A DNA stretch of 64,000 nt from an uncultured bacterium (GTDB lineage: Bacteria; Krumholzibacteriota; Krumholzibacteriia; JACNKJ01). The translations under genes were made by a program, and so were the position numbers. The notes below the pieces were generated by a model that saw nothing but the letters and a program-made list of their open reading frames with translations, made no database searches and was not told the DNA's origin. The stretch spans positions 4,830-68,829 of the forward strand of contig CAZVHI010000003.1 of assembly GCA_964627205.1 (NCBI GenBank). The letters are read 5' to 3'. This document shows positions 1-64,000 of this stretch, piece after piece (position 1 is the stretch's first letter; every line of letters begins with the position of its first letter).

Positions 1-872
1 CGGACACGCTGCTGCCGGGCCAAGGATACTGGATGGACCTGAGCGAGCCCTGCGAGATCACCGTGGACCTGGACATCTGGGGCAAGAAGGTCGGCGGCGG
101 CGACGAGCTCGCCGGGGAGTCGACTTCCCCGAGCGTGGTATGGGAGCTGCCCATCACGGTGACGCCAGCCGCGGAATACGGGAGCATCGCCCAGGAGCTC
201 TCCATCGGCGCGGCGACGGGCGCCAGCGCAGGGCTGGACCCGGCGCTGGGCGAACGCGAGGCCCCACCGAAACCTCCCCGCAGCGTCTTCGAGGCGCGCC
301 TCGCGGGCGAGGGCAACGGCCTCTACCGCGACCTGCGCGACCCCACAAGCGGCAGCTCGGTCTACACCCTGAGCTGGCAGGGCCCGAACGAGATCTTCCC
401 CTTGAGTCTCGTCTGGGATCCAGCGGAGCTCCCCGCGGGAGGTGCGGCGACCCTGAGCGACCCCGCGGGAGGTGCGCTCCTGCCTCCGGTGAACATGCGC
501 GAGACCGATCACGTGCTGATCCCCGCGGAGCTGGCGGAGGTCGGCGCGATTCTCGTCACGGTCGAGCACGGCACGCCGGGCGCCGACCTGCCCGCGGTCC
601 TCGCCCTGCACCACAACGTGCCGAATCCCTTCAACCCGAACACGATGATCCGCTTCGACCTCCCGCGGCCCTGCGGAGTCGAGCTCGCCGTCTTCGACCT
701 CACCGGTCGACTGGTGCGAAACCTGGTCTCCGGGCCCATGGAGGCGGGACGGCAAACGATCGAGTGGGATGGCCGCGACGGGCGAGGCCGCCAGGTCGCG
801 TCGGGAGTCTACTTCTCCCGCCTGAAGGCGGAGGATCGGGTGCTCACACGGAAGATGATGCTCGTCAAGTAG
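1..872 (+). CDS. Secreted repeat protein, 5'-truncated by the window edge, with an NPFNPxT-type (T9SS/FlgD-like) C-terminal sorting domain
   Basis: The frame is open from the window start. The C-terminus reads HHNVPNPFNPNTMIRFDL...GVYFSRLKAEDRVLTRKMMLVK, matching the C-termini of the 887-2764 and 9062-10672 products. It also carries a GLDPALGEREAPPKPPRSVFEAR module like the downstream paralog. Confidence 0.55.
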   Translation, partial: DTLLPGQGYWMDLSEPCEITVDLDIWGKKVGGGDELAGESTSPSVVWELPITVTPAAEYGSIAQELSIGAATGASAGLDPALGEREAPPKPPRSVFEARLAGEGNGLYRDLRDPTSGSSVYTLSWQGPNEIFPLSLVWDPAELPAGGAATLSDPAGGALLPPVNMRETDHVLIPAELAEVGAILVTVEHGTPGADLPAVLALHHNVPNPFNPNTMIRFDLPRPCGVELAVFDLTGRLVRNLVSGPMEAGRQTIEWDGRDGRGRQVASGVYFSRLKAEDRVLTRKMMLVK

Positions 873-886
873 AGAGGAGGAAGGTC

Positions 887-2764
887 ATGAGAACACGCTT
901 TGCACGACACTGCCCGGCCGTTCTTCTCTCGCTGTTGCTCGTCTGGGGGACGGCTCCGCCCGCAGCCGCGAGCGAGTGGACCGTCCTCCTGGACATCGAC
1001 AACGGCGGCGGGGCCGAGCAGGAACTGATCTTCGGCATCCACCCGGACGGCACGGACGGCGTCGACCCTGAACTCGGGGAGGTGGGGCTGCCCCCCTGGC
1101 CCCCGAGCTCGGTCTTCGACGCGCGCTTCATGATCGACGGCATCGAGGGCCTCCGCATCGACATCCGCGACGACAGTCCCACCGAACGTCTGCACGAGAT
1201 CCGGTGGCAGGCCGGCGAAGGGGGTTATCCCATCACGCTGCGCTGGGACCGCGAGACGCTGACGGCGGCGCTGCTGACCCTGATGGATGGCTTCACCGGG
1301 GACTTCATCGAGCCCTTCGACCTGTCGGAGGCCGACAGCCTCGTCATTCCGCCGGAGCTTTCGTTCATCGACAGGCTGGACCTGGTGGTCCTGCCCGACT
1401 CGGTCCTGCCGCGGCCGCCGGTCATCGATCCTCCGGTTCCGGATCTCCTCGCCTACGTGGGCCAGCAGTTCCTGGAGGTCGCCCTCGACGAGCACGTCGT
1501 CGATCCCGACACCCCCGCGGAGGAACTCACGTGGCTGGTCAGCGGGGACAACCCGCCTTGGATCCTGATCACCGCGGACAGGATTCTCCGCGTGGAGGTC
1601 CCGGCCGGCTGGTCCGGGTCCCAGGTCTTCCATCTGCGCGTGCTCGACCCGGGTGGGCTGGAGGACGGGCAGGACTTCCTGGTGAGCGCCGTGCCCGGCG
1701 GGCTGCCGACCTGGACCGTGAGGCTGACCCTGGAAAACGGCATTGGTGACCTGCAGCACGGCTACTTCGGCCTGCACCCCAATGCCACGGACGGCATCGA
1801 TCCCGATCTCGGCGAGGTGGCCCTGCCCCCCTGGCCCCCCGCCGAGATCTTCGATGCGCGTATGCTCCTTCCCGATGAGCTGACCCACTCCCAGCGCGAC
1901 CTCCGGCTCAGCGAGCCGGGGTCTGTGGAGTACCACGTCCAATGGCAGGCGGGAGACGGCGGATATCCCATCACCGTGTCCTGGGCAGAGGACCTGCCCC
2001 TCGGCGAGTTCCTCATCCGCGACGACATCGACGGCAGCTTCCTGCCGGAGCTCGACATGAACACGGCCCAGGTCCTGGTGGTGCCGGATTCCTTGGACTT
2101 CGTCACGGGCCTGATCATCTCCGTGGATCCCGTGGTGGACACGACCCCTCCCTTGGGTCCCTTCGACCTGAGGCTCACTGGTTACGCGCCGGGCGTGTCC
2201 GCCGGCCTGGAGTGGTCGGCCTGCGAGGAGGAGCACTTCGCCTACTACGAGGTGCTCTACGACTCGCTCTACTTCACGACCGAGTCGGATTTCGTTTGGG
2301 ACTGGACGGAGGATGCGGACCTGGGCCTGCAACAGACCACGACGACGACCGTGCTCCTGCCCGGTGACGCCGCAAGCTGGAACTTCCGCATCCGGGCCTG
2401 GGACGCATTCGGGAATCCGGGCGCCCTCTCACACCTCGTCTCGGCGGGAGATCCCGTGGGCGTGGAGGTCGAGACGCCGGGCACTCGAGCGACGCTCCTA
2501 CGGAACCACCCCAACCCCTTCAATCCGAGAACCCGCATCAGCCTCTCATTGAACGAGGAGACTTCCGTCTCCGTGGACATCTACGACCTCTCTGGCCGCA
2601 GGGTCCGCGTGCTCGCGCCCGAGGATCGCCTCCCGCCGGGGGTTCATCGACTGACCTGGGATGGAAAGGACGACGAGGGGAGGTCCCTGCCCTCGGGCGT
2701 CTACCTCTGCAGAGCCCAGGCGGGATCTAGCATCGTTACACGGAAGATGGTCCTATTGAGATAG
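887..2764 (+). CDS. Secreted repeat protein with internal duplicated modules and an NPFNPxT-type C-terminal sorting domain
   Basis: GGAGGA-type RBS before the ATG at 887. Signal peptide MRTRFARHCPAVLLSLLLVWGTAPPAAASEW. Two internal modules (GIHPDGTDGVDPELGEVGLPPWPPSSVFDARF and GLHPNATDGIDPDLGEVALPPWPPAEIFDARM). C-terminus HPNPFNPRTRISLSL...GVYLCRAQAGSSIVTRKMVLLR. The longer ORF-track call 140-2764 is a frame overrun upstream of the true start. Confidence 0.65.
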   Translation: MRTRFARHCPAVLLSLLLVWGTAPPAAASEWTVLLDIDNGGGAEQELIFGIHPDGTDGVDPELGEVGLPPWPPSSVFDARFMIDGIEGLRIDIRDDSPTERLHEIRWQAGEGGYPITLRWDRETLTAALLTLMDGFTGDFIEPFDLSEADSLVIPPELSFIDRLDLVVLPDSVLPRPPVIDPPVPDLLAYVGQQFLEVALDEHVVDPDTPAEELTWLVSGDNPPWILITADRILRVEVPAGWSGSQVFHLRVLDPGGLEDGQDFLVSAVPGGLPTWTVRLTLENGIGDLQHGYFGLHPNATDGIDPDLGEVALPPWPPAEIFDARMLLPDELTHSQRDLRLSEPGSVEYHVQWQAGDGGYPITVSWAEDLPLGEFLIRDDIDGSFLPELDMNTAQVLVVPDSLDFVTGLIISVDPVVDTTPPLGPFDLRLTGYAPGVSAGLEWSACEEEHFAYYEVLYDSLYFTTESDFVWDWTEDADLGLQQTTTTTVLLPGDAASWNFRIRAWDAFGNPGALSHLVSAGDPVGVEVETPGTRATLLRNHPNPFNPRTRISLSLNEETSVSVDIYDLSGRRVRVLAPEDRLPPGVHRLTWDGKDDEGRSLPSGVYLCRAQAGSSIVTRKMVLLR

Positions 2765-2789
2765 CTGTCAGACGGGGCGTGCGGCGACT

Positions 2790-2832
2790 TGTTGCCACGT
2801 GGCAAAACGGCGGCCGGGGGGCCGCCGTTTGG
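2790..2832. terminator. Two adjacent perfect palindromes between convergent genes, a candidate bidirectional terminator
   Basis: ttgccacgtggcaa (14-nt palindrome) followed by aaacggcggcc-gggg-ggccgccgttt (11-bp stem), with a T-run on the minus-strand reading. Lies between the + gene ending 2764 and the - gene ending 2866. Coordinates approximate. Confidence 0.45.
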
Positions 2833-2865
2833 TAAACCGACAGGTAGGGGCGCGCGGGCCCCGGG

Positions 2866-3534
2866 TCAGGCGGGGCCGGCGCCGTTGCCGATGCCGAGCC
2901 ACTGGCTGAGCAGGAAGATCACGCGCCCGATGAGGATCGAGATGCGGCCCATGATCGTGTAGCCGAACGCGGCGCCGAAGGAGATCATCAGGAACCAGAT
3001 GCCCACCTTGCTGACGCCGCCCACGAAGCCCTTGTGTTCGGCCGAGAAGAAGAAGTAGACGAGCACCGCCAGCACGCCGACCGTGATCACGATCATGCTG
3101 ATCCAGGCGCCGAAATCGCCCCAGTCCTGTGTCAGACGCACGATGGTGTCCGCCGACTGAGGCAGCACCTCGCCCTGCAGCTTCTGCATCATCTCGATGG
3201 CCGCATAGTAGCCCACGTAGATCGCCAGGGCGAAACGGTTCACCCAGGAGATCTTCCCGATGTAGCGCGCGTAGAGCACCAGACCCAGCACGATGGGAAT
3301 GATCAGCTCCCACCAGCGCCAGCTGAGGAACATGGTCGGACTCTCGTTGCGCAACGGATCGATGACGTTGGGCACGATGGTCTGGTCGAAGGTCTGGCCG
3401 ATGTAGTAGCCCAGGCTGACGCCCGCGAAGACGCTTTCGGCGAAACGGAAGAAGGGGTTGTCCTTGTAGAGGAAGCTGAAGATGCTGAGCGTGAAGAAGG
3501 CCCCCAGCCAGATGCCGATGGTTTCCAGTGTCAT
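2866..3534 (-). CDS. Polytopic membrane protein (about 6 TM), unknown function
   Basis: 222-aa ORF with multiple hydrophobic helices. Last gene of a co-directional five-gene membrane operon (7164 down to 2866) with 1-15 nt gaps. Confidence 0.55.
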   Translation of the reverse strand: MTLETIGIWLGAFFTLSIFSFLYKDNPFFRFAESVFAGVSLGYYIGQTFDQTIVPNVIDPLRNESPTMFLSWRWWELIIPIVLGLVLYARYIGKISWVNRFALAIYVGYYAAIEMMQKLQGEVLPQSADTIVRLTQDWGDFGAWISMIVITVGVLAVLVYFFFSAEHKGFVGGVSKVGIWFLMISFGAAFGYTIMGRISILIGRVIFLLSQWLGIGNGAGPA

Positions 3535-3547
3535 TGGCCGGCCCCCT

Positions 3548-4453
3548 TTACATCCGGCTCTTACGCCGGCGTTCCATGAGGAAGCCGACGTTGCCGAGAA
3601 TAATGAAGAGTGTGATCACCGTATAGACGAAGGCCTGCACGTTGGAGCCCTTGCCCGCATAGTAGACCGCCGAAGTGGTCAGCTCGTCGAGACGGGGGCT
3701 CCGTTCGCGCACCAGACGCTCGTACTCGGCGGCGCCCTTGAGGCCCCCGAGCAGGGCGAACATCTGCCCTGCGTTGTAGTAGGCGAAGTACTTGGGCGCG
3801 CTCACCGCCGTGCAGCCCACCGCCACCGGCAGGCCGTACTGGGCGTTGACCAGGTTGGCCCACCACTCGCCGATGATGCCGGTCGCCACGCTGAAGCAGA
3901 ACTTCACGTCTGCGTAGCCCCGTACCTCGCTGCTGAGAGGGTATTCCGTCAGCGGCGTGCCGAAGAAATCCACGGGGAAGACCGTGTGGATGTTCTCGTT
4001 CATCTGGCGCATGGTGGCCAGGCCACCATCCTTGTAGCCCAGGTAGACGAAGTCCGTGCCGTAGAACTTGCCCGGGAAGTGCGTACTCTCCAGAACGCCG
4101 TTAGGCGGGTCGATCTCGCCCACGCACAACTCGAGTTCCTGAATGCCCTCGTTGCGCCCGCCGATGGGATAGAGGGCCAGGGCCACGATCTTGAGGTCGC
4201 GATCTAGGGCGTGCCTGATCAGCGCGTCGGCCATGGGATCGTTCTCGGGCGCGGTCGATGGACCGTAGTCGAAGGACACCATGATCACCTCGCCCGGCGC
4301 CATCGCCTCGACGTAATCGTAGAGGGCCTGCACCTCGTCGCCCACCCGCACGGGCAGGGAAACGTCGACGATAATGAAGGTGACGGTGATCGCGCCCACG
4401 AAGAGGTAGATCCAGCGACGGTCCAGGTTCATGATCCGTTCGAAGATGTTCAT
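3548..4453 (-). CDS. Membrane-anchored protein: N-terminal TM helix, large soluble domain, C-terminal TM helix; unknown function
   Basis: 301-aa ORF. N-terminal hydrophobic helix YLFVGAITVTFIIV and C-terminal helix VYTVITLFIILGNVGFL. Tightly packed in the operon (ends 1 nt after the upstream gene). Confidence 0.55.
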   Translation of the reverse strand: MNIFERIMNLDRRWIYLFVGAITVTFIIVDVSLPVRVGDEVQALYDYVEAMAPGEVIMVSFDYGPSTAPENDPMADALIRHALDRDLKIVALALYPIGGRNEGIQELELCVGEIDPPNGVLESTHFPGKFYGTDFVYLGYKDGGLATMRQMNENIHTVFPVDFFGTPLTEYPLSSEVRGYADVKFCFSVATGIIGEWWANLVNAQYGLPVAVGCTAVSAPKYFAYYNAGQMFALLGGLKGAAEYERLVRERSPRLDELTTSAVYYAGKGSNVQAFVYTVITLFIILGNVGFLMERRRKSRM

Positions 4454-4454
4454 C

Positions 4455-5135
4455 CTATTCCCCCTTCTGCAGGCCCAGCCAAGACCGCTCGATGCCGAGC
4501 AGGATCCGCAGGGTCATGGAGGCGGCGCCCAGGGCGGCGCCGATGATGATGCCCCGCTGAGCGGCGGCATTGGGAACGTTCATGATCCAGTTGGTCGCAT
4601 CGGACATGAAGGGTAGGGCCCCCTGCGTGAGGGGATTCACGCCCAGCATGATGATCAGGGCCGAGCCCAGCAGCATGCCCGCCTCCAGGTTGCGCACCCG
4701 GAAGGCGCGAAAGGCGGCCGAGGCCACGTAGAAGGCCAGCAGGCTGAACATGGTGGCCTGCAGGGGTTGGAAGATGTAGTCGAAGACCCAGTCGAAGGCG
4801 GACTCGCCGCTCATGGTGCCGATGCCGCCGTCGAAGGCGTTCATCAGGCCGAAGATGGCCATGATGATCATCGACAGCAGCAGCCAGATGGCGTTGAGCC
4901 AGCCTGACGAGCGCTGCGAGATCTTCTTCATGTTCACCTGGAAGACGCTCACCACGCCCAGCAGCAGGGCGAAGCCGGAGACGATCACCAGCCACTGCTC
5001 GAGCGTGTCGTTGGACTTGGCCAGGAAACCCTCGGGGTTGTCGGTGCCCCCCATGGGCGTCGTGAAGAAGAAGGAGATGATCGGGAGCAATCCCGCCAGG
5101 AAGCACAGGAGAATCGGAATCCGTTTCTTAAGCAT
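4455..5135 (-). CDS. Polytopic membrane protein, unknown function
   Basis: 226-aa ORF with several predicted TM helices (LLCFLAGLLPIISFFF, WLVIVSGFALLLGVVSVF and others). Operon context. Confidence 0.55.
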   Translation of the reverse strand: MLKKRIPILLCFLAGLLPIISFFFTTPMGGTDNPEGFLAKSNDTLEQWLVIVSGFALLLGVVSVFQVNMKKISQRSSGWLNAIWLLLSMIIMAIFGLMNAFDGGIGTMSGESAFDWVFDYIFQPLQATMFSLLAFYVASAAFRAFRVRNLEAGMLLGSALIIMLGVNPLTQGALPFMSDATNWIMNVPNAAAQRGIIIGAALGAASMTLRILLGIERSWLGLQKGE

Positions 5136-5150
5136 CTCGCCTCACCTCCC

Positions 5151-6038
5151 TCATGATCCGCTGCCAGGTAGCAGCAGGTTCTGGAAGAAGGGATTCCCCG
5201 TGAAAGTGTAGAAGAGGATTCCCAGGATGATGACCATCAGCAGGACGAACTTGACGAAGTCCTGCCCCTTGATACAACCGAGCATCACCGGTTCCCGCGA
5301 CAGGTAGGCGCTGGCCGCGTAGAGCTCCTCGCCGATCAGCGTGTAGTCGCAGGTGGTGACGAAGAAGGGCAGCTGCGCCACTTGGGCCGTGCCCGCGATC
5401 TGGATGGCGCCGGTGGACTGCCCCGCCTCGGCCAGGAGCAGGCTCTCGGCGAAGAAGGAGCCGATCAGGAAGTTGGCCGCCGGCTTCTCGCGCACCATGC
5501 GTCCGGTCACCTGCGCCGTGTAGGCGAACTGGTCGTAGGTGAGGTAGGGCACCATCTCCTCGTGGAAGAGATCGGGACGGCCGGCCTCCAGGTAGGCCTC
5601 CTTCACCGTTTCCCGCGCCGCCGCATAGGTGAGCGGATCCTTCTGCGGGCTCTCCAGGGGCGTGCCGTACTCGGCGGTGTGCTTGGCCACGTGCTTGAGC
5701 ACGGCCAGGGCCGAGAGAGTCTCCACCTCGCCAACGGTACCGATGCCGGGGATGAACATCACCTTCCTGCCCAGCTCGGTGGAGCGGCCGATCGCCTCCT
5801 CCACGGCGTTGAGACCGGCGATGCGTCGCACGTAGAGTTCACGCCCGCTGCGAGCCATGCGGATACTGAACAGGATGACGATGGAGAAGAAGGCGAACAG
5901 GACGAAGGCGGAGACGTTCTCCGGCTTGAGCCCCCAGCCGGCCGGCTCCACCTCCTGGGCCAGCGCCGGTGCCGCCGTGCAGAGCAAGGCTGACAGCGCC
6001 GCGGCCGTGCGCAGTATCTTCAGGCATTGAATGATCAT
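5151..6038 (-). CDS. Secreted/membrane protein, paralog B of a tandem-duplicated pair, unknown function
   Basis: Start chosen at MIIQCLKILRTAAALSALLCTAAPALAQE (signal peptide) rather than the ORF-track start at 6092. About 85% aa identity to the 6247-7164 product, with long near-identical DNA stretches. Has a C-terminal hydrophobic helix. Confidence 0.55.
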   Translation of the reverse strand: MIIQCLKILRTAAALSALLCTAAPALAQEVEPAGWGLKPENVSAFVLFAFFSIVILFSIRMARSGRELYVRRIAGLNAVEEAIGRSTELGRKVMFIPGIGTVGEVETLSALAVLKHVAKHTAEYGTPLESPQKDPLTYAAARETVKEAYLEAGRPDLFHEEMVPYLTYDQFAYTAQVTGRMVREKPAANFLIGSFFAESLLLAEAGQSTGAIQIAGTAQVAQLPFFVTTCDYTLIGEELYAASAYLSREPVMLGCIKGQDFVKFVLLMVIILGILFYTFTGNPFFQNLLLPGSGS

Positions 6039-6990
6039 GGATCTCCTTGGAGTGACGAGGCAAGCAACGGGATTCGCCCTGGCCAAGCGCAAAACCCCGC
6101 TCCGGCGTAGGGCTGGATCCTAGCGAGCCACACCGGGCCGGGCAAGGAAAACCGGGTTCGGCGGCGCCCGCTGGGCGCGGTGGGGCCTGCCGGCGCGACG
6201 CAAAGCCCGGCACGGCGCGCCGGCGCAGCGAAATACCCGGCGCGCATCAGCCGCGCCCCAGCTGCAGCAGCTCGCGAACGACGGGATCTCCCGTCAGGGT
6301 GTACCAGAGGATGCCCGCGAGGATCAGGATCAGCAGCAGGAATTTCACCAGATCCTGCCCCTTGATGCAGCCCAGCATCACCGGTTCCCGCGACAGATAG
6401 GCGCTGGCCGCGTAGAGTTCCTCGCCGATCAGCGTGTAGTCGCAGGTGGTGACGAAGAAGGGCAGCTGTGCCACCTGGGCCGTGCCCGCGATCTGGATGG
6501 CGCCGGTGGACTGCCCCGCCTCGGCCAGGAGCAGGCTCTCGGCGAAGAAGGAGCCGATCAGGAAGTTGGCCGCCGGCTTCTCGCGCACCATGCGTCCGGT
6601 CACCTGCGCCGTGTAGGCGAACTGGTCGTAGGTGAGGTAGGGCACCATCTCCTCGTGGAAGAGATCGGGGCGGCCGGCCTCCAGGTAGGCCTCCTTCACC
6701 GTCTCCCGGGCGGCGGCGTAGGCCAGGGGGTCGCGGTTGGGCACCTCGAGCGGCGTGCCGTACTCGGCGGTGTGCTTGGCCACGTGCTTGAGCACGGCCA
6801 GCGACGAGAGAGTCTCTACCTCGCCCACGCTGCCGATGCCGGGGATGTACATCACCTTCTTGCCCAGCTCGGTGGAACGGCCGATCGCCTCTTCCACCGC
6901 ATTGAGCCCGGCGATGCGCCGCACGTAGAGCTTCCGACCCCGGCGGGCCAGCTGGATACTGACCAGAATCACGCCCGTGAAGACGATGAA
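5270..6990 (-). repeat. Tandem duplication: two roughly 0.9-kb units, each carrying one paralogous gene, with a near-identical central stretch
   Basis: DNA at about 5281-5790 and about 6367-6870 aligns with only scattered substitutions (for example agcatcaccggttcccgcgacag...gcgctggccgcgtagag in both), then diverges toward the ends. Confidence 0.8.
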
Positions 6991-7164
6991 GAGCACCAGG
7001 GCCGCGGCGTTCTCCGCCTTGACGCCCCAGCCCGCCGCTGTCTGGTCCTGGGCCAGGACGGGACTCGCCGTCGCGGCCAGGCAGAGTCCGGCCAGGCCGC
7101 AGCCGGCGGCGCGGGAACCGATGAGACCGCTGCGGCGCTTGCGCGACAAGAGCAACTCCCGCAC
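6247..7164 (-). CDS. Secreted/membrane protein, paralog A of the tandem-duplicated pair, unknown function
   Basis: 305-aa ORF. Signal/TM region, then a conserved GLNAVEEAIGRSTELG...TCDYTLIGEELYAASAYLSREPVMLGCIKGQD domain, then a C-terminal helix. Its start codon overlaps the hisC stop by 1 nt (TGATG). Confidence 0.6.
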   Translation of the reverse strand: MRELLLSRKRRSGLIGSRAAGCGLAGLCLAATASPVLAQDQTAAGWGVKAENAAALVLFIVFTGVILVSIQLARRGRKLYVRRIAGLNAVEEAIGRSTELGKKVMYIPGIGSVGEVETLSSLAVLKHVAKHTAEYGTPLEVPNRDPLAYAAARETVKEAYLEAGRPDLFHEEMVPYLTYDQFAYTAQVTGRMVREKPAANFLIGSFFAESLLLAEAGQSTGAIQIAGTAQVAQLPFFVTTCDYTLIGEELYAASAYLSREPVMLGCIKGQDLVKFLLLILILAGILWYTLTGDPVVRELLQLGRG

Positions 7165-8252
7165 TAGGAGACCACCGCCAGCGCGGCCAGGAAGATGGCG
7201 TTCTCCTCCGGCGTGCCCACTGTGACGCGAAAAAGCTCCGGGAAGGCGAAGGCCCCGAGCGGTCGCACGAAGACCCCGCGCCGGGCGAGGCCGTCGCAGA
7301 TCTCCTCGCAGCGCTCGGGGCTGCCCGCCTGGACCGCCACGAAGTTGGCGTGGCTATCCAGGCAGTCGAGGTCGAGGGCGGCCAGCCCATCGCGCAGGGT
7401 GGCGAGACCCTCTGCTGTGCCACGGAGCGTGTCCGCCAGAAAGCCCTGGTCCTCCAGGGCCGCGATCCCGGCGACCTGGGCCGGCAGGCTGGGCTCGAAG
7501 GTGAGCTTGACCTTCATCAGGTTGCCGATCAGCTCCTCGTGGGCGAAGCCGTAGCCGATGCGGACGCCGGCCAGCCCGTAGGCCTTCGAGAAGGTACGCA
7601 GCGTGATGATGTTGTCGTGGCGGTAGGTCAGCGAGTCGGGGAAGCTGTCCGCGGCGCTGGTGAACTCGAAGTAGGCCTCGTCGTAGATGACAAGGCAGCG
7701 CTCGGGCACGCGGGCCATGAAGGCGTCGAACTCGTCGCGCGTGAAGATGGTGCCCGTCGGGTTGTCGGGGTTGGCTAGGTAGACGATCTTCGTGTACTCG
7801 TTGATCTCGTCCGCCATGGCGGCGAGGTCGTAGCGGTAGTCGGGCGTGCGCGGGACGAGGTTCAGCTTCCTGCCGCTGCCGCGGGCCAGCACCATGAAGC
7901 CCACGAAGGTGCCCTCGGCCGTGAGGATCTCGTCCTCGTCGCAGAGGAAGGTGCGCATGATGGTGGCCATGATGCCTTCGCTGCCGCTGCCCACCACCAC
8001 GTTCTCGAGCTTCACGTCGTTGCGCAACGCCAGCAGTTCCCGCAGGCGCGTGGCGGCCATGTCCGGATAGCGGTGCAGCCCGTCCAGGCAGTCCCGGATC
8101 GCCAGCAGCGCCTTGGGCGACGGCCCCCAGGGATTTTCGTTGCTGGCCAGCTTGACGATGCGATCCAGGCCGAGTTCCGCGGCCCGCATGTCCTGGGGCT
8201 TGCCGGGGGAGTAGGGCTTCAGGCTCTTGATGGCTTTCGGGACCAGAGGCAT
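7164..8252 (-). CDS. hisC: Histidinol-phosphate aminotransferase
   Basis: 362 aa with class II aminotransferase signatures LASNENPWGPSP and TFSKAYGLAGVRIGYG (PLP lysine region). Confidence 0.85.
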   Translation of the reverse strand: MPLVPKAIKSLKPYSPGKPQDMRAAELGLDRIVKLASNENPWGPSPKALLAIRDCLDGLHRYPDMAATRLRELLALRNDVKLENVVVGSGSEGIMATIMRTFLCDEDEILTAEGTFVGFMVLARGSGRKLNLVPRTPDYRYDLAAMADEINEYTKIVYLANPDNPTGTIFTRDEFDAFMARVPERCLVIYDEAYFEFTSAADSFPDSLTYRHDNIITLRTFSKAYGLAGVRIGYGFAHEELIGNLMKVKLTFEPSLPAQVAGIAALEDQGFLADTLRGTAEGLATLRDGLAALDLDCLDSHANFVAVQAGSPERCEEICDGLARRGVFVRPLGAFAFPELFRVTVGTPEENAIFLAALAVVS

Positions 8253-8452
8253 GGCGTCCTCCGTGGATCGGGGTCTCGTCTTCGTGTCTCGTCTCCGCGG
8301 GCGCGGCCGCCAGGCAGCGCCGGTGGCAGATTAGTCATGGAAACTGGCGCGAGCAAGCCTGTTGGCCAGACTGAATTTCGGGACTAGAATCCTGATATAG
8401 CCTCCGCGGCCCCATGAAACACCGCCACCCATCGATCGCCAGAGGGAAGGTC

Positions 8453-8902
8453 ATGCAGCCGAAAGCAAAGAGCCTTACGGAAGCCTGGGGGGAGTGGGCC
8501 GTGCCGGGCGAGATCATCCAGATCCAGGGCGATAATGTCTTGTTCCGCCCCGGAGTGTCCACGCGCCCCTTCTGGCTCTACCTCGCGGAGGGGAGCCCTC
8601 ATCCGGAGGCGGTCGGGGTCGCCAACTTCATCATCCAGGCCGCTATCTTCAACTGCCAGAGGCTCTTCCCTCGCCGAGGCGAGGAGGTCAAGGTCCCCGA
8701 TCTGAGCTACCACAGCGACGAGCTGGAGCGGGCGCGGGGCCGGCTCCTGCGCGTCGGCGAGGTGGACGGCTCCTTCGTCCTGGACCTGGGGTTTCCGGTC
8801 GTGGTCGATCCGCTCGAGCAATGTCCGGAGCTGGGTAGGGCCCAGGAGGGTGACATCCTGGAGGCGGAGCTGATCCCACCCACGCGCGCCTATCTCGTGT
8901 AA
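8453..8902 (+). CDS. Hypothetical protein
   Basis: ORF with an agagggaagg RBS-like sequence 6 nt before the ATG at 8453. Codon usage matches neighbours. No recognisable domain. Confidence 0.35.
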   Translation: MQPKAKSLTEAWGEWAVPGEIIQIQGDNVLFRPGVSTRPFWLYLAEGSPHPEAVGVANFIIQAAIFNCQRLFPRRGEEVKVPDLSYHSDELERARGRLLRVGEVDGSFVLDLGFPVVVDPLEQCPELGRAQEGDILEAELIPPTRAYLV

Positions 8903-9061
8903 ATCAAAAAGTTAACGTCAATTACCGGAACACCCGCATGACCGGTGTGGAACGTTTTCGATCAAGTCCCCCTACATGAGCCGCCTGCGATTTGGTATAA
9001 TTAAGGGCGATCTCCCTAATATCCGCTGTCGATCCCCTGCTACTTCAACAGGACGGTTCTC

Positions 9062-10672
9062 ATGACACGCATGGAAATCCGGATCAAAGGCATACTGTGC
9101 GTCGCGGCGCTCGGTCTGCTCCTGGCCGGCCCGGCAATCGCCTCTGAGCTCGCCACTGCACCTTCGCATCAGCAGGCCGAGCAGATGATCGAGAACATGG
9201 TCGCGCGCATCGTGCTCAACGATGTCGGCCGGCTCTTCGGCGAGGAGGCTGGCGTGGGCTGCCTCGAAACCGCCAAGGTCTCGCTCTGCCTCGACCCCGC
9301 CACGCCCAAGGACGTATACGACGAACTCCTCCGTAGCCTGCCCACCTGGGAAGGCGACGACCGCTACCAGCGCCTCTACCGCTGGACCGTCACCGCCACC
9401 GACGGTTACACCGGTATCATCGGCGATCCCGTCACGATCACCTACAGCTTCATCCCCGACGGGACCTGGATCCCGCCCGGTGCGGGCGAGCCCGGCAGCG
9501 CCAGCTCCCTCTACGCCGAGATGAACGGCCACTTCGGCAGCGAGGCCGTCTGGAAGCCGATGTTTGCCTCCCACCTTGCCCTCTGGGGCAACCACATCGG
9601 TATCACCTACGTCGAGGTCTCCGACGATGGCGCCAACTTCCCCAACTCCACCGGCATCCTCGGCAGCCGCGGCGACGTGCGCATTGGCGCCCACAACATC
9701 GACGGCGGCAGCAACATTCTCGCCTACAACTACTTCCCCAACACGGGCGACATGGTGCTGGACACAAGCGAGAACTGGGGCAACCCGTCGAACGACTACA
9801 TCTTCTTCACGAACATCGTCGCGCACGAGCACGGCCACGGCCACGGCCTCGGCCACGTGCTGCCCACGAGTTGCACGAAGCTCATGGAGCCGAACTACTG
9901 CAACAACTTCCGCGGCCCCCAGGATGACGACATCCGTGGCGGCATGCGCAACTACGGCGACTTCCTCGAGGAGAACAACAGCGGTGCCGAAGCCACGGAC
10001 CTCGGCGTGCTCAATGGCGAGTACGACATCGAGACCGTTTCGCTGACCTATTCGGCCGACCACGACTGGTTCCACTTCTCGGTCGGCGGCGACACCCCGC
10101 TGGACGTCACCATGCATCCGGTGGGCTCGGCCTACCAGGTGGACGGCGTGGTCGTCTTCACGAACAAGATCATGGACCTGGCCTTCGAGCTCCGCACGGG
10201 AGTGGACGGCGGGACCTTGCTGATCGAGGTCAACGACGAGATCGAAGGAGTCGACGAGGTCCTGGTCGACTACCCCCTGACGGCGGGCGACTACTGGATC
10301 CACGTGAAGCGCGCCGCGGGTGCCAGCGACGTGCAGCGCTACAACCTGCACCTGAACGTCGACGAGACCGCGGTGCCGGACGGGGAGATGGCCATCGCGG
10401 GCCTGAACCTGCGGAACTATCCCAACCCCTTCAACCCGAAGACCACCGCTCGCTTCTACGCGCCGGCGGCCGGTCACGTCAGCCTGGACGTCTACAACGT
10501 CGCGGGTGGGCTGGTCCGCAGCTTCGAGACCGAAGCCGCGACGGCGGGTTGGATGGAGATCGTGTGGAACGGCAAGGACGATCACGGCCAGGCCGTTCCC
10601 AGCGGCATCTACTTCATGCAGGCCCAGGCCAGCGGCGAGAAGGAGACCGTCCGCGCCGTTCTCCTGAAGTAG
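9062..10672 (+). CDS. Secreted metzincin-type zinc metalloprotease (matrixin/M10-like) with a pre-peptidase C-terminal domain and an NPFNPxT sorting domain
   Basis: Signal peptide. VAHEHGHGHGLGH fits the HExxHxxGxxH metzincin motif. ITYSF is matrixin/serralysin-like. C-terminus NYPNPFNPKTTARFY...SGIYFMQAQASGEKETVRAVLLK. Confidence 0.8.
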   Translation: MTRMEIRIKGILCVAALGLLLAGPAIASELATAPSHQQAEQMIENMVARIVLNDVGRLFGEEAGVGCLETAKVSLCLDPATPKDVYDELLRSLPTWEGDDRYQRLYRWTVTATDGYTGIIGDPVTITYSFIPDGTWIPPGAGEPGSASSLYAEMNGHFGSEAVWKPMFASHLALWGNHIGITYVEVSDDGANFPNSTGILGSRGDVRIGAHNIDGGSNILAYNYFPNTGDMVLDTSENWGNPSNDYIFFTNIVAHEHGHGHGLGHVLPTSCTKLMEPNYCNNFRGPQDDDIRGGMRNYGDFLEENNSGAEATDLGVLNGEYDIETVSLTYSADHDWFHFSVGGDTPLDVTMHPVGSAYQVDGVVVFTNKIMDLAFELRTGVDGGTLLIEVNDEIEGVDEVLVDYPLTAGDYWIHVKRAAGASDVQRYNLHLNVDETAVPDGEMAIAGLNLRNYPNPFNPKTTARFYAPAAGHVSLDVYNVAGGLVRSFETEAATAGWMEIVWNGKDDHGQAVPSGIYFMQAQASGEKETVRAVLLK

Positions 10673-10725
10673 CAGCCTGCATCGCGGCCCTGCGCCGCAC
10701 GATCGACGAACGATAGCATCACCCA

Positions 10726-10762
10726 CCGGGGTCCTCCACGAGGAGGACCCCGGTTCTTTGTT
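10726..10762 (+). terminator. Rho-independent terminator after the metalloprotease gene
   Basis: ccggggtcctcc-acga-ggaggaccccgg (12-bp perfect stem) followed by ttctttgtt. Confidence 0.65.
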
Positions 10763-10882
10763 ATGTGTGTCCTGAATTCACGGAATGCAGATCAGGCTGG
10801 AATCCTTCTCGCACCATGAGTACGCTGCCGCAATACGAAGGAGAAACACCGACCCGGGAATCGTTGCCCGGAAAACCCAAGG

Positions 10883-11917
10883 ATGAAGAAGATGAGGAAT
10901 GCTGTTCTGTCCCTGCTCGCCCTGGCGATGCTGTGCACAGCCGTGCCCGCGTTAGCGGGCGGCGAGGAAAGCTTGAAGTTCGGCAGCAGGTTCTACTTCG
11001 ACTACTTCGTCGACCTCACCGACTACGAGACGGACGACCAGACCCCCACCCGCGGCTTCGAGTTCCGTCGCGTCTACGCCACGGTGAAGAAGAGCTGGGG
11101 CGACATGCTCCTGCGCTACACCACCGACATCGACTACAAGTACGGCACCGGCAACCTGAACGTCTGGACCAAGTACGCCTACCTGCAGCACTCGGGCCTG
11201 ATCCCGAACGCCAAGATCCTCCTGGGCCAGCACAGCCCCAAGACCCACGGCTGGGTGGAGAAGATCTGGCACTACCGCTCGATGGCCAAGACCATGGGCG
11301 ACACGAACAAGTGGTCCGAGTCTGCCACGCTCGGCCTCGGCGTGCAGGGCAAGACGGGGGACGGGATGCTCGAGTACTACCTCGACCTGAACAACGGCAT
11401 TGGCTACAAGAAGGCCCTGCGCAAGGACGGCATGGGCTTCGCGGCCCGGGCGGTGGCCAGGCCCGCCGGTGGCATCGTCCTCTCCGGCTGTTTCACCAGC
11501 AACACGCGGGGCACCTACGAGGACGAGGATGACATGGGCGATCCTGTCATCGCCGGCTCGGATCAGGCGATCACCTACATCGAGGGCGTGGCCGGATTCG
11601 AGCACGATCGCTTCAGCGTCTACGGGCAGTATGGCCTGAACACCGCGCCCGGCGAGGACGCGGACACGAAGTCCTCGGGGCTCTCGGTCTTCGGCCGCGC
11701 CGAGCTGGTCGAGGGCACCTACGCCCTCGCACGCTTCGACAAGATCGACCCGGACACCGACGCCGATGACGACGGCCACAACTGGATCCTCGTGGGCCTC
11801 GATCACGAGATCCACGACGGCTTCTTCTTCCAGCCCAGCGTCCGCATCACCAGCTATCAGGTGGCGGGCGCCGACAGCGAGAAGGAGATCGTGCTCACCT
11901 TCTACGGGAAGATCTAG
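10883..11917 (+). CDS. Outer-membrane beta-barrel porin-like protein
   Basis: Signal peptide MKKMRNAVLSLLALAMLCTAVPALA. Alternating amphipathic beta-strand pattern rich in Y/G/D/T. C-terminus ends in an aromatic-x-hydrophobic segment (LTFYGKI). Confidence 0.55.
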   Translation: MKKMRNAVLSLLALAMLCTAVPALAGGEESLKFGSRFYFDYFVDLTDYETDDQTPTRGFEFRRVYATVKKSWGDMLLRYTTDIDYKYGTGNLNVWTKYAYLQHSGLIPNAKILLGQHSPKTHGWVEKIWHYRSMAKTMGDTNKWSESATLGLGVQGKTGDGMLEYYLDLNNGIGYKKALRKDGMGFAARAVARPAGGIVLSGCFTSNTRGTYEDEDDMGDPVIAGSDQAITYIEGVAGFEHDRFSVYGQYGLNTAPGEDADTKSSGLSVFGRAELVEGTYALARFDKIDPDTDADDDGHNWILVGLDHEIHDGFFFQPSVRITSYQVAGADSEKEIVLTFYGKI

Positions 11918-12792
11918 GCCGGCTTACCCTCGGTGCGCAGACGGCGCAGCTCGGCCACGAAGGCCCGCACGCGGTCGGGATCCACGGGCTCGCGCCAGTC
12001 GCCGTCCTTCTTGAAGTGGCTGCCGACGATGAAGGCGTCGGCGAGGGGAAAGTAGTCGGGCAGGTTGCCAACCGTCACGCCGCTGCCGAGGATCACGGGC
12101 AGCTCCGTGTGCGCGCGGACCTCCGCGATGTCCTCCGCCAACGGAGCGTCCCCCGTCACGCGGCCCGTGACCACGGCGCCATCGGAGCGGTGCAGCGCGA
12201 GCAGGCCCGCCATCTCGCCGAGGCCGAGGTCGGCGGTGAGCGCGTGGCTCGCATGCTTCTTCTTCACGTCCGTGAAGACCCGGATCCCGCCCGCGCCGAT
12301 GCCCTGCTGGTAGCGCTTGACCCGTCCGCCCTGGGCGTCGACCAGGCCCTTGTCGCTGACATGGGCATGGGTCCAGGCCTCCGCCCGGATGAACTGCAGC
12401 CCGGCCGCCTGGGCTACGGCCAGGGCCGTGCGGTTGGCGGCGAAGAGCACCTGCACGCCTAGCGGGAGGGGGCGCGCCGCGCCGCCGGCGAATTCGTCGC
12501 AGAGGGTCCGTGCGGCGACGGCCATGCGCGTCATGTAGGCCCCGACCTCGGGGCCCATCTCGTCTTCGCGCACGCAGGGAAAGTCGTGCATGTTCTCGAG
12601 CAGGAGGGCATCGACCCCGGCGGACAGGCAGGCCTGCAGGTCGCGCCCCATCGTCTCCAGCGCGCCCATGATGCCGGGAAAACCACTCACGCCCGGGCTG
12701 GGCGCGAGGTGCAGCATGGCAATGACGGGACGGTCGACGTCGAAGAGCTTTGCCAATTCAACACCCTCCGCGATTCGAGCGGGCGCCTTCAC
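11914..12792 (-). CDS. btpA: BtpA/SgcQ family protein (TIM-barrel)
   Basis: AMLHLAPSPGVSGF resembles the conserved BtpA-family LHLxPLPGSP motif. About 290 aa, typical for the family. Confidence 0.65.
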   Translation of the reverse strand: MKAPARIAEGVELAKLFDVDRPVIAMLHLAPSPGVSGFPGIMGALETMGRDLQACLSAGVDALLLENMHDFPCVREDEMGPEVGAYMTRMAVAARTLCDEFAGGAARPLPLGVQVLFAANRTALAVAQAAGLQFIRAEAWTHAHVSDKGLVDAQGGRVKRYQQGIGAGGIRVFTDVKKKHASHALTADLGLGEMAGLLALHRSDGAVVTGRVTGDAPLAEDIAEVRAHTELPVILGSGVTVGNLPDYFPLADAFIVGSHFKKDGDWREPVDPDRVRAFVAELRRLRTEGKPA

Positions 12793-12815
12793 GCCCGCCC
12801 GGCAGTTTCAGCGGC

Positions 12816-13325
12816 TCAATAGAAGATCAAGCCGACAGCCACGGCGCCCAGCACGACCCAGGCGGGATCCACCCGGAGCAGCAGTGCCGCCAGGGCCACG
12901 GCGCCCAGCAGCAGCGTGTCCCAACTGGGACGGAGCCCGCGCGTCGAGTTCAGCGCCAGAAAGAGGAAGATCGCGACCACGACAGGACGCAGGGCCCGCA
13001 GCGCCGCGGCCACGCGGGGCTGGTCGCGGTACTCCATCACGAAACGCGCGAGGATCAGGATTGCCACCGTGCTCGGCACGAGCATCGCCACCAGCGAAAC
13101 GGCGGCGCCGGGAATCCCGGCGGCCGAGTAGCCACAGTAGAGGGCCATCTTGGTGGCGAGCGGGCCGGGGAGCCCCGTGCTGAGGGCCACGGCGTCGGAG
13201 AACTGAGCGGGGCTCATCAGGCCCAGGTCGGCCATCTCCCGCTCGATGAGGACCAGCATCGCGGGACCGCTGCCGAAGCCGAGCGCGCCCACCTTCAGGA
13301 AGGCCAGGAAGAGTTTGAGAATCAC
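12816..13325 (-). CDS. chrA: Chromate transporter family protein (single CHR domain, short-chain type)
   Basis: 169 aa. LKVGALGFGSGPAMLVLIEREMADLGLMSPAQFSDAVALSTGLPGP matches the ChrA domain consensus (GFGGGxAMLPLLxxExV...ALSQxxPGP). Confidence 0.7.
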   Translation of the reverse strand: MILKLFLAFLKVGALGFGSGPAMLVLIEREMADLGLMSPAQFSDAVALSTGLPGPLATKMALYCGYSAAGIPGAAVSLVAMLVPSTVAILILARFVMEYRDQPRVAAALRALRPVVVAIFLFLALNSTRGLRPSWDTLLLGAVALAALLLRVDPAWVVLGAVAVGLIFY

Positions 13326-13338
13326 GTCCGCCTCCTCC

Positions 13339-15336
13339 CTAGCTCCCCGCGGAACGGCTCCGCCCGTTCGCCTTCAGCCAGAGGGCCACGAAGAGCACGC
13401 CGAAGAAGAGTAAAGGCCAGCCGCCGCCGAGCCCATCGGTGAGGCCGCGGATACCGCTGCCCGGGATGCCGGCCGCCGGGTCGCCGTCGGTGCCGACGAG
13501 CGTGCCGAGTGGCCCCCAGAACTCCGCCGCCCCCACCAGGATGCTGATGATCACGCCCACGATGGCCGCGCCGGCGATGAGCCCGCTGCCGTAGAGCACG
13601 CCCCGCTCGCGGCGCTCCAGCTTCTCGTTGCCGGTGAAGCGCTTCTCAGTAAAGGCGCGGATCAACCCCCCCGCCATGATGGGCGTCGACAGCTCGATGG
13701 GCAGGTAGAGGCCAACCGCGAAGGCAAGGCTGTTCGCGCCGAGCAGCTCCACGACGATCGCCGCGAAGGCGCCGATCGAGAGCAGGGTCCAGGGCATGTC
13801 GCCCTCCATGACCCCGTCGATGACCGTGCGCATGAGGTTGGCCTGGGGCGCTAGTAGCTCGCCGCTGACGATGTCGCTCTTGAAGACGTAGATCACGAAG
13901 GCGATGGCGATGGCGCTCGTCACGACGCCGACGAACTCGCCGAGCTGCTGCCGTCGCGGCGTGGCGCCGACGAGGAAGCCTGTCTTGAGGTCCTGGCTCG
14001 TATCACCGCCGATGGCCGCCGCGATGCAGACCACCGCGCCGACCGAGAGCACGCCGTACTTGGCCTCCGCCCCCGCGCCGAAGGCGACGAAGAGCGCCGC
14101 GGTGATCAGCAGCGTGGCGATGGTCATGCCGCTGACGGGATTGCTCGTCCCGCCGATCAGGCCCACGATGCGGCTGGAGACCGTGACGAAGATGAAGGCG
14201 AAGACCAGCACCGCCACCGCGCCGCCGAGCCCCACGGGCAGGATCGAATCCGGCAGCGCCCACATCAGAACGATGAGCGCCAGCGCGCCGAGCATGACGG
14301 CAGGCAGGGGCAGGTCGCGCTGCGTGCGCCGCACGCCGCTCGCGTCGGCGGCGGCCGAGTTGCTGAGCCCTGCCACGCCCGAACGGAAGCTGCTCAGGAT
14401 CGTCGGCAGGCTCTTACCCAGGGTCACCAGGCCGCCGAAGGCCACCGCCCCCGCGCCGATGAGCTTCACGTACTCGCCGCGGATCGCGTTCGCATCCATG
14501 AAGGTCATGCCGCCCAGCTCGCGGAAGTAGCTGATCAGCGGCACGAGCACGAGCACACCCAGGATCGCGCCGCCGAGCATGAGGCCCGCGATGCGCGGGC
14601 CGATGATGTAACCAACGCCAAGCAGCTCGGGCGTGACCTCCATGCCGATGTGATAGCGGTTGCGGAAGGTCGCCCCCGGGTCCTTCCCCCAGAAGCTGAG
14701 CCACTTGTCGTGCATGAGGAACATGTAGAGCCCGCCGAGGCCGAGGCCCTGGAAGAGCTGCTTTGCCTTGTTGGCGCCAGCCTGGCTGGAGACGAGCACC
14801 TCGGCGCAGGCCGTGCCCTCCGGGTAGAGGAGTTTGCCGTGCTCCTTCACGATGAGGTGACGCCGGAGCGGGATCATGAAGAGCACGCCCAGGAGGCCGC
14901 CGGTCAGGGCCAGCATGAAGATCTTCAGCCGCCCCGGATCGGCGGCGGGGTCCGATTGCATCCAGAGGAAGAAGGCGGGGATGGTGAAGACAACCCCTGC
15001 GGCCACCGACTCACCCGCCGAGCCCACGGTCTGCACCATGTTGCTCTCGAGCAGCGTGGCCCCCTTTGCGACGCGGAAGAAGAACACGGCGATCACGGCC
15101 GCGGGGATCGACGCCGCCACGGTGATGCCGACCTTGAGGGCGAGGTAGGCGTTCGCGGCGCCGAAGATCACCCCCAGGACCACGCCCATGAGCACCGCGC
15201 GCATGGTGAGCTCGGTGGGCGACTGGCTGTGCGGCACCACGGGTTCGTAGCGGTCGCCGTCCATGGGCTCGTAGGCGCTGGGGTCGAGGCCCCGCGTCTC
15301 GGGGGCGCGCTCGTCGCTCACGGCGTCTCCTCGCAT
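13339..15336 (-). CDS. OPT-family oligopeptide transporter
   Basis: 665-aa polytopic membrane protein resembling the bacterial OPT family (TIGR00733-like). The start may instead be the internal Met MDGDRYEP or MRAVLMG. Confidence 0.8.
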   Translation of the reverse strand: MRGDAVSDERAPETRGLDPSAYEPMDGDRYEPVVPHSQSPTELTMRAVLMGVVLGVIFGAANAYLALKVGITVAASIPAAVIAVFFFRVAKGATLLESNMVQTVGSAGESVAAGVVFTIPAFFLWMQSDPAADPGRLKIFMLALTGGLLGVLFMIPLRRHLIVKEHGKLLYPEGTACAEVLVSSQAGANKAKQLFQGLGLGGLYMFLMHDKWLSFWGKDPGATFRNRYHIGMEVTPELLGVGYIIGPRIAGLMLGGAILGVLVLVPLISYFRELGGMTFMDANAIRGEYVKLIGAGAVAFGGLVTLGKSLPTILSSFRSGVAGLSNSAAADASGVRRTQRDLPLPAVMLGALALIVLMWALPDSILPVGLGGAVAVLVFAFIFVTVSSRIVGLIGGTSNPVSGMTIATLLITAALFVAFGAGAEAKYGVLSVGAVVCIAAAIGGDTSQDLKTGFLVGATPRRQQLGEFVGVVTSAIAIAFVIYVFKSDIVSGELLAPQANLMRTVIDGVMEGDMPWTLLSIGAFAAIVVELLGANSLAFAVGLYLPIELSTPIMAGGLIRAFTEKRFTGNEKLERRERGVLYGSGLIAGAAIVGVIISILVGAAEFWGPLGTLVGTDGDPAAGIPGSGIRGLTDGLGGGWPLLFFGVLFVALWLKANGRSRSAGS

Positions 15337-15398
15337 GGAAGGATGGAATCGACGGGTTTGGCGGAGGCTATCACCCTGCGGCGAGAAGGGTCAATGCT

Positions 15399-16760
15399 TC
15401 AGCGGGGTGAGAGCAGCGCCGCGCCCCGGGGATGAGCTGATCTCTCCGAACGCAGGATGGAAGTCATCGCGCCGAGCAGGCCGAGAACGAGCCAGAACTG
15501 GTTGTCCATCATTGATGCACCGAAGATCCAGTCAACGAGCTTGACCGCGAGGAAGACCCAGATGCCGGTCATCATGGCGCGTGGCAGGTCTTCCAGCTCA
15601 TGGGAGAAGACGTAGCGCATCTCTCGAAAGACGGCGCGTAGAAAGGCGAGAAAGAGGAGCACGCCGAGCAGTCCACCCTCGGCGATGATCGTGGCGTAGA
15701 GGGTGTGACTGAGGGTCGTCCCAGAGTGGTAGATCATGTCGTGGTTCATGAAATACTGCCAATGCTCGACGACGAGACGCGAAAAGGACTGGTAACCGCC
15801 GCCCCAGAGCCAGTGCATTCCATCCGCCCAGATCTGGAGACCCCCGAAAGCCAGCAGGGTTCGGAAGCGGCCCGAGAAGTCGCTTCCAAGTGATCCGAAG
15901 GTCTGCAGTCGGTCAAGCAGGGCGACACCATAAGGCGTGAAGAAGGCCATGTAAATCGCACCGACAGTTCCCACGAGGAGGAAGATCCCCACCACGCGAC
16001 GCGTCTCGGCGAAGCGGAGGAAGAAGAGCTGAGCTACCACGAGAGTTAGCCATGCGCCGCGCGAGAAGCTCAGCAGGATCGCGCCGAAGCTGAGGAAGAG
16101 GACGAGCAGGATGCCTGCTCCCCAGTATCTGCGGAGCCCGCGCAACGAGAGTGTTGCGATCATGAACAGCGAGAGGGTCGTAAGGAACTGTGCCATGCGA
16201 TTCGAATCCCAGAACGTGCTCATGGCGCGAACGCCGCTCGCCTCGGGTCCGTGTTTCTGAAAGGCCTCCACGGCACCCAGGGTAAAGGCGTTCAGCGTCT
16301 GCATGTGGGCCAGGACGCTGACGACCAGCGCCGTCGCCACCATGGAGACCAGCACGATCACCATGTCGCTGCGCTTCTCCACGAAATTTGCCACGATCAA
16401 GGCGTAGAGCCAAACGACCGCCAGACGCGTGAAGTAGAACGACCCGCGGAGGAGGTCGGGACTGTAGAAGGTCGAGACGCCGCAGAAGACGAGGAAGGGT
16501 AGGAACCAGAGCAGATGTCGCGGGAGACGGAGCCGTTTCCCGGAGAGGGCCATCCAAAGGAGGAACACGCCGAATAAAACGAGCTTCAGAAGATTGTTCG
16601 CTGTGAGAGCGCTTCCCTGGACGCGACCCATGTGATCGAGGCTCACTGTGTAGACGCTGAGCCCGATCAGCAGAGCGGGCCTGCGGAGGCTTTGGAAGAA
16701 GAGGTAAAGAACCAGGCTCAGGATCAGGACGATCGCCGGCAGCCAGACGAGCTTTTCCAT
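15399..16760 (-). CDS. O-antigen ligase / Wzy-family polysaccharide polymerase-like membrane protein
   Basis: Start at MEKLVWLPAIVLILSL, overlapping the upstream stop (TGATG). Polytopic protein with the LLSFSRGAWLTLVV motif typical of the O-antigen ligase domain. The ORF-track N-terminal extension to 17231 overlaps the upstream gene and was rejected. Confidence 0.65.
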   Translation of the reverse strand: MEKLVWLPAIVLILSLVLYLFFQSLRRPALLIGLSVYTVSLDHMGRVQGSALTANNLLKLVLFGVFLLWMALSGKRLRLPRHLLWFLPFLVFCGVSTFYSPDLLRGSFYFTRLAVVWLYALIVANFVEKRSDMVIVLVSMVATALVVSVLAHMQTLNAFTLGAVEAFQKHGPEASGVRAMSTFWDSNRMAQFLTTLSLFMIATLSLRGLRRYWGAGILLVLFLSFGAILLSFSRGAWLTLVVAQLFFLRFAETRRVVGIFLLVGTVGAIYMAFFTPYGVALLDRLQTFGSLGSDFSGRFRTLLAFGGLQIWADGMHWLWGGGYQSFSRLVVEHWQYFMNHDMIYHSGTTLSHTLYATIIAEGGLLGVLLFLAFLRAVFREMRYVFSHELEDLPRAMMTGIWVFLAVKLVDWIFGASMMDNQFWLVLGLLGAMTSILRSERSAHPRGAALLSPR

Positions 16761-17956
16761 CACGATTCCTCGAGCAATCGTCGGAATCCGCTGGATGCGG
16801 AGCCGTCGCCCAGGGTCTTCAAGGCCTCCAGACCGAAGAGAGAGAAACAGACGATCAGCAGAGCAATAGTAGCCATGAGGAGTGTGATCAGCTTGCGTCG
16901 GGGCCAGTCGGGCTCTGCCGGCGCGTGAGCTCGGTCCAGAACGGTAAAGGTCTCGACGTCGATGCTCGTCTGTAGACGCGCTGACTCCCGCTCCTGCACG
17001 AGGGCGATCTCGAGCTGGCGCAGCGTTTCGAGTCCGCGATCGAGTCTCGCCAGCGTCTGCTCCAGTTCTGTACTCTTGCCCGGCGGCAGCCCGGAGATCG
17101 GAGAAGCAGAATCTCTCTCCTCTGATTCGCCCTCGAGAGTCGCCAGCATGTGGGAGTAGACGTCCCGCTCGGCCTGCAGGGCCAGCAGCCGTGGACTGTC
17201 CGACGCGAGATCCAGTGCCAGGCGCTCGCAATCCAGCTGCTTCTCGAGCAACCCGCCGCGCACGCGCTGGGTCAGGGCGAGGATCTGATCCCTTTCCGTG
17301 TCGAAGTGGACGAGGCCGTGCTTGGTCAAGAAGCGCGATTTCTCCCGCTCGGCGTTCAGGATCTCCTCCTCGAGAACCACCAGATGCTCGTCGAGGAAGC
17401 GTACCTTCTGGTCGGCGTAGCGGTGATAGCGCTCGAGGTTCACTACCTGGAGAAGCTCCAGGTAGTGGTTGGCAATGCGTGCACTCATCTGGGGATCGCC
17501 GGTCGTCACGTGCGTGAAGAGGATCTGGATCTGGAATGAGAGCTCGAAGTGGGTCGCGCGCCGCAGCCGATCAATGCTCTTGGCCAGAGCAAGGGCGGAA
17601 TCTTCCTCGACGATCCCGAAGAACTTGGCAAGGCCGAGGTCCTCGACCATGGTGCTTTGAACCCTGTGGCTGGCCATGATCTCGAGGTTGTGGCTGTTGC
17701 GCTTGGTGACGTTCCCCATGCGGAAGCTACGCCGGAAGCTTCCCTTCTCCCGGCTGAGCTTGTAGCTGGACACAACATCCGAACGGCCTGGCAGCAACGT
17801 GGCGGTGGCCCGATAGCGGGGGGTGATCAGGAAGGAGGCACAGAATCCGAGGAGCCCCGCAAAGAGGGTCACGCCCAGGATCAGCCAAGCACGCCGCCGG
17901 AAGATATTGACGAGATCCAACAACGAGAAGTCGATATCCTTGCGCAGGCTGCTCAT
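16760..17956 (-). CDS. Polysaccharide chain-length determinant (Wzz/GumC-like), no kinase domain
   Basis: N-terminal Wzz-type segment LDLVNIFRRRAWLILGVTLFAGLLGFCASFLITPRYRATATL, a long coiled-coil periplasmic region, and a C-terminal TM helix. Start overlaps the trpA stop (ATGA). Confidence 0.65.
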   Translation of the reverse strand: MSSLRKDIDFSLLDLVNIFRRRAWLILGVTLFAGLLGFCASFLITPRYRATATLLPGRSDVVSSYKLSREKGSFRRSFRMGNVTKRNSHNLEIMASHRVQSTMVEDLGLAKFFGIVEEDSALALAKSIDRLRRATHFELSFQIQILFTHVTTGDPQMSARIANHYLELLQVVNLERYHRYADQKVRFLDEHLVVLEEEILNAEREKSRFLTKHGLVHFDTERDQILALTQRVRGGLLEKQLDCERLALDLASDSPRLLALQAERDVYSHMLATLEGESEERDSASPISGLPPGKSTELEQTLARLDRGLETLRQLEIALVQERESARLQTSIDVETFTVLDRAHAPAEPDWPRRKLITLLMATIALLIVCFSLFGLEALKTLGDGSASSGFRRLLEES

Positions 17957-18801
17957 GACCTCGTCGCTTTCTTCATGGCCGTCACGAAGTTCCGCACCTC
18001 GCCGGCGAGTCGCTCCCGCGCGGCTCTGCTGAGGGCCCGACCCCCGTCGCTCGCGTGTTGCGCGATGATCTCCACCACCGCGCTGCCGCTGATCGCGCCG
18101 TCGGCGCCCGCTGCGAGGGCTAGGCGGACATGCTCGGGTTTGCCCACGCCGAAGCCCAGTAGTGTCGGGATGCGGCTCCGCCGCCGGATACGCCGCAGGA
18201 GCGGAGCGGCGCTGCGGGCGAGGTTGTGGTCGCGACCCGTCACGCCCGTGCGGCTGACCACGTAGAGGTAGGGCCCCTCCTCGGCGAGGATGCGCTCCAG
18301 GCGCTCCTCGCTGGTCGTGGGAGTCGCCATCAGCACGCTGCCCACGCCTGCTTTTTCCGCGGCCTCCTTGAAAGGCGCGGACTCCTCCCAGGGCAGGTCG
18401 GCCACGAGCACGCTGTCGGCCCCCGCCCGCCCGACGCGGCGGTAGAAGGTCGCCGGGCCCGGCCGGCGCACGAGGTTGGCGTAGAGCAGGAGGCCGATGG
18501 GAATCTCCGTCCGCTCCTCACGGAAGCGCGCCAGGATCTCCAGCGCGACGACGGGATCCACCCCGGCGTCCAGCGCGCGCAGGTCCGCGGCCTGGATGGT
18601 CGGCCCGTCGGCCAGGGGATCGCTGAAAGCGATGCCCAGCTCCAGCATGTCGGCGCCGCCGTCCGCGAAGGCTCGCAGGATCGCCAGACTGCTCTCGGGA
18701 TCGGGATCGCCCAGCACCGTGAAGGGCACGAAGGCGCCTTCGCCGCGTTCGCGGAGCCGCCGGAAGGCCGTCTCGTATCGTTGATCGTGCATGAGTGTCA
18801 T
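17953..18801 (-). CDS. trpA: Tryptophan synthase alpha subunit
   Basis: Start at MTLMHDQRYETAF. Classical TrpA motifs LELGIAFSDPLADGPTIQ and GFGVGKPEHV. The ORF-track upstream extension to 19083 was rejected. Confidence 0.85.
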   Translation of the reverse strand: MTLMHDQRYETAFRRLRERGEGAFVPFTVLGDPDPESSLAILRAFADGGADMLELGIAFSDPLADGPTIQAADLRALDAGVDPVVALEILARFREERTEIPIGLLLYANLVRRPGPATFYRRVGRAGADSVLVADLPWEESAPFKEAAEKAGVGSVLMATPTTSEERLERILAEEGPYLYVVSRTGVTGRDHNLARSAAPLLRRIRRRSRIPTLLGFGVGKPEHVRLALAAGADGAISGSAVVEIIAQHASDGGRALSRAARERLAGEVRNFVTAMKKATRS

Positions 18802-18899
18802 TCTAGGCCCACCCTCCGCTGGCGCGCAAGAGAGGAGCCGGCGCTCGGTGATGCCGCAGCGGAAGCATGCCTTCTGGCACTGCGCCAGCCATGGCGATC

Positions 18900-19796
18900 C
18901 TACTCCGGCCGCCGGAAGGCGCAGAGGAGCTTGGCCTCCATGCCCAGAGCCCGGTCGAGCAGGCTCACGGCGCGGATGGCGGTGCGGGCGGGCTGCCGGT
19001 AGCGCCCGATGCCGAAACGTGTGACGTGCGCCTCCTTGCTCGTCATGGCGATCCGTTCCGCGCCGAGCTGCTCCAGCAGGCACCTCAGACTGCCAGCCGT
19101 GAAGTAGGAGACGTGGGTCGGATGGTAGAGGCGCGCGAGGGGGCGGCGCAGCCTGCCTGCCGTGAGGCGATAGCCCGCCCGGGAGAGGACACGGAAGAGC
19201 GTGGTCTCCGACGGCACTTCGACGATCCCCCAGCCACCCGGCCGGAGGAGCCCCAGCATCTGCCGCAGCACCTCCCGGGGAAAGGGGACGTGCTCGAGGA
19301 CGTCGAAGATGGTCACGAGGGCGAAGTGCCCGACGGGGAGATTCGCCTCCTCGATGGGCAGGCCGCGCAGGTCGAGCCCGTGCTCCTCGCGTCCCCAGGC
19401 GGTCATGGGTTCGGAGATGTCCACGCCGACCAGCTCGCCCGTAAAGCCGTGCTCCCGCATCTCGTTCAGGAAGAAGCCCCGACCGCAGCCGATGTCCAGC
19501 ACCGGTGCGCCGTGATCGATCTCGGCCAACGAGGCGCCCGCTCGCGTAAGGATGCGGTCAACGCTCTCGCGTTGCTCCGCTACGATCTGCCGCACGTCGA
19601 AGTGCTGCATGTAGCCGTCGGTGTACTGGTCCTTGCGGTAACGCTCGTGTTCGACCTCGCGGTCGCGCAGACCACTGAGGTAGACGAAACCGCAACCCGT
19701 GCAGCGCGTGACGCTGTAGTCGTCCAGGTCGGCGACGATCCGGGCGTGGGTGTCGCTCTCGCAGACCTGGCAGGGCCCGGCGACTCGATCCGTCAA
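18900..19796 (-). CDS. Class I SAM-dependent methyltransferase with an N-terminal Cys4 zinc ribbon
   Basis: CQVCE...CTGCG zinc ribbon. Motif I LDIGCGRGFF. DVLEHVP motif. Sits between trpB and trpA. Confidence 0.75.
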   Translation of the reverse strand: MTDRVAGPCQVCESDTHARIVADLDDYSVTRCTGCGFVYLSGLRDREVEHERYRKDQYTDGYMQHFDVRQIVAEQRESVDRILTRAGASLAEIDHGAPVLDIGCGRGFFLNEMREHGFTGELVGVDISEPMTAWGREEHGLDLRGLPIEEANLPVGHFALVTIFDVLEHVPFPREVLRQMLGLLRPGGWGIVEVPSETTLFRVLSRAGYRLTAGRLRRPLARLYHPTHVSYFTAGSLRCLLEQLGAERIAMTSKEAHVTRFGIGRYRQPARTAIRAVSLLDRALGMEAKLLCAFRRPE

Positions 19797-19815
19797 GTCG
19801 ATTTCCTCCCTTGCG

Positions 19816-21030
19816 TCAGCCCAGCTCGGGGAAGCAGTGCCGCGCGGTCTCCATGTCCTTGTCGCCGCGGCCGGAGAGGCCGACCAGGATGGCCTGCCGC
19901 GTGCGCTTCCGCCAGGCGGCGCGGCCGCCCTTCGCGGCGCGGGCGTAGCGGCGCGCGAGCTTCACGGCCCCCGCCAGCGCGTGCGCGCTCTCCAGGGCGG
20001 GCACGATGCCCTCGGTCTCGCTGAGCAGCTGAAAGGCACGCAAAGCCTCGCGGTCGCTCACCGACCAGTAGCTCACGCGACCGCTGTCCCTGAGCGCCGA
20101 GTGCTCCGGGCCGACGCCGGGGTAGTCCAGCCCCGCGCTCACGCTGTGGGTTTCGGTGATCTGCCCGTGGCGGTCCTGGAGCACGTAGCTCAGCGCGCCG
20201 TGGAGGATGCCCGGGCTGCCCTTCGTCAGCGTGGCGCCATGGCGGCCGCTGCCGAGCCCCTCGCCGCCCGCCTCGATGCCGTGGATCTCGGCCTTGGTGT
20301 TCAGGAAGTCCTTGAAGAGCCCGATGGCGTTGCTGCCCCCGCCCACGCAGGCGACCAGCGCTCGCGGCGCGCCGCCGTAGCGGCGCCGGAACTGCGCCCG
20401 CGCCTCGCGCCCGATCACTCGTTGGAAGTCGGCGACCATCTTCGGGTAGGGGTGCGGCCCAGCCACGGTTCCCAACAGGTAGTGCGTGTCCGCCACGTTC
20501 GTCGCCCAGTCGCGCAGGGCCTCGTTGATGGCGTCCTTGAGCGTGCGGCTCCCGCTGTCGACCGGAATCACTCGCGCGCCCATGAGCCGCATACGGAAGA
20601 CGTTCAGCGCCTGTCGTTCCACGTCCAGCGCGCCCATGTAGACGTCCGTGGGCAGGTCGAAGAGCGCACCCATCATGGCCGTTGCCACGCCGTGCTGGCC
20701 GGCGCCCGTCTCGGCGATGAGGCGCCGCTTGCCCATGCGCCTGGCCAGCAGCGCCTGGCCGAGCACCTGGTTGGTCTTGTGCGCGCCGCCGTGCACCAGG
20801 TCCTCGCGCTTGAGGACGATCGGCCAGCCCACGCGCTCGCTCAGGTTCTCGCAGAGTGTGAGCGGCGTGGGGCGCCCGGCGTACTCGTGCAGCAGGCGCC
20901 GCAGCTCGCGGCGAAACTCCGGATCCCGCCGCGCGTCCAGCCAGGACGCCTCGAGCTCCTCGAGCGCGGGCATGAGGATCTCCGGCACGTAGAAGCCGCC
21001 GAAGTCGCCGAAGCGTCCTTTTTCTCGCAT
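19816..21030 (-). CDS. trpB: Tryptophan synthase beta subunit
   Basis: Start at [20 protein letters not shown]-site HGGAHKTNQ and GGGSNAIG motifs. Confidence 0.9.
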
Positions 21031-21116
21031 GAACTCTCCACGGAACGGGTCGGAGCGCCAGCCTAACCGAATTGCACCCGGGTGCAAAACCCGATTTCAG
21101 CGAGGTGGAGTGAGCG

Positions 21117-22508
21117 CTAGCGCAGCGCGGCGAAGAGGCGTTGCAGTTTCTCCGGGTCCTTGCGGCCCGGCTCGGCCTCGACGCCGCTGGCCAGGTCCAG
21201 GGCGAAGGGCCCCAGGGCGGTCGCCTCGGCCGCGTTCTCCGGTGTCAGCCCGCCAGCCACGATCACCTGTGCCGCGAAGCGCTCGGGCGCGGCGGCGCGC
21301 AGGCCGCCCAAGAGTGACCAGTCGAAGCGGCGGCCCGTGCCGCCGTGCTTGCCGGGCGAGAAGGCGTCGAAGAGGTAGTAGTCAGCCGGAAAGTCTGCGG
21401 GCGGCAGCTCGGGCGCCGCGTCTGCCACGGGCAGGGCCCGGACGAGGAACACGTCCTCGAGTTGCCGCTTCAGATCGGCCAGCGCGCGCTCGTCGTAGTC
21501 GCCGTGGAGCTGCAGGCCGTGCAGGCCGCAGCGCCGCGCCACGGCGATAAGCTCGTCCACGGGAAGCTCGACGAAGACACCGACCTTCACGCCGGCCAGC
21601 CCCCGCACGATCTCCTCGCAGGCCTCGGGGCTCACGCTGCGCGGGCTCTCCGGGTGGAAGACGAAACCCAGCCAGCTCGCGCCCGCGTCCAGCGCCGCCT
21701 GGGCATCGGCGCGGCTGGTGATGCCGCAGATCTTCACGCGGCCGTAGGTCAGCTCCTTGACCTTGCCCGCCATGTCCGGTGCGGCGAGGATGGCGCTGCC
21801 GATCAGGAAGGCCTGCGCGCTGCCGCACAGCCGCAGCACGTCCGCCCGCGTCTCCACACCCGACTCGCTCACGAGCACGATCCCCTCCGGCACGCGCGCT
21901 GCCAGGCGCTCGGTGGTCGCGAGGTCGATGCTCAGGTCGCGCAGGTTGCGGTTGTTGATGCCGATCAGGCCTGCGCCCGCGGCCAGGGCCCGCTCCAGCT
22001 CCGCCTCGTCGTGGACCTCCACCAGTGCGTCCATGCAAAGCGCTTCGGCGGCCGTGCGCAGCTCGCGCAGTCGTGTGTCGTCCAGCGCGGCTGCGATGAG
22101 CAGCACGGCGTCCGCGCCGAGCCAGCGCGCCTCGGCCACCTGGTAGGGGTCGACGATGAAGTCCTTGCGCAGCAGCGGCCGGCTCGTGAGCCGCTGCGCA
22201 CGGCTCAGGTCCTCGCCCCGGCCGCCGAAGAACTCCGCGTCGGTGAGTACGCTGATCGCATCCGCGTGGCGCTCGTAGACCGCGAGCAGCTCGTCCAGTT
22301 GGAGGTCCGGACGGATGGACCCCCGCGAAGGGCTAGCCTTCTTCACCTCCAGCACGAAGCGGCGGCCCGGCGCGGCCAGCGCGCCGCGGAAGTCCCGGTC
22401 CGACGGCGCCAGCTCGGCCTCGATCTCCGGCAGCGGCCGCGCGCGCTTGGCGCGCGCCACCTCCTCGGCCTTGGTGGCCAGGATCCGTTGCAGGACGGAC
22501 TCGCTCAT
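21117..22508 (-). CDS. trpCF: Bifunctional indole-3-glycerol-phosphate synthase / phosphoribosylanthranilate isomerase
   Basis: Start at MSESVLQRILATKAEEV. N-terminal IGPS domain (FVLEVKKASPSRG, LIGINNRNLRDL). C-terminal PRAI domain (VKICGITSRADA, LHGDYDE). ATGA overlap with the trpD stop. Confidence 0.85.
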   Translation of the reverse strand: MSESVLQRILATKAEEVARAKRARPLPEIEAELAPSDRDFRGALAAPGRRFVLEVKKASPSRGSIRPDLQLDELLAVYERHADAISVLTDAEFFGGRGEDLSRAQRLTSRPLLRKDFIVDPYQVAEARWLGADAVLLIAAALDDTRLRELRTAAEALCMDALVEVHDEAELERALAAGAGLIGINNRNLRDLSIDLATTERLAARVPEGIVLVSESGVETRADVLRLCGSAQAFLIGSAILAAPDMAGKVKELTYGRVKICGITSRADAQAALDAGASWLGFVFHPESPRSVSPEACEEIVRGLAGVKVGVFVELPVDELIAVARRCGLHGLQLHGDYDERALADLKRQLEDVFLVRALPVADAAPELPPADFPADYYLFDAFSPGKHGGTGRRFDWSLLGGLRAAAPERFAAQVIVAGGLTPENAAEATALGPFALDLASGVEAEPGRKDPEKLQRLFAALR

Positions 22509-23518
22509 TTCAGGTCCCTGCTGGCCTGCGCCCAACGCTCCAGGAAGCCCTCGGCCTCGCCGGAGGCCAGGTGCTCGAGCACGCGCCGGTAGGCCACGTT
22601 CCAGTCGTCCTCCTCGCCGACGAGGATCAACCCCGCCGCGGCGTTCAGCGCCACGGCCCGTGCCCGCGGCCCGCTGTCGCGGCCGCCGAGGATCGCGCGC
22701 AGGATCTCCGCGTTCTCGCCCGCGTCGCCGCCGGCGAGCTCGTCGGGCTCGGCAGGCTCGATGCCCAGCACCTGCGGGTCCACCTCGAGACCGCGCAGCC
22801 CGCCGCCGTCCAGCGCGATGACCTGGCTCGGACCGTGCAGGGCCAGCTCGTCCATGCCGGATCCGAAGACGACGAAGGCTCGCTCCACGTCGAGGTCCAA
22901 GAGCGCCTGGGCCATGGGCTCGAGCAGCGCCTCGTCGTAGACGCCCAGCACCTGGGCCGTGGGCCGCGCCGGGTTGCTCAGGGGGCCGATCAGGTTGAAG
23001 AGCGTGCGCGTGCCGAGCGCGCGGCGCACGGGCATGACGTGCTTCATCGCCGGGTGGTAGCGCGGCGCGAAGAGGAAGGCGATGCCCAGCTCGCCTAAAA
23101 GTTTGGCGTTGGCCTCGGGGCCGAGGTCGAGCTCCACGCCCAGCGCCTCGAGGACGTCGGCGCTGCCCGCCCGGCTGGAGACGGCGCGGTTGCCGTGCTT
23201 GGCCACGGCCACGCCCGCGCTGGCCAGCGCGATCGCGGAGGCCGTGGAGATGTTGAAGCTGTGCCGGCCGTCGCCGCCGGTGCCGCAGGTATCCAGCAGG
23301 GGACGCCTCTCCGTCTCCACCGCCAGCGCGGCCTCCTGCAGGGCGCGGGCGGCGCCTCCGATCTCGGGCGGGCTCTCGCCCTTGATCTTCAGGGCCATCA
23401 GGACGCCGGCGATCACGACCGGGTCCAGCTCCCCCTTCATGATCTCCCCGATGACGATCCGGGTCTCCTCGAAGCTCAGGTCGCCACCTTCGTAGAGCTT
23501 GCGCAGGATCAGCTCCAT
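22505..23518 (-). CDS. trpD: Anthranilate phosphoribosyltransferase
   Basis: Start at MELILRKLYEGG. Motifs DTCGTGGDGRHSFNISTA and KHGNRAVSSRAGSADVLEALG. Confidence 0.85.
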   Translation of the reverse strand: MELILRKLYEGGDLSFEETRIVIGEIMKGELDPVVIAGVLMALKIKGESPPEIGGAARALQEAALAVETERRPLLDTCGTGGDGRHSFNISTASAIALASAGVAVAKHGNRAVSSRAGSADVLEALGVELDLGPEANAKLLGELGIAFLFAPRYHPAMKHVMPVRRALGTRTLFNLIGPLSNPARPTAQVLGVYDEALLEPMAQALLDLDVERAFVVFGSGMDELALHGPSQVIALDGGGLRGLEVDPQVLGIEPAEPDELAGGDAGENAEILRAILGGRDSGPRARAVALNAAAGLILVGEEDDWNVAYRRVLEHLASGEAEGFLERWAQASRDLK

Positions 23519-23553
23519 GTCGCTCCCTTTCTCGCTACGTGGTATCCCGGCAC

Positions 23554-24147
23554 TCAGCCCGTCTGCGGCGCGTGCTCGTGCGCCCAAGCGATAAGGTTCT
23601 CGATCAGGCGTCCGCCCTCCGGCGTCAAGATGCTCTCGGGATGGAACTGCACTCCCTCGATCGCCAGCGTCTCGTGGCGCAGGCCCATCACGATGTCCCC
23701 GCAGCGCGCGCTTATCTCGAGGCAAGTGGGGATCTCCACGCCCACGAGGCTGTGGTAGCGGCCCACGGCCATCGGGCTCGGCAGGCCCGCGAAGAGCGTG
23801 CGGGCGTCGTGCTCCACGAGGTTCGCCTTGCCGTGCACGGGCAGGGGCGCGCGGTCCACGCGTCCGCCGAAGACCTCGACGATGACTTGGTGGCCGAGGC
23901 AGACGCCGAAGATGGGCAGCTTGCCGGCCAGCTCGCGCACGGCCTCCAAGCAGACGCCCGCGCGGGCGGGCGTGGCGGGGCCCGGCGAGACGACCAGCAG
24001 GTCCGGCCGCTCCGCGGTGACTATGCCCACGCAGTCACTCAGGGCGATGTCGTTCCGGTAGACGAGCACCTCTGCTCCGCGCTTGGCGAACTCGTCCACC
24101 AGGTTGTAGGTGAACGAGTCGAAGTTGTCGATGAAGAGCACCTTCAC
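23554..24147 (-). CDS. trpG: Anthranilate synthase component II (glutamine amidotransferase)
   Basis: GTG start overlapping the trpE stop (GTGA). Class I GATase motifs GVCLGHQ and VQFHPES. Confidence 0.85.
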   Translation of the reverse strand: MKVLFIDNFDSFTYNLVDEFAKRGAEVLVYRNDIALSDCVGIVTAERPDLLVVSPGPATPARAGVCLEAVRELAGKLPIFGVCLGHQVIVEVFGGRVDRAPLPVHGKANLVEHDARTLFAGLPSPMAVGRYHSLVGVEIPTCLEISARCGDIVMGLRHETLAIEGVQFHPESILTPEGGRLIENLIAWAHEHAPQTG

Positions 24148-25805
24148 GGGCCACCCTCCTCGTCGGACGCCGCCGCGGCGCCACCGGAGCGCGTCTCCAG
24201 CCCCAGGGCGGCCAGGGGCGCGCGGGCCTTACTGACCGTCTCCTCGGCCTCCCGTGCTGGCACCGAGTCGTAGACTACGCCCGCGCCCGCTCGCGCCACC
24301 GCGCTGCCGCCCGCGAGGAGCAGCGAGCGGATGACGATGCAGGTGTCGAATTGCCCGTCCAGTAGATAATAGCCCACCGCACCGCCGTAGAACCCGCGGC
24401 GGCTCTTCTCGTACTGCCTGAGCAGGCGCATGGCCTCCACCTTGGGCGCGCCGGTGAGCGTGCCCATGTTCATGGTGGCGAGATAGGCGTGAAGCGGATC
24501 GAGCTCGTCCGACAGCACGCCGCTGACGTGGCTGACCATGTGCTGCACGTGGCTGTACTTCTCCACGACGAAGAGCCGCTCGGCCCGGCGGCTGGCGGGC
24601 AGCGACACGCGCGCGACGTCGTTGCGGGCCAGGTCCACGAGCATCACGTGCTCGGCGAGCTCCTTGGCGTCCAGCTTGAGCTCGGACTCGTAGCGCGAGT
24701 CGAGGTCGCTGTCCAGCACGCCGCCCCGCAGGCCGCGTGGCTTGGTGCCCGCGATGGGACGGATGGCCACGCGCCGCTCCTCCCCCGCGCGGCCGGTGAC
24801 TTTGAGCGCCGTCTCGGGGCTGGCGCCCAGCAGGGTCATCTCCCCCAGGCGCAGGTAGAACATGTAGGGGCTGGGGTTGAGCTCGCGCAGGCGGCGGTAG
24901 ACGGCGAGCGGCTCCTCCCGTAGCGGCGCGTGGAAGCTGCGGCTCGGGACGATCTGGAAGACGTCGCCGGCGAGAATGTGCTCCTTCATGCGGACGACCA
25001 CCTCGGCGTAGGCCGCGTCGTCGAGGTCGGTCTCCACCTCGCCCTGCGTCAGGGCCGGCGGTGGAGGCAGCTCCGCCAGGGCCGGTGCGTCGGCGATCGT
25101 TTCCGCGCAGCGCCGCATGAAGTCCTGGGCCGCGTGGTACTCCTCTTCGTATTCGCGCTCGTCCTCGCCCGCGGCGAGGACCGTGGCGATGATCGTGCAG
25201 CGGTCGTGGATGTGGTCCACCTGGAAGAGGCGGTCGGCGAGGTAGAAGACGTAGTCGGGCACGGGCAGGGGGTCCGCCTGCTCGTCCACGGAAGGCAGGG
25301 ACTCGAAGCAATCCACGAAGTCGTAGGAGAAGGCGCCGAAGAGGCCGCCGGGCGGGAAGCTGCCGCCGGCCTCCACCGGGAAGGTCCGCTGCACCGCGCG
25401 CAGGAGATCCATGGGCCCCGGCTCGCGCAGGCGGGCCCTTTCCTCGAGGCCGGGCCGCGGGTCGGGCAGCTCGCCGCCCAGCAGGGCGTAGCCGTGCTCG
25501 CCGGCAACCTCGCTACCCAGGCCCAGCTCGTCGAGGGCCGGCCGGAGCCGGCGCAGCGCGCGCTCGCCCGTGGGGCGCAGGGCCTCCATGCTCCAGATCC
25601 CGTCCCGCCCGCTGATGCGGAGGCAGGGCTCGCCGCAGCCGAGGCTGCGTACCGCGTTGCGGCGGTGCACGTCCGCGCTCTCGAGGAGGAAGGCGTGAGG
25701 GGCGCGGCCCTCGTCGGACAGCGCGCTGAAGATCCGTAGCGGATCGACAGCCCCCGGCAGGACCTTGACGAGAGGGCGCGCCCGACCTGCCGCGCCGCCC
25801 GTCAC
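24144..25805 (-). CDS. trpE: Anthranilate synthase component I
   Basis: Chorismate-binding family motifs (LESAD, IAGTKPRG, GGAVGY). There is no in-frame ATG upstream of the conserved region, so a GTG start overlapping the aroF stop (GTGA) is proposed. The ORF-track 905-aa call 24144-26861 is an out-of-frame overrun across aroF. Confidence 0.75.
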   Translation of the reverse strand: MTGGAAGRARPLVKVLPGAVDPLRIFSALSDEGRAPHAFLLESADVHRRNAVRSLGCGEPCLRISGRDGIWSMEALRPTGERALRRLRPALDELGLGSEVAGEHGYALLGGELPDPRPGLEERARLREPGPMDLLRAVQRTFPVEAGGSFPPGGLFGAFSYDFVDCFESLPSVDEQADPLPVPDYVFYLADRLFQVDHIHDRCTIIATVLAAGEDEREYEEEYHAAQDFMRRCAETIADAPALAELPPPPALTQGEVETDLDDAAYAEVVVRMKEHILAGDVFQIVPSRSFHAPLREEPLAVYRRLRELNPSPYMFYLRLGEMTLLGASPETALKVTGRAGEERRVAIRPIAGTKPRGLRGGVLDSDLDSRYESELKLDAKELAEHVMLVDLARNDVARVSLPASRRAERLFVVEKYSHVQHMVSHVSGVLSDELDPLHAYLATMNMGTLTGAPKVEAMRLLRQYEKSRRGFYGGAVGYYLLDGQFDTCIVIRSLLLAGGSAVARAGAGVVYDSVPAREAEETVSKARAPLAALGLETRSGGAAAASDEEGGP

Positions 25806-26818
25806 GAGAGGACCCTCCCCTCCAGCTCCGCGTAGCGCCTCACCTGCTCGATGAGCCGCGCGAACTGGTCGGGGTAGAGGGACTGCTGACCGTCGCTCAG
25901 CGCCTGGTCGGGCTGGGGGTGCACCTCCACGATCAGGCCGTCCGCGCCCGCAGCCGTGGCGGCCTTGGACATGGGGATGACCATGTCGCGGATGCCCGTG
26001 CCGTGGCTGGGATCGACGATGATCGGCAGGTGCGTCCGCTCGCGCAGGTAGGGCACGGCGTTCAGGTCCAGGGTGTTGCGCGTGCCCGACTCGAAGGTGC
26101 GGATGCCCCGCTCGCAGAGGACCACCTGCTTGTTGCCCTCGCTGAGGATGTACTCCGCGCTCATGAGCAGGTCGTTGTAGGTGGCGCTCATGCCGCGCTT
26201 GAGCAACACGGGCTTGCCGCTGCGGCCCACCTCGCGCAGCAGGCGGAAGTTCTGCATGTTGCGCGCACCGACCTGGAACATGTCCGCGTGCTCGGCGATG
26301 AGGTCGAGCTCGTGCACGTCCGTGATCTCGGTGACGACGGGCAGGCCCGTCTCCTTGGACGCCAGGGAGAGGAGCTTCAGGCCTTCCCGCTCCAGGCCCT
26401 GGAAGCTGTAGGGGCTGGTGCGCGGCTTGTAGGCGCCGCCGCGGAGGATCTTGCCGCCCGCTTCCTTCACGATGCGCGCGCTCGCGACGATCTGCTCCTC
26501 GCTCTCCACGGCGCAGGGCCCCGCGATGACGGTGAAGTGCCCCGGACCGATGCTGACGCCCCTTACCGTCACGGCGGTGTCGTGGGTCTGCAGCTCGCGG
26601 CTGGCCCGCTTGTAGGGGCTGAGGATCGGCAGGACGCGGTCGACGAAGGGGTAGGCCTCGAGGGAGAGGTTGGCCAGGACGCGCTCGTCTCCCAGGGCGC
26701 CGAGGACCGTGCGCTCGCTGCCGGGCATGTAGAGGGGCTCGAGGCCCTGCTCCTCGATGACCTTGAGGAGCTTCTCCGCGTCGGCCTTCGTGGCTTCCTT
26801 CTTGAGGATGATGATCAT
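25802..26818 (-). CDS. aroF: 3-deoxy-7-phosphoheptulonate (DAHP) synthase, class I-beta with an N-terminal regulatory domain
   Basis: 338 aa. [19 protein letters not shown] and DPSHGTG motifs of the KDO8P/DAHP synthase family, plus a roughly 70-aa N-terminal extension. Confidence 0.8.
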
Positions 26819-26868
26819 GATCCGCCTGTCTCTCCACTCTCCGCCGCCCGGGGCGGCTCATGACTGTT

Positions 26869-28542
26869 TCAGGTCTTGTGCAGGACGAGCACGGTGACGT
26901 CGTCGCCCGGGGCTTCCGGGGCGCTAAAGCGGCGGATCTCGTCGATGATTGCTTCCGCCAGCGCCTCGGGGGCCAGATCCCGGTGCTCCCGCAGGAAAGC
27001 GAGCAGCCGCTCCTCCTCGTAGAACTCCTCGGTCCCCGCTTCGGCCTCCGTGACGCCGTCGCTGTAGACGAGCAGGACGTCCCCGCTCGACAGCTCCGTC
27101 TCCTTCATCTCGTACTCGGCCTCGGGGAAGGCGCCCAGCATCAGGCCGCCCGTGGACAGCTCCTCCACCTCCCCCGCGGCCCGGAGGAGCAGCGGGTAGT
27201 TGTGGCCGGCGTTGACGTAGCGAAGCCGGCCCGAGTCCGGGTCGAAGCGGGCGAGGAAGAGGGTGACGAAGCGCCGCCCCTGGGTGCTGCGGTGCATCGC
27301 GCGATTGAGGGTGACGGACATCTGCGGCAGGTCGCAGCCCGTGCCGGCGCAGGCGTGGACGTTGGCGTGCAGGCTGGCCATCAGCAGCGCGGCCGACATG
27401 CCCTTGCCCGAGACGTCCCCCAGCGCCAGGGTGATGCGGCCGTCCTCGCCCGTCAGGTAATCGAAGTAGTCGCCGCCGACGCCGAGGCAGGGGATGTTCC
27501 GGCCGGCGATCTCGCAGCCCCCGCCCACGAGGGGCTCGGCCGGAAGGAGCTGCTCCTGGATCTTGGCAGCGTTCTTCAGCTCCTCCTCGATCTGCTGGCG
27601 ACGGCGCAATTCCTCCTGGGCCTGGGTTTCCCTCACCTTCACCGCGGCCAGGTGCCCGATCAGGGTGAGCAGGCGCAGGTCGTCCTCCTCGAAGGGAGCG
27701 ATGGGCGAGCGCTTGTCCGCGTAGAGCAGGCCGATGACCTCGTGGTCGTCCCAGAGCGGCACGCAGAGGGCCGACTGGATGCGCTGGAGGATGACGCTCT
27801 TCTGCTCCTGGAAGCGCGCATCATGCTGCGCGTCGGCGACGAGGATGGCGTGGCGGTCCTGGATGACCCGCTGTGCGATGCTACGGCTCACGAGGATCTC
27901 GTCCCCCGACTGGCCTTCCGACACGTAGATCGCTCCCGGGAGCAGCTCGTCGTCCCCCTCGGGGAAGAGCAGGGTCGCGCGCTCGGCCTCGAGGATCTCG
28001 CCCACGAGGTCCACGATCTTCTGGTAGAGCTCGCCCAGGGGGCAGTGGACGAGCAGCGACTGCCCCACGCGATCGATCGTGCGGAAGAACTCGTCCTCGC
28101 GCGACGGGGCGACCGCCGCCGCCTGCTGCACCGGCGTCATCTTCCCGGAGCTCAGGAGCGAGATCAGGTCCACCGCGTGGACCGTGAGGGGGCGGTCCGG
28201 CTCCGAGAGCCGCAGCGAGCCGCTGCCCGTCTCCGCTGCGAAGCGGATGCGACTGGAGCCTGCCGTGATCCGGTCCCCCACCTCCAGGCGGCGGGGGGCG
28301 TCGAGGCGGTCGTCGTTGAGCAGGGTGCCGTTGCTGCTGCCGAGATCCTCGACCCAGTAGCCGCCGTCCCGGAAGAAGACCCGGCAGTGCTGGCGGGAAG
28401 CGGCGGGATCGGACAGGACCACGCAGTTGTCCGGGGCCCGGCCGATGGTGCAGGCTCGGTCCTCGCAGAGCTCGATCCGGCGCGGCTCGGGGCCGCCGGT
28501 GTCGATGATGAGCGCTGGTTTGCCTTGATTCATGGGCGCCAT
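26869..28542 (-). CDS. FHA-GAF-PP2C (SpoIIE/RsbU-type) serine phosphatase signalling protein
   Basis: Start at MAPMNQGK (28533 is an alternative). N-terminal FHA domain (TIGRAPDNCVVLSDPAASRQHCRV...GSSNGTLLN), central GAF domain, C-terminal PP2C domain (GDVSGKGMSAALLMASLHA). The longer N-terminal extension to 28809 was rejected. Confidence 0.7.
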   Translation of the reverse strand: MAPMNQGKPALIIDTGGPEPRRIELCEDRACTIGRAPDNCVVLSDPAASRQHCRVFFRDGGYWVEDLGSSNGTLLNDDRLDAPRRLEVGDRITAGSSRIRFAAETGSGSLRLSEPDRPLTVHAVDLISLLSSGKMTPVQQAAAVAPSREDEFFRTIDRVGQSLLVHCPLGELYQKIVDLVGEILEAERATLLFPEGDDELLPGAIYVSEGQSGDEILVSRSIAQRVIQDRHAILVADAQHDARFQEQKSVILQRIQSALCVPLWDDHEVIGLLYADKRSPIAPFEEDDLRLLTLIGHLAAVKVRETQAQEELRRRQQIEEELKNAAKIQEQLLPAEPLVGGGCEIAGRNIPCLGVGGDYFDYLTGEDGRITLALGDVSGKGMSAALLMASLHANVHACAGTGCDLPQMSVTLNRAMHRSTQGRRFVTLFLARFDPDSGRLRYVNAGHNYPLLLRAAGEVEELSTGGLMLGAFPEAEYEMKETELSSGDVLLVYSDGVTEAEAGTEEFYEEERLLAFLREHRDLAPEALAEAIIDEIRRFSAPEAPGDDVTVLVLHKT

Positions 28543-28654
28543 TCTCCGCGATCGGGGGCTCCGGCGCAAGCCCTGGGGCTTCCAAGCCCTGGGGAAAGGT
28601 GCTAGGGTGATTCGCCTCGTTACTCCCTCACATCGATCCACTTGGAGTTCGATC

Positions 28655-31600
28655 ATGAAAAGCAGTCTCGGAGTTCCGCTCGTCCTGACCGCTCTCCTCG
28701 TACTGTTGGCGCAGGCTGGCCCGGCCCACGCCGTGCCCGCCTTCGGCGCCCGGCACCCGGCGCTGAGCCCCGACGGAACGCAGCTGGCCTTCAGCTGGCG
28801 GGGCGACATCTGGGTCGTGCCCTCGGGCGGCGGTCAGGCACGGCGCCTGACCGTGCACCTCTCCCACGAGAGCATGCCCCGCTGGTCGCCCGACGGCGCC
28901 GAGATTGCGTTCGTCAGCAACCGTCACGGCAACGCCGACCTCTTCGTGCTGGCCGCCGGCGGCGGCAGCCCCGAGCGCCTCACCTTCCACAGCGACGGCG
29001 ACTGGCTCTTCGACTGGAGCCCCGACGGCCAGACCCTCTACTTCGGGAGCCGCCGCGAGTCCCGATACGACCTGGTCTACGCCGTGCCCCGTTCCGGTGG
29101 CCGACCCAAGCGCGTGACCGGCGACTATGCCTTCAATGCTGCCGTCAGCCCGGACGGACGCTGGCTCGCCTACGTCCGGGGCTACACGAACTGGTGGCGC
29201 AAGGGCTACCGGGGACCCGCCAGCCGCGACATCTGGATCCGCGCCCTCGCGGGCGGCCCGAGCTACCACCTCGTCGCCTGGCCCGGCGACGACGACCACC
29301 CCCAGTGGAGCGCCGGCAGCGATGCGATCTTCTTCCAGAGCGAGCGGGACGAGGGCGTGAAGAACCTCTGGCGCCAGGATTTGCGCTTCACCGAGAACCG
29401 GGTGGAGCCCGGCGGCCCGCCGGTGCAGCTCACGCAGCTGCGCGCCGACGGCATGCAGTTCCTCACGGCGAGCCGGGACGGGCGTTGGGTCGTCTTCGAG
29501 TCGGAGGGCCGGCTGTGGCGGGTGCCCGCGAACGGCGGCGCGCCCGAGGCCATCGAGATCGACTGCCCGGGCGACGCGAAGGCCAACACGGTCACCCGCC
29601 GCGTGCTCTCCCGCGGCGCCACGGAGTTCGCCTTCTCTCCGGGGGAGAAGCAGATCGCCTTCGTCGTGGAGGGGGAGATCTACGCGGCGCTCGTCAAGGA
29701 CGACGAACTAAAGAACCCTGTGCGTATAACCAAGACGGACGCCCGCGAGAAGGACCTCGCCTGGCTGGGCGAGGACGAGCTGCTCTACGTCAGCGACCGC
29801 CACGGCGGCGACGACCTCTTCAAGCTGCGCAGCACCGACGAGGACGAGCCCCGCCTGGGCCGGAGCCGCTACCGCGAGGAGATCCGCCTCACGGACGACC
29901 CCGCCTCCGAGCGTCACCCCCAGGTCGCGCCCGACGGCGAGACGATCCTCTACCGCAAGGGCACGGGCTTCCTCTGGGCCATGGAGCCCGACGCCACAGA
30001 TCAGCGACTATTAATAGACGAGCCCGTGGTGCTCCACAGCTCCTGGTCCCCCGACTCCCGCTATATCGCATACAGCTACACCACCCTCGGCCACGCGGAG
30101 GACATCTTCATCCACGAGATCGATAGCGGCGAGTCGGTGAACGTGTCCAACCACCCCAACGACGACTTCCATCCCCTCTGGACCGACGACGGCAAGCGCC
30201 TGAGCTGGGCCAGCCGCACCGAGGACGGCTTCTACAGCGTCAAGTATCTCTGGCTCACGCAGGAGGAGGCGGCCAAGAGCCGCAGCGAGCGCGAGCGCGA
30301 GGAGGAGGCCGCCGAGACCGAGGACTCCGAGGACGACGAGGAAGAGGAGCCCGCGGTCGAGGTGCGCATCGACTGGGAGGACGTCCCCGACCGCATCCGC
30401 ACGGTGGCGACCGTGCGCGGATACTACTGGGACTACGACCAGAGCCCCGACGGCGAACACTACGCCCTGCGCACCGATGTCCTGGAGAACGAGATGGAGC
30501 TCTGGACGGTCGACTGGGACGGCGACAACCTGCGCCGGCTGACCACCGGCGGCAGCAACCCGCGGCGGATGCTCTGGAGCGAGGACAGCGAGAAGGTGCG
30601 CTATATCAGCGGCGGGCGAATCCAGGAGATCGAGAACGAGGCGGACGCGAGCCCGTCGACGCTCGGCTTCTCCGTGGATCTGACCAGTGATGCCCGGGCG
30701 CGGCGGCGGCAGAAGTTCCACGAGGCCTGGCGCCTGTTGACCGACGGCTTCTACGACGAGAACTTCCATGGCGTCGACTGGGTGGCCATGCGGGACAAGT
30801 ACGAGCCCCTGGCCGTCGAGGCCGTCATGTACGAGGACTTCAAGGACATCGTGCGCGAGCTGATCGGCGAGCTGAACGCGAGCCACCTCGGCACCTGGGG
30901 CGGACCCAGCAACGCCGAAGGCGACGACCGCACCGGACTCCTGGGCTTCACGCCCGATGACGGCCACGAGGGGCCCGGCGTCCGCGTCGCGGCGGTGCTG
31001 CCTCGCGGCCCGCTCGACCGCGAGGGGCGCCGTGTCGAAGCTGGCGAGATCATCCTGGCCATCGACGGGCGGGCGATCGCCGCGGGCGAGAACCACTACC
31101 CTCTGCTCAATCGCAAGGTCGGCGAGGAGGTGGACCTGCTCGTGGCTTCGGCGGGCGGGAAGGAGCGCACGATCACGGTGGAGCCGCGCGGGAGCGTCTG
31201 GTGGTACGCCTACCGGCACTGGATGGACGAGAACCGCGCCATGGTCGACGATCTCTCCGACGGCCGCCTGGGCTACGTGCACATGAGCGCCATGGGCGAC
31301 GGCAACTGGGACCAGTTCATCGAGGACGTCTTCAGCCGCGCCAAGGGCAAGGCCGGCCTCATCCTCGACGTGCGCTACAACAACGGCGGCAGCATCCACG
31401 ACCGGGTGCTGACCTTCCTCAGCCGCCGGCCCTACGCCTACACGAAGAGCCGCGGCGATCGCGACATCACCTACGACGCCCGCTGGCGCTGGGACGGCCC
31501 CATCGTCCTGCTAACCAACGAGCGCTCCTACAGCGACGGTGAGATCTTCCCCTGGGGTTTCAAGGCCCTGGAGCTGGGGCGGATCGTGGGCATGCCGACC

Positions 31601-31822
31601 TTCGGCGCCGTCATCGGCACGAACAACGTGCAGCTCATCGACGGGACGGTCTTCCGCGTGCCCAGCGCGGGCTGGTATCGGATGGATGGCCGTAACCTGG
31701 AGAACGGCCCGGTGATGCCGCACATCCTGGTGCCCGACGTGCCCGAGGAGAACCTGCGCGGCCGCGACGCCCAGGTCGAGGCCGGCGTGGCCGAGTGCCT
31801 GCGCCTGCTCGAGGGGGACTAG
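28655..31822 (+). CDS. Tricorn-protease-like S41 family peptidase (beta-propeller + PDZ + S41 domain), secreted
   Basis: Start at MKSSLGVPLVLTALLVLLAQAGPAHA (signal peptide). Repeated TolB-like blades (SPDGTQLAFSWRGDIWVV, SPDGAEIAFVSNRHGNADLFV). PDZ segment. C-terminal S41 motifs IVLLTNERSYSDGEIF and GMPTFG. About 1056 aa, the size of tricorn protease. Confidence 0.7.
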   Translation: MKSSLGVPLVLTALLVLLAQAGPAHAVPAFGARHPALSPDGTQLAFSWRGDIWVVPSGGGQARRLTVHLSHESMPRWSPDGAEIAFVSNRHGNADLFVLAAGGGSPERLTFHSDGDWLFDWSPDGQTLYFGSRRESRYDLVYAVPRSGGRPKRVTGDYAFNAAVSPDGRWLAYVRGYTNWWRKGYRGPASRDIWIRALAGGPSYHLVAWPGDDDHPQWSAGSDAIFFQSERDEGVKNLWRQDLRFTENRVEPGGPPVQLTQLRADGMQFLTASRDGRWVVFESEGRLWRVPANGGAPEAIEIDCPGDAKANTVTRRVLSRGATEFAFSPGEKQIAFVVEGEIYAALVKDDELKNPVRITKTDAREKDLAWLGEDELLYVSDRHGGDDLFKLRSTDEDEPRLGRSRYREEIRLTDDPASERHPQVAPDGETILYRKGTGFLWAMEPDATDQRLLIDEPVVLHSSWSPDSRYIAYSYTTLGHAEDIFIHEIDSGESVNVSNHPNDDFHPLWTDDGKRLSWASRTEDGFYSVKYLWLTQEEAAKSRSEREREEEAAETEDSEDDEEEEPAVEVRIDWEDVPDRIRTVATVRGYYWDYDQSPDGEHYALRTDVLENEMELWTVDWDGDNLRRLTTGGSNPRRMLWSEDSEKVRYISGGRIQEIENEADASPSTLGFSVDLTSDARARRRQKFHEAWRLLTDGFYDENFHGVDWVAMRDKYEPLAVEAVMYEDFKDIVRELIGELNASHLGTWGGPSNAEGDDRTGLLGFTPDDGHEGPGVRVAAVLPRGPLDREGRRVEAGEIILAIDGRAIAAGENHYPLLNRKVGEEVDLLVASAGGKERTITVEPRGSVWWYAYRHWMDENRAMVDDLSDGRLGYVHMSAMGDGNWDQFIEDVFSRAKGKAGLILDVRYNNGGSIHDRVLTFLSRRPYAYTKSRGDRDITYDARWRWDGPIVLLTNERSYSDGEIFPWGFKALELGRIVGMPTFGAVIGTNNVQLIDGTVFRVPSAGWYRMDGRNLENGPVMPHILVPDVPEENLRGRDAQVEAGVAECLRLLEGD

Positions 31823-31898
31823 GCGGGGACGGTCGAGGTGTTCTGAGCCTGGACCGCAGGGTTGCCAGAATCTCGGGTTCGACCTATGCTCGCCCGCC

Positions 31899-33287
31899 AT
31901 GGAACGTCTCATCCACAAGATCGCGGACGAGATCGCGACGGCGGGCGGCAGCGCCTACTACGTGGGCGGCTACGTGCGCGACCGCATCCGGGGCCTGGCC
32001 AGCGAGGACTTCGACATCGAGGTCTACGGCCTCGACCTCGCTTCCCTGGAGGAGATCCTCCGCCACCACGGCCGTTGCGAGGCCGTGGGCCGCGCCTTCG
32101 GCGTGCTGAAGTTCAGCACGACCCGGGGCGACGCGGACTTCAGCCTTCCCCGCCGCGAGAGCAAGTCCGGCTCCGGCCACCGGGGTTTCCTCGTCGACCT
32201 CGACCCCAGCATCACCCCCGAGGAGGCCTGCGCGCGCCGGGACTTCTCGATCAACGCTATGCTGATGAGCATCCCCGCCGGCGAGATCCTCGACTTCCAC
32301 GGAGGCCGCGAGGACCTCGAGGCTGGCCGGCTCCGCCACACGAGTCCCGCCTTCGTCGAGGATCCCCTCCGCGCCTACCGCCTCATGCAGTTCGCCGCGC
32401 GCTTCGAGATGACAGCGGATCCCGGGACCCTTACCCTCTGCGGGGAGATGGAGCTGGGCGACCTCGCACCGGAGCGCGTCTTCGCCGAGTTCGAGAAGCT
32501 TCTGCTCCTGGCCGAGCGGCCCGGCCACGGCCTGGCCGTCGCGCGGGAGGCGGGGATCCTGGATTACCATCCCGAGCTGGAAGCCCTGGTCGACTGTCCC
32601 CAGGACCCCACATGGCACCCCGAGGGCACGGTCTGGGAGCACACCCTCATGGTGCTGGACGCCGCAGCAGCCCTTCGCAACGGCGACCGTCGCCGGGACC
32701 TGGCCCTCATGTTCGGCGCCCTCTGCCATGACTTCGGCAAGCCCCTCTGCACGCGCAGAAAACAGGGCCGCATCGTGAGTCCGGGGCATTCGGAGCTGGG
32801 CATCGAGCCGACCCGGCGCTTCCTGGGCCGCATGAGCCGGGATCGCGCCCTCCTCGACGAGGTCGAGCGCTTCGTGCTCTATCATCTGCGCCCCGCCGAC
32901 TTCTACCGTGTCCGCGAGCAGATCCGGGACAGCTCCATCCGCCGTCTCGCCCTGCAGGTGAACATCCAGGAGTTGGTGGAGGTGGCCCGCGCCGACCATC
33001 TGGGGCGAACCACGCCCGAAGCCCTTGCCAGCGAGTTCCCCGCCGGGGAATGGCTCCTGGCGAAGGCGGAGTCCCTGCAGGTGGAACGGGAGGCGCCGGC
33101 GCCCATCCTCATGGGACGGCATCTGCTGGAGCGAGGCTGGCGCGAAGGCCCCGAGATGGGAGCCCTGCTGAAGCAGGCCTACGAGGCCCAGCTCGACGGC
33201 GCCTTCGCGGACATCGACGGCGCGCTGCGCTGGCTGGCCACCCACGACCCACAGTCCCCCCTCACCCCCCCCGAAATGGACAACTGA
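31899..33287 (+). CDS. cca: CCA-adding tRNA nucleotidyltransferase with HD domain
   Basis: Pol-beta-type head domain GGYVRDRIRG...DFDIEV and RDFSINAM. C-terminal HD motif (LCHDFGK). Confidence 0.8.
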   Translation: MERLIHKIADEIATAGGSAYYVGGYVRDRIRGLASEDFDIEVYGLDLASLEEILRHHGRCEAVGRAFGVLKFSTTRGDADFSLPRRESKSGSGHRGFLVDLDPSITPEEACARRDFSINAMLMSIPAGEILDFHGGREDLEAGRLRHTSPAFVEDPLRAYRLMQFAARFEMTADPGTLTLCGEMELGDLAPERVFAEFEKLLLLAERPGHGLAVAREAGILDYHPELEALVDCPQDPTWHPEGTVWEHTLMVLDAAAALRNGDRRRDLALMFGALCHDFGKPLCTRRKQGRIVSPGHSELGIEPTRRFLGRMSRDRALLDEVERFVLYHLRPADFYRVREQIRDSSIRRLALQVNIQELVEVARADHLGRTTPEALASEFPAGEWLLAKAESLQVEREAPAPILMGRHLLERGWREGPEMGALLKQAYEAQLDGAFADIDGALRWLATHDPQSPLTPPEMDN

Positions 33288-33991
33288 TGCCGAACGCGCT
33301 GCTCTACCTCACGCAGACCCTGGTCACATTGCTCCTGGTGCTCGTCTGCTTCCGGCTGGGCAGGGCCTGGTTGACGGGCTACGTGGCCATGGCCGCCGTC
33401 CTGATGAATCTCCTCGTGATGAAACAGATGCGCCTGTTCGGCCTGGATGCCACGGGCGGCAATGTGCTCTACGCGTCAATCTTCCTGGCCACCGACCTCC
33501 TGGCCGAGCACTGGGGCACCCGCGATGCACGGCGCGCGGTGCGCATCGGCTTCCTGGGCGGCCTGCTCTTCCTGGTCAGCACGCAGTTCATCCTCCGCTA
33601 CGCGCCCCTTCCTGTCGACCCGGCTGTTCCCGGCAGCGGCGACTTCGCCCAGCCGCACATGGAGGCCCTCTTCGGCTTCCTGCCGCGGATCGTCCTGGGA
33701 AGCCTCACGGCCTACCTGCTCTCGCAGCATCTGGACGTCTGGCTCTTCGAGCGCATCCGCCAGCGGACCGGCGGCCGCCATCTCTGGCTGCGCAACAACG
33801 GCTCCACCTGGATCAGCCAGGCCGTGGACACAGTGGTCTTCTACGGGATCGCCTTCTACGGGATCTTCCCCATCGCCGCGCCGATCCTCTTCACCTGGCT
33901 GCTCAAGATCGTCGTGGCCGCCATCGACACGCCCTTCATCTACCTGAGCCACCGACTCGTCCCCGCGCGGGAAGGTTCGGGATCGGACTGA
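33287..33991 (+). CDS. yhhQ: Queuosine-precursor transporter family (YhhQ/DUF165) membrane protein
   Basis: Start MPNALLYL overlaps the cca stop (TGATG). LSQHLDVWLFERIRQRTGGRHLWLRNNGSTWISQAVDTVVFY matches the YhhQ-family pattern. Confidence 0.65.
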   Translation: MPNALLYLTQTLVTLLLVLVCFRLGRAWLTGYVAMAAVLMNLLVMKQMRLFGLDATGGNVLYASIFLATDLLAEHWGTRDARRAVRIGFLGGLLFLVSTQFILRYAPLPVDPAVPGSGDFAQPHMEALFGFLPRIVLGSLTAYLLSQHLDVWLFERIRQRTGGRHLWLRNNGSTWISQAVDTVVFYGIAFYGIFPIAAPILFTWLLKIVVAAIDTPFIYLSHRLVPAREGSGSD

Positions 33992-34081
33992 TAGGCATAT
34001 AAATAGCTCTATTGCAACGAATTATAAAGGCGAAGAAATCAGGCCCATGACCCCTTGACAACTAATTCACAAGCTTAGTAT

Positions 34082-34098
34082 GTTAACGCTCGTTAACG
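34082..34098 (+). promoter_or_regulatory. Direct repeat of palindromic GTTAAC hexamers upstream of the TetR gene, a candidate operator
   Basis: gttaacg-ctc-gttaacg lies 33-49 nt upstream of the TetR ATG in an AT-richer intergenic region. Confidence 0.35.
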
Positions 34099-34130
34099 AC
34101 ACTTACTGACCTGAAATTCCGATTAGGCCA

Positions 34131-34778
34131 ATGAACCCACCCAACAGAACCCGGAGCGATGGCGGACCCACTCCCCCGAGTCGCCGGGAGTGCCTGATCC
34201 AGAACGCTTGCCAGCTCTTCTCCGAGGCCGGCTTCGAGGGCACGACCGTCCGGCAGATCGCCCGCCAGTGCGGGATCACCGAGGCGGCCATCTACAAGCA
34301 CTTCGACAGCAAGAAGCACCTCTACGAAGAGGTGATCCACAGCAAGTCCCACCAGCACCAGATCGCGGCGCATCTCAAGGCGAAGCGCGGAGAAGGCGAC
34401 ATCGAGGGCGTTCTCTACACCGTTGCGCGGCACATCCTGGACACGGCCCGCAACGATCCCGAGCTGATCCGCATGCTGCTGTTCAGCAGCCTCGAAGGCT
34501 TCCGCAGCTCAACGCTCCTCTATAAGGAGTTCCGCCAGCCCTACATCCTCTTTCTCCGCGAGGAGCTCAAGGAGAGGATGGTTGCGGGCGAGATCCGCGA
34601 GGTCAATCCCTTCATCACCAGCCGCTGCTTCGTGGGCATGGTGATGGACTGCGCGCTGAACGTGGAACTGTGGAACAACCTCGAGAGCACGACCTACTCG
34701 GCGGAAAACGTGATGCACAACAACGTGCCGATCTTCGCCAAGGGGCTGAGGGTAGATGGATCCGCGCCAGGCGCGTAG
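34131..34778 (+). CDS. TetR/AcrR-family transcriptional regulator
   Basis: N-terminal HTH TTVRQIARQCGITEAAIYKHFDSKKHLY. 215 aa. Directly upstream of the cytochrome cluster, like the TetR-family OrfR/OrfS of Geobacter pcc clusters. Confidence 0.8.
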   Translation: MNPPNRTRSDGGPTPPSRRECLIQNACQLFSEAGFEGTTVRQIARQCGITEAAIYKHFDSKKHLYEEVIHSKSHQHQIAAHLKAKRGEGDIEGVLYTVARHILDTARNDPELIRMLLFSSLEGFRSSTLLYKEFRQPYILFLREELKERMVAGEIREVNPFITSRCFVGMVMDCALNVELWNNLESTTYSAENVMHNNVPIFAKGLRVDGSAPGA

Positions 34779-34796
34779 CGGACCCGAGCACGGAGG

Positions 34797-36218
34797 ATGA
34801 GAAGCATGAAGAGAATCCTGCCGGCACTGGCCGTCCTAGCCCTGATCGCAGCCGGAATCCACGGCTGCACCAAGGAGCGCGACAGCAATCCCTTCGGCAC
34901 GGGGAACGGCGACGGCGGCGAGGTGGACTGCCTCGCCTGCCACGGGGACGAGGAAATGCTGCGCGAGCTCTTGCCCGTGGAGGAAGGCCGCGCCGCGGTC
35001 TACACCAGGGGGGATGGCTGAGGCGGCGAGGTTCCCCCGCTGGAAGCGTGGGAGAAGGTCTACATCGGCGGCGCCAACGGGAACGCCTTCCTGAACGACG
35101 AGCGTCACGGCCCCGGCGCCCTGAGCTGCCTGAACTGCCACGGGAGCGAGAACACGGTCGGCGACTACGGCGAGCAGGTCGACATCCACGAGGGCGTGGT
35201 GAACGACCCCAGCGCCATCGGCGCCTGCGACGACTGCCACTCGTCGATCGCGGCCGCCACCGCGAACAGCCTGCACACGAACCTCTGGGGCGAGAGGAAG
35301 CTCATCGAGCAACGCGGTCAGTGCAACATCGCCGACTACGAGGACGGCTTCAACGCCAAGTGCAACGGCTGCCACACCACCTGCGGCCAGTGCCACATCA
35401 GCCGGCCCAACAGCGTGGCCGGCGGCTTCGTCAGCGCGCACAAGTTCCGCCCGACGCCCCACATGACCGACCAGTGCACGGCCTGCCACGGCAGCCGCGT
35501 CGGCATCGACTACCTTGGCGAGGCGGGCGGCGGCCTCGAAGGGAACGCGCCCGACGTGCACCGCAACCTGGGCTACCGCTGCGAGTACTGCCACAGCGCC
35601 GAGGAGATCCACGGCGACGGCCAGAGCACGAACGCCTCCGGCCACTACGAGCACCGCTACGAGGTGGCTACCATGCCCCGCTGCGAGGACTGTCACGGCG
35701 ACCAGCAGGGCGGGAACGACTACCATGGCGCCACGCACTGGGGCGCGCTCCAGTGCCAGGCCTGCCACTCGCAGCCCTACAAGAACTGCAGCAACTGCCA
35801 CCTGGAGACAGCCTGGGCGCGGGGCTTCACCATCGATCCCAGCGTCGCGATGCTCAAGATTGGCCTGAACACCCAGCCCGAGCTGCGCGACTACGAGTAC
35901 ACGATCGTGCGCCACGTGCCCGTCGCGCACGACACCTACGAGGCCTGGGGCCTGACGCTGCCGGCCTACGACGACATCCCGAGCTGGAAGTACGCCTCCC
36001 CGCACAACATCCAGCGCTGGACGGCCCAGACCGACACCACCGGCATGGCGGTGGGCGACGTCACCTGCGCCACGGCCTGCCACGGCAGCGGCAACGGCAC
36101 CGACAGCTTCTTCCTGCGGGAGGTCGACCTCTACGAGGAGGACGGGACGACGCCCCTGCCAGACTACGGGGCCAATCTGCCATACGTCGTGGCGGACGAC
36201 TGGCCGCCGGAGTTCTGA
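34797..36218 (+). CDS. Lipoprotein multiheme cytochrome c (about 11 CxxCH/CxxxCH motifs) with one in-frame TGA at 35019-35021; either a selenocysteine recoding site or a nonsense mutation
   Basis: Signal peptide with lipobox LIAAGIHGC and the first CxxCH (CLACH) precede the TGA. The same frame stays open through CLNCH and CDDCH into the ORF-track ORF 35196-36218 (whose GTG start is internal). No ATG/GTG/TTG start exists between the TGA and the CLNCH heme motif, and the downstream part has no signal peptide of its own. Confidence 0.55.
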
Positions 36219-36331
36219 TCGCTTTGCGGCCCGGCGACGGGTCGCGGGTCTGCGGCTGCGCTAGTAAGCGGACCCGAACGTCGATGTGAACGAGAAGGGC
36301 CCGGGAAGGGCCTAACAAAGGAGAGAAAGCG

Positions 36332-38215
36332 ATGCGAATGCGTTGGAGCCTTCTTCTGCTGCCCTTGCTGGCTCTGGGTCTGACGATGGGTTGCTCCGAG
36401 AGCACGACCCCGGTCGACACGCTCACCCCCGCGGAGCAGTTCGACGCCATGGTCGCCGCGGCGGAGACCTACATCAACGACGATACCCAGTGCCCCGGCG
36501 TGATGGCCGCCACCGCGCTGCAGGCGGACCTGGACAACTACACGGTCATCGACATCCGCTCCGAGGCCGACTACGACGCGGGCCATATCCCGGGGGCCTA
36601 CCACTCGTCCTTGGGCACCCTGCTCGCCGACCTCGGCACGCGGGCCATCCCCACGGACCAGAACATCGTGGTGGCCTGCTACACGGGACAGACGGCCGGT
36701 CACGCCAAGATCGCCCTGGAGATGCTCTACCCCGCCATAGACATCTTCAGCCTCAAGTTCGGGATGGCCGCCTGGAACGAGACGCTCACCGCCAAGTGGG
36801 ACAACAACTGCAAGGATGAGCTGACCAATCCCGACCAGACCGACGAGAATGGCAATCTCACGACCCACGACTTCCCCGGTTTCGATACGGGCGTGACGAA
36901 CGTGGACGAAGTGGTCCCCGCCCGCGTGGCCTGGATGCTCGGCGAGGGATTCAAGGCCAAGTCCTTCGACCAGATCAAGGACAACCTCGACGACTACTTC
37001 ATCATGAACTACTTCGGCCAGGCGGACTACCTGGGCCAGGGCGGCAGCGGCGTGCCGGGACACATCCCCGGCGCCTTCCAGTTCACGCCCTACGCGAGCC
37101 TGGGCAATGAGCAGATGCTGAACAACCTGCCCACGGAGCAGGACATCGTCGTCTACTGCTGGACGGGGCAGCACAGCAGCCAGGTCACGGCCTACCTGAA
37201 CATGCTGGGCTACACGGCCTTCAGCCTCAAGTTCGGATCCAACTACCTCTTCCACAGCGACCTGACCGGCCACAAGTGGAGCGCGGGCGCGACCAACGCC
37301 TTCACGCTCGAGAACACGGTCACGGCGCCCTTCAGCGGTATGGCGACGCCCGGCGGCGCCTACGTCAACGGCGGCACCTGCCCCGGCGTGATACTGGCCA
37401 CCGACCTCCAGGCCGACCTGGAGAACTATACGGTGGTCGACATCCGTGACGCGGCCGACTACGACGCGGGTCACATCGAGGGTGCCATCAACTCCTCGCT
37501 GGGCACGCTGCTGGCCGACATCGACGCGGGCACGATCCCGACCGACCAGGACATCGTCGTGGCCTGCTACTCCGGCCAGACGGCGGGCATCGCCAAGATC
37601 GCCCTGGACCTGCTCTACGACGACATCGACATCTTCAGCCTCAAGTGGGGCATGGCCTCCTGGAACTCCAGCCTCACCGGTCCCTGGGACGGCAAGACCG
37701 GCGCCAACGGCAACAACCTGGGCAACCCCAGCCAGGATGACGAGAACTCGAACCTGACCCGTCACGGCTTCCCGAAGCTGGAGGGCTACGACGCGGCGAC
37801 GGTGCTGGAGGAGCGCGTGGCCTGGATGCTCGCGGAGGGTCTCCAGGGCGTGCTGTACGCGAACATCGACCCGGACGACTACTTCATCGTCAACTACTTC
37901 GGCTACGACGACTACATGGGCCAGGGCGGCAGCGGCGTGCCGGGGCACATCCCGGGCGCCTACCAGTTCACGCCGGCCGCCAGCCTCGAGATGGACCAGA
38001 TGCTCTACAACCTGCCCCTGGACGAGCAGATTCTCGTCTACTGCTGGACGGGTCAGACGAGCGCTCAGATCACGGGCTACTTGCGCATGTTGGGTTACGA
38101 TGCATATAGTCTGAAATTCGGCTCGAACAACCTGTTCTACGACGACCTGACGGGCCACAAGTGGAGCGCAGCGCAGACCAACGACTTCCCGCTCGTCCCC
38201 ACGGCGCTGCCCTAG
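36332..38215 (+). CDS. Lipoprotein with four rhodanese-like (sulfurtransferase) domains arranged as an internal tandem duplication
   Basis: Lipobox LGLTMGC. Two roughly 300-aa repeats, each with two rhodanese modules. Active-site loops CYTGQTA, CWTGQHS, CYSGQTA and CWTGQTS. Rhodanese signature DIRSEADYDAGHIPGA. Confidence 0.75.
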   Translation: MRMRWSLLLLPLLALGLTMGCSESTTPVDTLTPAEQFDAMVAAAETYINDDTQCPGVMAATALQADLDNYTVIDIRSEADYDAGHIPGAYHSSLGTLLADLGTRAIPTDQNIVVACYTGQTAGHAKIALEMLYPAIDIFSLKFGMAAWNETLTAKWDNNCKDELTNPDQTDENGNLTTHDFPGFDTGVTNVDEVVPARVAWMLGEGFKAKSFDQIKDNLDDYFIMNYFGQADYLGQGGSGVPGHIPGAFQFTPYASLGNEQMLNNLPTEQDIVVYCWTGQHSSQVTAYLNMLGYTAFSLKFGSNYLFHSDLTGHKWSAGATNAFTLENTVTAPFSGMATPGGAYVNGGTCPGVILATDLQADLENYTVVDIRDAADYDAGHIEGAINSSLGTLLADIDAGTIPTDQDIVVACYSGQTAGIAKIALDLLYDDIDIFSLKWGMASWNSSLTGPWDGKTGANGNNLGNPSQDDENSNLTRHGFPKLEGYDAATVLEERVAWMLAEGLQGVLYANIDPDDYFIVNYFGYDDYMGQGGSGVPGHIPGAYQFTPAASLEMDQMLYNLPLDEQILVYCWTGQTSAQITGYLRMLGYDAYSLKFGSNNLFYDDLTGHKWSAAQTNDFPLVPTALP

Positions 38216-38331
38216 GAAGTCCGATCCCCGGCCTCGCGCCGGCGATCGTGGTTTAGGATTTGGCTATAGCTGTCGACGGAAGAAGGGGGGCTCTGCCCCC
38301 CTTCTCTCCGGCACAAGGATAGGGTGCAAGA

Positions 38332-40314
38332 ATGCGAAACGGCGACACTCATCTGAAAACTGTTCTGGCGCTTCTGCTCGTGTCCATCATGTTCGCTCTC
38401 GCAGGCACGTCCGTGAGCGCGGAGGAGTGGAGCACCGACGACTGCGTGGACTGCCACGCGGAGCCCGACGAGGACACCGTCGAGGTGACGCGGGCACACC
38501 TGGCGGACGGCGTTCACGCCGACTTCGAGTGCATGGACTGCCACACGGAGATCGACGACCTGCCCCACGAGGAGGAGCTCGCACCCACCGACTGCGGCGA
38601 ATGCCACGAAGACGAGGAGGAGGTCTACACGAAGCACGGCCGCGGCGTCATCGGCGTGGACGACACCATCCCCACTTGTGTGGAATGCCACGGCACCCAC
38701 GACATCCGCGAAGTCGAGGACAAGGGATCGCTGGTCAACCCGCTGAACCTTCCCTCCACTTGCGGCACTTGCCACGAGGACGAGGCCTTCACCGAGGAGC
38801 AGCAGATCCGCTTCAAGCACCCGGTGCGGGTCTACGCCAACAGCGTCCACGGCCGCGCGGCCGTGGGCGGCATCTACTCGGCGGCCACCTGCAACGACTG
38901 CCACTCCACGGACGGCAGCGCGCACCAGATCCTGTCGCCCGGCGACATCCGCTCGACGATCAACCACTTCAACATCTCGGCGACCTGCGGGCGCTGCCAC
39001 AAGTACATCGAGCAGGACTACCGCGAGGGCATCCACGGCGAACTGACCGAGCGCGGCCAGGTGGAGTCGCCCATCTGCACGACCTGCCACGGCGAGCACA
39101 ACATCCTCCCCACCGACGACCCGCGCTCGCCGGTCAGCGCCCATCGTCTCGCCGAGGCCACCTGCACCCCCTGCCACGAGTCGGCCTCCCTGAACGAGAA
39201 GTACGAGCTGCCCACGGGCCGCCTACACTCCTTCCAGGACTCCTATCACGGGCTCAAGAGCAAGGCGGGCGATGTAACGGTGGCCAACTGCGCCTCCTGC
39301 CACGGCGCGCATCGCATCCTTCCGTCCACCGACGAGACGTCCACGATCTTCCCGGCCAACCTGCAGCGCACCTGTGGCGGCTGCCACCCCGAGATCTCGA
39401 TGGAGATCGCCCAGATGTCCATCCACGAGGCCGCGGGCCTGCATACGGGCATCGCGGGGCTCGTGCGCAAGATCTACCTCATCCTGATCTTCGTCGTGAT
39501 CGGCAGCATGGCCATCCACTGGCTCATCGACCTGCGCCACCAGATCAAGCAGGTCATGAACAAGAAGAACCAGGTGCGGCGCATGGACGGGGACGAGGTG
39601 GTCCAGCACTTCATCCTGGCCCTGTCCTTCACCGTTCTCGTGGTGACGGGCTTCTCCCTGCGCTTCTATGACTCCTGGTGGTCGGAGATGATGTTTGGCT
39701 GGGAGGGCGGCTACACCTTCCGCGGGACCGTGCACCGCTTCGCGGGCGTGGTGCTGCTGCTGGCATCAGTCTGGCACACGATCTTCCTGTTGACTGCGCG
39801 CGGGAGGATCTTCCTGAAGGACATGTGGCCGAGCTTCAAGGACTTCAAGCAGTTCATGCAGATGAATGCCTACAATCTCGGAGTGAGCAAGGACCACCCC
39901 CAGTTCGCGCGCTTCTCCTACGTGGAGAAGGCCGAGTACTGGGCGCTGGTCTGGGGCACCGTGGTGATGGGGATCACGGGCCTGTTGCTCTGGTTCGACA
40001 ACGTCGCGGTCAACTGGATGCCCAAGGGTGTGCTGGACGTGATGCTCGTGATCCACTACTACGAGGCCTGGCTGGCCTTCCTGGCCATTCTCATCTGGCA
40101 CATGTACTCGACTGTCTTCAGTCCCAAGGTCTACCCGATGAATCCCTCCTGGCTGACGGGCAAGATGCCGGAGTCCCAGTTCCTGGCTGAGCATCCCCTG
40201 GCAGTGGCGGCGAGCAACATCGACAAGATCGACTACATCAAGGCCCACCCCGAAGAGGGACGGGCCGGTACTGGCAATCCGGAGGGGAAGTCCGAGGAAG
40301 ACGCCGTCGACTGA
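38332..40314 (+). CDS. CbcL-like fusion: periplasmic multiheme cytochrome c domain (11 CxxCH) plus C-terminal membrane di-haem cytochrome b (FdnI/HydC-like) domain
   Basis: Signal/anchor LKTVLALLLVSIMFALAGTSVSA. Eleven CxxCH motifs from CVDCH to CGGCH. Then 4-5 TM helices with conserved His (HFILALSFTVLVVTGF, HRFAGVVLLLASVWH, VIHYYEAWLAFLAILIWH). Confidence 0.75.
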   Translation: MRNGDTHLKTVLALLLVSIMFALAGTSVSAEEWSTDDCVDCHAEPDEDTVEVTRAHLADGVHADFECMDCHTEIDDLPHEEELAPTDCGECHEDEEEVYTKHGRGVIGVDDTIPTCVECHGTHDIREVEDKGSLVNPLNLPSTCGTCHEDEAFTEEQQIRFKHPVRVYANSVHGRAAVGGIYSAATCNDCHSTDGSAHQILSPGDIRSTINHFNISATCGRCHKYIEQDYREGIHGELTERGQVESPICTTCHGEHNILPTDDPRSPVSAHRLAEATCTPCHESASLNEKYELPTGRLHSFQDSYHGLKSKAGDVTVANCASCHGAHRILPSTDETSTIFPANLQRTCGGCHPEISMEIAQMSIHEAAGLHTGIAGLVRKIYLILIFVVIGSMAIHWLIDLRHQIKQVMNKKNQVRRMDGDEVVQHFILALSFTVLVVTGFSLRFYDSWWSEMMFGWEGGYTFRGTVHRFAGVVLLLASVWHTIFLLTARGRIFLKDMWPSFKDFKQFMQMNAYNLGVSKDHPQFARFSYVEKAEYWALVWGTVVMGITGLLLWFDNVAVNWMPKGVLDVMLVIHYYEAWLAFLAILIWHMYSTVFSPKVYPMNPSWLTGKMPESQFLAEHPLAVAASNIDKIDYIKAHPEEGRAGTGNPEGKSEEDAVD

Positions 40315-40335
40315 CGGGCCGCTCGAGGGTCTACG

Positions 40336-40378
40336 AAAAACCGGGTTCGGCCAGCGTGGCCGAGCCCGGTTTTTCTTC
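40336..40378. terminator. Bidirectional rho-independent terminator between convergent cytochrome genes
   Basis: aaaaa-ccgggttcggcc-agcgt-ggccgagcccgg-ttttt: a 12-bp stem with one G-U pair, flanked by an A-run and a T-run. Confidence 0.65.
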
Positions 40379-40396
40379 GCCTGTCAAGAGCGGAGC

Positions 40397-40993
40397 CTAC
40401 TTGTCGTCGGCGGCCTTCCTCGTCTCGGCGTAGTTCTCGGGATAGGGGTGGGCGATCTCCTCCGACCGCTTCTCGTAGTCGAACTCCTTGAAGGTCGGGC
40501 TGTCGGAGTTGTGACAGGCCGTGCAGGTCTCCTCGGTCACCTCGAGGAGCCCCACCGAGGCGGCCTCGATCGCGCCATCGTAGATGCCCTTCATGGTCTT
40601 CTTCTTTTTGTAGCCGCTACCGGGACCGTGGCAGCTCTCGCAGGAGACGCCCTCCTCGAGCGTGATCTTCTGGGTCGCCAGGTCGGCCATGACGGGGAAC
40701 GCCGTCACGTGGCACTTCAGGCAATCCGCCTCTTCCTGCGGATTGCCGAGCCCCAATTCCGCGGCGATGGTCTTGGACTCTTCGCTGGCCAGGGTCGCGT
40801 AGGCGCCGGCGTGCACACCCTCGGACCAGGACAGGTACTGGGCACCAATCTTCTCCTTTTTGTGGCACATCTTGCACTTCTTGACGCCGACGTAGTTGTA
40901 CTCCTCCTCGGCCGCGAAGGCGAATCCAGCCAGTAGCCAGGTCAGAGCCAGGGCGCCAGTGAGAAGCGCCATGAGTGTTTTCTTCGCAGACAT
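40397..40993 (-). CDS. Periplasmic tetraheme cytochrome c
   Basis: Start at MSAKKTLMALLTGALALTWLLAGFAFAAEEEY (signal peptide). Four CxxCH motifs (CKMCH, CLKCH, CESCH, CTACH). The ORF-track extension to 41374 was rejected. Confidence 0.7.
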   Translation of the reverse strand: MSAKKTLMALLTGALALTWLLAGFAFAAEEEYNYVGVKKCKMCHKKEKIGAQYLSWSEGVHAGAYATLASEESKTIAAELGLGNPQEEADCLKCHVTAFPVMADLATQKITLEEGVSCESCHGPGSGYKKKKTMKGIYDGAIEAASVGLLEVTEETCTACHNSDSPTFKEFDYEKRSEEIAHPYPENYAETRKAADDK

Positions 40994-41061
40994 CACTTGC
41001 AGTCCTTTCTTCTCGAGTTCTCCCGCTCTCCCCGCGGGTCGCTTGCCCCGCCCGTCCCGTC

Positions 41062-41706
41062 TTATTCGCCCATGCCCGGATGGCAGCCGCCGCAGAGACT
41101 CGGGGGCAAGCCCTCGTGACAGAGGATGCAGCTCCCGAGATCCGCCCGGCCCTCCATCGCGTGCCGGCCGCCGCTGCCGGAGACCCACTCCGCGGAGTAG
41201 TGGTCGCTCGGCTGAATGCCGAAGCTGGCGTGGCAGTCCGTGCAGTAGCTTCGCAGGTCGTGGCAGCTCGCGCAGTCCTCGCTTCCCTTTAGCGCCGTCA
41301 TGGCGTGCGTGTAGAACCAGTTGCGGTCGTGCGCCAGGAAGTCCACGTTCTCGCCGTGGTGGCACATGCTGCACTCCTCCGACTCGCGATGACAGAGGGC
41401 GCAGTCCATGTCTCCGCCGCGCACATTATACTGATGTCCGTGCAGAAAGTCTCCCCAGTGGCTGCTGGGCCTCTCGGGCAGTGTCACCAGCACGTTCTCG
41501 TCCTCGTCGTGGCAGTCCAGGCAGACGCCGGGGCCGGGCAGCGCCGCTCGCCGCGGCAGCCCGCCGCCCGCGAGGGAGTGGCATTCGGTGCAGTCCATCT
41601 CCGCGTCTTCGAGATGAACCTGATGGTCGAAGACATCGGCACCGATGCCGCCGACGGGAACGAGCATCAGGAGCGCGGCCGCCAAGATCCAGGCTGTCTT
41701 ACTCAT
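41062..41706 (-). CDS. Periplasmic octaheme cytochrome c
   Basis: Signal peptide MSKTAWILAAALLMLVPVGGIGA. Eight CxxCH motifs (CTECH, CLDCH, CALCH, CSMCH, CASCH, CTDCH, CILCH, CGGCH) in 214 aa. Confidence 0.75.
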   Translation of the reverse strand: MSKTAWILAAALLMLVPVGGIGADVFDHQVHLEDAEMDCTECHSLAGGGLPRRAALPGPGVCLDCHDEDENVLVTLPERPSSHWGDFLHGHQYNVRGGDMDCALCHRESEECSMCHHGENVDFLAHDRNWFYTHAMTALKGSEDCASCHDLRSYCTDCHASFGIQPSDHYSAEWVSGSGGRHAMEGRADLGSCILCHEGLPPSLCGGCHPGMGE

Positions 41707-43060
41707 CGCTCACCTCCTGCCCCGGCGCGACTCGGAAGCGATAAGCGACGCGGCCGAGGAACCTCAGCTGGTGCTCGGCCCGTGGGTTCCTGAGCAACTC
41801 GACGGCGGTGGTGACATCGAAGCGGTCCGCGAGAGTGGCATCCAGCCCCAGGCGCGTGGCCAGGGACTCGTCGTCGACCACGAGCTCGTCCTCGAGGTCG
41901 TCGACCTCGCCGTAGCGATAGTAGACCTTGTTCAGGTCCAGCCAGAGGGCGACGCCATCGGTCAGTTCGTAGCGGACCTTGCCGTAGATCCCGTCCTGGT
42001 CGCCCCCGAAGCCGCGCTGCAGGCGGTAGCCGAAGGCGTAGCCGGGCCGCGAGAGGCCAATGCTGAGGCCGTCTCCACGCTTTTCGCCCTCGGGGAAGAC
42101 CTCGATCAGGTGCAGGTTGATCGTCCAGCCCGGAAGCAGGCGGCAAGGCTGCGACATGTGGGCGCGGACCTCGTCGGTGAGCTGTAGAAAGTTGCCCGTG
42201 AACCAGATCCGATCCTGGAAATATCGGGCGATGTAGGACTGGTCGGCCGACGGCGCGAGGCCCTCGCGCCGGTTCCACGCCAGGCTCGCCGAGCCCTGCT
42301 TAAATCGGTAGTCGAGGCGCAGGTGACGGTGGTAGGCCACCTCCTGCCCCAGGTCGTAGCGGTGCTCGTAGCGCAGGGCCACCGAATCGCGGGGACGCCA
42401 CAGGGCCAGCAGGCCCAGGCGGCGCCCCTCCTCCTCGCCCCCGCGGAAGAGACGGGCGGCGCTGACGCCGAAGCCCAGCCCCGCGGGCAGGGCGGCGCTG
42501 CGATAGGCGGCGCCCCAGAGGCCCGACTCGTCGAAGGCGTCGGTTGCCAGACCCTCGAAGCCGTCGCCCGCGGGATCCAGGAAGCCCCGCGTGCCGCCGA
42601 AGAGGGTCAGACGCCCCAGCCGCGCGTCGGTGAGCTGGAGGCGCGCCCCGTCGAGGCGACCGCTGCCGACGCCTGCGTAGACCCACTGGCGCCCCAGCGC
42701 CAGCAGCGCGTTCGGCCGGGGCCGAAAGCGCAGGTAAGCATGGTAGGCGCGCGCGCGCGACTTGCCGATCCCCTCTTCCAGCACCTCGCCCCGGTGCGTA
42801 CCCAGCCAGTGCAGCGAGAGCGAGGGGTGTCCCAGCTCACGCGCGTCGAGGGAGACGCGCTGGATGAAGTCCCAGTGCTTCTCCTGACCGGGCGGGAAGG
42901 TCTCGTAGACGAAGGACGAACTGGTGACGCGACCGTCCAGCTCCAGGGCCTTCGCCCCGCCGAAGGTCATGGCCCCCGCCGCGATTGCGAGCAGGAAGAC
43001 CGTGCGCCGTTTTCGCCAGGCCCCCGCGGGCGACGGATCGTATCGTTTCAACATCCTCAT
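41699..43060 (-). CDS. Predicted outer-membrane beta-barrel protein, a candidate porin partner of the cytochromes
   Basis: Signal peptide. 453 aa rich in alternating aromatic/Gly/Arg beta-strand-like segments. Its stop overlaps the octaheme cytochrome start by 8 nt. No named domain recognised. Confidence 0.5.
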   Translation of the reverse strand: MRMLKRYDPSPAGAWRKRRTVFLLAIAAGAMTFGGAKALELDGRVTSSSFVYETFPPGQEKHWDFIQRVSLDARELGHPSLSLHWLGTHRGEVLEEGIGKSRARAYHAYLRFRPRPNALLALGRQWVYAGVGSGRLDGARLQLTDARLGRLTLFGGTRGFLDPAGDGFEGLATDAFDESGLWGAAYRSAALPAGLGFGVSAARLFRGGEEEGRRLGLLALWRPRDSVALRYEHRYDLGQEVAYHRHLRLDYRFKQGSASLAWNRREGLAPSADQSYIARYFQDRIWFTGNFLQLTDEVRAHMSQPCRLLPGWTINLHLIEVFPEGEKRGDGLSIGLSRPGYAFGYRLQRGFGGDQDGIYGKVRYELTDGVALWLDLNKVYYRYGEVDDLEDELVVDDESLATRLGLDATLADRFDVTTAVELLRNPRAEHQLRFLGRVAYRFRVAPGQEVSDE

Positions 43061-43171
43061 TGCCCCCTTCGCTTATCCAGGACCAGGATTATGGCAACAA
43101 TATAAGCCCGGTCGACGGCAGGTCCAGGGATTTCGAACACATTGAGTGAACAGGACTTACCACCGCGCCAC

Positions 43172-44047
43172 TCAGGATGCGGACGCCGCGACGCGGTTCT
43201 CCAGGGTGCCGATGCCCTCGATGCTCAGCGTCATCAGATCGCCCGGCCGCAGGAAGACCGGCGGCTCGCGGAAGACCCCCACGCCGCCCGGGGTGCCGGT
43301 GCTGATCACGTCGCCGGGCTCGAGGGTCATCGCGCGAGAGATGTACTCCACGAGAAAGGGTAGGTCGAAGATCAGTTCGCGCGTGTTGCTGCGCTGGCGC
43401 AGCTCGCCGTTGACCCGACACTCCAGCGCGAGCGCGTGTGGATCGGGGATCTCGTCGCGCGTTACGAGCCAGGGGCCCATTGGCCCGAAGGTCTCGAAGC
43501 CCTTGGCGCGCAGCCACTGGCGTTCGTTACGCTGGGCCTGGCGTCCCGAGACGTCGTTCAGGATCGTGTAGCCGAGCACGTAGTCGTAGGCTTCCGCGGC
43601 GGGCACCTTGCGCGCGCGGCGCGAGATCACGAAGGCCAGCTCCACCTCGTAGTCCACCTCGGGCTCATCCTCAGGCAGCACGATCTCCTCCCCGTGGCCG
43701 ACGAGCGCGCTGGGCACCTTGGGAAAGAGCAGGGGCTTTCCCGGCAGGGGACGATTCTGCTCCTCCGCGTGGTCGCGGTAGTTGAGCCCCAGGCAGATCA
43801 CCTTGCTGGGATCGGGGATCGGCGGCGCGAGGCGCTGCGCATTCAGCTCCACGACATCCCCGGCCCCGCCATCCGCGCGGGCCGCAGCAAGGACCTCCTC
43901 GAGCCGGCCGTCCTCCAGGATCCGCCGCCAGGAGCCCGGGGCCCCCGGCAGGGAGGCCGTCAGGTCCAGCGCGCTCCGGTCGTCCAGCATGATGCCCGGT
44001 CGCTCCCGGTAGCGCTCTCCGTAGCTGATCAGCCTCATCGCCATTCC
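43172..44047 (-). CDS. Fumarylacetoacetate hydrolase (FAH) family protein
   Basis: Start at MAMRLISYGER. FAH-fold motifs KVICLGLNYRDHAEE, DYEVELAFVI and GDVISTGTPGGVG. Confidence 0.8.
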   Translation of the reverse strand, partial: GMAMRLISYGERYRERPGIMLDDRSALDLTASLPGAPGSWRRILEDGRLEEVLAAARADGGAGDVVELNAQRLAPPIPDPSKVICLGLNYRDHAEEQNRPLPGKPLLFPKVPSALVGHGEEIVLPEDEPEVDYEVELAFVISRRARKVPAAEAYDYVLGYTILNDVSGRQAQRNERQWLRAKGFETFGPMGPWLVTRDEIPDPHALALECRVNGELRQRSNTRELIFDLPFLVEYISRAMTLEPGDVISTGTPGGVGVFREPPVFLRPGDLMTLSIEGIGTLENRVAASAS

Positions 44048-44211
44048 CTTCCAGTGGCTCTTTGCAGGGATGAAACAGTCAAGTTGCGCCGCATTGCGGC
44101 CGATTTCACATAGGGACGCCCATGTGTTAGAATAGCACTTCGGTTGAGTCGAACGCCCGTTGCTGCAGATTCGCGCACCTGGGTATGGGACAGCATCCGA
44201 CAACGGGAGCC

Positions 44212-44301
44212 ATGATGGGTCTGCGTAACATCCAATCCGTGCTGGGCGCGATCGGCCTGCTCATCTTCCTGCTCTTCCTGGCAATGGTCATCAAGACCTA
44301 G
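44212..44301 (+). CDS. Possible small hydrophobic peptide (29 aa)
   Basis: MMGLRNIQSVLGAIGLLIFLLFLAMVIKT, a single TM-like helix, in the 160-nt gap between two minus-strand genes. Below the ORF-track length cutoff. Confidence 0.2.
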   Translation: MMGLRNIQSVLGAIGLLIFLLFLAMVIKT

Positions 44302-44364
44302 GGCAGTTCCCCCCACCTTTCCACTTCAGTGTCCACGGGATCGGGCCGGAAGCCTGGCATGCTG

Positions 44365-45411
44365 CTAAAGCTTGAACTGCCCCTCCTCGCAGTCCTCGAT
44401 CAGGGCGGCCAGAAGATCGATGGAGGCCTGGATATCCGTCGGGTGCAGCATCTCGATCACAGAGTGCACGTAACGCGTGGGCACGCTGATGCAACCCGCC
44501 GCCGCGCCGCCGCCGGCGCGCTGGATGGCGGCCGTGTCCGTGCCACCGCGGGGCAGCACCTCCATCTGCCAGGGGATCTTCCGCTTCTCGCAGGTCTCGC
44601 GCATGAAGTCCACGAGCTTCCAGTTCGGCACGACGCTGCTGTCGTAGGCCTTGATGGCCGTACCCTTGCCCATCTCGCTGATGAACTGGTGGGGCTCGGT
44701 GAAGGGCACGTCGTTGGCGAGGGTCACGTCGAGCGCCACACCCACGTGCGGATCGATGTTGCGCGCGGCCACGGTCGCGCCGCGGATGCCGATCTCCTCC
44801 TGCGCGCTGCCCACGGCGTAGACATCCATCTTGTTGGCCTTCGCCTTGCGCAGGCCCTCGATCATGACGAAGACCCCCACGCGGTCGTCGAAGCTCTTGC
44901 CGTTGATCATCTCTCCTAGCTCGACGATCTCGCGCTCGCGCGTGACCACGTCCCCCACGCGCACGAGCTCCTTCACCTTCTTCACCGGCATGCCGAGGTC
45001 GATGTAGAAGTCCTCGATCTTGAGCGGCTTCTTGCGGTCTTCCTCGCTCATGATGTGGATGGGCTTGCTGCCCATCACTCCCAGCAGGTCCTCGCGCCCA
45101 TGCACGATGACGCGCTGGGCCGTCAGCGTCTTGGGATCGAAGCCGCCTAGCGGGACGAAGTGCAGGAAGCCCTTCTCGCCGATGTGGCTGACCATGAAGG
45201 AGATCTCGTCCATGTGCCCGCTGATCATCATGCGCCCGCCCTGGTTGCCCTTCTTCCGGGCGACGACGTTGCCGATCGCATCGACGGACACCTCGTCGCA
45301 GATGGGCTCCAGTTCGCGGATCACGATCTCGCGCACGCGCTCCTCGCGGCCGGGGGCACCGGCCGTCTCGCAGAGCTCCTTCAGAAGCGGCAGGTTGATG
45401 GGCATGAGCAC
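44365..45411 (-). CDS. M42-family metallo-aminopeptidase (FrvX/YsdC/glutamyl aminopeptidase-like)
   Basis: Motifs ISGHMDEISFMV, DDRVGVFVMIE and GGTDTAAIQ typical of peptidase family M42. Confidence 0.8.
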   Translation of the reverse strand: MLMPINLPLLKELCETAGAPGREERVREIVIRELEPICDEVSVDAIGNVVARKKGNQGGRMMISGHMDEISFMVSHIGEKGFLHFVPLGGFDPKTLTAQRVIVHGREDLLGVMGSKPIHIMSEEDRKKPLKIEDFYIDLGMPVKKVKELVRVGDVVTREREIVELGEMINGKSFDDRVGVFVMIEGLRKAKANKMDVYAVGSAQEEIGIRGATVAARNIDPHVGVALDVTLANDVPFTEPHQFISEMGKGTAIKAYDSSVVPNWKLVDFMRETCEKRKIPWQMEVLPRGGTDTAAIQRAGGGAAAGCISVPTRYVHSVIEMLHPTDIQASIDLLAALIEDCEEGQFKL

Positions 45412-45502
45412 CTCGCATATTGGGCAGGGTTGGGGACTTGCGGGAACCCGATACTAGCCGGGCGCGGCGCGGCTTGGCAAGTCCCGTGGGGTCCGCGGCG
45501 GG

Positions 45503-47512
45503 CTAGGAGTCACCTGGCGACTCCTGCTCCTCAATCTCCAGGGCGAGCCTCGCCCAGCGCTCCTCCCGCCGGGCGATGGTCTCCAGGATCTCGGCATGGC
45601 GACAGGTGAGGTCCAGGAGCCGCTGGCGGTCCAGCTCGTGGCTGGCCGACAGCTTCGCCTCCATCTCTTCCCTCTCGGCCACGGCCTCCGCGATACGCGC
45701 TTCCAGCTCCGCCAGACTGCGCTGTTTCTGGGCGAACTTGTTCTTGCTCCAGCGCCGCGCCTGGGGCACGCCACCGGACCCGTCCTTCGCGCCGGCGGCC
45801 TTCTCCTCGCCGGCGCCCTTGCGCGCGGCGAGGCCGTTGTCGGATCTCGCGGCTGCGTTGGTCCCGTTCCCCGCAGCGGAGCCTTTCCGCGGCGCCGGAC
45901 CGCCCGGCCCGGCGCTCGCGCGGACCGTGAACTCGCTCCAGCTGCCGGGGTAGTCCGTCAGCTTGCCGCCTTCCACCGACAGCACGCGCTGCGCCAGGCG
46001 TCCCAGGAAGCTGCGATCGTGGCTGATGACCAGGAGCGTCCCCTCGTAGGCCTCGAGGGCCTCCTCCAGGGACTCGGTGGCGGCGATGTCCAGGTGGTTG
46101 GTGGGCTCGTCCAGGACGAGGAAGTTGTGGCGCTGGTAGACGAGCTTGAGCAGGCTGAGGCGGTTGCGCTCGCCCCCGGAGAGCTGTCCGACGCGCTTGT
46201 CCAGGTCGTCGGCGAAGAAGCCGAAGCGCGCGAGCTGCCCCCGGCACTCGCCCTCGCTCATGAAGGGGTCCACCGTGCGGAATTCCTCCTCGACCGTGTG
46301 GCCGTCGCTGACCAGGTCCAGGTGCTGGTCGAAGAAGCCGAGGTCGATATCCTTGCCGAGCCGCACCGAACCTGCGTCCGGCGGCAGCTGTCCCATGAGG
46401 ATGCGTACGAGGGTCGTCTTACCGGCGCCGTTTGGGCCCACCAGGCCGATCTTCTCCCCGCGGGCAACATGTAGATCCACCCCCGCGAAGAGCCGCTTCT
46501 CGCCGAAGGCCTTGGCGAGCTTGTCGGCCGCCAGGACCGTGTTGCCGCCCCGGCGGGCGGGGCTGAGGCGCACCCGCAGCGTGCGCTCCTCGCTGGGCCG
46601 GGTCAGACGCTCCATCTTCTCCAGGCGCTTGCGGCGGCTCTGCGCCTGCTTGGTCTTCTGGCCGACGATGTTGCGGCGGATGTACTCCTCCATCCGCGCG
46701 ATCTCCTCCTGCTGGCGCTCATAGGCGAGGTGGCCCAGCCGCTCGCGCTCCTGCCGCTCCTTCTCGTAGAAGCTGTAGTTGCCGCTATAGCGGGTGAGGA
46801 CGGCGTCGCGGAGGTGGAAGGTGAGGCGGCTGACCTTGTTCAGGAAGGCGCGGTCGTGGCTGACCATGAGCAGCGCGGCCTTCTGCTGGAGCAGGTGCTC
46901 CTCGAGCCATTCGATGGCGGGCAAGTCCAGGTGGTTGGTGGGCTCGTCCAGCAGCAGGAGGTCGGCCTTCTGGAGCAGCACGCCGGCCAGGGCGGCGACC
47001 CTCTGCTCGCCCCCGGAGAGCTGGGCGACCGGGCGCTCGAAGTCCCCTGCCGCGAAGCCCAGCCCGCTGAGCGTGGCAGCCACGCGCTGGTCGAGGTCGT
47101 AGCCGCCGAGGGCCTCGAAGCGGTGCTGCAGCTCGCCGTGCTCGTGGGCGCTCCGCTCGTGCTTCGGGCTGTCGTGCGGGAGAGCCTCCATCTCCGCCAG
47201 CAGCACGCCGAGCCGCGCCTCGATCTCCACGAGCTCGCGGCACTCGTCGCGCACCGACTGGAAGAGCGTCTTGCCCTCGGCCAGCGCGTGGTCCTGGCGC
47301 AGGTAGGCGACGCGAAGGCGTCGGCTGCGCTCCAGGCGCCCGTCGTCGGGACGCAGCTCGCCCGAGATGAGCGCGAAGAGGGTGGACTTGCCCACGCCGT
47401 TGCGGCCCACGATGGACGCCCTCTCCTCGGGCTCGAGGGAGAGGTCCACGTCCTTCAGGATGGGCACGCGGCCATAGTCGAAGCTGATTCCGGTCAGGCT
47501 GAAGAGCGGCAT
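45503..47512 (-). CDS. ABC-F family ATPase (two ABC domains, no TMD), with a C-terminal coiled-coil/basic tail
   Basis: Two Walker A motifs (GRNGVGKST, GPNGAGKTT) and two ABC signatures (LSGGE). Uup/YheS-like architecture. Confidence 0.85.
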   Translation of the reverse strand: MPLFSLTGISFDYGRVPILKDVDLSLEPEERASIVGRNGVGKSTLFALISGELRPDDGRLERSRRLRVAYLRQDHALAEGKTLFQSVRDECRELVEIEARLGVLLAEMEALPHDSPKHERSAHEHGELQHRFEALGGYDLDQRVAATLSGLGFAAGDFERPVAQLSGGEQRVAALAGVLLQKADLLLLDEPTNHLDLPAIEWLEEHLLQQKAALLMVSHDRAFLNKVSRLTFHLRDAVLTRYSGNYSFYEKERQERERLGHLAYERQQEEIARMEEYIRRNIVGQKTKQAQSRRKRLEKMERLTRPSEERTLRVRLSPARRGGNTVLAADKLAKAFGEKRLFAGVDLHVARGEKIGLVGPNGAGKTTLVRILMGQLPPDAGSVRLGKDIDLGFFDQHLDLVSDGHTVEEEFRTVDPFMSEGECRGQLARFGFFADDLDKRVGQLSGGERNRLSLLKLVYQRHNFLVLDEPTNHLDIAATESLEEALEAYEGTLLVISHDRSFLGRLAQRVLSVEGGKLTDYPGSWSEFTVRASAGPGGPAPRKGSAAGNGTNAAARSDNGLAARKGAGEEKAAGAKDGSGGVPQARRWSKNKFAQKQRSLAELEARIAEAVAEREEMEAKLSASHELDRQRLLDLTCRHAEILETIARREERWARLALEIEEQESPGDS

Positions 47513-47626
47513 GGACGCAATCTAGCAACGCCGGGGCCCCTTGTCATCGGGCGTTGTGCTTTCCGCCTCACAAGGGGCGTGGCGCGGCGGGTGCCGCCGG
47601 GCTTGATTCCCCCGCGGCAGGGGGCG

Positions 47627-47657
47627 CGAAAAAGGCGGCGGGCTGCTCGCCCGCCGC
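47627..47657 (-). terminator. Rho-independent terminator after the giant lipoprotein gene
   Basis: ggcggcgggc-tgctc-gcccgccgcc (10-bp perfect stem), followed by a T-run on the minus strand. Confidence 0.6.
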
Positions 47658-47703
47658 CTGAGTTAATCCTATCGCGGCGCTTGCCGCGAACCGGGCCGAT
47701 TTG

Positions 47704-50700
47704 CTACTTCGCGCCCACCTTCGTCACTCCGATGGTCTCGTAGACCGACATCTTGCCCTCGGTGTCCCAGACCAGGACGCCGATGCGGTGATCGCCGTCC
47801 TCCCAGCCGTTGATGTTGAAGGTGGTCATGAAGTAGCCGTCGTACTGGCCGCCGACCTCGGGATCCCACGCGATGTCGAAGGGCGGGTCGGCCGGCATCG
47901 GCCAGCCGTAGTCGTCGATGTAGAACTCCACGTAGTCGATCTCGGTGCAGTGCCAGTCGGAGGGGTTCACGACGATGTCGATCACGGACTGCTCGTCGGC
48001 GTTGAGCTCGTCACCCTGCTGCGGGGTGATCCAGTCCTCGGGAGCCATGAAGGGTCCCTCGCCGTCGACGATGTTGATCGTGTGCGTCACCTGCGCCGTG
48101 TTGCCCTCGGTGTCCTGCACCCAGACCGTGGCTTCCAGGATGGTCCCGGCCGCCAGGCACTCGGTGGAGAGCATGTAGTCGAAGCCCTCCAAGACTTCCG
48201 GAGGCGCCGCGTCGTTCACCGGGTTCGGATAGTTCGAAACGAAGACCTGGCTCAGGAGCACCGGCGGAATCCCGGTGACGTCGACCACCTCGAAGGTGCC
48301 GTCGGTCCAGTACCAGATGTCGCTCACGTCGAAGCTGAACTCGATCTCCGTGCCGCCCTCGTCGCTGAGGTCGGCGGGCAGGAAGTCGGTGATATCGGGC
48401 GGGTCGTCGCCGTAGATGTGCAGCTCGTTGTCGGTCGAGCTGATCCCGCACTCGTCCTCGATGGCGTACTGGACGCAGAGGTCACCCACGCCGTAGTCCT
48501 CGGTGTGGATGATCACCGGGATGTTGTCCGGGTTGTCCTCCTCCCAGGGCATCACGCAACCCCAATCCCAGTAGTAGTTCGAGATGAGGTCGCCGTCGTT
48601 GGAGAAGCTGCCCTGATAGGTGACGTCGGTCCCGAACAGCACCCAGGCTTCCGGGCCGCCACTGACGTTGGTCCAGAAGGCCAGATCCCATGGCACGTCG
48701 TTCTTCGTCACGCAGATGCTGCCGTCGAAGCCGACCTCGTAGGAGTTGCCGTTGGGCTGCGCGAGGTCCCAGACCCTGGCGCCGAAGCAGAACTCCGTAC
48801 CCGCGGGATAGATCATCGGGTCGTAGCTCCACATGTAGAACGCTTCGCCGCCGATGATCGAGTTGTCCGTGCCGACCAGAGTGTAGCCCCCGCCGTCGAT
48901 GGAGACGTAGAAGTCCACGCGGTCGAGATTGCCATCACCGTAGTTGTCCGCGATGCCGTCGACCATGAGCCCCAGTGGCGAGCTGATGCAGGTCGTGCCG
49001 TCAGGCGGTCCGACCCAGCCCATCGTCGGCGGTGTGTTGTCGATGTAGATGTCGGAGGTGTCGAAGGCGCCCTCGCCGATGTTGCCGGGCGTGGTGCCGT
49101 CGCCGGTGTACTCGTCCTCCACCGTCACCCCGATGGTGTAGACACCCTCGCTGGCGTAGGCGTGGGTGGCCGCGAAGACGTCCTCGCCGAGGTACTCCGT
49201 CCCCGTGCCGTCATCCCAGTCGACCCAGATGTAGATGTGCTCGTTGTCGTCCGAGATGTAAGGCCCGAAGTCCACCACCGCCTGGTAGGGGCTCGGCTGG
49301 AACACACCGTAGTCGCCCGGCAGGTTCACCACCGGCGCGTCCGACTTGTAGACGATGAAGGTATCCGACCCGGTCAGGCCGCCGAGGTCGTAGGCACGGG
49401 CCTCGATCTCCACGAGACCGCCGGGGTAGCCGGTGAAATCGATGTCGACCGGGAAGTTGGGCTGGGTCCAGGACTCGCCCATCTTCACGCCGCCGACGTA
49501 GTACTCCACCTTCTCGACCTCGGGCATCGTGCCGCGGTCGTAGGTGCCGGCCGGATCCACCTCGAAGGGCTCGAGGCCGGTCAGCACGTCGCCCGGACGC
49601 GGCACCAGGAAGAGCACGTCGGGCGTCGTCACGTCCTCGATCTCCACGTAGACGGAGGTGGTCCGCTCCAGGTCCGTGTTGTCCCTCACGAGGAGAGTGA
49701 CCCAGTAGCCGCCGTAGCCGTCGCCGGAGGCGAAGTAGTCCCAGTCCACCGGATCCGGATCGGTCGTGTCCAGATCGTAGGAGCCGTCGCCGTTGAAGTC
49801 CCACCGATAGAGGTCGATGGCGCCGCCCGCGCCGCCGTTCTCGTCGTCGTGGGACGCGAAGGCGGAGAAGGACAGCTGCAGGGACGTCTCGTCGGTCCAG
49901 TCGCCGTTCACCGGCTCCGGATCGATCTCCGCGTGGGGCGGATCGCTCTTGTAGACGTTGATCGTCACGAGCGGGAAGGACATGTTCGGCGGCGGTACCG
50001 TGAAGTCGTAGGCGATGGCGGTCATCGAGTACGGGCCGCTGTCCATGCCGTCCCAGTCGAAGTCGAAGCCGTGGACGACCGCGTTGTCCCACGGATCGGG
50101 GTTCGTCCAGCTCAGGGTCTCCGAGAAGCTCCCGCCGTCCTCGATGACCAGCTCCAGCATGTCCAGGATGCCGGCGTCGCCGTCGTGCTCGTCGATGGCG
50201 TCGACGATGTAGTCCATGTTCGCGCCGTACTGGGCGCCCCAGCCCTCGATGTCGAGCGCCAGATCCATGGGCTCGCCGTCATCGGCCTCCAGGCTGTTGA
50301 CCACGGGGTTCGTGGTGTCGGCGATGGAAACGCGGCAGACCGCCTCGTCGGTGAAGCCCGCGCTGTTCTCCACGGTCACGCGGCAGTCGTACATGCCGAT
50401 CGCGTAGGTGTTGGTCGCCGTGGGAAGGGTCGTGGTCTCGTCGATCACGCCGTTGTCGTCGAAGTCCCAGTGGTAGAAGTCGATCTGGTCGCAGTCGTCG
50501 TAAGCCGTCACCGTGAATGTGATGTCGCTCGGGTTGGTCTCGCCCGCATAGCGGTCGGAGCCGAACTCCGTGCCGTAGGGAGGCCCGCCGAGCTTGGTCA
50601 CGAGGATCTGGTTCACGCCGCCGGCGCTGGTGTTCCCGTTCACGTCAGTGACCGTGGCCCAGAGGTAGTACTCCTGGCAGTCCCAGCCGGCCGTGTTCCA

Positions 50701-53700
50701 GATGAAGCACCAGCCGTGCTCCCACTCGTCGTCCGCGTACAGGGTCTCGATGACCGTGCCGGCCGCGTAGAAGGTGATGTAGTCGACCTCGGGGCCGCTG
50801 TCGCGGTCGATGATCGGGCCGATCACACAGATCTCGGTGGTGAGCTGGAACTCGTCGGGAGTGGCCTTGATCTCCACCGCGTCCGGTGCAGTGCAGTCGG
50901 AGATCTCTACCACCACCGGGTCGCTCCAGGCGATGCGGCCGGTCGCGTCGGTGCCGATGAGCCGCGCCGAGTAGAAGCCGTACTCGGGGAAGTGCCAGAC
51001 CCAGGGCAGCTCCGGCATGTTCTCGATCGACTCCTCCGGGAGCTCGTCCGCGTCCACCCAGTTGGGATCGCCGAGACCCGTGAAGGGACCGGAGAAGCTC
51101 CAGCCGTAGCCGAACTCCGCGACGCCGTTGTCGTCGACGATCGACCAGCCGTCGAAGGCGACCGGGATGCCGCCGTTGACGTAGTCGTAGGGCGCGCAGT
51201 CGTTCGTGTAGGTGATGTCCGGCAGGGTCACGCAGGGCAGGTCGCTTTTCACGACCTCATCACTCGCCTGGGTCCAGTTACCGGCCACGTCGTAGATGCG
51301 GTAGTAGATCTCCCAACCCGCGGCCGAATCGACCCAGTTCTCGCCGCAGTACGGCTCGTAGTCGAAGGGCTCGACGCCGTCGATCTGCCAGACGTAGGGG
51401 CTCGACGTGTGGGAGAAGTCCCCGAACTCGCCATTTGCCCAGCCATAGTAAGTGAGCGTGCCGAAGTCGAGGTCCGAATAGCAGGCCCATCCCATCCAGT
51501 CCTCGGCGGCGTGGATCACGTCGGCCGTCCCGCTGACCAGGTGGGTCCCGGGGTAGCCCTCGAAGTCCACCACGTCGAAGTCGGTGATGACGGGCGCGTC
51601 GTTCTCCATCGTCAGCGTCCAGGTCTGCATGACGTAGGGCAGCTGGTAACCGGTGTCGGTCGTCTCGCGGACGCGAACGGCCAGCGTGTAGTCCACGCAC
51701 CACTCGTCGTAGTAGTCGAGCCACACGTTCTCGCCCGTCTCGTCCACCGAGAAGCTGCCGCTGTACTCGAGGTCCCACTCCACCAGGTAGCTGCTGGGCG
51801 TCGGGTTGCCGCCCCAGACGTTGTCGTCGGTGTAGTTCAGGCTGAAGTTGGGCTCGAGCTCGTTGGCCCAGGCGTGCTCGCCCACCGCGAAGCCGCGATC
51901 GGGCTGTCCGCCGATGTGGCGCGTGATGCCGGTGATGACCGGCAGGTCGGACTTGTAGATCCGGCGCGTCGCCATCGGGCCGTTGTTGCCCGAGTTGTCG
52001 GTGGGCAGGGCCAGGAGATCGTAGTAGTCGCCGGTCGCCGGCAGGTCCTCGCCCTCGAAGTTGCAGGTCCAGGCCGCGCCGTCGGCGTCCGTGCAGATCT
52101 CGCCGGTCGCGCCGCCGTTGACCTGGTCGTAGCTGAAGGCCACCTGCGCGATCGCGGGGAACCAGTTGTCACGGTCGGAGCCGGACACGGCGAGGGCCAC
52201 AGGCACGTTGTGGTCGCCGATCACCGAGTCGACCGCCGGGGCCGTGAACCAGATATCCGGGCCGATCACGTCTTCGATGAAGATGTCCTGACAGCCGGAA
52301 CCCACGATGTCGTAGATGTCCCGGACGTCGACGCAGACCTGGTAGTCCCCGTAGCCGAGCGTGAAGTCGAAGTCGACCATGTTGTAGGAGTCGCCCTCGT
52401 ACCACACGCCCTGCTCGAGCTCGAGGCCGCCGGTCGTGTAGACCGTGGCCGCGGGATCGGTGGGGCAGGTCCACATGAAGTCCAGCGGCGCCTGCTGCTC
52501 GTGGTTGTCGTCCCAGGACTCGTGGGCGTCGATCCGGACGATCCATTCCTCCGGATCGAGCACGGTGTAGGGACCAAAGAAGGGCACCGGCGCGCAGGTC
52601 TTGATGAAGTCGACCAGCGAGCTCAGGTCCGTCTGTCCGTTGGACAGGTAGGCCTTGGCGTAGATGCGAAGCTCGCCGCCCTCCATGTCGGTGATGTCGT
52701 AGGCCACGCTCCAGCCGCCGGCCTCGCTCGTATCCTCGCCGAAGTAGGTCTCGTCACCGGCGAAGAAGAACTGCACCTTGTCGACGGTGATGTCGCGCTG
52801 GGCGATGGCCGCCTTGGGGTCCTCGCTGCGCGTGGGCGGCAGGAACTCGACGGTGGCCGTGAAGTCCACGGGGCCGCAGAGCAGCTCGTCCGGCGCGGGC
52901 GTGGTCACTGTGACGAGGATGTCCGCGAAGCAGTCCACGATGAAGGGCACCGCGGCGCTGTTGTAGCTGGCCTCGTCGGAGAGGTAGGCCACCGCGTGCA
53001 CGTTGTGGCCGCCCTCGGGCATCTGCGCGGCGCAGGGATCGTACTGGAAGGTCCACTCGGGGCCCTCGTAGTCGATGCCGAAGGGGGCGGTCTCGGAGTC
53101 GAAGTAGAACTCGACCCGCTCGACGTCGGGCAGCTCGCGCGTGTCGAAGGTCACGCTCGCGGTGAAGATGAAGCTGCCGCTGATGTCATGGTTCTCGATG
53201 GGCGCGATGATCGCCACGACCGGCTCCGGACAACTGTAGGCGATGTCAGTGAGCTCGTCGTTGCCGACGTTGCCGCACTGGTCCGTGGCCGCCGCGCCGA
53301 TGGTGTAGTCGCCATCGCCGTCGAACCAGGCCGCGTCGACGACGAAGGAGTAGGTGTTCTCGCCGAGATCCGTGTAGTCGCAGGACACCGAGTCGGCATC
53401 GACGAAGAGGACGAGGCTCGCGAGAGTGTTCGCTTCCACCACCTCGACGAGCAGTTCGTCGCCGGAGCAGAAGAGCTGATCACCCTCGGGCGGCGTGATC
53501 GCCACCACCGGCGCCGTCTCGTCGTTCCAGACATCCACCGTGAACACGGGGTTGTCCGCGTCGCCGTGGTTGCCGGCCGTGTCGAAGGCATCGATCGTGA
53601 TCTCGACCCCCAGAGCCGCGGCGATCGGGTCGATGCCGGTGAAGGTAAAGTCGTATGCGCTGTCGCTCGTCCCGGGCTCGTCGACCGCAACCTCGACGCC

Positions 53701-53940
53701 GTCCACGTAGAGGACGACCTTGTCGATGTTGGATGCTTCGTCGGTCGCCGTGCCTGTGATCTCGAGCGGCTCACAGAGCAGGTCGCCTTGCCTGGCGGGC
53801 GAGTAGAAGTTGGTCTGCACGTTGCTGATCACCGGGGGGGTGTCGTCCGTCGGCCCAGTGACCTCGTCGTCACTGCACCCCCAGACCAGCAGAGCTACGG
53901 CCAGGATGGTGACAAAGCCGAAAAGTAGTTTTCGTGCCAT
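47704..53940 (-). CDS. Giant (about 2078 aa) cell-surface lipoprotein with multiple PKD/Ig-like repeats
   Basis: Start at MARKLLFGFVTILAVALLVWGCSDD (signal peptide with Cys lipobox). PKD-like signatures YHWDFDDNGVIDETTTL...YDCRVTVEN, YRWDFNGDGSYD and WVDWDDGTGTEY...YTIGVTVED. Extremely Asp/Gly/Thr/Tyr-rich. Antisense ORFs of more than 2000 aa on the + strand are GC artefacts. Confidence 0.7.
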   Translation of the reverse strand: MARKLLFGFVTILAVALLVWGCSDDEVTGPTDDTPPVISNVQTNFYSPARQGDLLCEPLEITGTATDEASNIDKVVLYVDGVEVAVDEPGTSDSAYDFTFTGIDPIAAALGVEITIDAFDTAGNHGDADNPVFTVDVWNDETAPVVAITPPEGDQLFCSGDELLVEVVEANTLASLVLFVDADSVSCDYTDLGENTYSFVVDAAWFDGDGDYTIGAAATDQCGNVGNDELTDIAYSCPEPVVAIIAPIENHDISGSFIFTASVTFDTRELPDVERVEFYFDSETAPFGIDYEGPEWTFQYDPCAAQMPEGGHNVHAVAYLSDEASYNSAAVPFIVDCFADILVTVTTPAPDELLCGPVDFTATVEFLPPTRSEDPKAAIAQRDITVDKVQFFFAGDETYFGEDTSEAGGWSVAYDITDMEGGELRIYAKAYLSNGQTDLSSLVDFIKTCAPVPFFGPYTVLDPEEWIVRIDAHESWDDNHEQQAPLDFMWTCPTDPAATVYTTGGLELEQGVWYEGDSYNMVDFDFTLGYGDYQVCVDVRDIYDIVGSGCQDIFIEDVIGPDIWFTAPAVDSVIGDHNVPVALAVSGSDRDNWFPAIAQVAFSYDQVNGGATGEICTDADGAAWTCNFEGEDLPATGDYYDLLALPTDNSGNNGPMATRRIYKSDLPVITGITRHIGGQPDRGFAVGEHAWANELEPNFSLNYTDDNVWGGNPTPSSYLVEWDLEYSGSFSVDETGENVWLDYYDEWCVDYTLAVRVRETTDTGYQLPYVMQTWTLTMENDAPVITDFDVVDFEGYPGTHLVSGTADVIHAAEDWMGWACYSDLDFGTLTYYGWANGEFGDFSHTSSPYVWQIDGVEPFDYEPYCGENWVDSAAGWEIYYRIYDVAGNWTQASDEVVKSDLPCVTLPDITYTNDCAPYDYVNGGIPVAFDGWSIVDDNGVAEFGYGWSFSGPFTGLGDPNWVDADELPEESIENMPELPWVWHFPEYGFYSARLIGTDATGRIAWSDPVVVEISDCTAPDAVEIKATPDEFQLTTEICVIGPIIDRDSGPEVDYITFYAAGTVIETLYADDEWEHGWCFIWNTAGWDCQEYYLWATVTDVNGNTSAGGVNQILVTKLGGPPYGTEFGSDRYAGETNPSDITFTVTAYDDCDQIDFYHWDFDDNGVIDETTTLPTATNTYAIGMYDCRVTVENSAGFTDEAVCRVSIADTTNPVVNSLEADDGEPMDLALDIEGWGAQYGANMDYIVDAIDEHDGDAGILDMLELVIEDGGSFSETLSWTNPDPWDNAVVHGFDFDWDGMDSGPYSMTAIAYDFTVPPPNMSFPLVTINVYKSDPPHAEIDPEPVNGDWTDETSLQLSFSAFASHDDENGGAGGAIDLYRWDFNGDGSYDLDTTDPDPVDWDYFASGDGYGGYWVTLLVRDNTDLERTTSVYVEIEDVTTPDVLFLVPRPGDVLTGLEPFEVDPAGTYDRGTMPEVEKVEYYVGGVKMGESWTQPNFPVDIDFTGYPGGLVEIEARAYDLGGLTGSDTFIVYKSDAPVVNLPGDYGVFQPSPYQAVVDFGPYISDDNEHIYIWVDWDDGTGTEYLGEDVFAATHAYASEGVYTIGVTVEDEYTGDGTTPGNIGEGAFDTSDIYIDNTPPTMGWVGPPDGTTCISSPLGLMVDGIADNYGDGNLDRVDFYVSIDGGGYTLVGTDNSIIGGEAFYMWSYDPMIYPAGTEFCFGARVWDLAQPNGNSYEVGFDGSICVTKNDVPWDLAFWTNVSGGPEAWVLFGTDVTYQGSFSNDGDLISNYYWDWGCVMPWEEDNPDNIPVIIHTEDYGVGDLCVQYAIEDECGISSTDNELHIYGDDPPDITDFLPADLSDEGGTEIEFSFDVSDIWYWTDGTFEVVDVTGIPPVLLSQVFVSNYPNPVNDAAPPEVLEGFDYMLSTECLAAGTILEATVWVQDTEGNTAQVTHTINIVDGEGPFMAPEDWITPQQGDELNADEQSVIDIVVNPSDWHCTEIDYVEFYIDDYGWPMPADPPFDIAWDPEVGGQYDGYFMTTFNINGWEDGDHRIGVLVWDTEGKMSVYETIGVTKVGAK

Positions 53941-54402
53941 CTTTTCTCTCCTTACCACAGTCCTTGAGCTTCGGTAGCTCTTAGTGGAACTCCGGCAACT
54001 TTCCCTCACCCGTCCGGGAGAAGGTGTAATTGTATTCCCGTGCAACTCGTTATCTGCGGGCTCTAAACCCGCGTATCTCCTCGCCACATACCGGCATGGC
54101 AGAAGGCGCCACCCGCCGAGTGGACGCTAACCTGGACAGCAAACTCCTTTGAAAAACCTTTGTCAAGGAGTTTAGGACCCGGCGGTTGCCATTCATGATC
54201 CCGCTGGGATCGGGCTCTCCGCCCTCTCGGGTCGTTCCCGTTTCTAGCGGATGAAATGAATTCAAGCAACTGTTTTCGTCCCTAGTTAAGCCGGCGTAAA
54301 AGATGCGGAATACGCACTTGCTCCCCGCCGCGCTCAGGCGCTAAGTATGTCTCGTGGCGCCGAGTTCCCCGGCGTCGAATCCAAGCCCGGGAGCTGCGTC
54401 CG

Positions 54403-55776
54403 ATGTCCGAAGCCCTGCGTCTCGAGATCTTCTCCGCCAGCGATTCTCCCTCCGCCGCCTCCTTCCCCACAAGCACCGAGCTGGAACAACTGACCGGCGA
54501 AGCACTCGCCGCCCGCGCATCCCTGCTCGCCGGTAACTGCCCGGGTGCAGACTTCCTCGGCTGGCTCGATCTTCCTATCAGCGCGGAGGCCTGGATTCCC
54601 GAGATCCTGGATCTCTCCCTGCAGCTCGTCGAGGACGTAGACCATCTGCTCGTCGCGGGCATCGGCGGCAGCTACCTCGGGGCGCGAGCCCTTTTGGAGG
54701 CCTTCTCCGTGCCGGGTCCCTGCGGCGGGCGGATCGTTCTCGACCAGGCCGGCTGGGAACCAGTCGGCCCGGAGATCCACTTCACCGGGGAGCACCTGGG
54801 AGGCGCCGAGATCGCAGAGCTTATGCGCCGCTTACGGGGACGCAACTTCGCGGTCAACGTCATCAGCAAGAGCGGTACCACCATGGAGACCGCCCTGGCG
54901 TTTCGCCTCCTCCGGCAGGAGCTGGAGGAGCGGCACGGCGATCAGGCGGACCGCTACATCATCGCGACCACCGACCCCGAACGCGGCGCGCTGCGCTCCC
55001 TCGCCGAGGAGCGGGGTTGGAACACCTTCCCCATCCCCGCCGACGTGGGTGGGCGTTTCAGCGTCCTCAGCCCGGTGGGGCTGCTGCCGCTGGCCGCCGC
55101 GGGCTTGCACGTCGAGGCGCTCCTGGAGGGCGCGCGTGTCGCGCGCGAGCGCTTCCGCGGGGACGCGCAGGTCGCCACCGACGCGCGCGGCGGAGTCGAC
55201 CTACTGCTGAACAATCCGGCCCTTCACTACGCGGCCCTACGCAAACATTTCCATGCGACGGGGAAAAAGGTGGAGGTGCTGGCCTGCTTCGAGCCCTCCC
55301 TGACGCGCCTGGGCGACTGGTGGGTGCAGCTCTTCGGCGAGAGCGAGGGGAAGGACGGCAAGGGCCTCTTCCCGGCCCGCGCCGCCTACAGCACGGACCT
55401 CCACAGCCTCGGCCAGTACATGCAGGAGGGCCCGCGGCAGCTCGTCGAGACATTCGTCTCCGTGGACGAGGTGCCGCGCGGGCCCGTCGTCCCCCGCCGG
55501 GACGACGACCTGGACGGCCTGAACCGCCTCGCCGGCCGCAGCCTGGCCGAGATCAACCGCGCCGCAGAGCTGGGCACCATGGTCGCCCACGACTCAGGCG
55601 GGGTGCCCGTGCTCCGCGTGGGGCTCTCCTGCATCGACGAGGCCTGCCTGGGCGAACTGATCTACTTCTTCGAGGCGGCCTGCGCGGTCAGCGCGCTGAT
55701 GCTGGGTGTGAATCCCTTCGACCAGCCGGGCGTGGAGGCCTACAAGCGCGAGATGCGGGAGCGCCTCGAGGACTAG
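54403..55776 (+). CDS. pgi: Glucose-6-phosphate isomerase
   Basis: 457 aa. SIS-domain motifs GIGGSYLGARA, VISKSGTTMET and GESEGKDGKGLFP. Confidence 0.85.
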   Translation: MSEALRLEIFSASDSPSAASFPTSTELEQLTGEALAARASLLAGNCPGADFLGWLDLPISAEAWIPEILDLSLQLVEDVDHLLVAGIGGSYLGARALLEAFSVPGPCGGRIVLDQAGWEPVGPEIHFTGEHLGGAEIAELMRRLRGRNFAVNVISKSGTTMETALAFRLLRQELEERHGDQADRYIIATTDPERGALRSLAEERGWNTFPIPADVGGRFSVLSPVGLLPLAAAGLHVEALLEGARVARERFRGDAQVATDARGGVDLLLNNPALHYAALRKHFHATGKKVEVLACFEPSLTRLGDWWVQLFGESEGKDGKGLFPARAAYSTDLHSLGQYMQEGPRQLVETFVSVDEVPRGPVVPRRDDDLDGLNRLAGRSLAEINRAAELGTMVAHDSGGVPVLRVGLSCIDEACLGELIYFFEAACAVSALMLGVNPFDQPGVEAYKREMRERLED

Positions 55777-55987
55777 AAGCCCGTCGCCGCACTCACTCGA
55801 TCGCTCTGCAGGCCGGCGCAGGATCCGCCACTGAGGCTCTACGGCGTGCAATCCCCGTGCCGTGATATCTGCGCAACTCGTTAATATTAAACAATTTAAC
55901 CCTTGATTCGCCCGCTCGGATGTACTATCTTGAGAGCCTCCCCCTCGAGTCCCGCCTCCCTCGATTTCCATTAAAAGCGATTCCATC

Positions 55988-57106
55988 ATGGACAAGATCC
56001 GTGCGGGCCTGCCCGTCCGCGAGGCGCACGAGCAGCTCCTGTGCGCGCTCGCCGAGCTGCGCCGGGCCGAGCGCGGCGCCCTGCTCTGCTTCGCCGAGAT
56101 CCAGGAGCGCAAGCTCTACCGGGAGCTGGATTACTCCTCGATACAGCTCTATGCCCAGGAGGCTTTGGGCTTTTCCCGCAGCAAGACCTTTCAGTTCCTG
56201 AGGCTGGCCGAGTCCTTCGATCGCTTGCCGAAGCTCAAGAGCGCCGTGGCGAAGGGCGAGGTCTCCTGGACCAAGGCGAGGGAAGTAGTGAAAGTCGCCT
56301 CGCGCAGGATCGAAGCGCGCTGGATCCGGGAGGCGAAGACATGCAGCAGCCGCCAGCTGGAGCGCAAGGTCGTGGCAGCGAAGGCGGCCAGCGAGGCGAA
56401 GAGCTCTCCCCAGACCTCCTTGCTCGACTGTCATAGAGCGGAGGAAGGGACGAGTCCGCCGGCATCGGGGCCGCTGCCGCTCGAGGCGCAGTCTGTGAAG
56501 CTGAGCCTGAGCTTCACCGCGGAGCAGTTCGGACAATTCGAGTCTCTGCTGGAGACTCTTCGCAAGCGGGGGGAGAAGGGCAGCCGCGAAGAGCTGATCC
56601 TTGCGGCTCTGGATGCCATGGGGCATGGGCACTCGGGGAGCGCCCCTGGCGAGCGCGCGGCAGGATCGCCGAGCGAGGAGGCCGGCCGTAAGCGTCGGGA
56701 GTCGCCATGTGGCGACTTTTCAAGTCCAAGGCAGATCATCATCTACCGCTGTGAGGACTGCGGAAAGGCGAGCGTGCAGAGCTCGCGGGGACTCTTGCCC
56801 ATGAGCTCGGCGGAAGCGGCGGTCGCCGAGTGCGATGCGAGGGTGCTCGTGCCCGGCGAGAGGAACCGCGCGACGATTCCCCCGGCCCTACGGCGGGAGG
56901 TGCTCGCACGGGACCGTCACCGCTGCCGGGTGAAGGGCTGCGGACGCGCCCACTTCTTGGAAGTCCATCACTTGGTCCCACGCAGCGCGGGGGGAGAGAA
57001 CCGACCCGAGAACCTGGTCACGCTCTGCGCGAGCTGTCACCGCCTCCTGCACGAGCGCGGGCTGGCGGAGGACGCGCTGGATGGACTCCTGCGCGCGAGT
57101 CCCTAG
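55988..57106 (+). CDS. DUF222 (13E12-repeat-like) N-terminal domain plus C-terminal HNH endonuclease domain protein
   Basis: C-terminal HNH motif CRVKGCGRAHFLEVHHLVPRSAGGENRPENLVTLCASCHRLLHE. N-terminal helical domain resembling actinobacterial REP13E12/DUF222. Preceded by an unusually AT-rich pocket (about 55860-55990). Confidence 0.7.
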   Translation: MDKIRAGLPVREAHEQLLCALAELRRAERGALLCFAEIQERKLYRELDYSSIQLYAQEALGFSRSKTFQFLRLAESFDRLPKLKSAVAKGEVSWTKAREVVKVASRRIEARWIREAKTCSSRQLERKVVAAKAASEAKSSPQTSLLDCHRAEEGTSPPASGPLPLEAQSVKLSLSFTAEQFGQFESLLETLRKRGEKGSREELILAALDAMGHGHSGSAPGERAAGSPSEEAGRKRRESPCGDFSSPRQIIIYRCEDCGKASVQSSRGLLPMSSAEAAVAECDARVLVPGERNRATIPPALRREVLARDRHRCRVKGCGRAHFLEVHHLVPRSAGGENRPENLVTLCASCHRLLHERGLAEDALDGLLRASP

Positions 57107-57223
57107 CCGCGCTCGTTCGGTGGGTCGACTGGGTTGGGTACTTTACCGCGCTCGCGGCGGAACCTGAGCGTTCCCATGCATTGGCCGCGCGCGTGACAGC
57201 GCCCGGCGCGATGTGAAGCCCGA

Positions 57224-58714
57224 TCAGCGCAGGCGACCCTCCACGGCGACGCGTGCTGCGAATCCCCCGAAGACGAAGCGTTCCGGCGCCGGCCCCTCGC
57301 CGTCGTCGCCGCCCGCGCCGTCTTTGCCCGCGCTTCTCAGCGGCGCGTGCTGCGTCACCGCGGCGCGCAGGCGCCAGCCGCCCGGGAGTGGCGCGGCGAG
57401 ATCCAGATCGAGACGCAGGGCGCTGCGGGCCGGCAATGGCAGCTCCTCGTGATGTGCTTCCCAGTCGAAGATGAAGGGAGGCAGGATGGGAATCCGCTCC
57501 CGCCAGTCCACCGACCCGCCGCCGTCCAGCCAGAGGTGGCGCAGGGCGAAGCCCGCGCGCCAGCTCCCCGTACGGGCGAGCAGATCCCTGCCGTAGCCCG
57601 CCGACCAGATCCGCAGACGGTAGTGCAGGCCGTCCAGCGAGTAGCGGCTGTTGACGAAGATGTCCCAGAGCGAAAAGGGCCAGGGCTCGAACCAGCCGTC
57701 CTCCGCGCCGAGGCGGGTCTCCCGGTGCCCCAGCAGCGCGCGCCCGCCGCCGGCGAAGGGCGGCAGCGCGAGGGACAGGTCGAGGCGCTGCTCACGGAAG
57801 TCGAGGCGGGGCAGGCGCAGGTAGGCCGATCCGTCGGCGAACATGCCCAGGGCGAGGTAGCCGAAGTCGACACGCAGGTCGACGCGCAGCGGCACCGCCC
57901 CCGTTGCCCGCGCGTCGGTTCCTTCGCCGGCCTCGCGGGTGGGCGGCCAGCTCGCCGCGAAACCGTGGCGCAGGCCGTAGAGCTGGTTCCAGTCGTCCTC
58001 CTCGCCGGACTTGCCGGGCTCGCCGGCCGTCACCTCGCGGAGGAGGGCGCAGGCGGGTAGACACCGTGACACGGGGTCGAAGGAGCCGTGCAGGATCTCC
58101 CGGCGGAAGGGAAAGGGGAAGCGGTAACGCTTTCCGGAGAAGCTCTGATCGAGGGTCCAGCGCGAGCGCTCGAGGCCTGCGCCCACGCGGGCGAGGCCGA
58201 AGCCGAAGCGGCGGGACAGGGCCAGCGCTCCCTCCCAGCCGCGGGCGCGCCCGAGGGCCAGCGCGAGCGTCCACGGACCCTGGCGGCCGGCCGCGCCGAG
58301 GCGGAAGAAGTCCGCCTCCAGGTCGGCGAGCAGGGCGTCCGAATCGGAGTAGAGGTCCCGCTGGCGGAGCTCGCTGCGGGGCCGTCCCGTTTCGACCCGC
58401 AGCTCCAGGCCCCGCCAGGGGCCATGGGCCGAGGCCGTCAGGGAGTGGCGGCGGTAGTCCTGGCTGCGATCGGGTCCGCGGTCGCGCAGGAGGAGCTCGT
58501 GCTCGCCCGCGAGGCGGAAGCGCCAGACACCGTCAAGGCCTGGCTGCGGACAGGCCAGCTCGGAGGCGGCAGGCATGGCCGCCCGGCCCAGCAGCCAGGC
58601 CTCCCAGGGCAGAAAGGACCGAAGGGGCTCTCCCCGCGCGGGAGAAGCCCCTCCGGTGACGATCGCGATCAGCAGCGGGAGCGCGCGCCGCGTCGACAGG
58701 ATCCGTGCCCGCAT
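57224..58714 (-). CDS. Hypothetical secreted Arg/Trp-rich protein
   Basis: Signal peptide MRARILSTRRALPLLIAIVTGGASPARG. 496 aa. Starts 8 nt after the upstream lipoprotein gene. No recognisable domain. Confidence 0.45.
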   Translation of the reverse strand: MRARILSTRRALPLLIAIVTGGASPARGEPLRSFLPWEAWLLGRAAMPAASELACPQPGLDGVWRFRLAGEHELLLRDRGPDRSQDYRRHSLTASAHGPWRGLELRVETGRPRSELRQRDLYSDSDALLADLEADFFRLGAAGRQGPWTLALALGRARGWEGALALSRRFGFGLARVGAGLERSRWTLDQSFSGKRYRFPFPFRREILHGSFDPVSRCLPACALLREVTAGEPGKSGEEDDWNQLYGLRHGFAASWPPTREAGEGTDARATGAVPLRVDLRVDFGYLALGMFADGSAYLRLPRLDFREQRLDLSLALPPFAGGGRALLGHRETRLGAEDGWFEPWPFSLWDIFVNSRYSLDGLHYRLRIWSAGYGRDLLARTGSWRAGFALRHLWLDGGGSVDWRERIPILPPFIFDWEAHHEELPLPARSALRLDLDLAAPLPGGWRLRAAVTQHAPLRSAGKDGAGGDDGEGPAPERFVFGGFAARVAVEGRLR

Positions 58715-58721
58715 GGCGCTC

Positions 58722-60317
58722 CTAATACCCGAAGATGGCCTCCCAGTCCGCCCGCGTCATGCCGGGGAACAGCCCGCCCATCTCGTAGTCCTGGAAGTGG
58801 GGCATCACGAACTCGGGATCGATGGGAACGCCCTGCGGATCGGTGAGCTCGGCCGGCTCGACCGTCTGGTTCCATTCGAAGACCTCCACCCAGCCGATGT
58901 TCTCGAAGACCGCGTTGTAATCCGAGTCCTCCCAGTCGTAGTAGTAATAGGGCCAGGCGGGGTCGTTCGGGAAGGCCCCGTAACCGATCAGTTCCTCGTG
59001 GTGCCACTGCTCGTGGGGGAGCCACTGGTAGTAGGGCAGTTTCGTCTTCCAGTCCTGAATGGGGTCGTTGAAGAGCACGGACAGGTCCACCGTGAGCGTG
59101 ACCTGCTGCCCGTCGATCATCTCGTCGATGAAGTAGGGACCGCTGATCACCTCCTCGATCCAGGCGATCAGATCGTGGATGGTCTCCATCTCCTCGATGA
59201 AGCTCGGGCAGTCCTCGCAGTCGTCGATGTCGGCGTTCAGCTCGTCGATGTCGCCGATCTTGATGATGTCGTCGTCCTGGGGATCTCCCTCGGCCTCGAT
59301 GAAGTCGACGGCGTCTTCCATCTTGCCGAGCATGACCGCCAGGTCCACGGAGGCCAGGCCGAGCTGGGTCTCGCCGGAGTAGGGATCCGTGCGCAGGGTC
59401 AGGAACTCGCTGCCCGGCACGCTCTGGTACTGCAGCATCTCGAAGACGAGCATCTCGGTGGTGTTGTTCCAGACCCGGTAGACGCGCAGCGTGTCGCCCG
59501 ATGCATCGCCCGGCGCGATCTGGAAGCTGACGCCGTAGTCGTCCTCGAGCAGCTCGAGCCAGTCGTAAGTGCCGTCGGGGCCCTCGATGTCCAGGTTGTA
59601 GGCCGTCATGATCCGCAGCCCCGCGCGGAGCGCGCGCAGCATGCCGTCGAAGAAATAGAGCTCGCCGCGGTCGATTTCCATCTCGTGCTCCACTCCGCCT
59701 CCGTCGACGATCGTGACGACCGCGCCGAAGTCCGCGTCCGCCTCGGCGCTCTCCACGTGACCGATCGCCGAGGCAAGGGGAGGCAGGATGGACTCGATGA
59801 TCAGCTCCTGGAGGTAGGGAACGGTCAGGTTCGCGGGGAACTCCCTCGTCTGCTGGGCCAGCATGTACGGCGCTTCTGCGAGGATCAGGAGCTGCCGGCC
59901 GATCAGGCGGTTCCGGAAGGGGTTGATCCGGCCCTCGCCGCCGCCGCCCATGGCGTAGAGCTGGTCGACGATCTCCCAGAGGTCCTCGTCGTAGTTCAGC
60001 TCGCAGAAGTCCACGAGACCCAGGCCGAGATGGGAGAGCCCGTGACCGGTGTGCGCCGCCAGGACATCGTCGAAGCCGTCGCGGATCTCGTCGAATCGGA
60101 CCTGCTTGACATAGTCGAAGTCAGGCTCGCCCTCGCCGGGATCGAGAGCGTCCCCGATGTTGTGCAAGGTGTCGGCGAGAGCCTGGAACCAGTAGACGGC
60201 GGCGGAGTCGGCGTCCGTCACGCCGTTACCATTGTCGCCCTCGTCCAGGGCGTTCTCGCTGCAGCCCAGGAAAGCGGCGAGCAGCGCTGCAAGCGTGAAC
60301 ATGAGTAGCTTCTTCAT
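58722..60317 (-). CDS. Hypothetical acidic lipoprotein
   Basis: Lipobox LLAAFLGCSEN. 531 aa, Asp/Glu-rich. No recognisable domain. Confidence 0.5.
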   Translation of the reverse strand: MKKLLMFTLAALLAAFLGCSENALDEGDNGNGVTDADSAAVYWFQALADTLHNIGDALDPGEGEPDFDYVKQVRFDEIRDGFDDVLAAHTGHGLSHLGLGLVDFCELNYDEDLWEIVDQLYAMGGGGEGRINPFRNRLIGRQLLILAEAPYMLAQQTREFPANLTVPYLQELIIESILPPLASAIGHVESAEADADFGAVVTIVDGGGVEHEMEIDRGELYFFDGMLRALRAGLRIMTAYNLDIEGPDGTYDWLELLEDDYGVSFQIAPGDASGDTLRVYRVWNNTTEMLVFEMLQYQSVPGSEFLTLRTDPYSGETQLGLASVDLAVMLGKMEDAVDFIEAEGDPQDDDIIKIGDIDELNADIDDCEDCPSFIEEMETIHDLIAWIEEVISGPYFIDEMIDGQQVTLTVDLSVLFNDPIQDWKTKLPYYQWLPHEQWHHEELIGYGAFPNDPAWPYYYYDWEDSDYNAVFENIGWVEVFEWNQTVEPAELTDPQGVPIDPEFVMPHFQDYEMGGLFPGMTRADWEAIFGY

Positions 60318-60367
60318 CCCTCTCCCTCCTTGATTGCTCGTTCGGCTCTGCCGACGAATCGCCTCCG

Positions 60368-61651
60368 TCAGCTGCTCGTCTTCATCCTTGCGATCAGAGC
60401 GTCCACCATCTCCTCGAAGGCCTGCTCGTCACCCGGCCGATAGCCGACCGTCTTGAACATGATCCGGCCCTGGTGGTCGACGAAGATGTTCATGGGGACG
60501 CCTTGCACGCCGAAGCGCTCGCCGGCGACGTCCTGGTCGTCCATCAGATGGGGCCAGACGTCGGCGCCGATGCTCTCCACGTACTCCCGCGACATCTCCG
60601 CGCGGTTCGTGGTTTCGATGCCGATGAGCGCGAAGTCCTGATCGCTGTACTTCTTCACCATCTCTACGAGATGGGGCATCTCGTGCTTGCAGTAGCTTCA
60701 GGTCGGGTGCCAGAAGTTGATCATCAGCACCTTGCCCCGGTAGTCCGAGAGACGGTGCGAGACGCCATCGAGGTCGGCCAGCGTGAAGTCGGGCGCGTCG
60801 GTCGCCCGCGTAAGCCGTCTTTCCCAGAGGCCGGCGCGATAGGCCTCCACGTCGCGGCCGGTCTTCGCGACCATGGTCTCGGCCTTGGTCTGCAGCCGGC
60901 TGTCGACGCGGAACTCGAGCTGCAGGCTGTAGAGGGCCAGGAGCTTGGGCTCCTCGCCCATCGCGAGGTAGACCTCCTCCAGGTGATGCGCCAGGTCGCC
61001 GTCCGGCTCGGCGAGTTCCTCCATGGCCGTCTCCAGGTGCAGCGAGGCCAGGTCGTAGCGGCCCAGCTTGAAGTTGCCCCAGCCCGCGGTGTCGAGGGCC
61101 ATGGCCTTGTAGATGCCCGGCTCGGCCGTCTTCGCGGCCCGCTCGGCCATCTGCGCGCCCAGCTCGGGATCCCAGCCACTCTCCTCGACGAGGTTCCAGG
61201 CGACGGCATTCAGTGCGTTCGATGCCTCCAGCCCAGAATCCCAGAACTCCTTCGCGAGCACCAGGGCGGCCTCCCTGTCCTCCTTCCCCGCGGCCTGGTC
61301 GAAGAGGACCTTGTAGAGCTCGCCCTTACCGTTTGCGCTCGGCTCGGTCGCGAGGGTCGCGCGCGCCCACGCGGCCGCCGCGTCCCCGTCCGCCTCGCTC
61401 TTCAGCTTCCAGAGCCCCGACAGGGCCGACCGGCGGTACTCGGACTCGGGGAAGTCGGCGAGGAAGGCCGAAAAGGCGGCCTCGCGCTCGGCCGCGTCCT
61501 CGAGGCCGTAGGCCGCGCTGATGGCCTCCATGTCGGCCGGGGTGGTCTCGGTCGTGGCCTGCTCCGCCTGGCCCGCCTCCTCGCCACCACCGCAACCCAG
61601 GATCGAGACGAGGAGAAGAAGCAGTGCGCTGATCGTGATTCCCGCTCTCAT
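60368..61651 (-). CDS. Lipoprotein with helical/TPR-like region and C-terminal TlpA/ResA-type thioredoxin domain; candidate selenoprotein with in-frame TGA (60698-60700) giving a UxxC active site
   Basis: Lipobox LLVSILGC. ORF-track ORFs 60698-61651 and 60368-60679 are in one frame separated only by TGA. Read through, the active site is VLMINFW-HPT-U-SY-C-KHEMPHLVEMVKKY, which aligns to the TlpA motif FWASWCGPCRxEMP with TGA at the first Cys. An 8-bp hairpin lies 13 nt downstream of the TGA. Confidence 0.6.
60666..60684 (-). other. Stem-loop immediately 3' of the in-frame UGA, a candidate bacterial SECIS-like element
   Basis: On the mRNA: acgagaug-ccc-caucucgu, an 8-bp perfect stem starting 13 nt after UGA. 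The apical loop lacks the canonical G/U, so it needs model-based verification. Confidence 0.3.
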
Positions 61652-61664
61652 CGTGCGCTCCTTT

Positions 61665-62435
61665 CTAGTCGCCGCTGATGATGTCCTTGAGAATGTTGCC
61701 GCCCAGGCCGGCGATTCCCTTCCGCTCGCCCTGGGTGCCGCCGTGCTTGAGGCCGCTGGCGTGGATCACACGGTCGGCCAGGCGGCTGAAGGGCAGGGTC
61801 TGCAGGTAGACGGTGCCCGGCCCGCGCAACTGCGCGAAGAAGAACCCCTCGCCGCCGAAGAGGACGTTCCGGAAGCCGCCGATGAACTGGATGTCGTAGT
61901 CCACGCTCTCGTGGAAGGCCACCAGGCAGCCCGTGTCCACGCGGAGCGTCTCGTCGGGCTTCAGCTTGCGCTCGATCACGGTGCCGCCCGCGTGCACGAA
62001 GGCCAGGCCATCACCGCTGAGGCGCTGGAGGATGAAGCCCTCGCCGCCGAAGAGGCCCGCGCCGAGCTTCTTGGTGAACGCGATGGAGATGTCGATGCCG
62101 TAAGCGCTGCAGAGGTAGGCGTCCTTCTGGCAGAGGTAGTTGCCCCGGTCGGCGAGGTCCAGGGGGATGATCTTGCCGGGATAGGGCGCGGCGAAAGCCG
62201 CGGCGGCGCGGCGGCGGGCCTTGTTCTCGAAGGTGGTGATGAAGAAGCTCTCGCCCACGATGGCCCTCTTCAGGCCCTTGAGGAGTCCGCCCTGGGTGGA
62301 CGTATCCATCGTGATGCCGTCCTCGAGGTAGAGCATCGCGCCCGCCTCGGCGTGGACGGCCTCCTCGGGGTCCAGCGTGATCACCACGGCCTGCATGTCG
62401 TCGCCGCGGATCTCGTAGTCTACTTCGTGGACCAT
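61665..62435 (-). CDS. AIM24/TIGR00266-family protein (DUF124)
   Basis: Start at MVHEVDYEIRGDDMQAVVITL. Repeated GGEGF segments and overall pattern like the AIM24 family. About 256 aa. Confidence 0.6.
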   Translation of the reverse strand: MVHEVDYEIRGDDMQAVVITLDPEEAVHAEAGAMLYLEDGITMDTSTQGGLLKGLKRAIVGESFFITTFENKARRRAAAAFAAPYPGKIIPLDLADRGNYLCQKDAYLCSAYGIDISIAFTKKLGAGLFGGEGFILQRLSGDGLAFVHAGGTVIERKLKPDETLRVDTGCLVAFHESVDYDIQFIGGFRNVLFGGEGFFFAQLRGPGTVYLQTLPFSRLADRVIHASGLKHGGTQGERKGIAGLGGNILKDIISGD

Positions 62436-62526
62436 GACTGCTCCTTTTAGGGACCGGACTGGACGGCCTGCCGCTCGGGCGATGATAAGGCGTCTCTGCT
62501 TGCCAGCGCAATGCCTGCCGTCAGAG

Positions 62527-63804
62527 TCAGGCCCGCTGGCGCCCGACACGCCGGCTTCCCCAGCGGATCAGCTCGTACAGGCAGGCCCCCGCGAGGACGC
62601 AGAAGACGAGCTCGGACACAAAGCGATACCGGGCCTTGCCCCAGAACACGATCGCGTAGCAGACCCAGTTCATGATGACGAAGCCCGCGAGCCCGAGCCA
62701 GGGAACCCGCTCCCAGCGCCGAAGGAAGAGCAGGGAGAGGGCGACGAGGGGAAGCAGCCCCACGTAAAAGGGGGAGATCGTCCCGCGAAGCCGGGACTCC
62801 CCTCCCACGTCTCGACCGGGGAAGCGGCCGCTGGCAGGATCCTTCGGCGCCCGCGTGGCCCAGAAGATCGAATAGTGACCACCCGTGAAAAACAGCGCCC
62901 GCGTCCCCGTCAGGATGCCGGATGTCAGATCTCTCGCGCCGCTAGCCTTGATATGCTCCCAGCCCAGTGCATTCCCCGTCCGGTGCCTTTCCAGCTCGCC
63001 CAGTCCGGCCAGATCGCTTTCTGCAATCGGGTGCCAGCCGTAGCGATGCGCGTTATGGGCGTAGTAGAAGTTCACGCCCGAGCTGGTCGACAACCCGGCA
63101 CCAGGGCCGATGACCTGCTGGTTGCGCAGCGCCCAGGGAAGGACGAGCGCGGCCACGACGACGGTCAGGGCCAGCGGCGCGAGAAGCCGGTCCCTGGAAC
63201 GTCGAGCCGCCAGACTCGAGAGGATGAGGAGAGCGGCCCCGTAGAACAGACCATCGCCGCGAGTCAGGATCGCCAGGCCGAGGCAGGCTCCGCTCAGCAG
63301 GGCGCGGCTCACCGGCGAGCCGCGCCGACCCTGGAGCGTCAGCAAGCTGAGCAGCAGTAGAGGAACGAACAGATTCTCGGACACCAGGAGCGGCGAGAAG
63401 AAGACGAAGGTCGGGTTCAGGGCGCAGAGCGATGCGGCGATCAGGGCGGCTCGCTTCCCATCCGGTACGAGATTGATCGCGAGCAGGTAGACGAGGGGTA
63501 CGAAGGAGGTGGCGAGGAGAACGTTCACCAGGCCGAGCCAGAGATGGGAGTGGTGGACGAGGAGCAAGGCCGCCAGCAGGGCAGGGTAGGCGGGGAGTCG
63601 ATACGCCGTGGGCGTCGGGTCAGAGAAGCTACCGTCGGTCAGCAGGGACTCGGCCAGGCGGAGGTACTGGGCGCAATCGGCTACGGGCACGGGGTGGGAG
63701 TGCAGGAGCCACGCGATCCTGAGAACCAGGGCCACGACAATGATCGCGAGCAGAGGCAGCGCCCGGAGGAGAGTGCGACGCCACCTGCTGCTCGTGCTCA
63801 TCAA
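62527..63804 (-). CDS. Polytopic membrane glycosyltransferase-like protein (GT39/GT83 PMT/ArnT-like fold)
   Basis: 425 aa with about 10 TM helices. N-terminal region LRIAWLLHSHPVPVADCAQYLRLAESL resembles ArnT/PMT-type glycosyltransferases. Assignment tentative. Confidence 0.5.
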   Translation of the reverse strand: MMSTSSRWRRTLLRALPLLAIIVVALVLRIAWLLHSHPVPVADCAQYLRLAESLLTDGSFSDPTPTAYRLPAYPALLAALLLVHHSHLWLGLVNVLLATSFVPLVYLLAINLVPDGKRAALIAASLCALNPTFVFFSPLLVSENLFVPLLLLSLLTLQGRRGSPVSRALLSGACLGLAILTRGDGLFYGAALLILSSLAARRSRDRLLAPLALTVVVAALVLPWALRNQQVIGPGAGLSTSSGVNFYYAHNAHRYGWHPIAESDLAGLGELERHRTGNALGWEHIKASGARDLTSGILTGTRALFFTGGHYSIFWATRAPKDPASGRFPGRDVGGESRLRGTISPFYVGLLPLVALSLLFLRRWERVPWLGLAGFVIMNWVCYAIVFWGKARYRFVSELVFCVLAGACLYELIRWGSRRVGRQRA

Positions 63805-64000
63805 TATGCGATCACCGGTAGCTTGCCTTGATCGCGCTCCAGCTGCATTCCTCTACCGGGATCGTGAAGAGTGCAAAGGCTAGACCCTAAACCGAGGTGA
63901 AACCTGTGGGGCCAATCGTCGTGACCACCCCTGTCGAGGGATCGATCCGAACGAGATCGGAGGGTCCCCCGGTCCCGTCCGGAATGGTCACTCCGAAGAG

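Follow-up and report, generated by a model that had tools for sequence, protein, structure and literature searches.

A single gene on the reverse strand of the window, the 64-kb stretch of Krumholzibacteriota DNA analyzed here, very probably encodes a thiol:disulfide oxidoreductase of the TlpA/ResA/DsbE type that is anchored by lipid outside the cytoplasm, with a predicted selenocysteine (Sec) as its nucleophile (U318-S-Y-C321). We base this reading on sequence comparison. The gene (61651..60368) comprises 427 codons, Sec318 counted, and ends with a terminal TGA stop at 60368-60370 (Table 1).

The two open reading frames listed at this locus, 60698..61651 and 60368..60679, lie in the same frame and are separated solely by the TGA at 60698-60700. 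Translation through this codon gives GKVLMINFWHPT, then the TGA position, then SYCKHEMPHLVEM, and thus reproduces the FWHPT-U-SY-C-KHEMP reading of the original prediction. The ATG at 60679 is, as had also been proposed, an internal codon: in the in-frame translation it encodes the Met within KHEMPHL. In 31 of 34 orthologs, this residue is Phe, Tyr, or Leu. The start codon of the second half is therefore not conserved, and the split is an artefact of gene calling with TGA as a stop, in agreement with the original prediction.

Table 1. Features of the predicted selenoprotein gene, with positions in the window
Feature	Position	Strand	Basis or remark
Complete predicted selenoprotein gene	60368..61651	(-)	Translation; Pfam domain across internal TGA; same architecture in full-length orthologs
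Predicted lipoprotein signal peptide MRAGITISALLLLLVSILG-C, lipobox Cys20	61592..61651	(-)	Sequence inspection
TPR-like all-helical solenoid, residues ~39-282, 14 helices	60806..61537	(-)	AlphaFold2 model
TlpA/ResA-like thioredoxin-fold (AhpC-TSA/Redoxin) domain, residues 285-411	60419..60799	(-)	Pfam and PDB matches
In-frame UGA, putative Sec318	60698..60700	(-)	Place of N-terminal nucleophilic Cys of CxxC, by alignment
Cys321, second (resolving) Cys of UxxC	60689..60691	(-)	Invariant in alignment A3; aligned with second CxxC Cys of PDB homologs
Glu324 of C-x-x-E-[MFY]-P motif	60680..60682	(-)	Glu in 34/34 ortholog sequences; PDB alignment
Pro386 of G-V-P-x-N loop, the thioredoxin-fold cis-Pro loop	60494..60496	(-)	Invariant in alignment A3
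Hairpin A, ACGAGAUG-CCC-CAUCUCGU, 8 bp	60666..60684	(-)	-9.6 kcal/mol; 13 nt after UGA
Hairpin B, CCAUCUC-GUA-GAGAUGG, 7 bp	60658..60674	(-)	-9.0 kcal/mol; GUA loop 30 nt after UGA

Active site and domain architecture

The UGA occupies the place of the nucleophilic Cys in a TlpA/ResA active site. Among PDB entries, phmmer matched the window protein to DsbE (3gl3, 1.6e-18), ResA (1st9, 9e-14), and TlpA (1jfu, 4e-12). Against DsbE, Etrx, thioredoxin-like, ResA, and TlpA structures, the UGA falls on the first Cys of CxxC: ‘infwhptCsyCkhemp’ in the window pairs with ‘ldfwaswCgpCrqsfp’ of 3gl3, and the segment pairs also with 2l5o and 2yp6. In an alignment with Cys-type TlpA-family proteins (A3), the columns of C318 and C321 are invariant. 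The assignment made in the original prediction, which had proposed alignment with TlpA/ResA/DsbE homologs as a check, is thus borne out by both sets of alignments.

Other parts of the active site are in place on either side of the codon. The TlpA-like pattern W-x-x-x-C-x-x-C appears as FW-HPT-U-SY-C, with U for the first Cys, and the cis-Pro appears in a GVPMN loop. Pro386 of this loop is encoded 3' of the UGA and, in 3gl3 and 2l5o, corresponds to the GxP[TS] loop. ResA (CEPCKKEFP) has a Glu at the place matching Glu324, where it is reported to tune the active-site pKa.

The domain itself spans the codon. Pfam matches on the read-through protein exceed their cutoffs for PF00578 (67.8 bits; cutoff 26), PF08534 (59.4; 26.6), and PF13905 (Thioredoxin_8; 38.6; 27), and the AhpC-TSA/Redoxin match runs across residue 318. 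This bears on whether the TGA could be a true stop, which would leave either a broken gene or two genes expressed separately, one for a TPR lipoprotein and one for a small fragment of a redoxin. Every gene caller makes the same split, and an ATG lies 18 nt past the TGA in the window. However, the break would interrupt the thioredoxin fold after strand beta-1 and before the CxxC helix, and neither half would be foldable or have a complete active site. Furthermore, the TGA recurs in about 34 distinct sequences that represent two candidate phyla and keep the downstream frame intact, and a covarying hairpin lies 3' of it. We therefore regard a true stop as extremely unlikely.

Upstream of the thioredoxin fold, the protein is predicted to consist of a lipid anchor and a helical domain, an architecture also found in the full-length orthologs. 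By inspection, the window protein and these orthologs have a lipobox Cys after a hydrophobic N-terminus, with a lipobox-like ...[AG][GA]C in the orthologs, and this signal peptide and lipid anchor would place the protein outside the cytoplasm. An AlphaFold2 model of the N-terminal fragment alone has a mean pLDDT of 86, with values >90 over residues 40-280. The best Foldseek matches of this model in the PDB are TPR proteins (TM 0.4-0.5; E 1.7e-5), while Pfam TPR matches are faint only. The modeled N-terminal domain has the form of a TPR-type stacked helix-turn-helix superhelix.

Conservation of the UGA codon

About 34 distinct orthologs, taken from metagenomes and from MAGs of Candidatus Eisenbacteria and Krumholzibacteriota, have TGA at codon 318. 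DNA scans detected it in 22 metagenome orthologs and 15 orthologs from species-representative genomes. Cys-containing orthologs had been suggested as something to look for in relatives; none of the 15 genome orthologs has a Cys codon (TGY) at this position in the species-representative scan, which allowed TGN. The DNA-scan pattern imposed the second Cys codon; orthologs from the protein search were found without that constraint. That search returned four orthologs at 52-53% identity, all called short and ending in ...NFWHPT, and their DNA continues with TGA-xx-TGC and then about 100 further in-frame codons. A search with the C-terminal fragment added one extra relative (P0051/L060).

Over the roughly 105 codons 3' of the UGA, gapped protein identity among orthologs is 26-55%, compared with 28-54% 5' of it. 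Between the window and L060, the differences 3' of the UGA are distributed over codon positions as 21/11/35, with position 3 favored. This ungapped comparison is valid for L060 only because the other orthologs carry an indel, and gapped protein identities were used for the rest. These comparisons support the view that the region 3' of the UGA has evolved as protein-coding sequence, continuous with the part 5' of it.

The N-terminal fragment of the window gene is present in identical copies on 17 contigs from several independent metagenomes, representing different samples and assemblers; the TGA is therefore not a read error. Sequencing or assembly error, a possibility in a-priori terms only, has a negligible probability given this identity and the presence of TGA in all orthologs.

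Hairpins 3' of the UGA and proposed Sec decoding

In most orthologs, a hairpin of 7 bp with a GUW loop starts 10 nt after the UGA, and its loop lies 17 nt after the UGA. Of the cells in this hairpin, 93% are paired, compared with 31-71% in slid controls, and 24 cells are changed on both sides, compared with 5.6 in shuffles. In one example of compensation, a change from Val GUG to Ala GCG is matched by a synonymous change of Pro from CCA to CCG. The window's clade is without this GUW hairpin, and has two overlapping hairpins instead (A and B; Table 1).

Hairpin A is the 8-bp stem-loop of the original prediction, and its existence and position stand. Its proposed role as a SECIS element is doubtful: it has a CCC loop without G and is degraded in two sister lineages. 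Hairpin B, missed by the original prediction, overlaps A and starts 10 nt further 3'; the two are mutually exclusive. The minimum free energy structure contains A, while the centroid contains B. The SECIS of the window is probably hairpin B, and less probably hairpin A.

That A rather than B is the functional Sec insertion element is possible, though rather doubtful. It is the most stable local hairpin (-9.6 against -9.0 kcal/mol). Its loop starts 21 nt after the UGA, a distance similar to those of the family consensus (17 nt) and of the loop in a second UGA gene, a cytochrome described below (20 nt). Perfect Watson-Crick hairpins of 8 bp or more within 45 nt are also rare, being found at about 1% of window positions and at none of the other 17 TGA-terminated ORFs of the window. 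However, bacterial SECIS elements are described as commonly having a G in their apical loop (PMC1088965), and both the family GUW loop and the cytochrome GGA loop are G-first. Furthermore, A is perfect in the window only: in the sister lineages L005 and L060, both of which keep the UGA, it is reduced to 5 bp and +0.1 kcal/mol. Hairpin B is present in both as 6 bp with a GUU/GUA loop, and so occurs across three lineages of the clade. The RNAalifold consensus of the clade is hairpin B, and its loop type agrees with the family GUW loop. The sequence of B includes the rare codons CAU (15%) and GUA (2% of Val); the rare Val codon would be left unexplained if A were the functional element. Neither hairpin shows covariation within the clade, for which three lineages were available, and the local fold energy 3' of the UGA is unexceptional (z = -1.34).

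We tentatively propose, at somewhat less than even confidence, that the SECIS has been replaced within one family. The window's clade would have lost the GUW hairpin through two kinds of amino acid change (R to K; F/Y to M), and would now depend on a GUW-type hairpin 13 nt further 3' or on the non-canonical one with the CCC loop. If true, this would exemplify natural SECIS turnover in coding sequence, within a Sec-only, TPR-tethered periplasmic reductase family limited to Eisenbacteria and Krumholzibacteriota.

No selA, selB, selD, or tRNA-Sec gene was found in the 64-kb window or in the fetched ortholog loci; in the window, sel genes were sought by reading ORF translations, with nine proteins profile-scanned. 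ARAGORN detected no tRNA in the window or in 31 loci, and an Rfam scan of the whole window gave zero matches, including to tRNA-Sec. Our literature search found nothing relevant on Sec in Eisenbacteria or Krumholzibacteriota.

A second gene in the same window, encoding a multiheme cytochrome at 35019, has a conserved UGA and a covarying hairpin with a GGA loop 20 nt after the UGA. This putative pairing of codon and hairpin supports Sec decoding. In some full-length cytochrome homologs, the codon aligned with the UGA is a true TGG (Trp). We considered whether ‘W’ in these homologs could be mistranslated TGA, and rejected this for P0119, in which the TGG is real. Assignment of the cytochrome to MccSep/ExtKL is unsupported, with no NF040886 match and no PDB sequence match. 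It also differs from MccSep/ExtKL in having ten CxxCH motifs instead of five, and a UGA close to the N-terminus instead of at residue 325 (PMC13510729).

The lack of Sec machinery in the window and the TGG codons in some homologs of the second UGA gene could suggest that UGA here specifies a standard residue (Trp, Cys, or Gly), whether through a suppressor tRNA or through a variant genetic code. However, of roughly 38 ORFs with good support in the window, 16 terminate in TGA, this gene included, and there is therefore no global reassignment of UGA. Moreover, the codon pairs with a redox-active Cys and not with the Trp of WCxxC; TGY is absent among the 15 genome orthologs, which would be unexpected were Cys inserted; and a structure with a G-first loop is under selection at SECIS distance. 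We thus consider a standard amino acid very unlikely.

With Sec as the preferred reading, a SelB-type factor with Sec-tRNA(Sec) would bind the mRNA hairpin that closely follows the UGA, and Sec would be inserted in place of termination. The mature protein would be exported and then lipidated at Cys20. The U318 selenolate would attack substrate disulfides, Cys321 would resolve the selenenylsulfide intermediate, and a CcdA/DsbD-type membrane electron shuttle might re-reduce the enzyme. The TPR-like solenoid probably brings in protein partners or substrates.

Relation to known selenoproteins and significance

The window protein is of a known type, since catalogues have listed TlpA-like UxxC selenoproteins from 2005 onward. 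It shares with them the thioredoxin fold, a predicted Sec for the first Cys of CxxC, a candidate SECIS-type hairpin shortly 3' of the UGA, and widespread Cys homologs. By their description, it differs in its W-H-P-T-U motif, a TPR-like N-domain of about 250 aa, and a lipoprotein anchor. The window family was found in Sec form only, in genomes of the Eisenbacteria and Krumholzibacteriota type.

The protein also gives weak hits to two curated families, NF041054 (‘ResA-like WAxxUGC motif-containing protein’) and NF053656 (‘TUGYCR motif thioredoxin fold (seleno)protein’), which likewise have U at the first active-site position. The motif of the window family is WHPT-U-xx-C-[RK], in contrast to WAxxUGC and TUGYCR, respectively. 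Its scores are far below both cutoffs (60.9 bits against 300 for NF041054; 25.2 against 100 for NF053656), and by E value the orthologs do little better, with 2.3e-18 and 1.3e-5 at best, respectively.

With Bacillus subtilis ResA (1st9/1su9), Bradyrhizobium TlpA (1jfu), and CcmG/DsbE (3gl3), the window protein has in common the fold, the position of the redox motif, C-x-x-E-x-P, a cis-Pro loop, and attachment to the membrane on its extracytoplasmic side. Unlike these Cys enzymes, it has a predicted Sec for the nucleophilic Cys, HPT for the usual A-[ST]-W, and a lipoprotein anchor together with a TPR domain. Its NCBIfam scores are below the cutoffs for ResA (NF002854; 75.5 against 170 bits), TlpA (NF047696; 49.3 against 230), and DsbE (TIGR00385; 43.3 against 123), and it is therefore no ortholog of these three. 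A metagenomic protein of 628 aa (P0006 type) has the same layout of lipoprotein signal, TPR, and C-terminal TlpA-like domain. It is a distant relative, with 27% identity over 66% of the query, and differs in being longer and of Cys form (WATWCGPC).

In every public assembly that carries it, the window gene is mis-split into a 317-aa ‘TPR protein’ and a 103-aa orphan, and about 30 orthologs are treated likewise. The annotation of both candidate phyla therefore counts too few selenoproteins. This family leaves the general view of bacterial selenoproteins as it was. It contributes a TlpA-like reductase, seen in Sec form only, with a lipid anchor and a TPR domain, and it represents a compact natural data set on the variation tolerated in the position and loop sequence of bacterial SECIS elements. 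Together with the neighboring cytochrome candidate, the predicted gene points to Sec decoding, and to a role for Sec beyond the cytoplasm, in organisms of the Krumholzibacteria and Eisenbacteria type.

Reading through an in-frame UGA in a TlpA-like gene

We confirm that the TlpA-like gene contains an in-frame UGA, and our analysis supports its interpretation as a selenoprotein gene. Its two ORFs lie in one frame with a TGA as their sole separator, as the original prediction held. Read-through gives a product of 427 residues, ...YRGKVLMINFWHPT-[UGA]-SYCKHEMPHLVEMVKK..., with the UGA as residue 318 (U318). The ATG that opens the C-terminal ORF is indeed the Met within KHEMPHL, a position occupied by Phe, Tyr or Leu in 31/34 sequences. 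An identical N-terminal fragment is found on 17 contigs of independent metagenomes, which rules out a read error as the source of the TGA. A reassigned genetic code is also ruled out, since TGA is an ordinary stop here, terminating 16 of about 38 well-supported window ORFs, the gene's own stop (60368-60370) included.

Coordinates of the two UGA-containing genes, their hairpins and their neighbors
Feature	Position	Strand	Remarks
AIM24/TIGR00266-family gene	61665..62549	-	just upstream of TlpA-like gene; syntenic in orthologous loci
TlpA-like gene	61651..60368	-	candidate selenoprotein
Lipoprotein signal	N-terminus of TlpA-like protein	-	...VSILG-C20, from translation
N-terminal ORF	61651..60698	-	317 aa
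In-frame TGA	60698-60700	-	U318
Hairpin A	60684..60666	-	CCC loop
C-terminal ORF	60679..60368	-	103 aa
Hairpin B	60674..60658	-	GUA loop
531-aa lipoprotein gene	58722..60317	-	downstream of TlpA-like gene; no family match
496-aa protein gene	57224..58714	-	downstream of TlpA-like gene; no family match
TetR regulator	34131-34778		conserved cluster 34131-41706
Multiheme cytochrome c gene	34797..36218	+	second candidate selenoprotein; in-frame TGA 35019-35021
Cytochrome hairpin	about 35034-35052		GGA loop
Four-domain rhodanese-repeat protein	36332-38215		conserved cluster 34131-41706
Multiheme cytochrome fused to formate-dehydrogenase-gamma-like cytochrome b	38332-40314		conserved cluster 34131-41706
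Further multiheme cytochrome	41062-41706	-	conserved cluster 34131-41706

The UGA occupies the first Cys of a CxxC active site, in agreement with the proposed UxxC motif (phmmer alignments to PDB sequences: 'infwhptCsyCkhemp' vs 'ldfwaswCgpCrqsfp'). With C substituted for U in the query, residues 285-411, which span residue 318, match the Pfam families AhpC-TSA (67.8 bits) and Redoxin (59.4 bits). The protein's phmmer matches in the PDB are DsbE 3gl3 (1.6e-18), 2l5o, Etrx 2yp6, ResA 1st9/1su9 (9e-14) and TlpA 1jfu (4e-12). The protein also has the C-x-x-E-x-P Glu and the GVPxN-loop Pro, which lie in the stretch encoded 3' of the UGA. Residues ~39-282 form a TPR-like domain, with 14 helices in a high-confidence model whose closest solved folds are TPR superhelices. 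The protein scores below the NCBIfam cutoffs for ResA (75.5 vs 170), TlpA (49 vs 230) and DsbE (43 vs 123), and below those of the curated ResA-like selenoprotein models WAxxUGC_long (60.9 vs 300) and redoxin_TUGYCR (25 vs 100), on which its orthologs do no better by E-value. It is a TlpA-like superfamily member outside every named orthologous group.

The UGA is conserved among orthologs. A protein search returned four at 52-53% identity, each annotated as ~317-321 aa and ending ...MINFWHPT; their DNA continues with TGA-NNN-NNN-TGC and ~103-108 in-frame codons of redoxin sequence. A DNA pattern scan for NFWHPT-TGA-xx-Cys matched 22 genuine metagenome loci. Its TGN version, run on one genome per species (the window's own species being absent), gave 15 genuine orthologs from Candidatus Eisenbacteria, Candidatus Krumholzibacteriota and unnamed MAGs, with TGA in 15/15 and TGY in 0/15. 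Because the DNA pattern fixed the codon of the second Cys, only the protein-search orthologs give independent evidence that this residue is conserved. Full-length orthologs share the signal and lipobox and ~290-330 residues ahead of U. Orthologs and the window protein share 28-54% identity ahead of the UGA and 26-55% beyond it, and post-UGA differences from the related locus L060 fall 21/11/35 at codon positions 1/2/3. These similar identities, together with the codon-position bias, indicate that both halves evolve as one protein. The Cys-containing relatives that the original prediction proposed looking for include no close one in the protein search, where the next matches after five truncated proteins are of CGPC type and at most 35% identical. 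The CGPC protein P0006 has a similar layout of TPR and TlpA domains. The 531-aa and 496-aa proteins encoded downstream of the window gene have counterparts close to the ortholog in L001, another related locus, with 42% and 46% identity, respectively.

Candidate SECIS hairpins

A 7-bp hairpin follows the UGA in 31/34 distinct sequences of the family. It begins 10 nt past the UGA and pairs positions 14-20 with 24-30 (the U of UGA being 1) around a GUA or GUU loop. In this register 93% of cells are paired; shifting it by 1-3 nt lowers pairing to 31-71%. Two-sided changes occur in 24 cells, against 5.6 ± 3.6 in shuffles. The main covariation joins Val GUG or Ala GCG in the 5' arm to synonymous Pro/Ser NCA or NCG in the 3' arm (U-A 15 times, C-G 14 times). 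Protein constraint alone would not yield this covariation.

The window's clade has lost the family hairpin. Its members (the window and related loci L005/L020 and L060) share C-K-[HV]-E-M-P-H-L-V-E-M, and R to K and F/Y to M substitutions break the stem; two overlapping hairpins stand in its place. Hairpin A, the stem-loop originally predicted, does exist (ACGAGAUG-CCC-CAUCUCGU, 8 bp, beginning 13 nt past the UGA). Perfect hairpins with 8 bp or more within 45 nt occur at ~1% of window positions, and none follows the other 17 TGA-terminated window ORFs. Local fold energy near the UGA is unexceptional (z = -1.34). Hairpin B (CCAUCUC-GUA-GAGAUGG), which was overlooked, shares the CAUCUC arm with hairpin A and is the centroid structure of the local fold. 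In the window, hairpin A has 8 bp (-9.6 kcal/mol) and hairpin B 7 bp (-9.0 kcal/mol). Hairpin A has 5 bp (+0.1 kcal/mol) in both L005 and L060, where hairpin B has 6 bp (-6.2 and -5.7 kcal/mol, respectively).

On balance, hairpin B is the likelier SECIS candidate, a preference drawn from three lineages with no covariation. Its loop, GUA or GUU, matches the GUW loop of the family element and includes a G, as bacterial SECIS loops commonly do (PMC1088965), which the loop of hairpin A lacks; the RNAalifold consensus for the clade is hairpin B. Its third loop base is the only varying synonymous site among the three lineages, and hairpin B contains rare codons (His CAU 15% and Val GUA 2% of usage in window genes). 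Hairpin A is a less probable, though plausible, SECIS: its loop starts 21 nt past the UGA, nearer the 17 nt of the family element than the 30 nt of hairpin B, and close to that of the cytochrome gene hairpin described below (20 nt).

A second UGA-containing gene

Exactly two TGA codons in the window have coding-like composition on both sides, those of the TlpA-like gene and of a multiheme cytochrome c gene. This result of the scan provides indirect support for Sec decoding. The 64-kb window contains no tRNA and no Rfam match, 31 related loci contain no tRNA, and nothing like SelA, SelB or SelD was seen by eye in the window ORF translations (nine proteins profile-scanned).

The cytochrome product has a lipoprotein signal, one CxxCH, ...YTRGDG-[TGA]-GGEVPPLEAWEK..., and then nine CxxCH (ten in all). 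Both the TGA and an 8-bp hairpin are kept in 6/6 lineages examined, with compensatory changes at two stem pairs. Most of 1,753 homologs are annotated as N-terminally truncated near the TGA point. At the UGA column, the few homologs that are full length show W, W, Q, P or a gap rather than Cys; the codon there in one protein, P0119, is a genuine TGG. The cytochrome matches no curated family, and it is not detectably MccSep/ExtKL, a recently characterised polysulfide-reducing selenoenzyme with five hemes and Sec at residue 325 (PMC13510729). In contrast to that enzyme, it has ten CxxCH motifs, and its UGA lies just past its signal peptide and the first of these motifs. The cytochrome candidate may be more novel than the TlpA-like gene. 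A TetR gene usually lies upstream of it, and a rhodanese-repeat gene directly follows it in every related locus, which suggests that the cluster is a sulfur or selenium redox module.

The gene order of 28532-45411 is shared with L066, a contig labelled Krumholzibacteria_JACNKJ01 (tricorn-type protease, poly(A) polymerase/CCA-adding-like enzyme, TetR, cytochrome and rhodanese; later FAA hydrolase and peptidase M42). This synteny suggests that the window derives from a Krumholzibacteria-like organism. Translations read by eye show a tryptophan biosynthesis cluster (17953-26818, minus strand) with trpA-like, trpB-like, fused trpC/trpF-like and trpD-like genes and a DAHP-synthase-like gene; in the composition-based gene map, 23.8-25.8 kb and 26.8-28.5 kb have no clear ORF assignment. 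Among ORF translations, a series of genes for small membrane proteins (2866-7164) includes tandem paralogs of about 305-313 aa (5151-6092 and 6247-7164, both minus), nearly identical over long central and C-terminal stretches (e.g., ...LYVRRIAGLNAVEEAIGRSTELG.KVM.IPGIG.VGEVETLS.LAVLKHVAKHTAEYGTPLE...). A 2127-aa acidic, repeat-rich secreted protein (47704-54087, minus) and two proteins with a FlgD-Ig/T9SS-like C-terminal sorting sequence, ...GIYF...LLK (33-872 and 9062-10672, both plus), would fit an FCB-group organism.

Proposed function and relation to known selenoproteins

The TlpA-like protein is most likely a lipid-anchored, periplasm-facing thiol:disulfide reductase. The CxxC chemistry of ResA, TlpA and CcmG, and that of UxxC selenoproteins, is established. 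By analogy with it, the U318 selenolate would attack substrate disulfides and Cys321 would resolve the selenenylsulfide. A putative CcdA/DsbD-type electron shuttle would re-reduce the protein, and the TPR domain may provide partner binding.

TlpA-like UxxC selenoproteins are already catalogued, and the window gene therefore belongs to an existing class. Several Trx-like and Prx-like UxxC families are known from GOS (PMC2398784). The window gene and its orthologs differ from the catalogued TlpA-like proteins in their WHPT-U motif, TPR lipoprotein architecture, apparent restriction to Sec and lineage, and they probably form a distinct subfamily. That the TlpA-like gene is an ordinary selenoprotein of known class is well supported.
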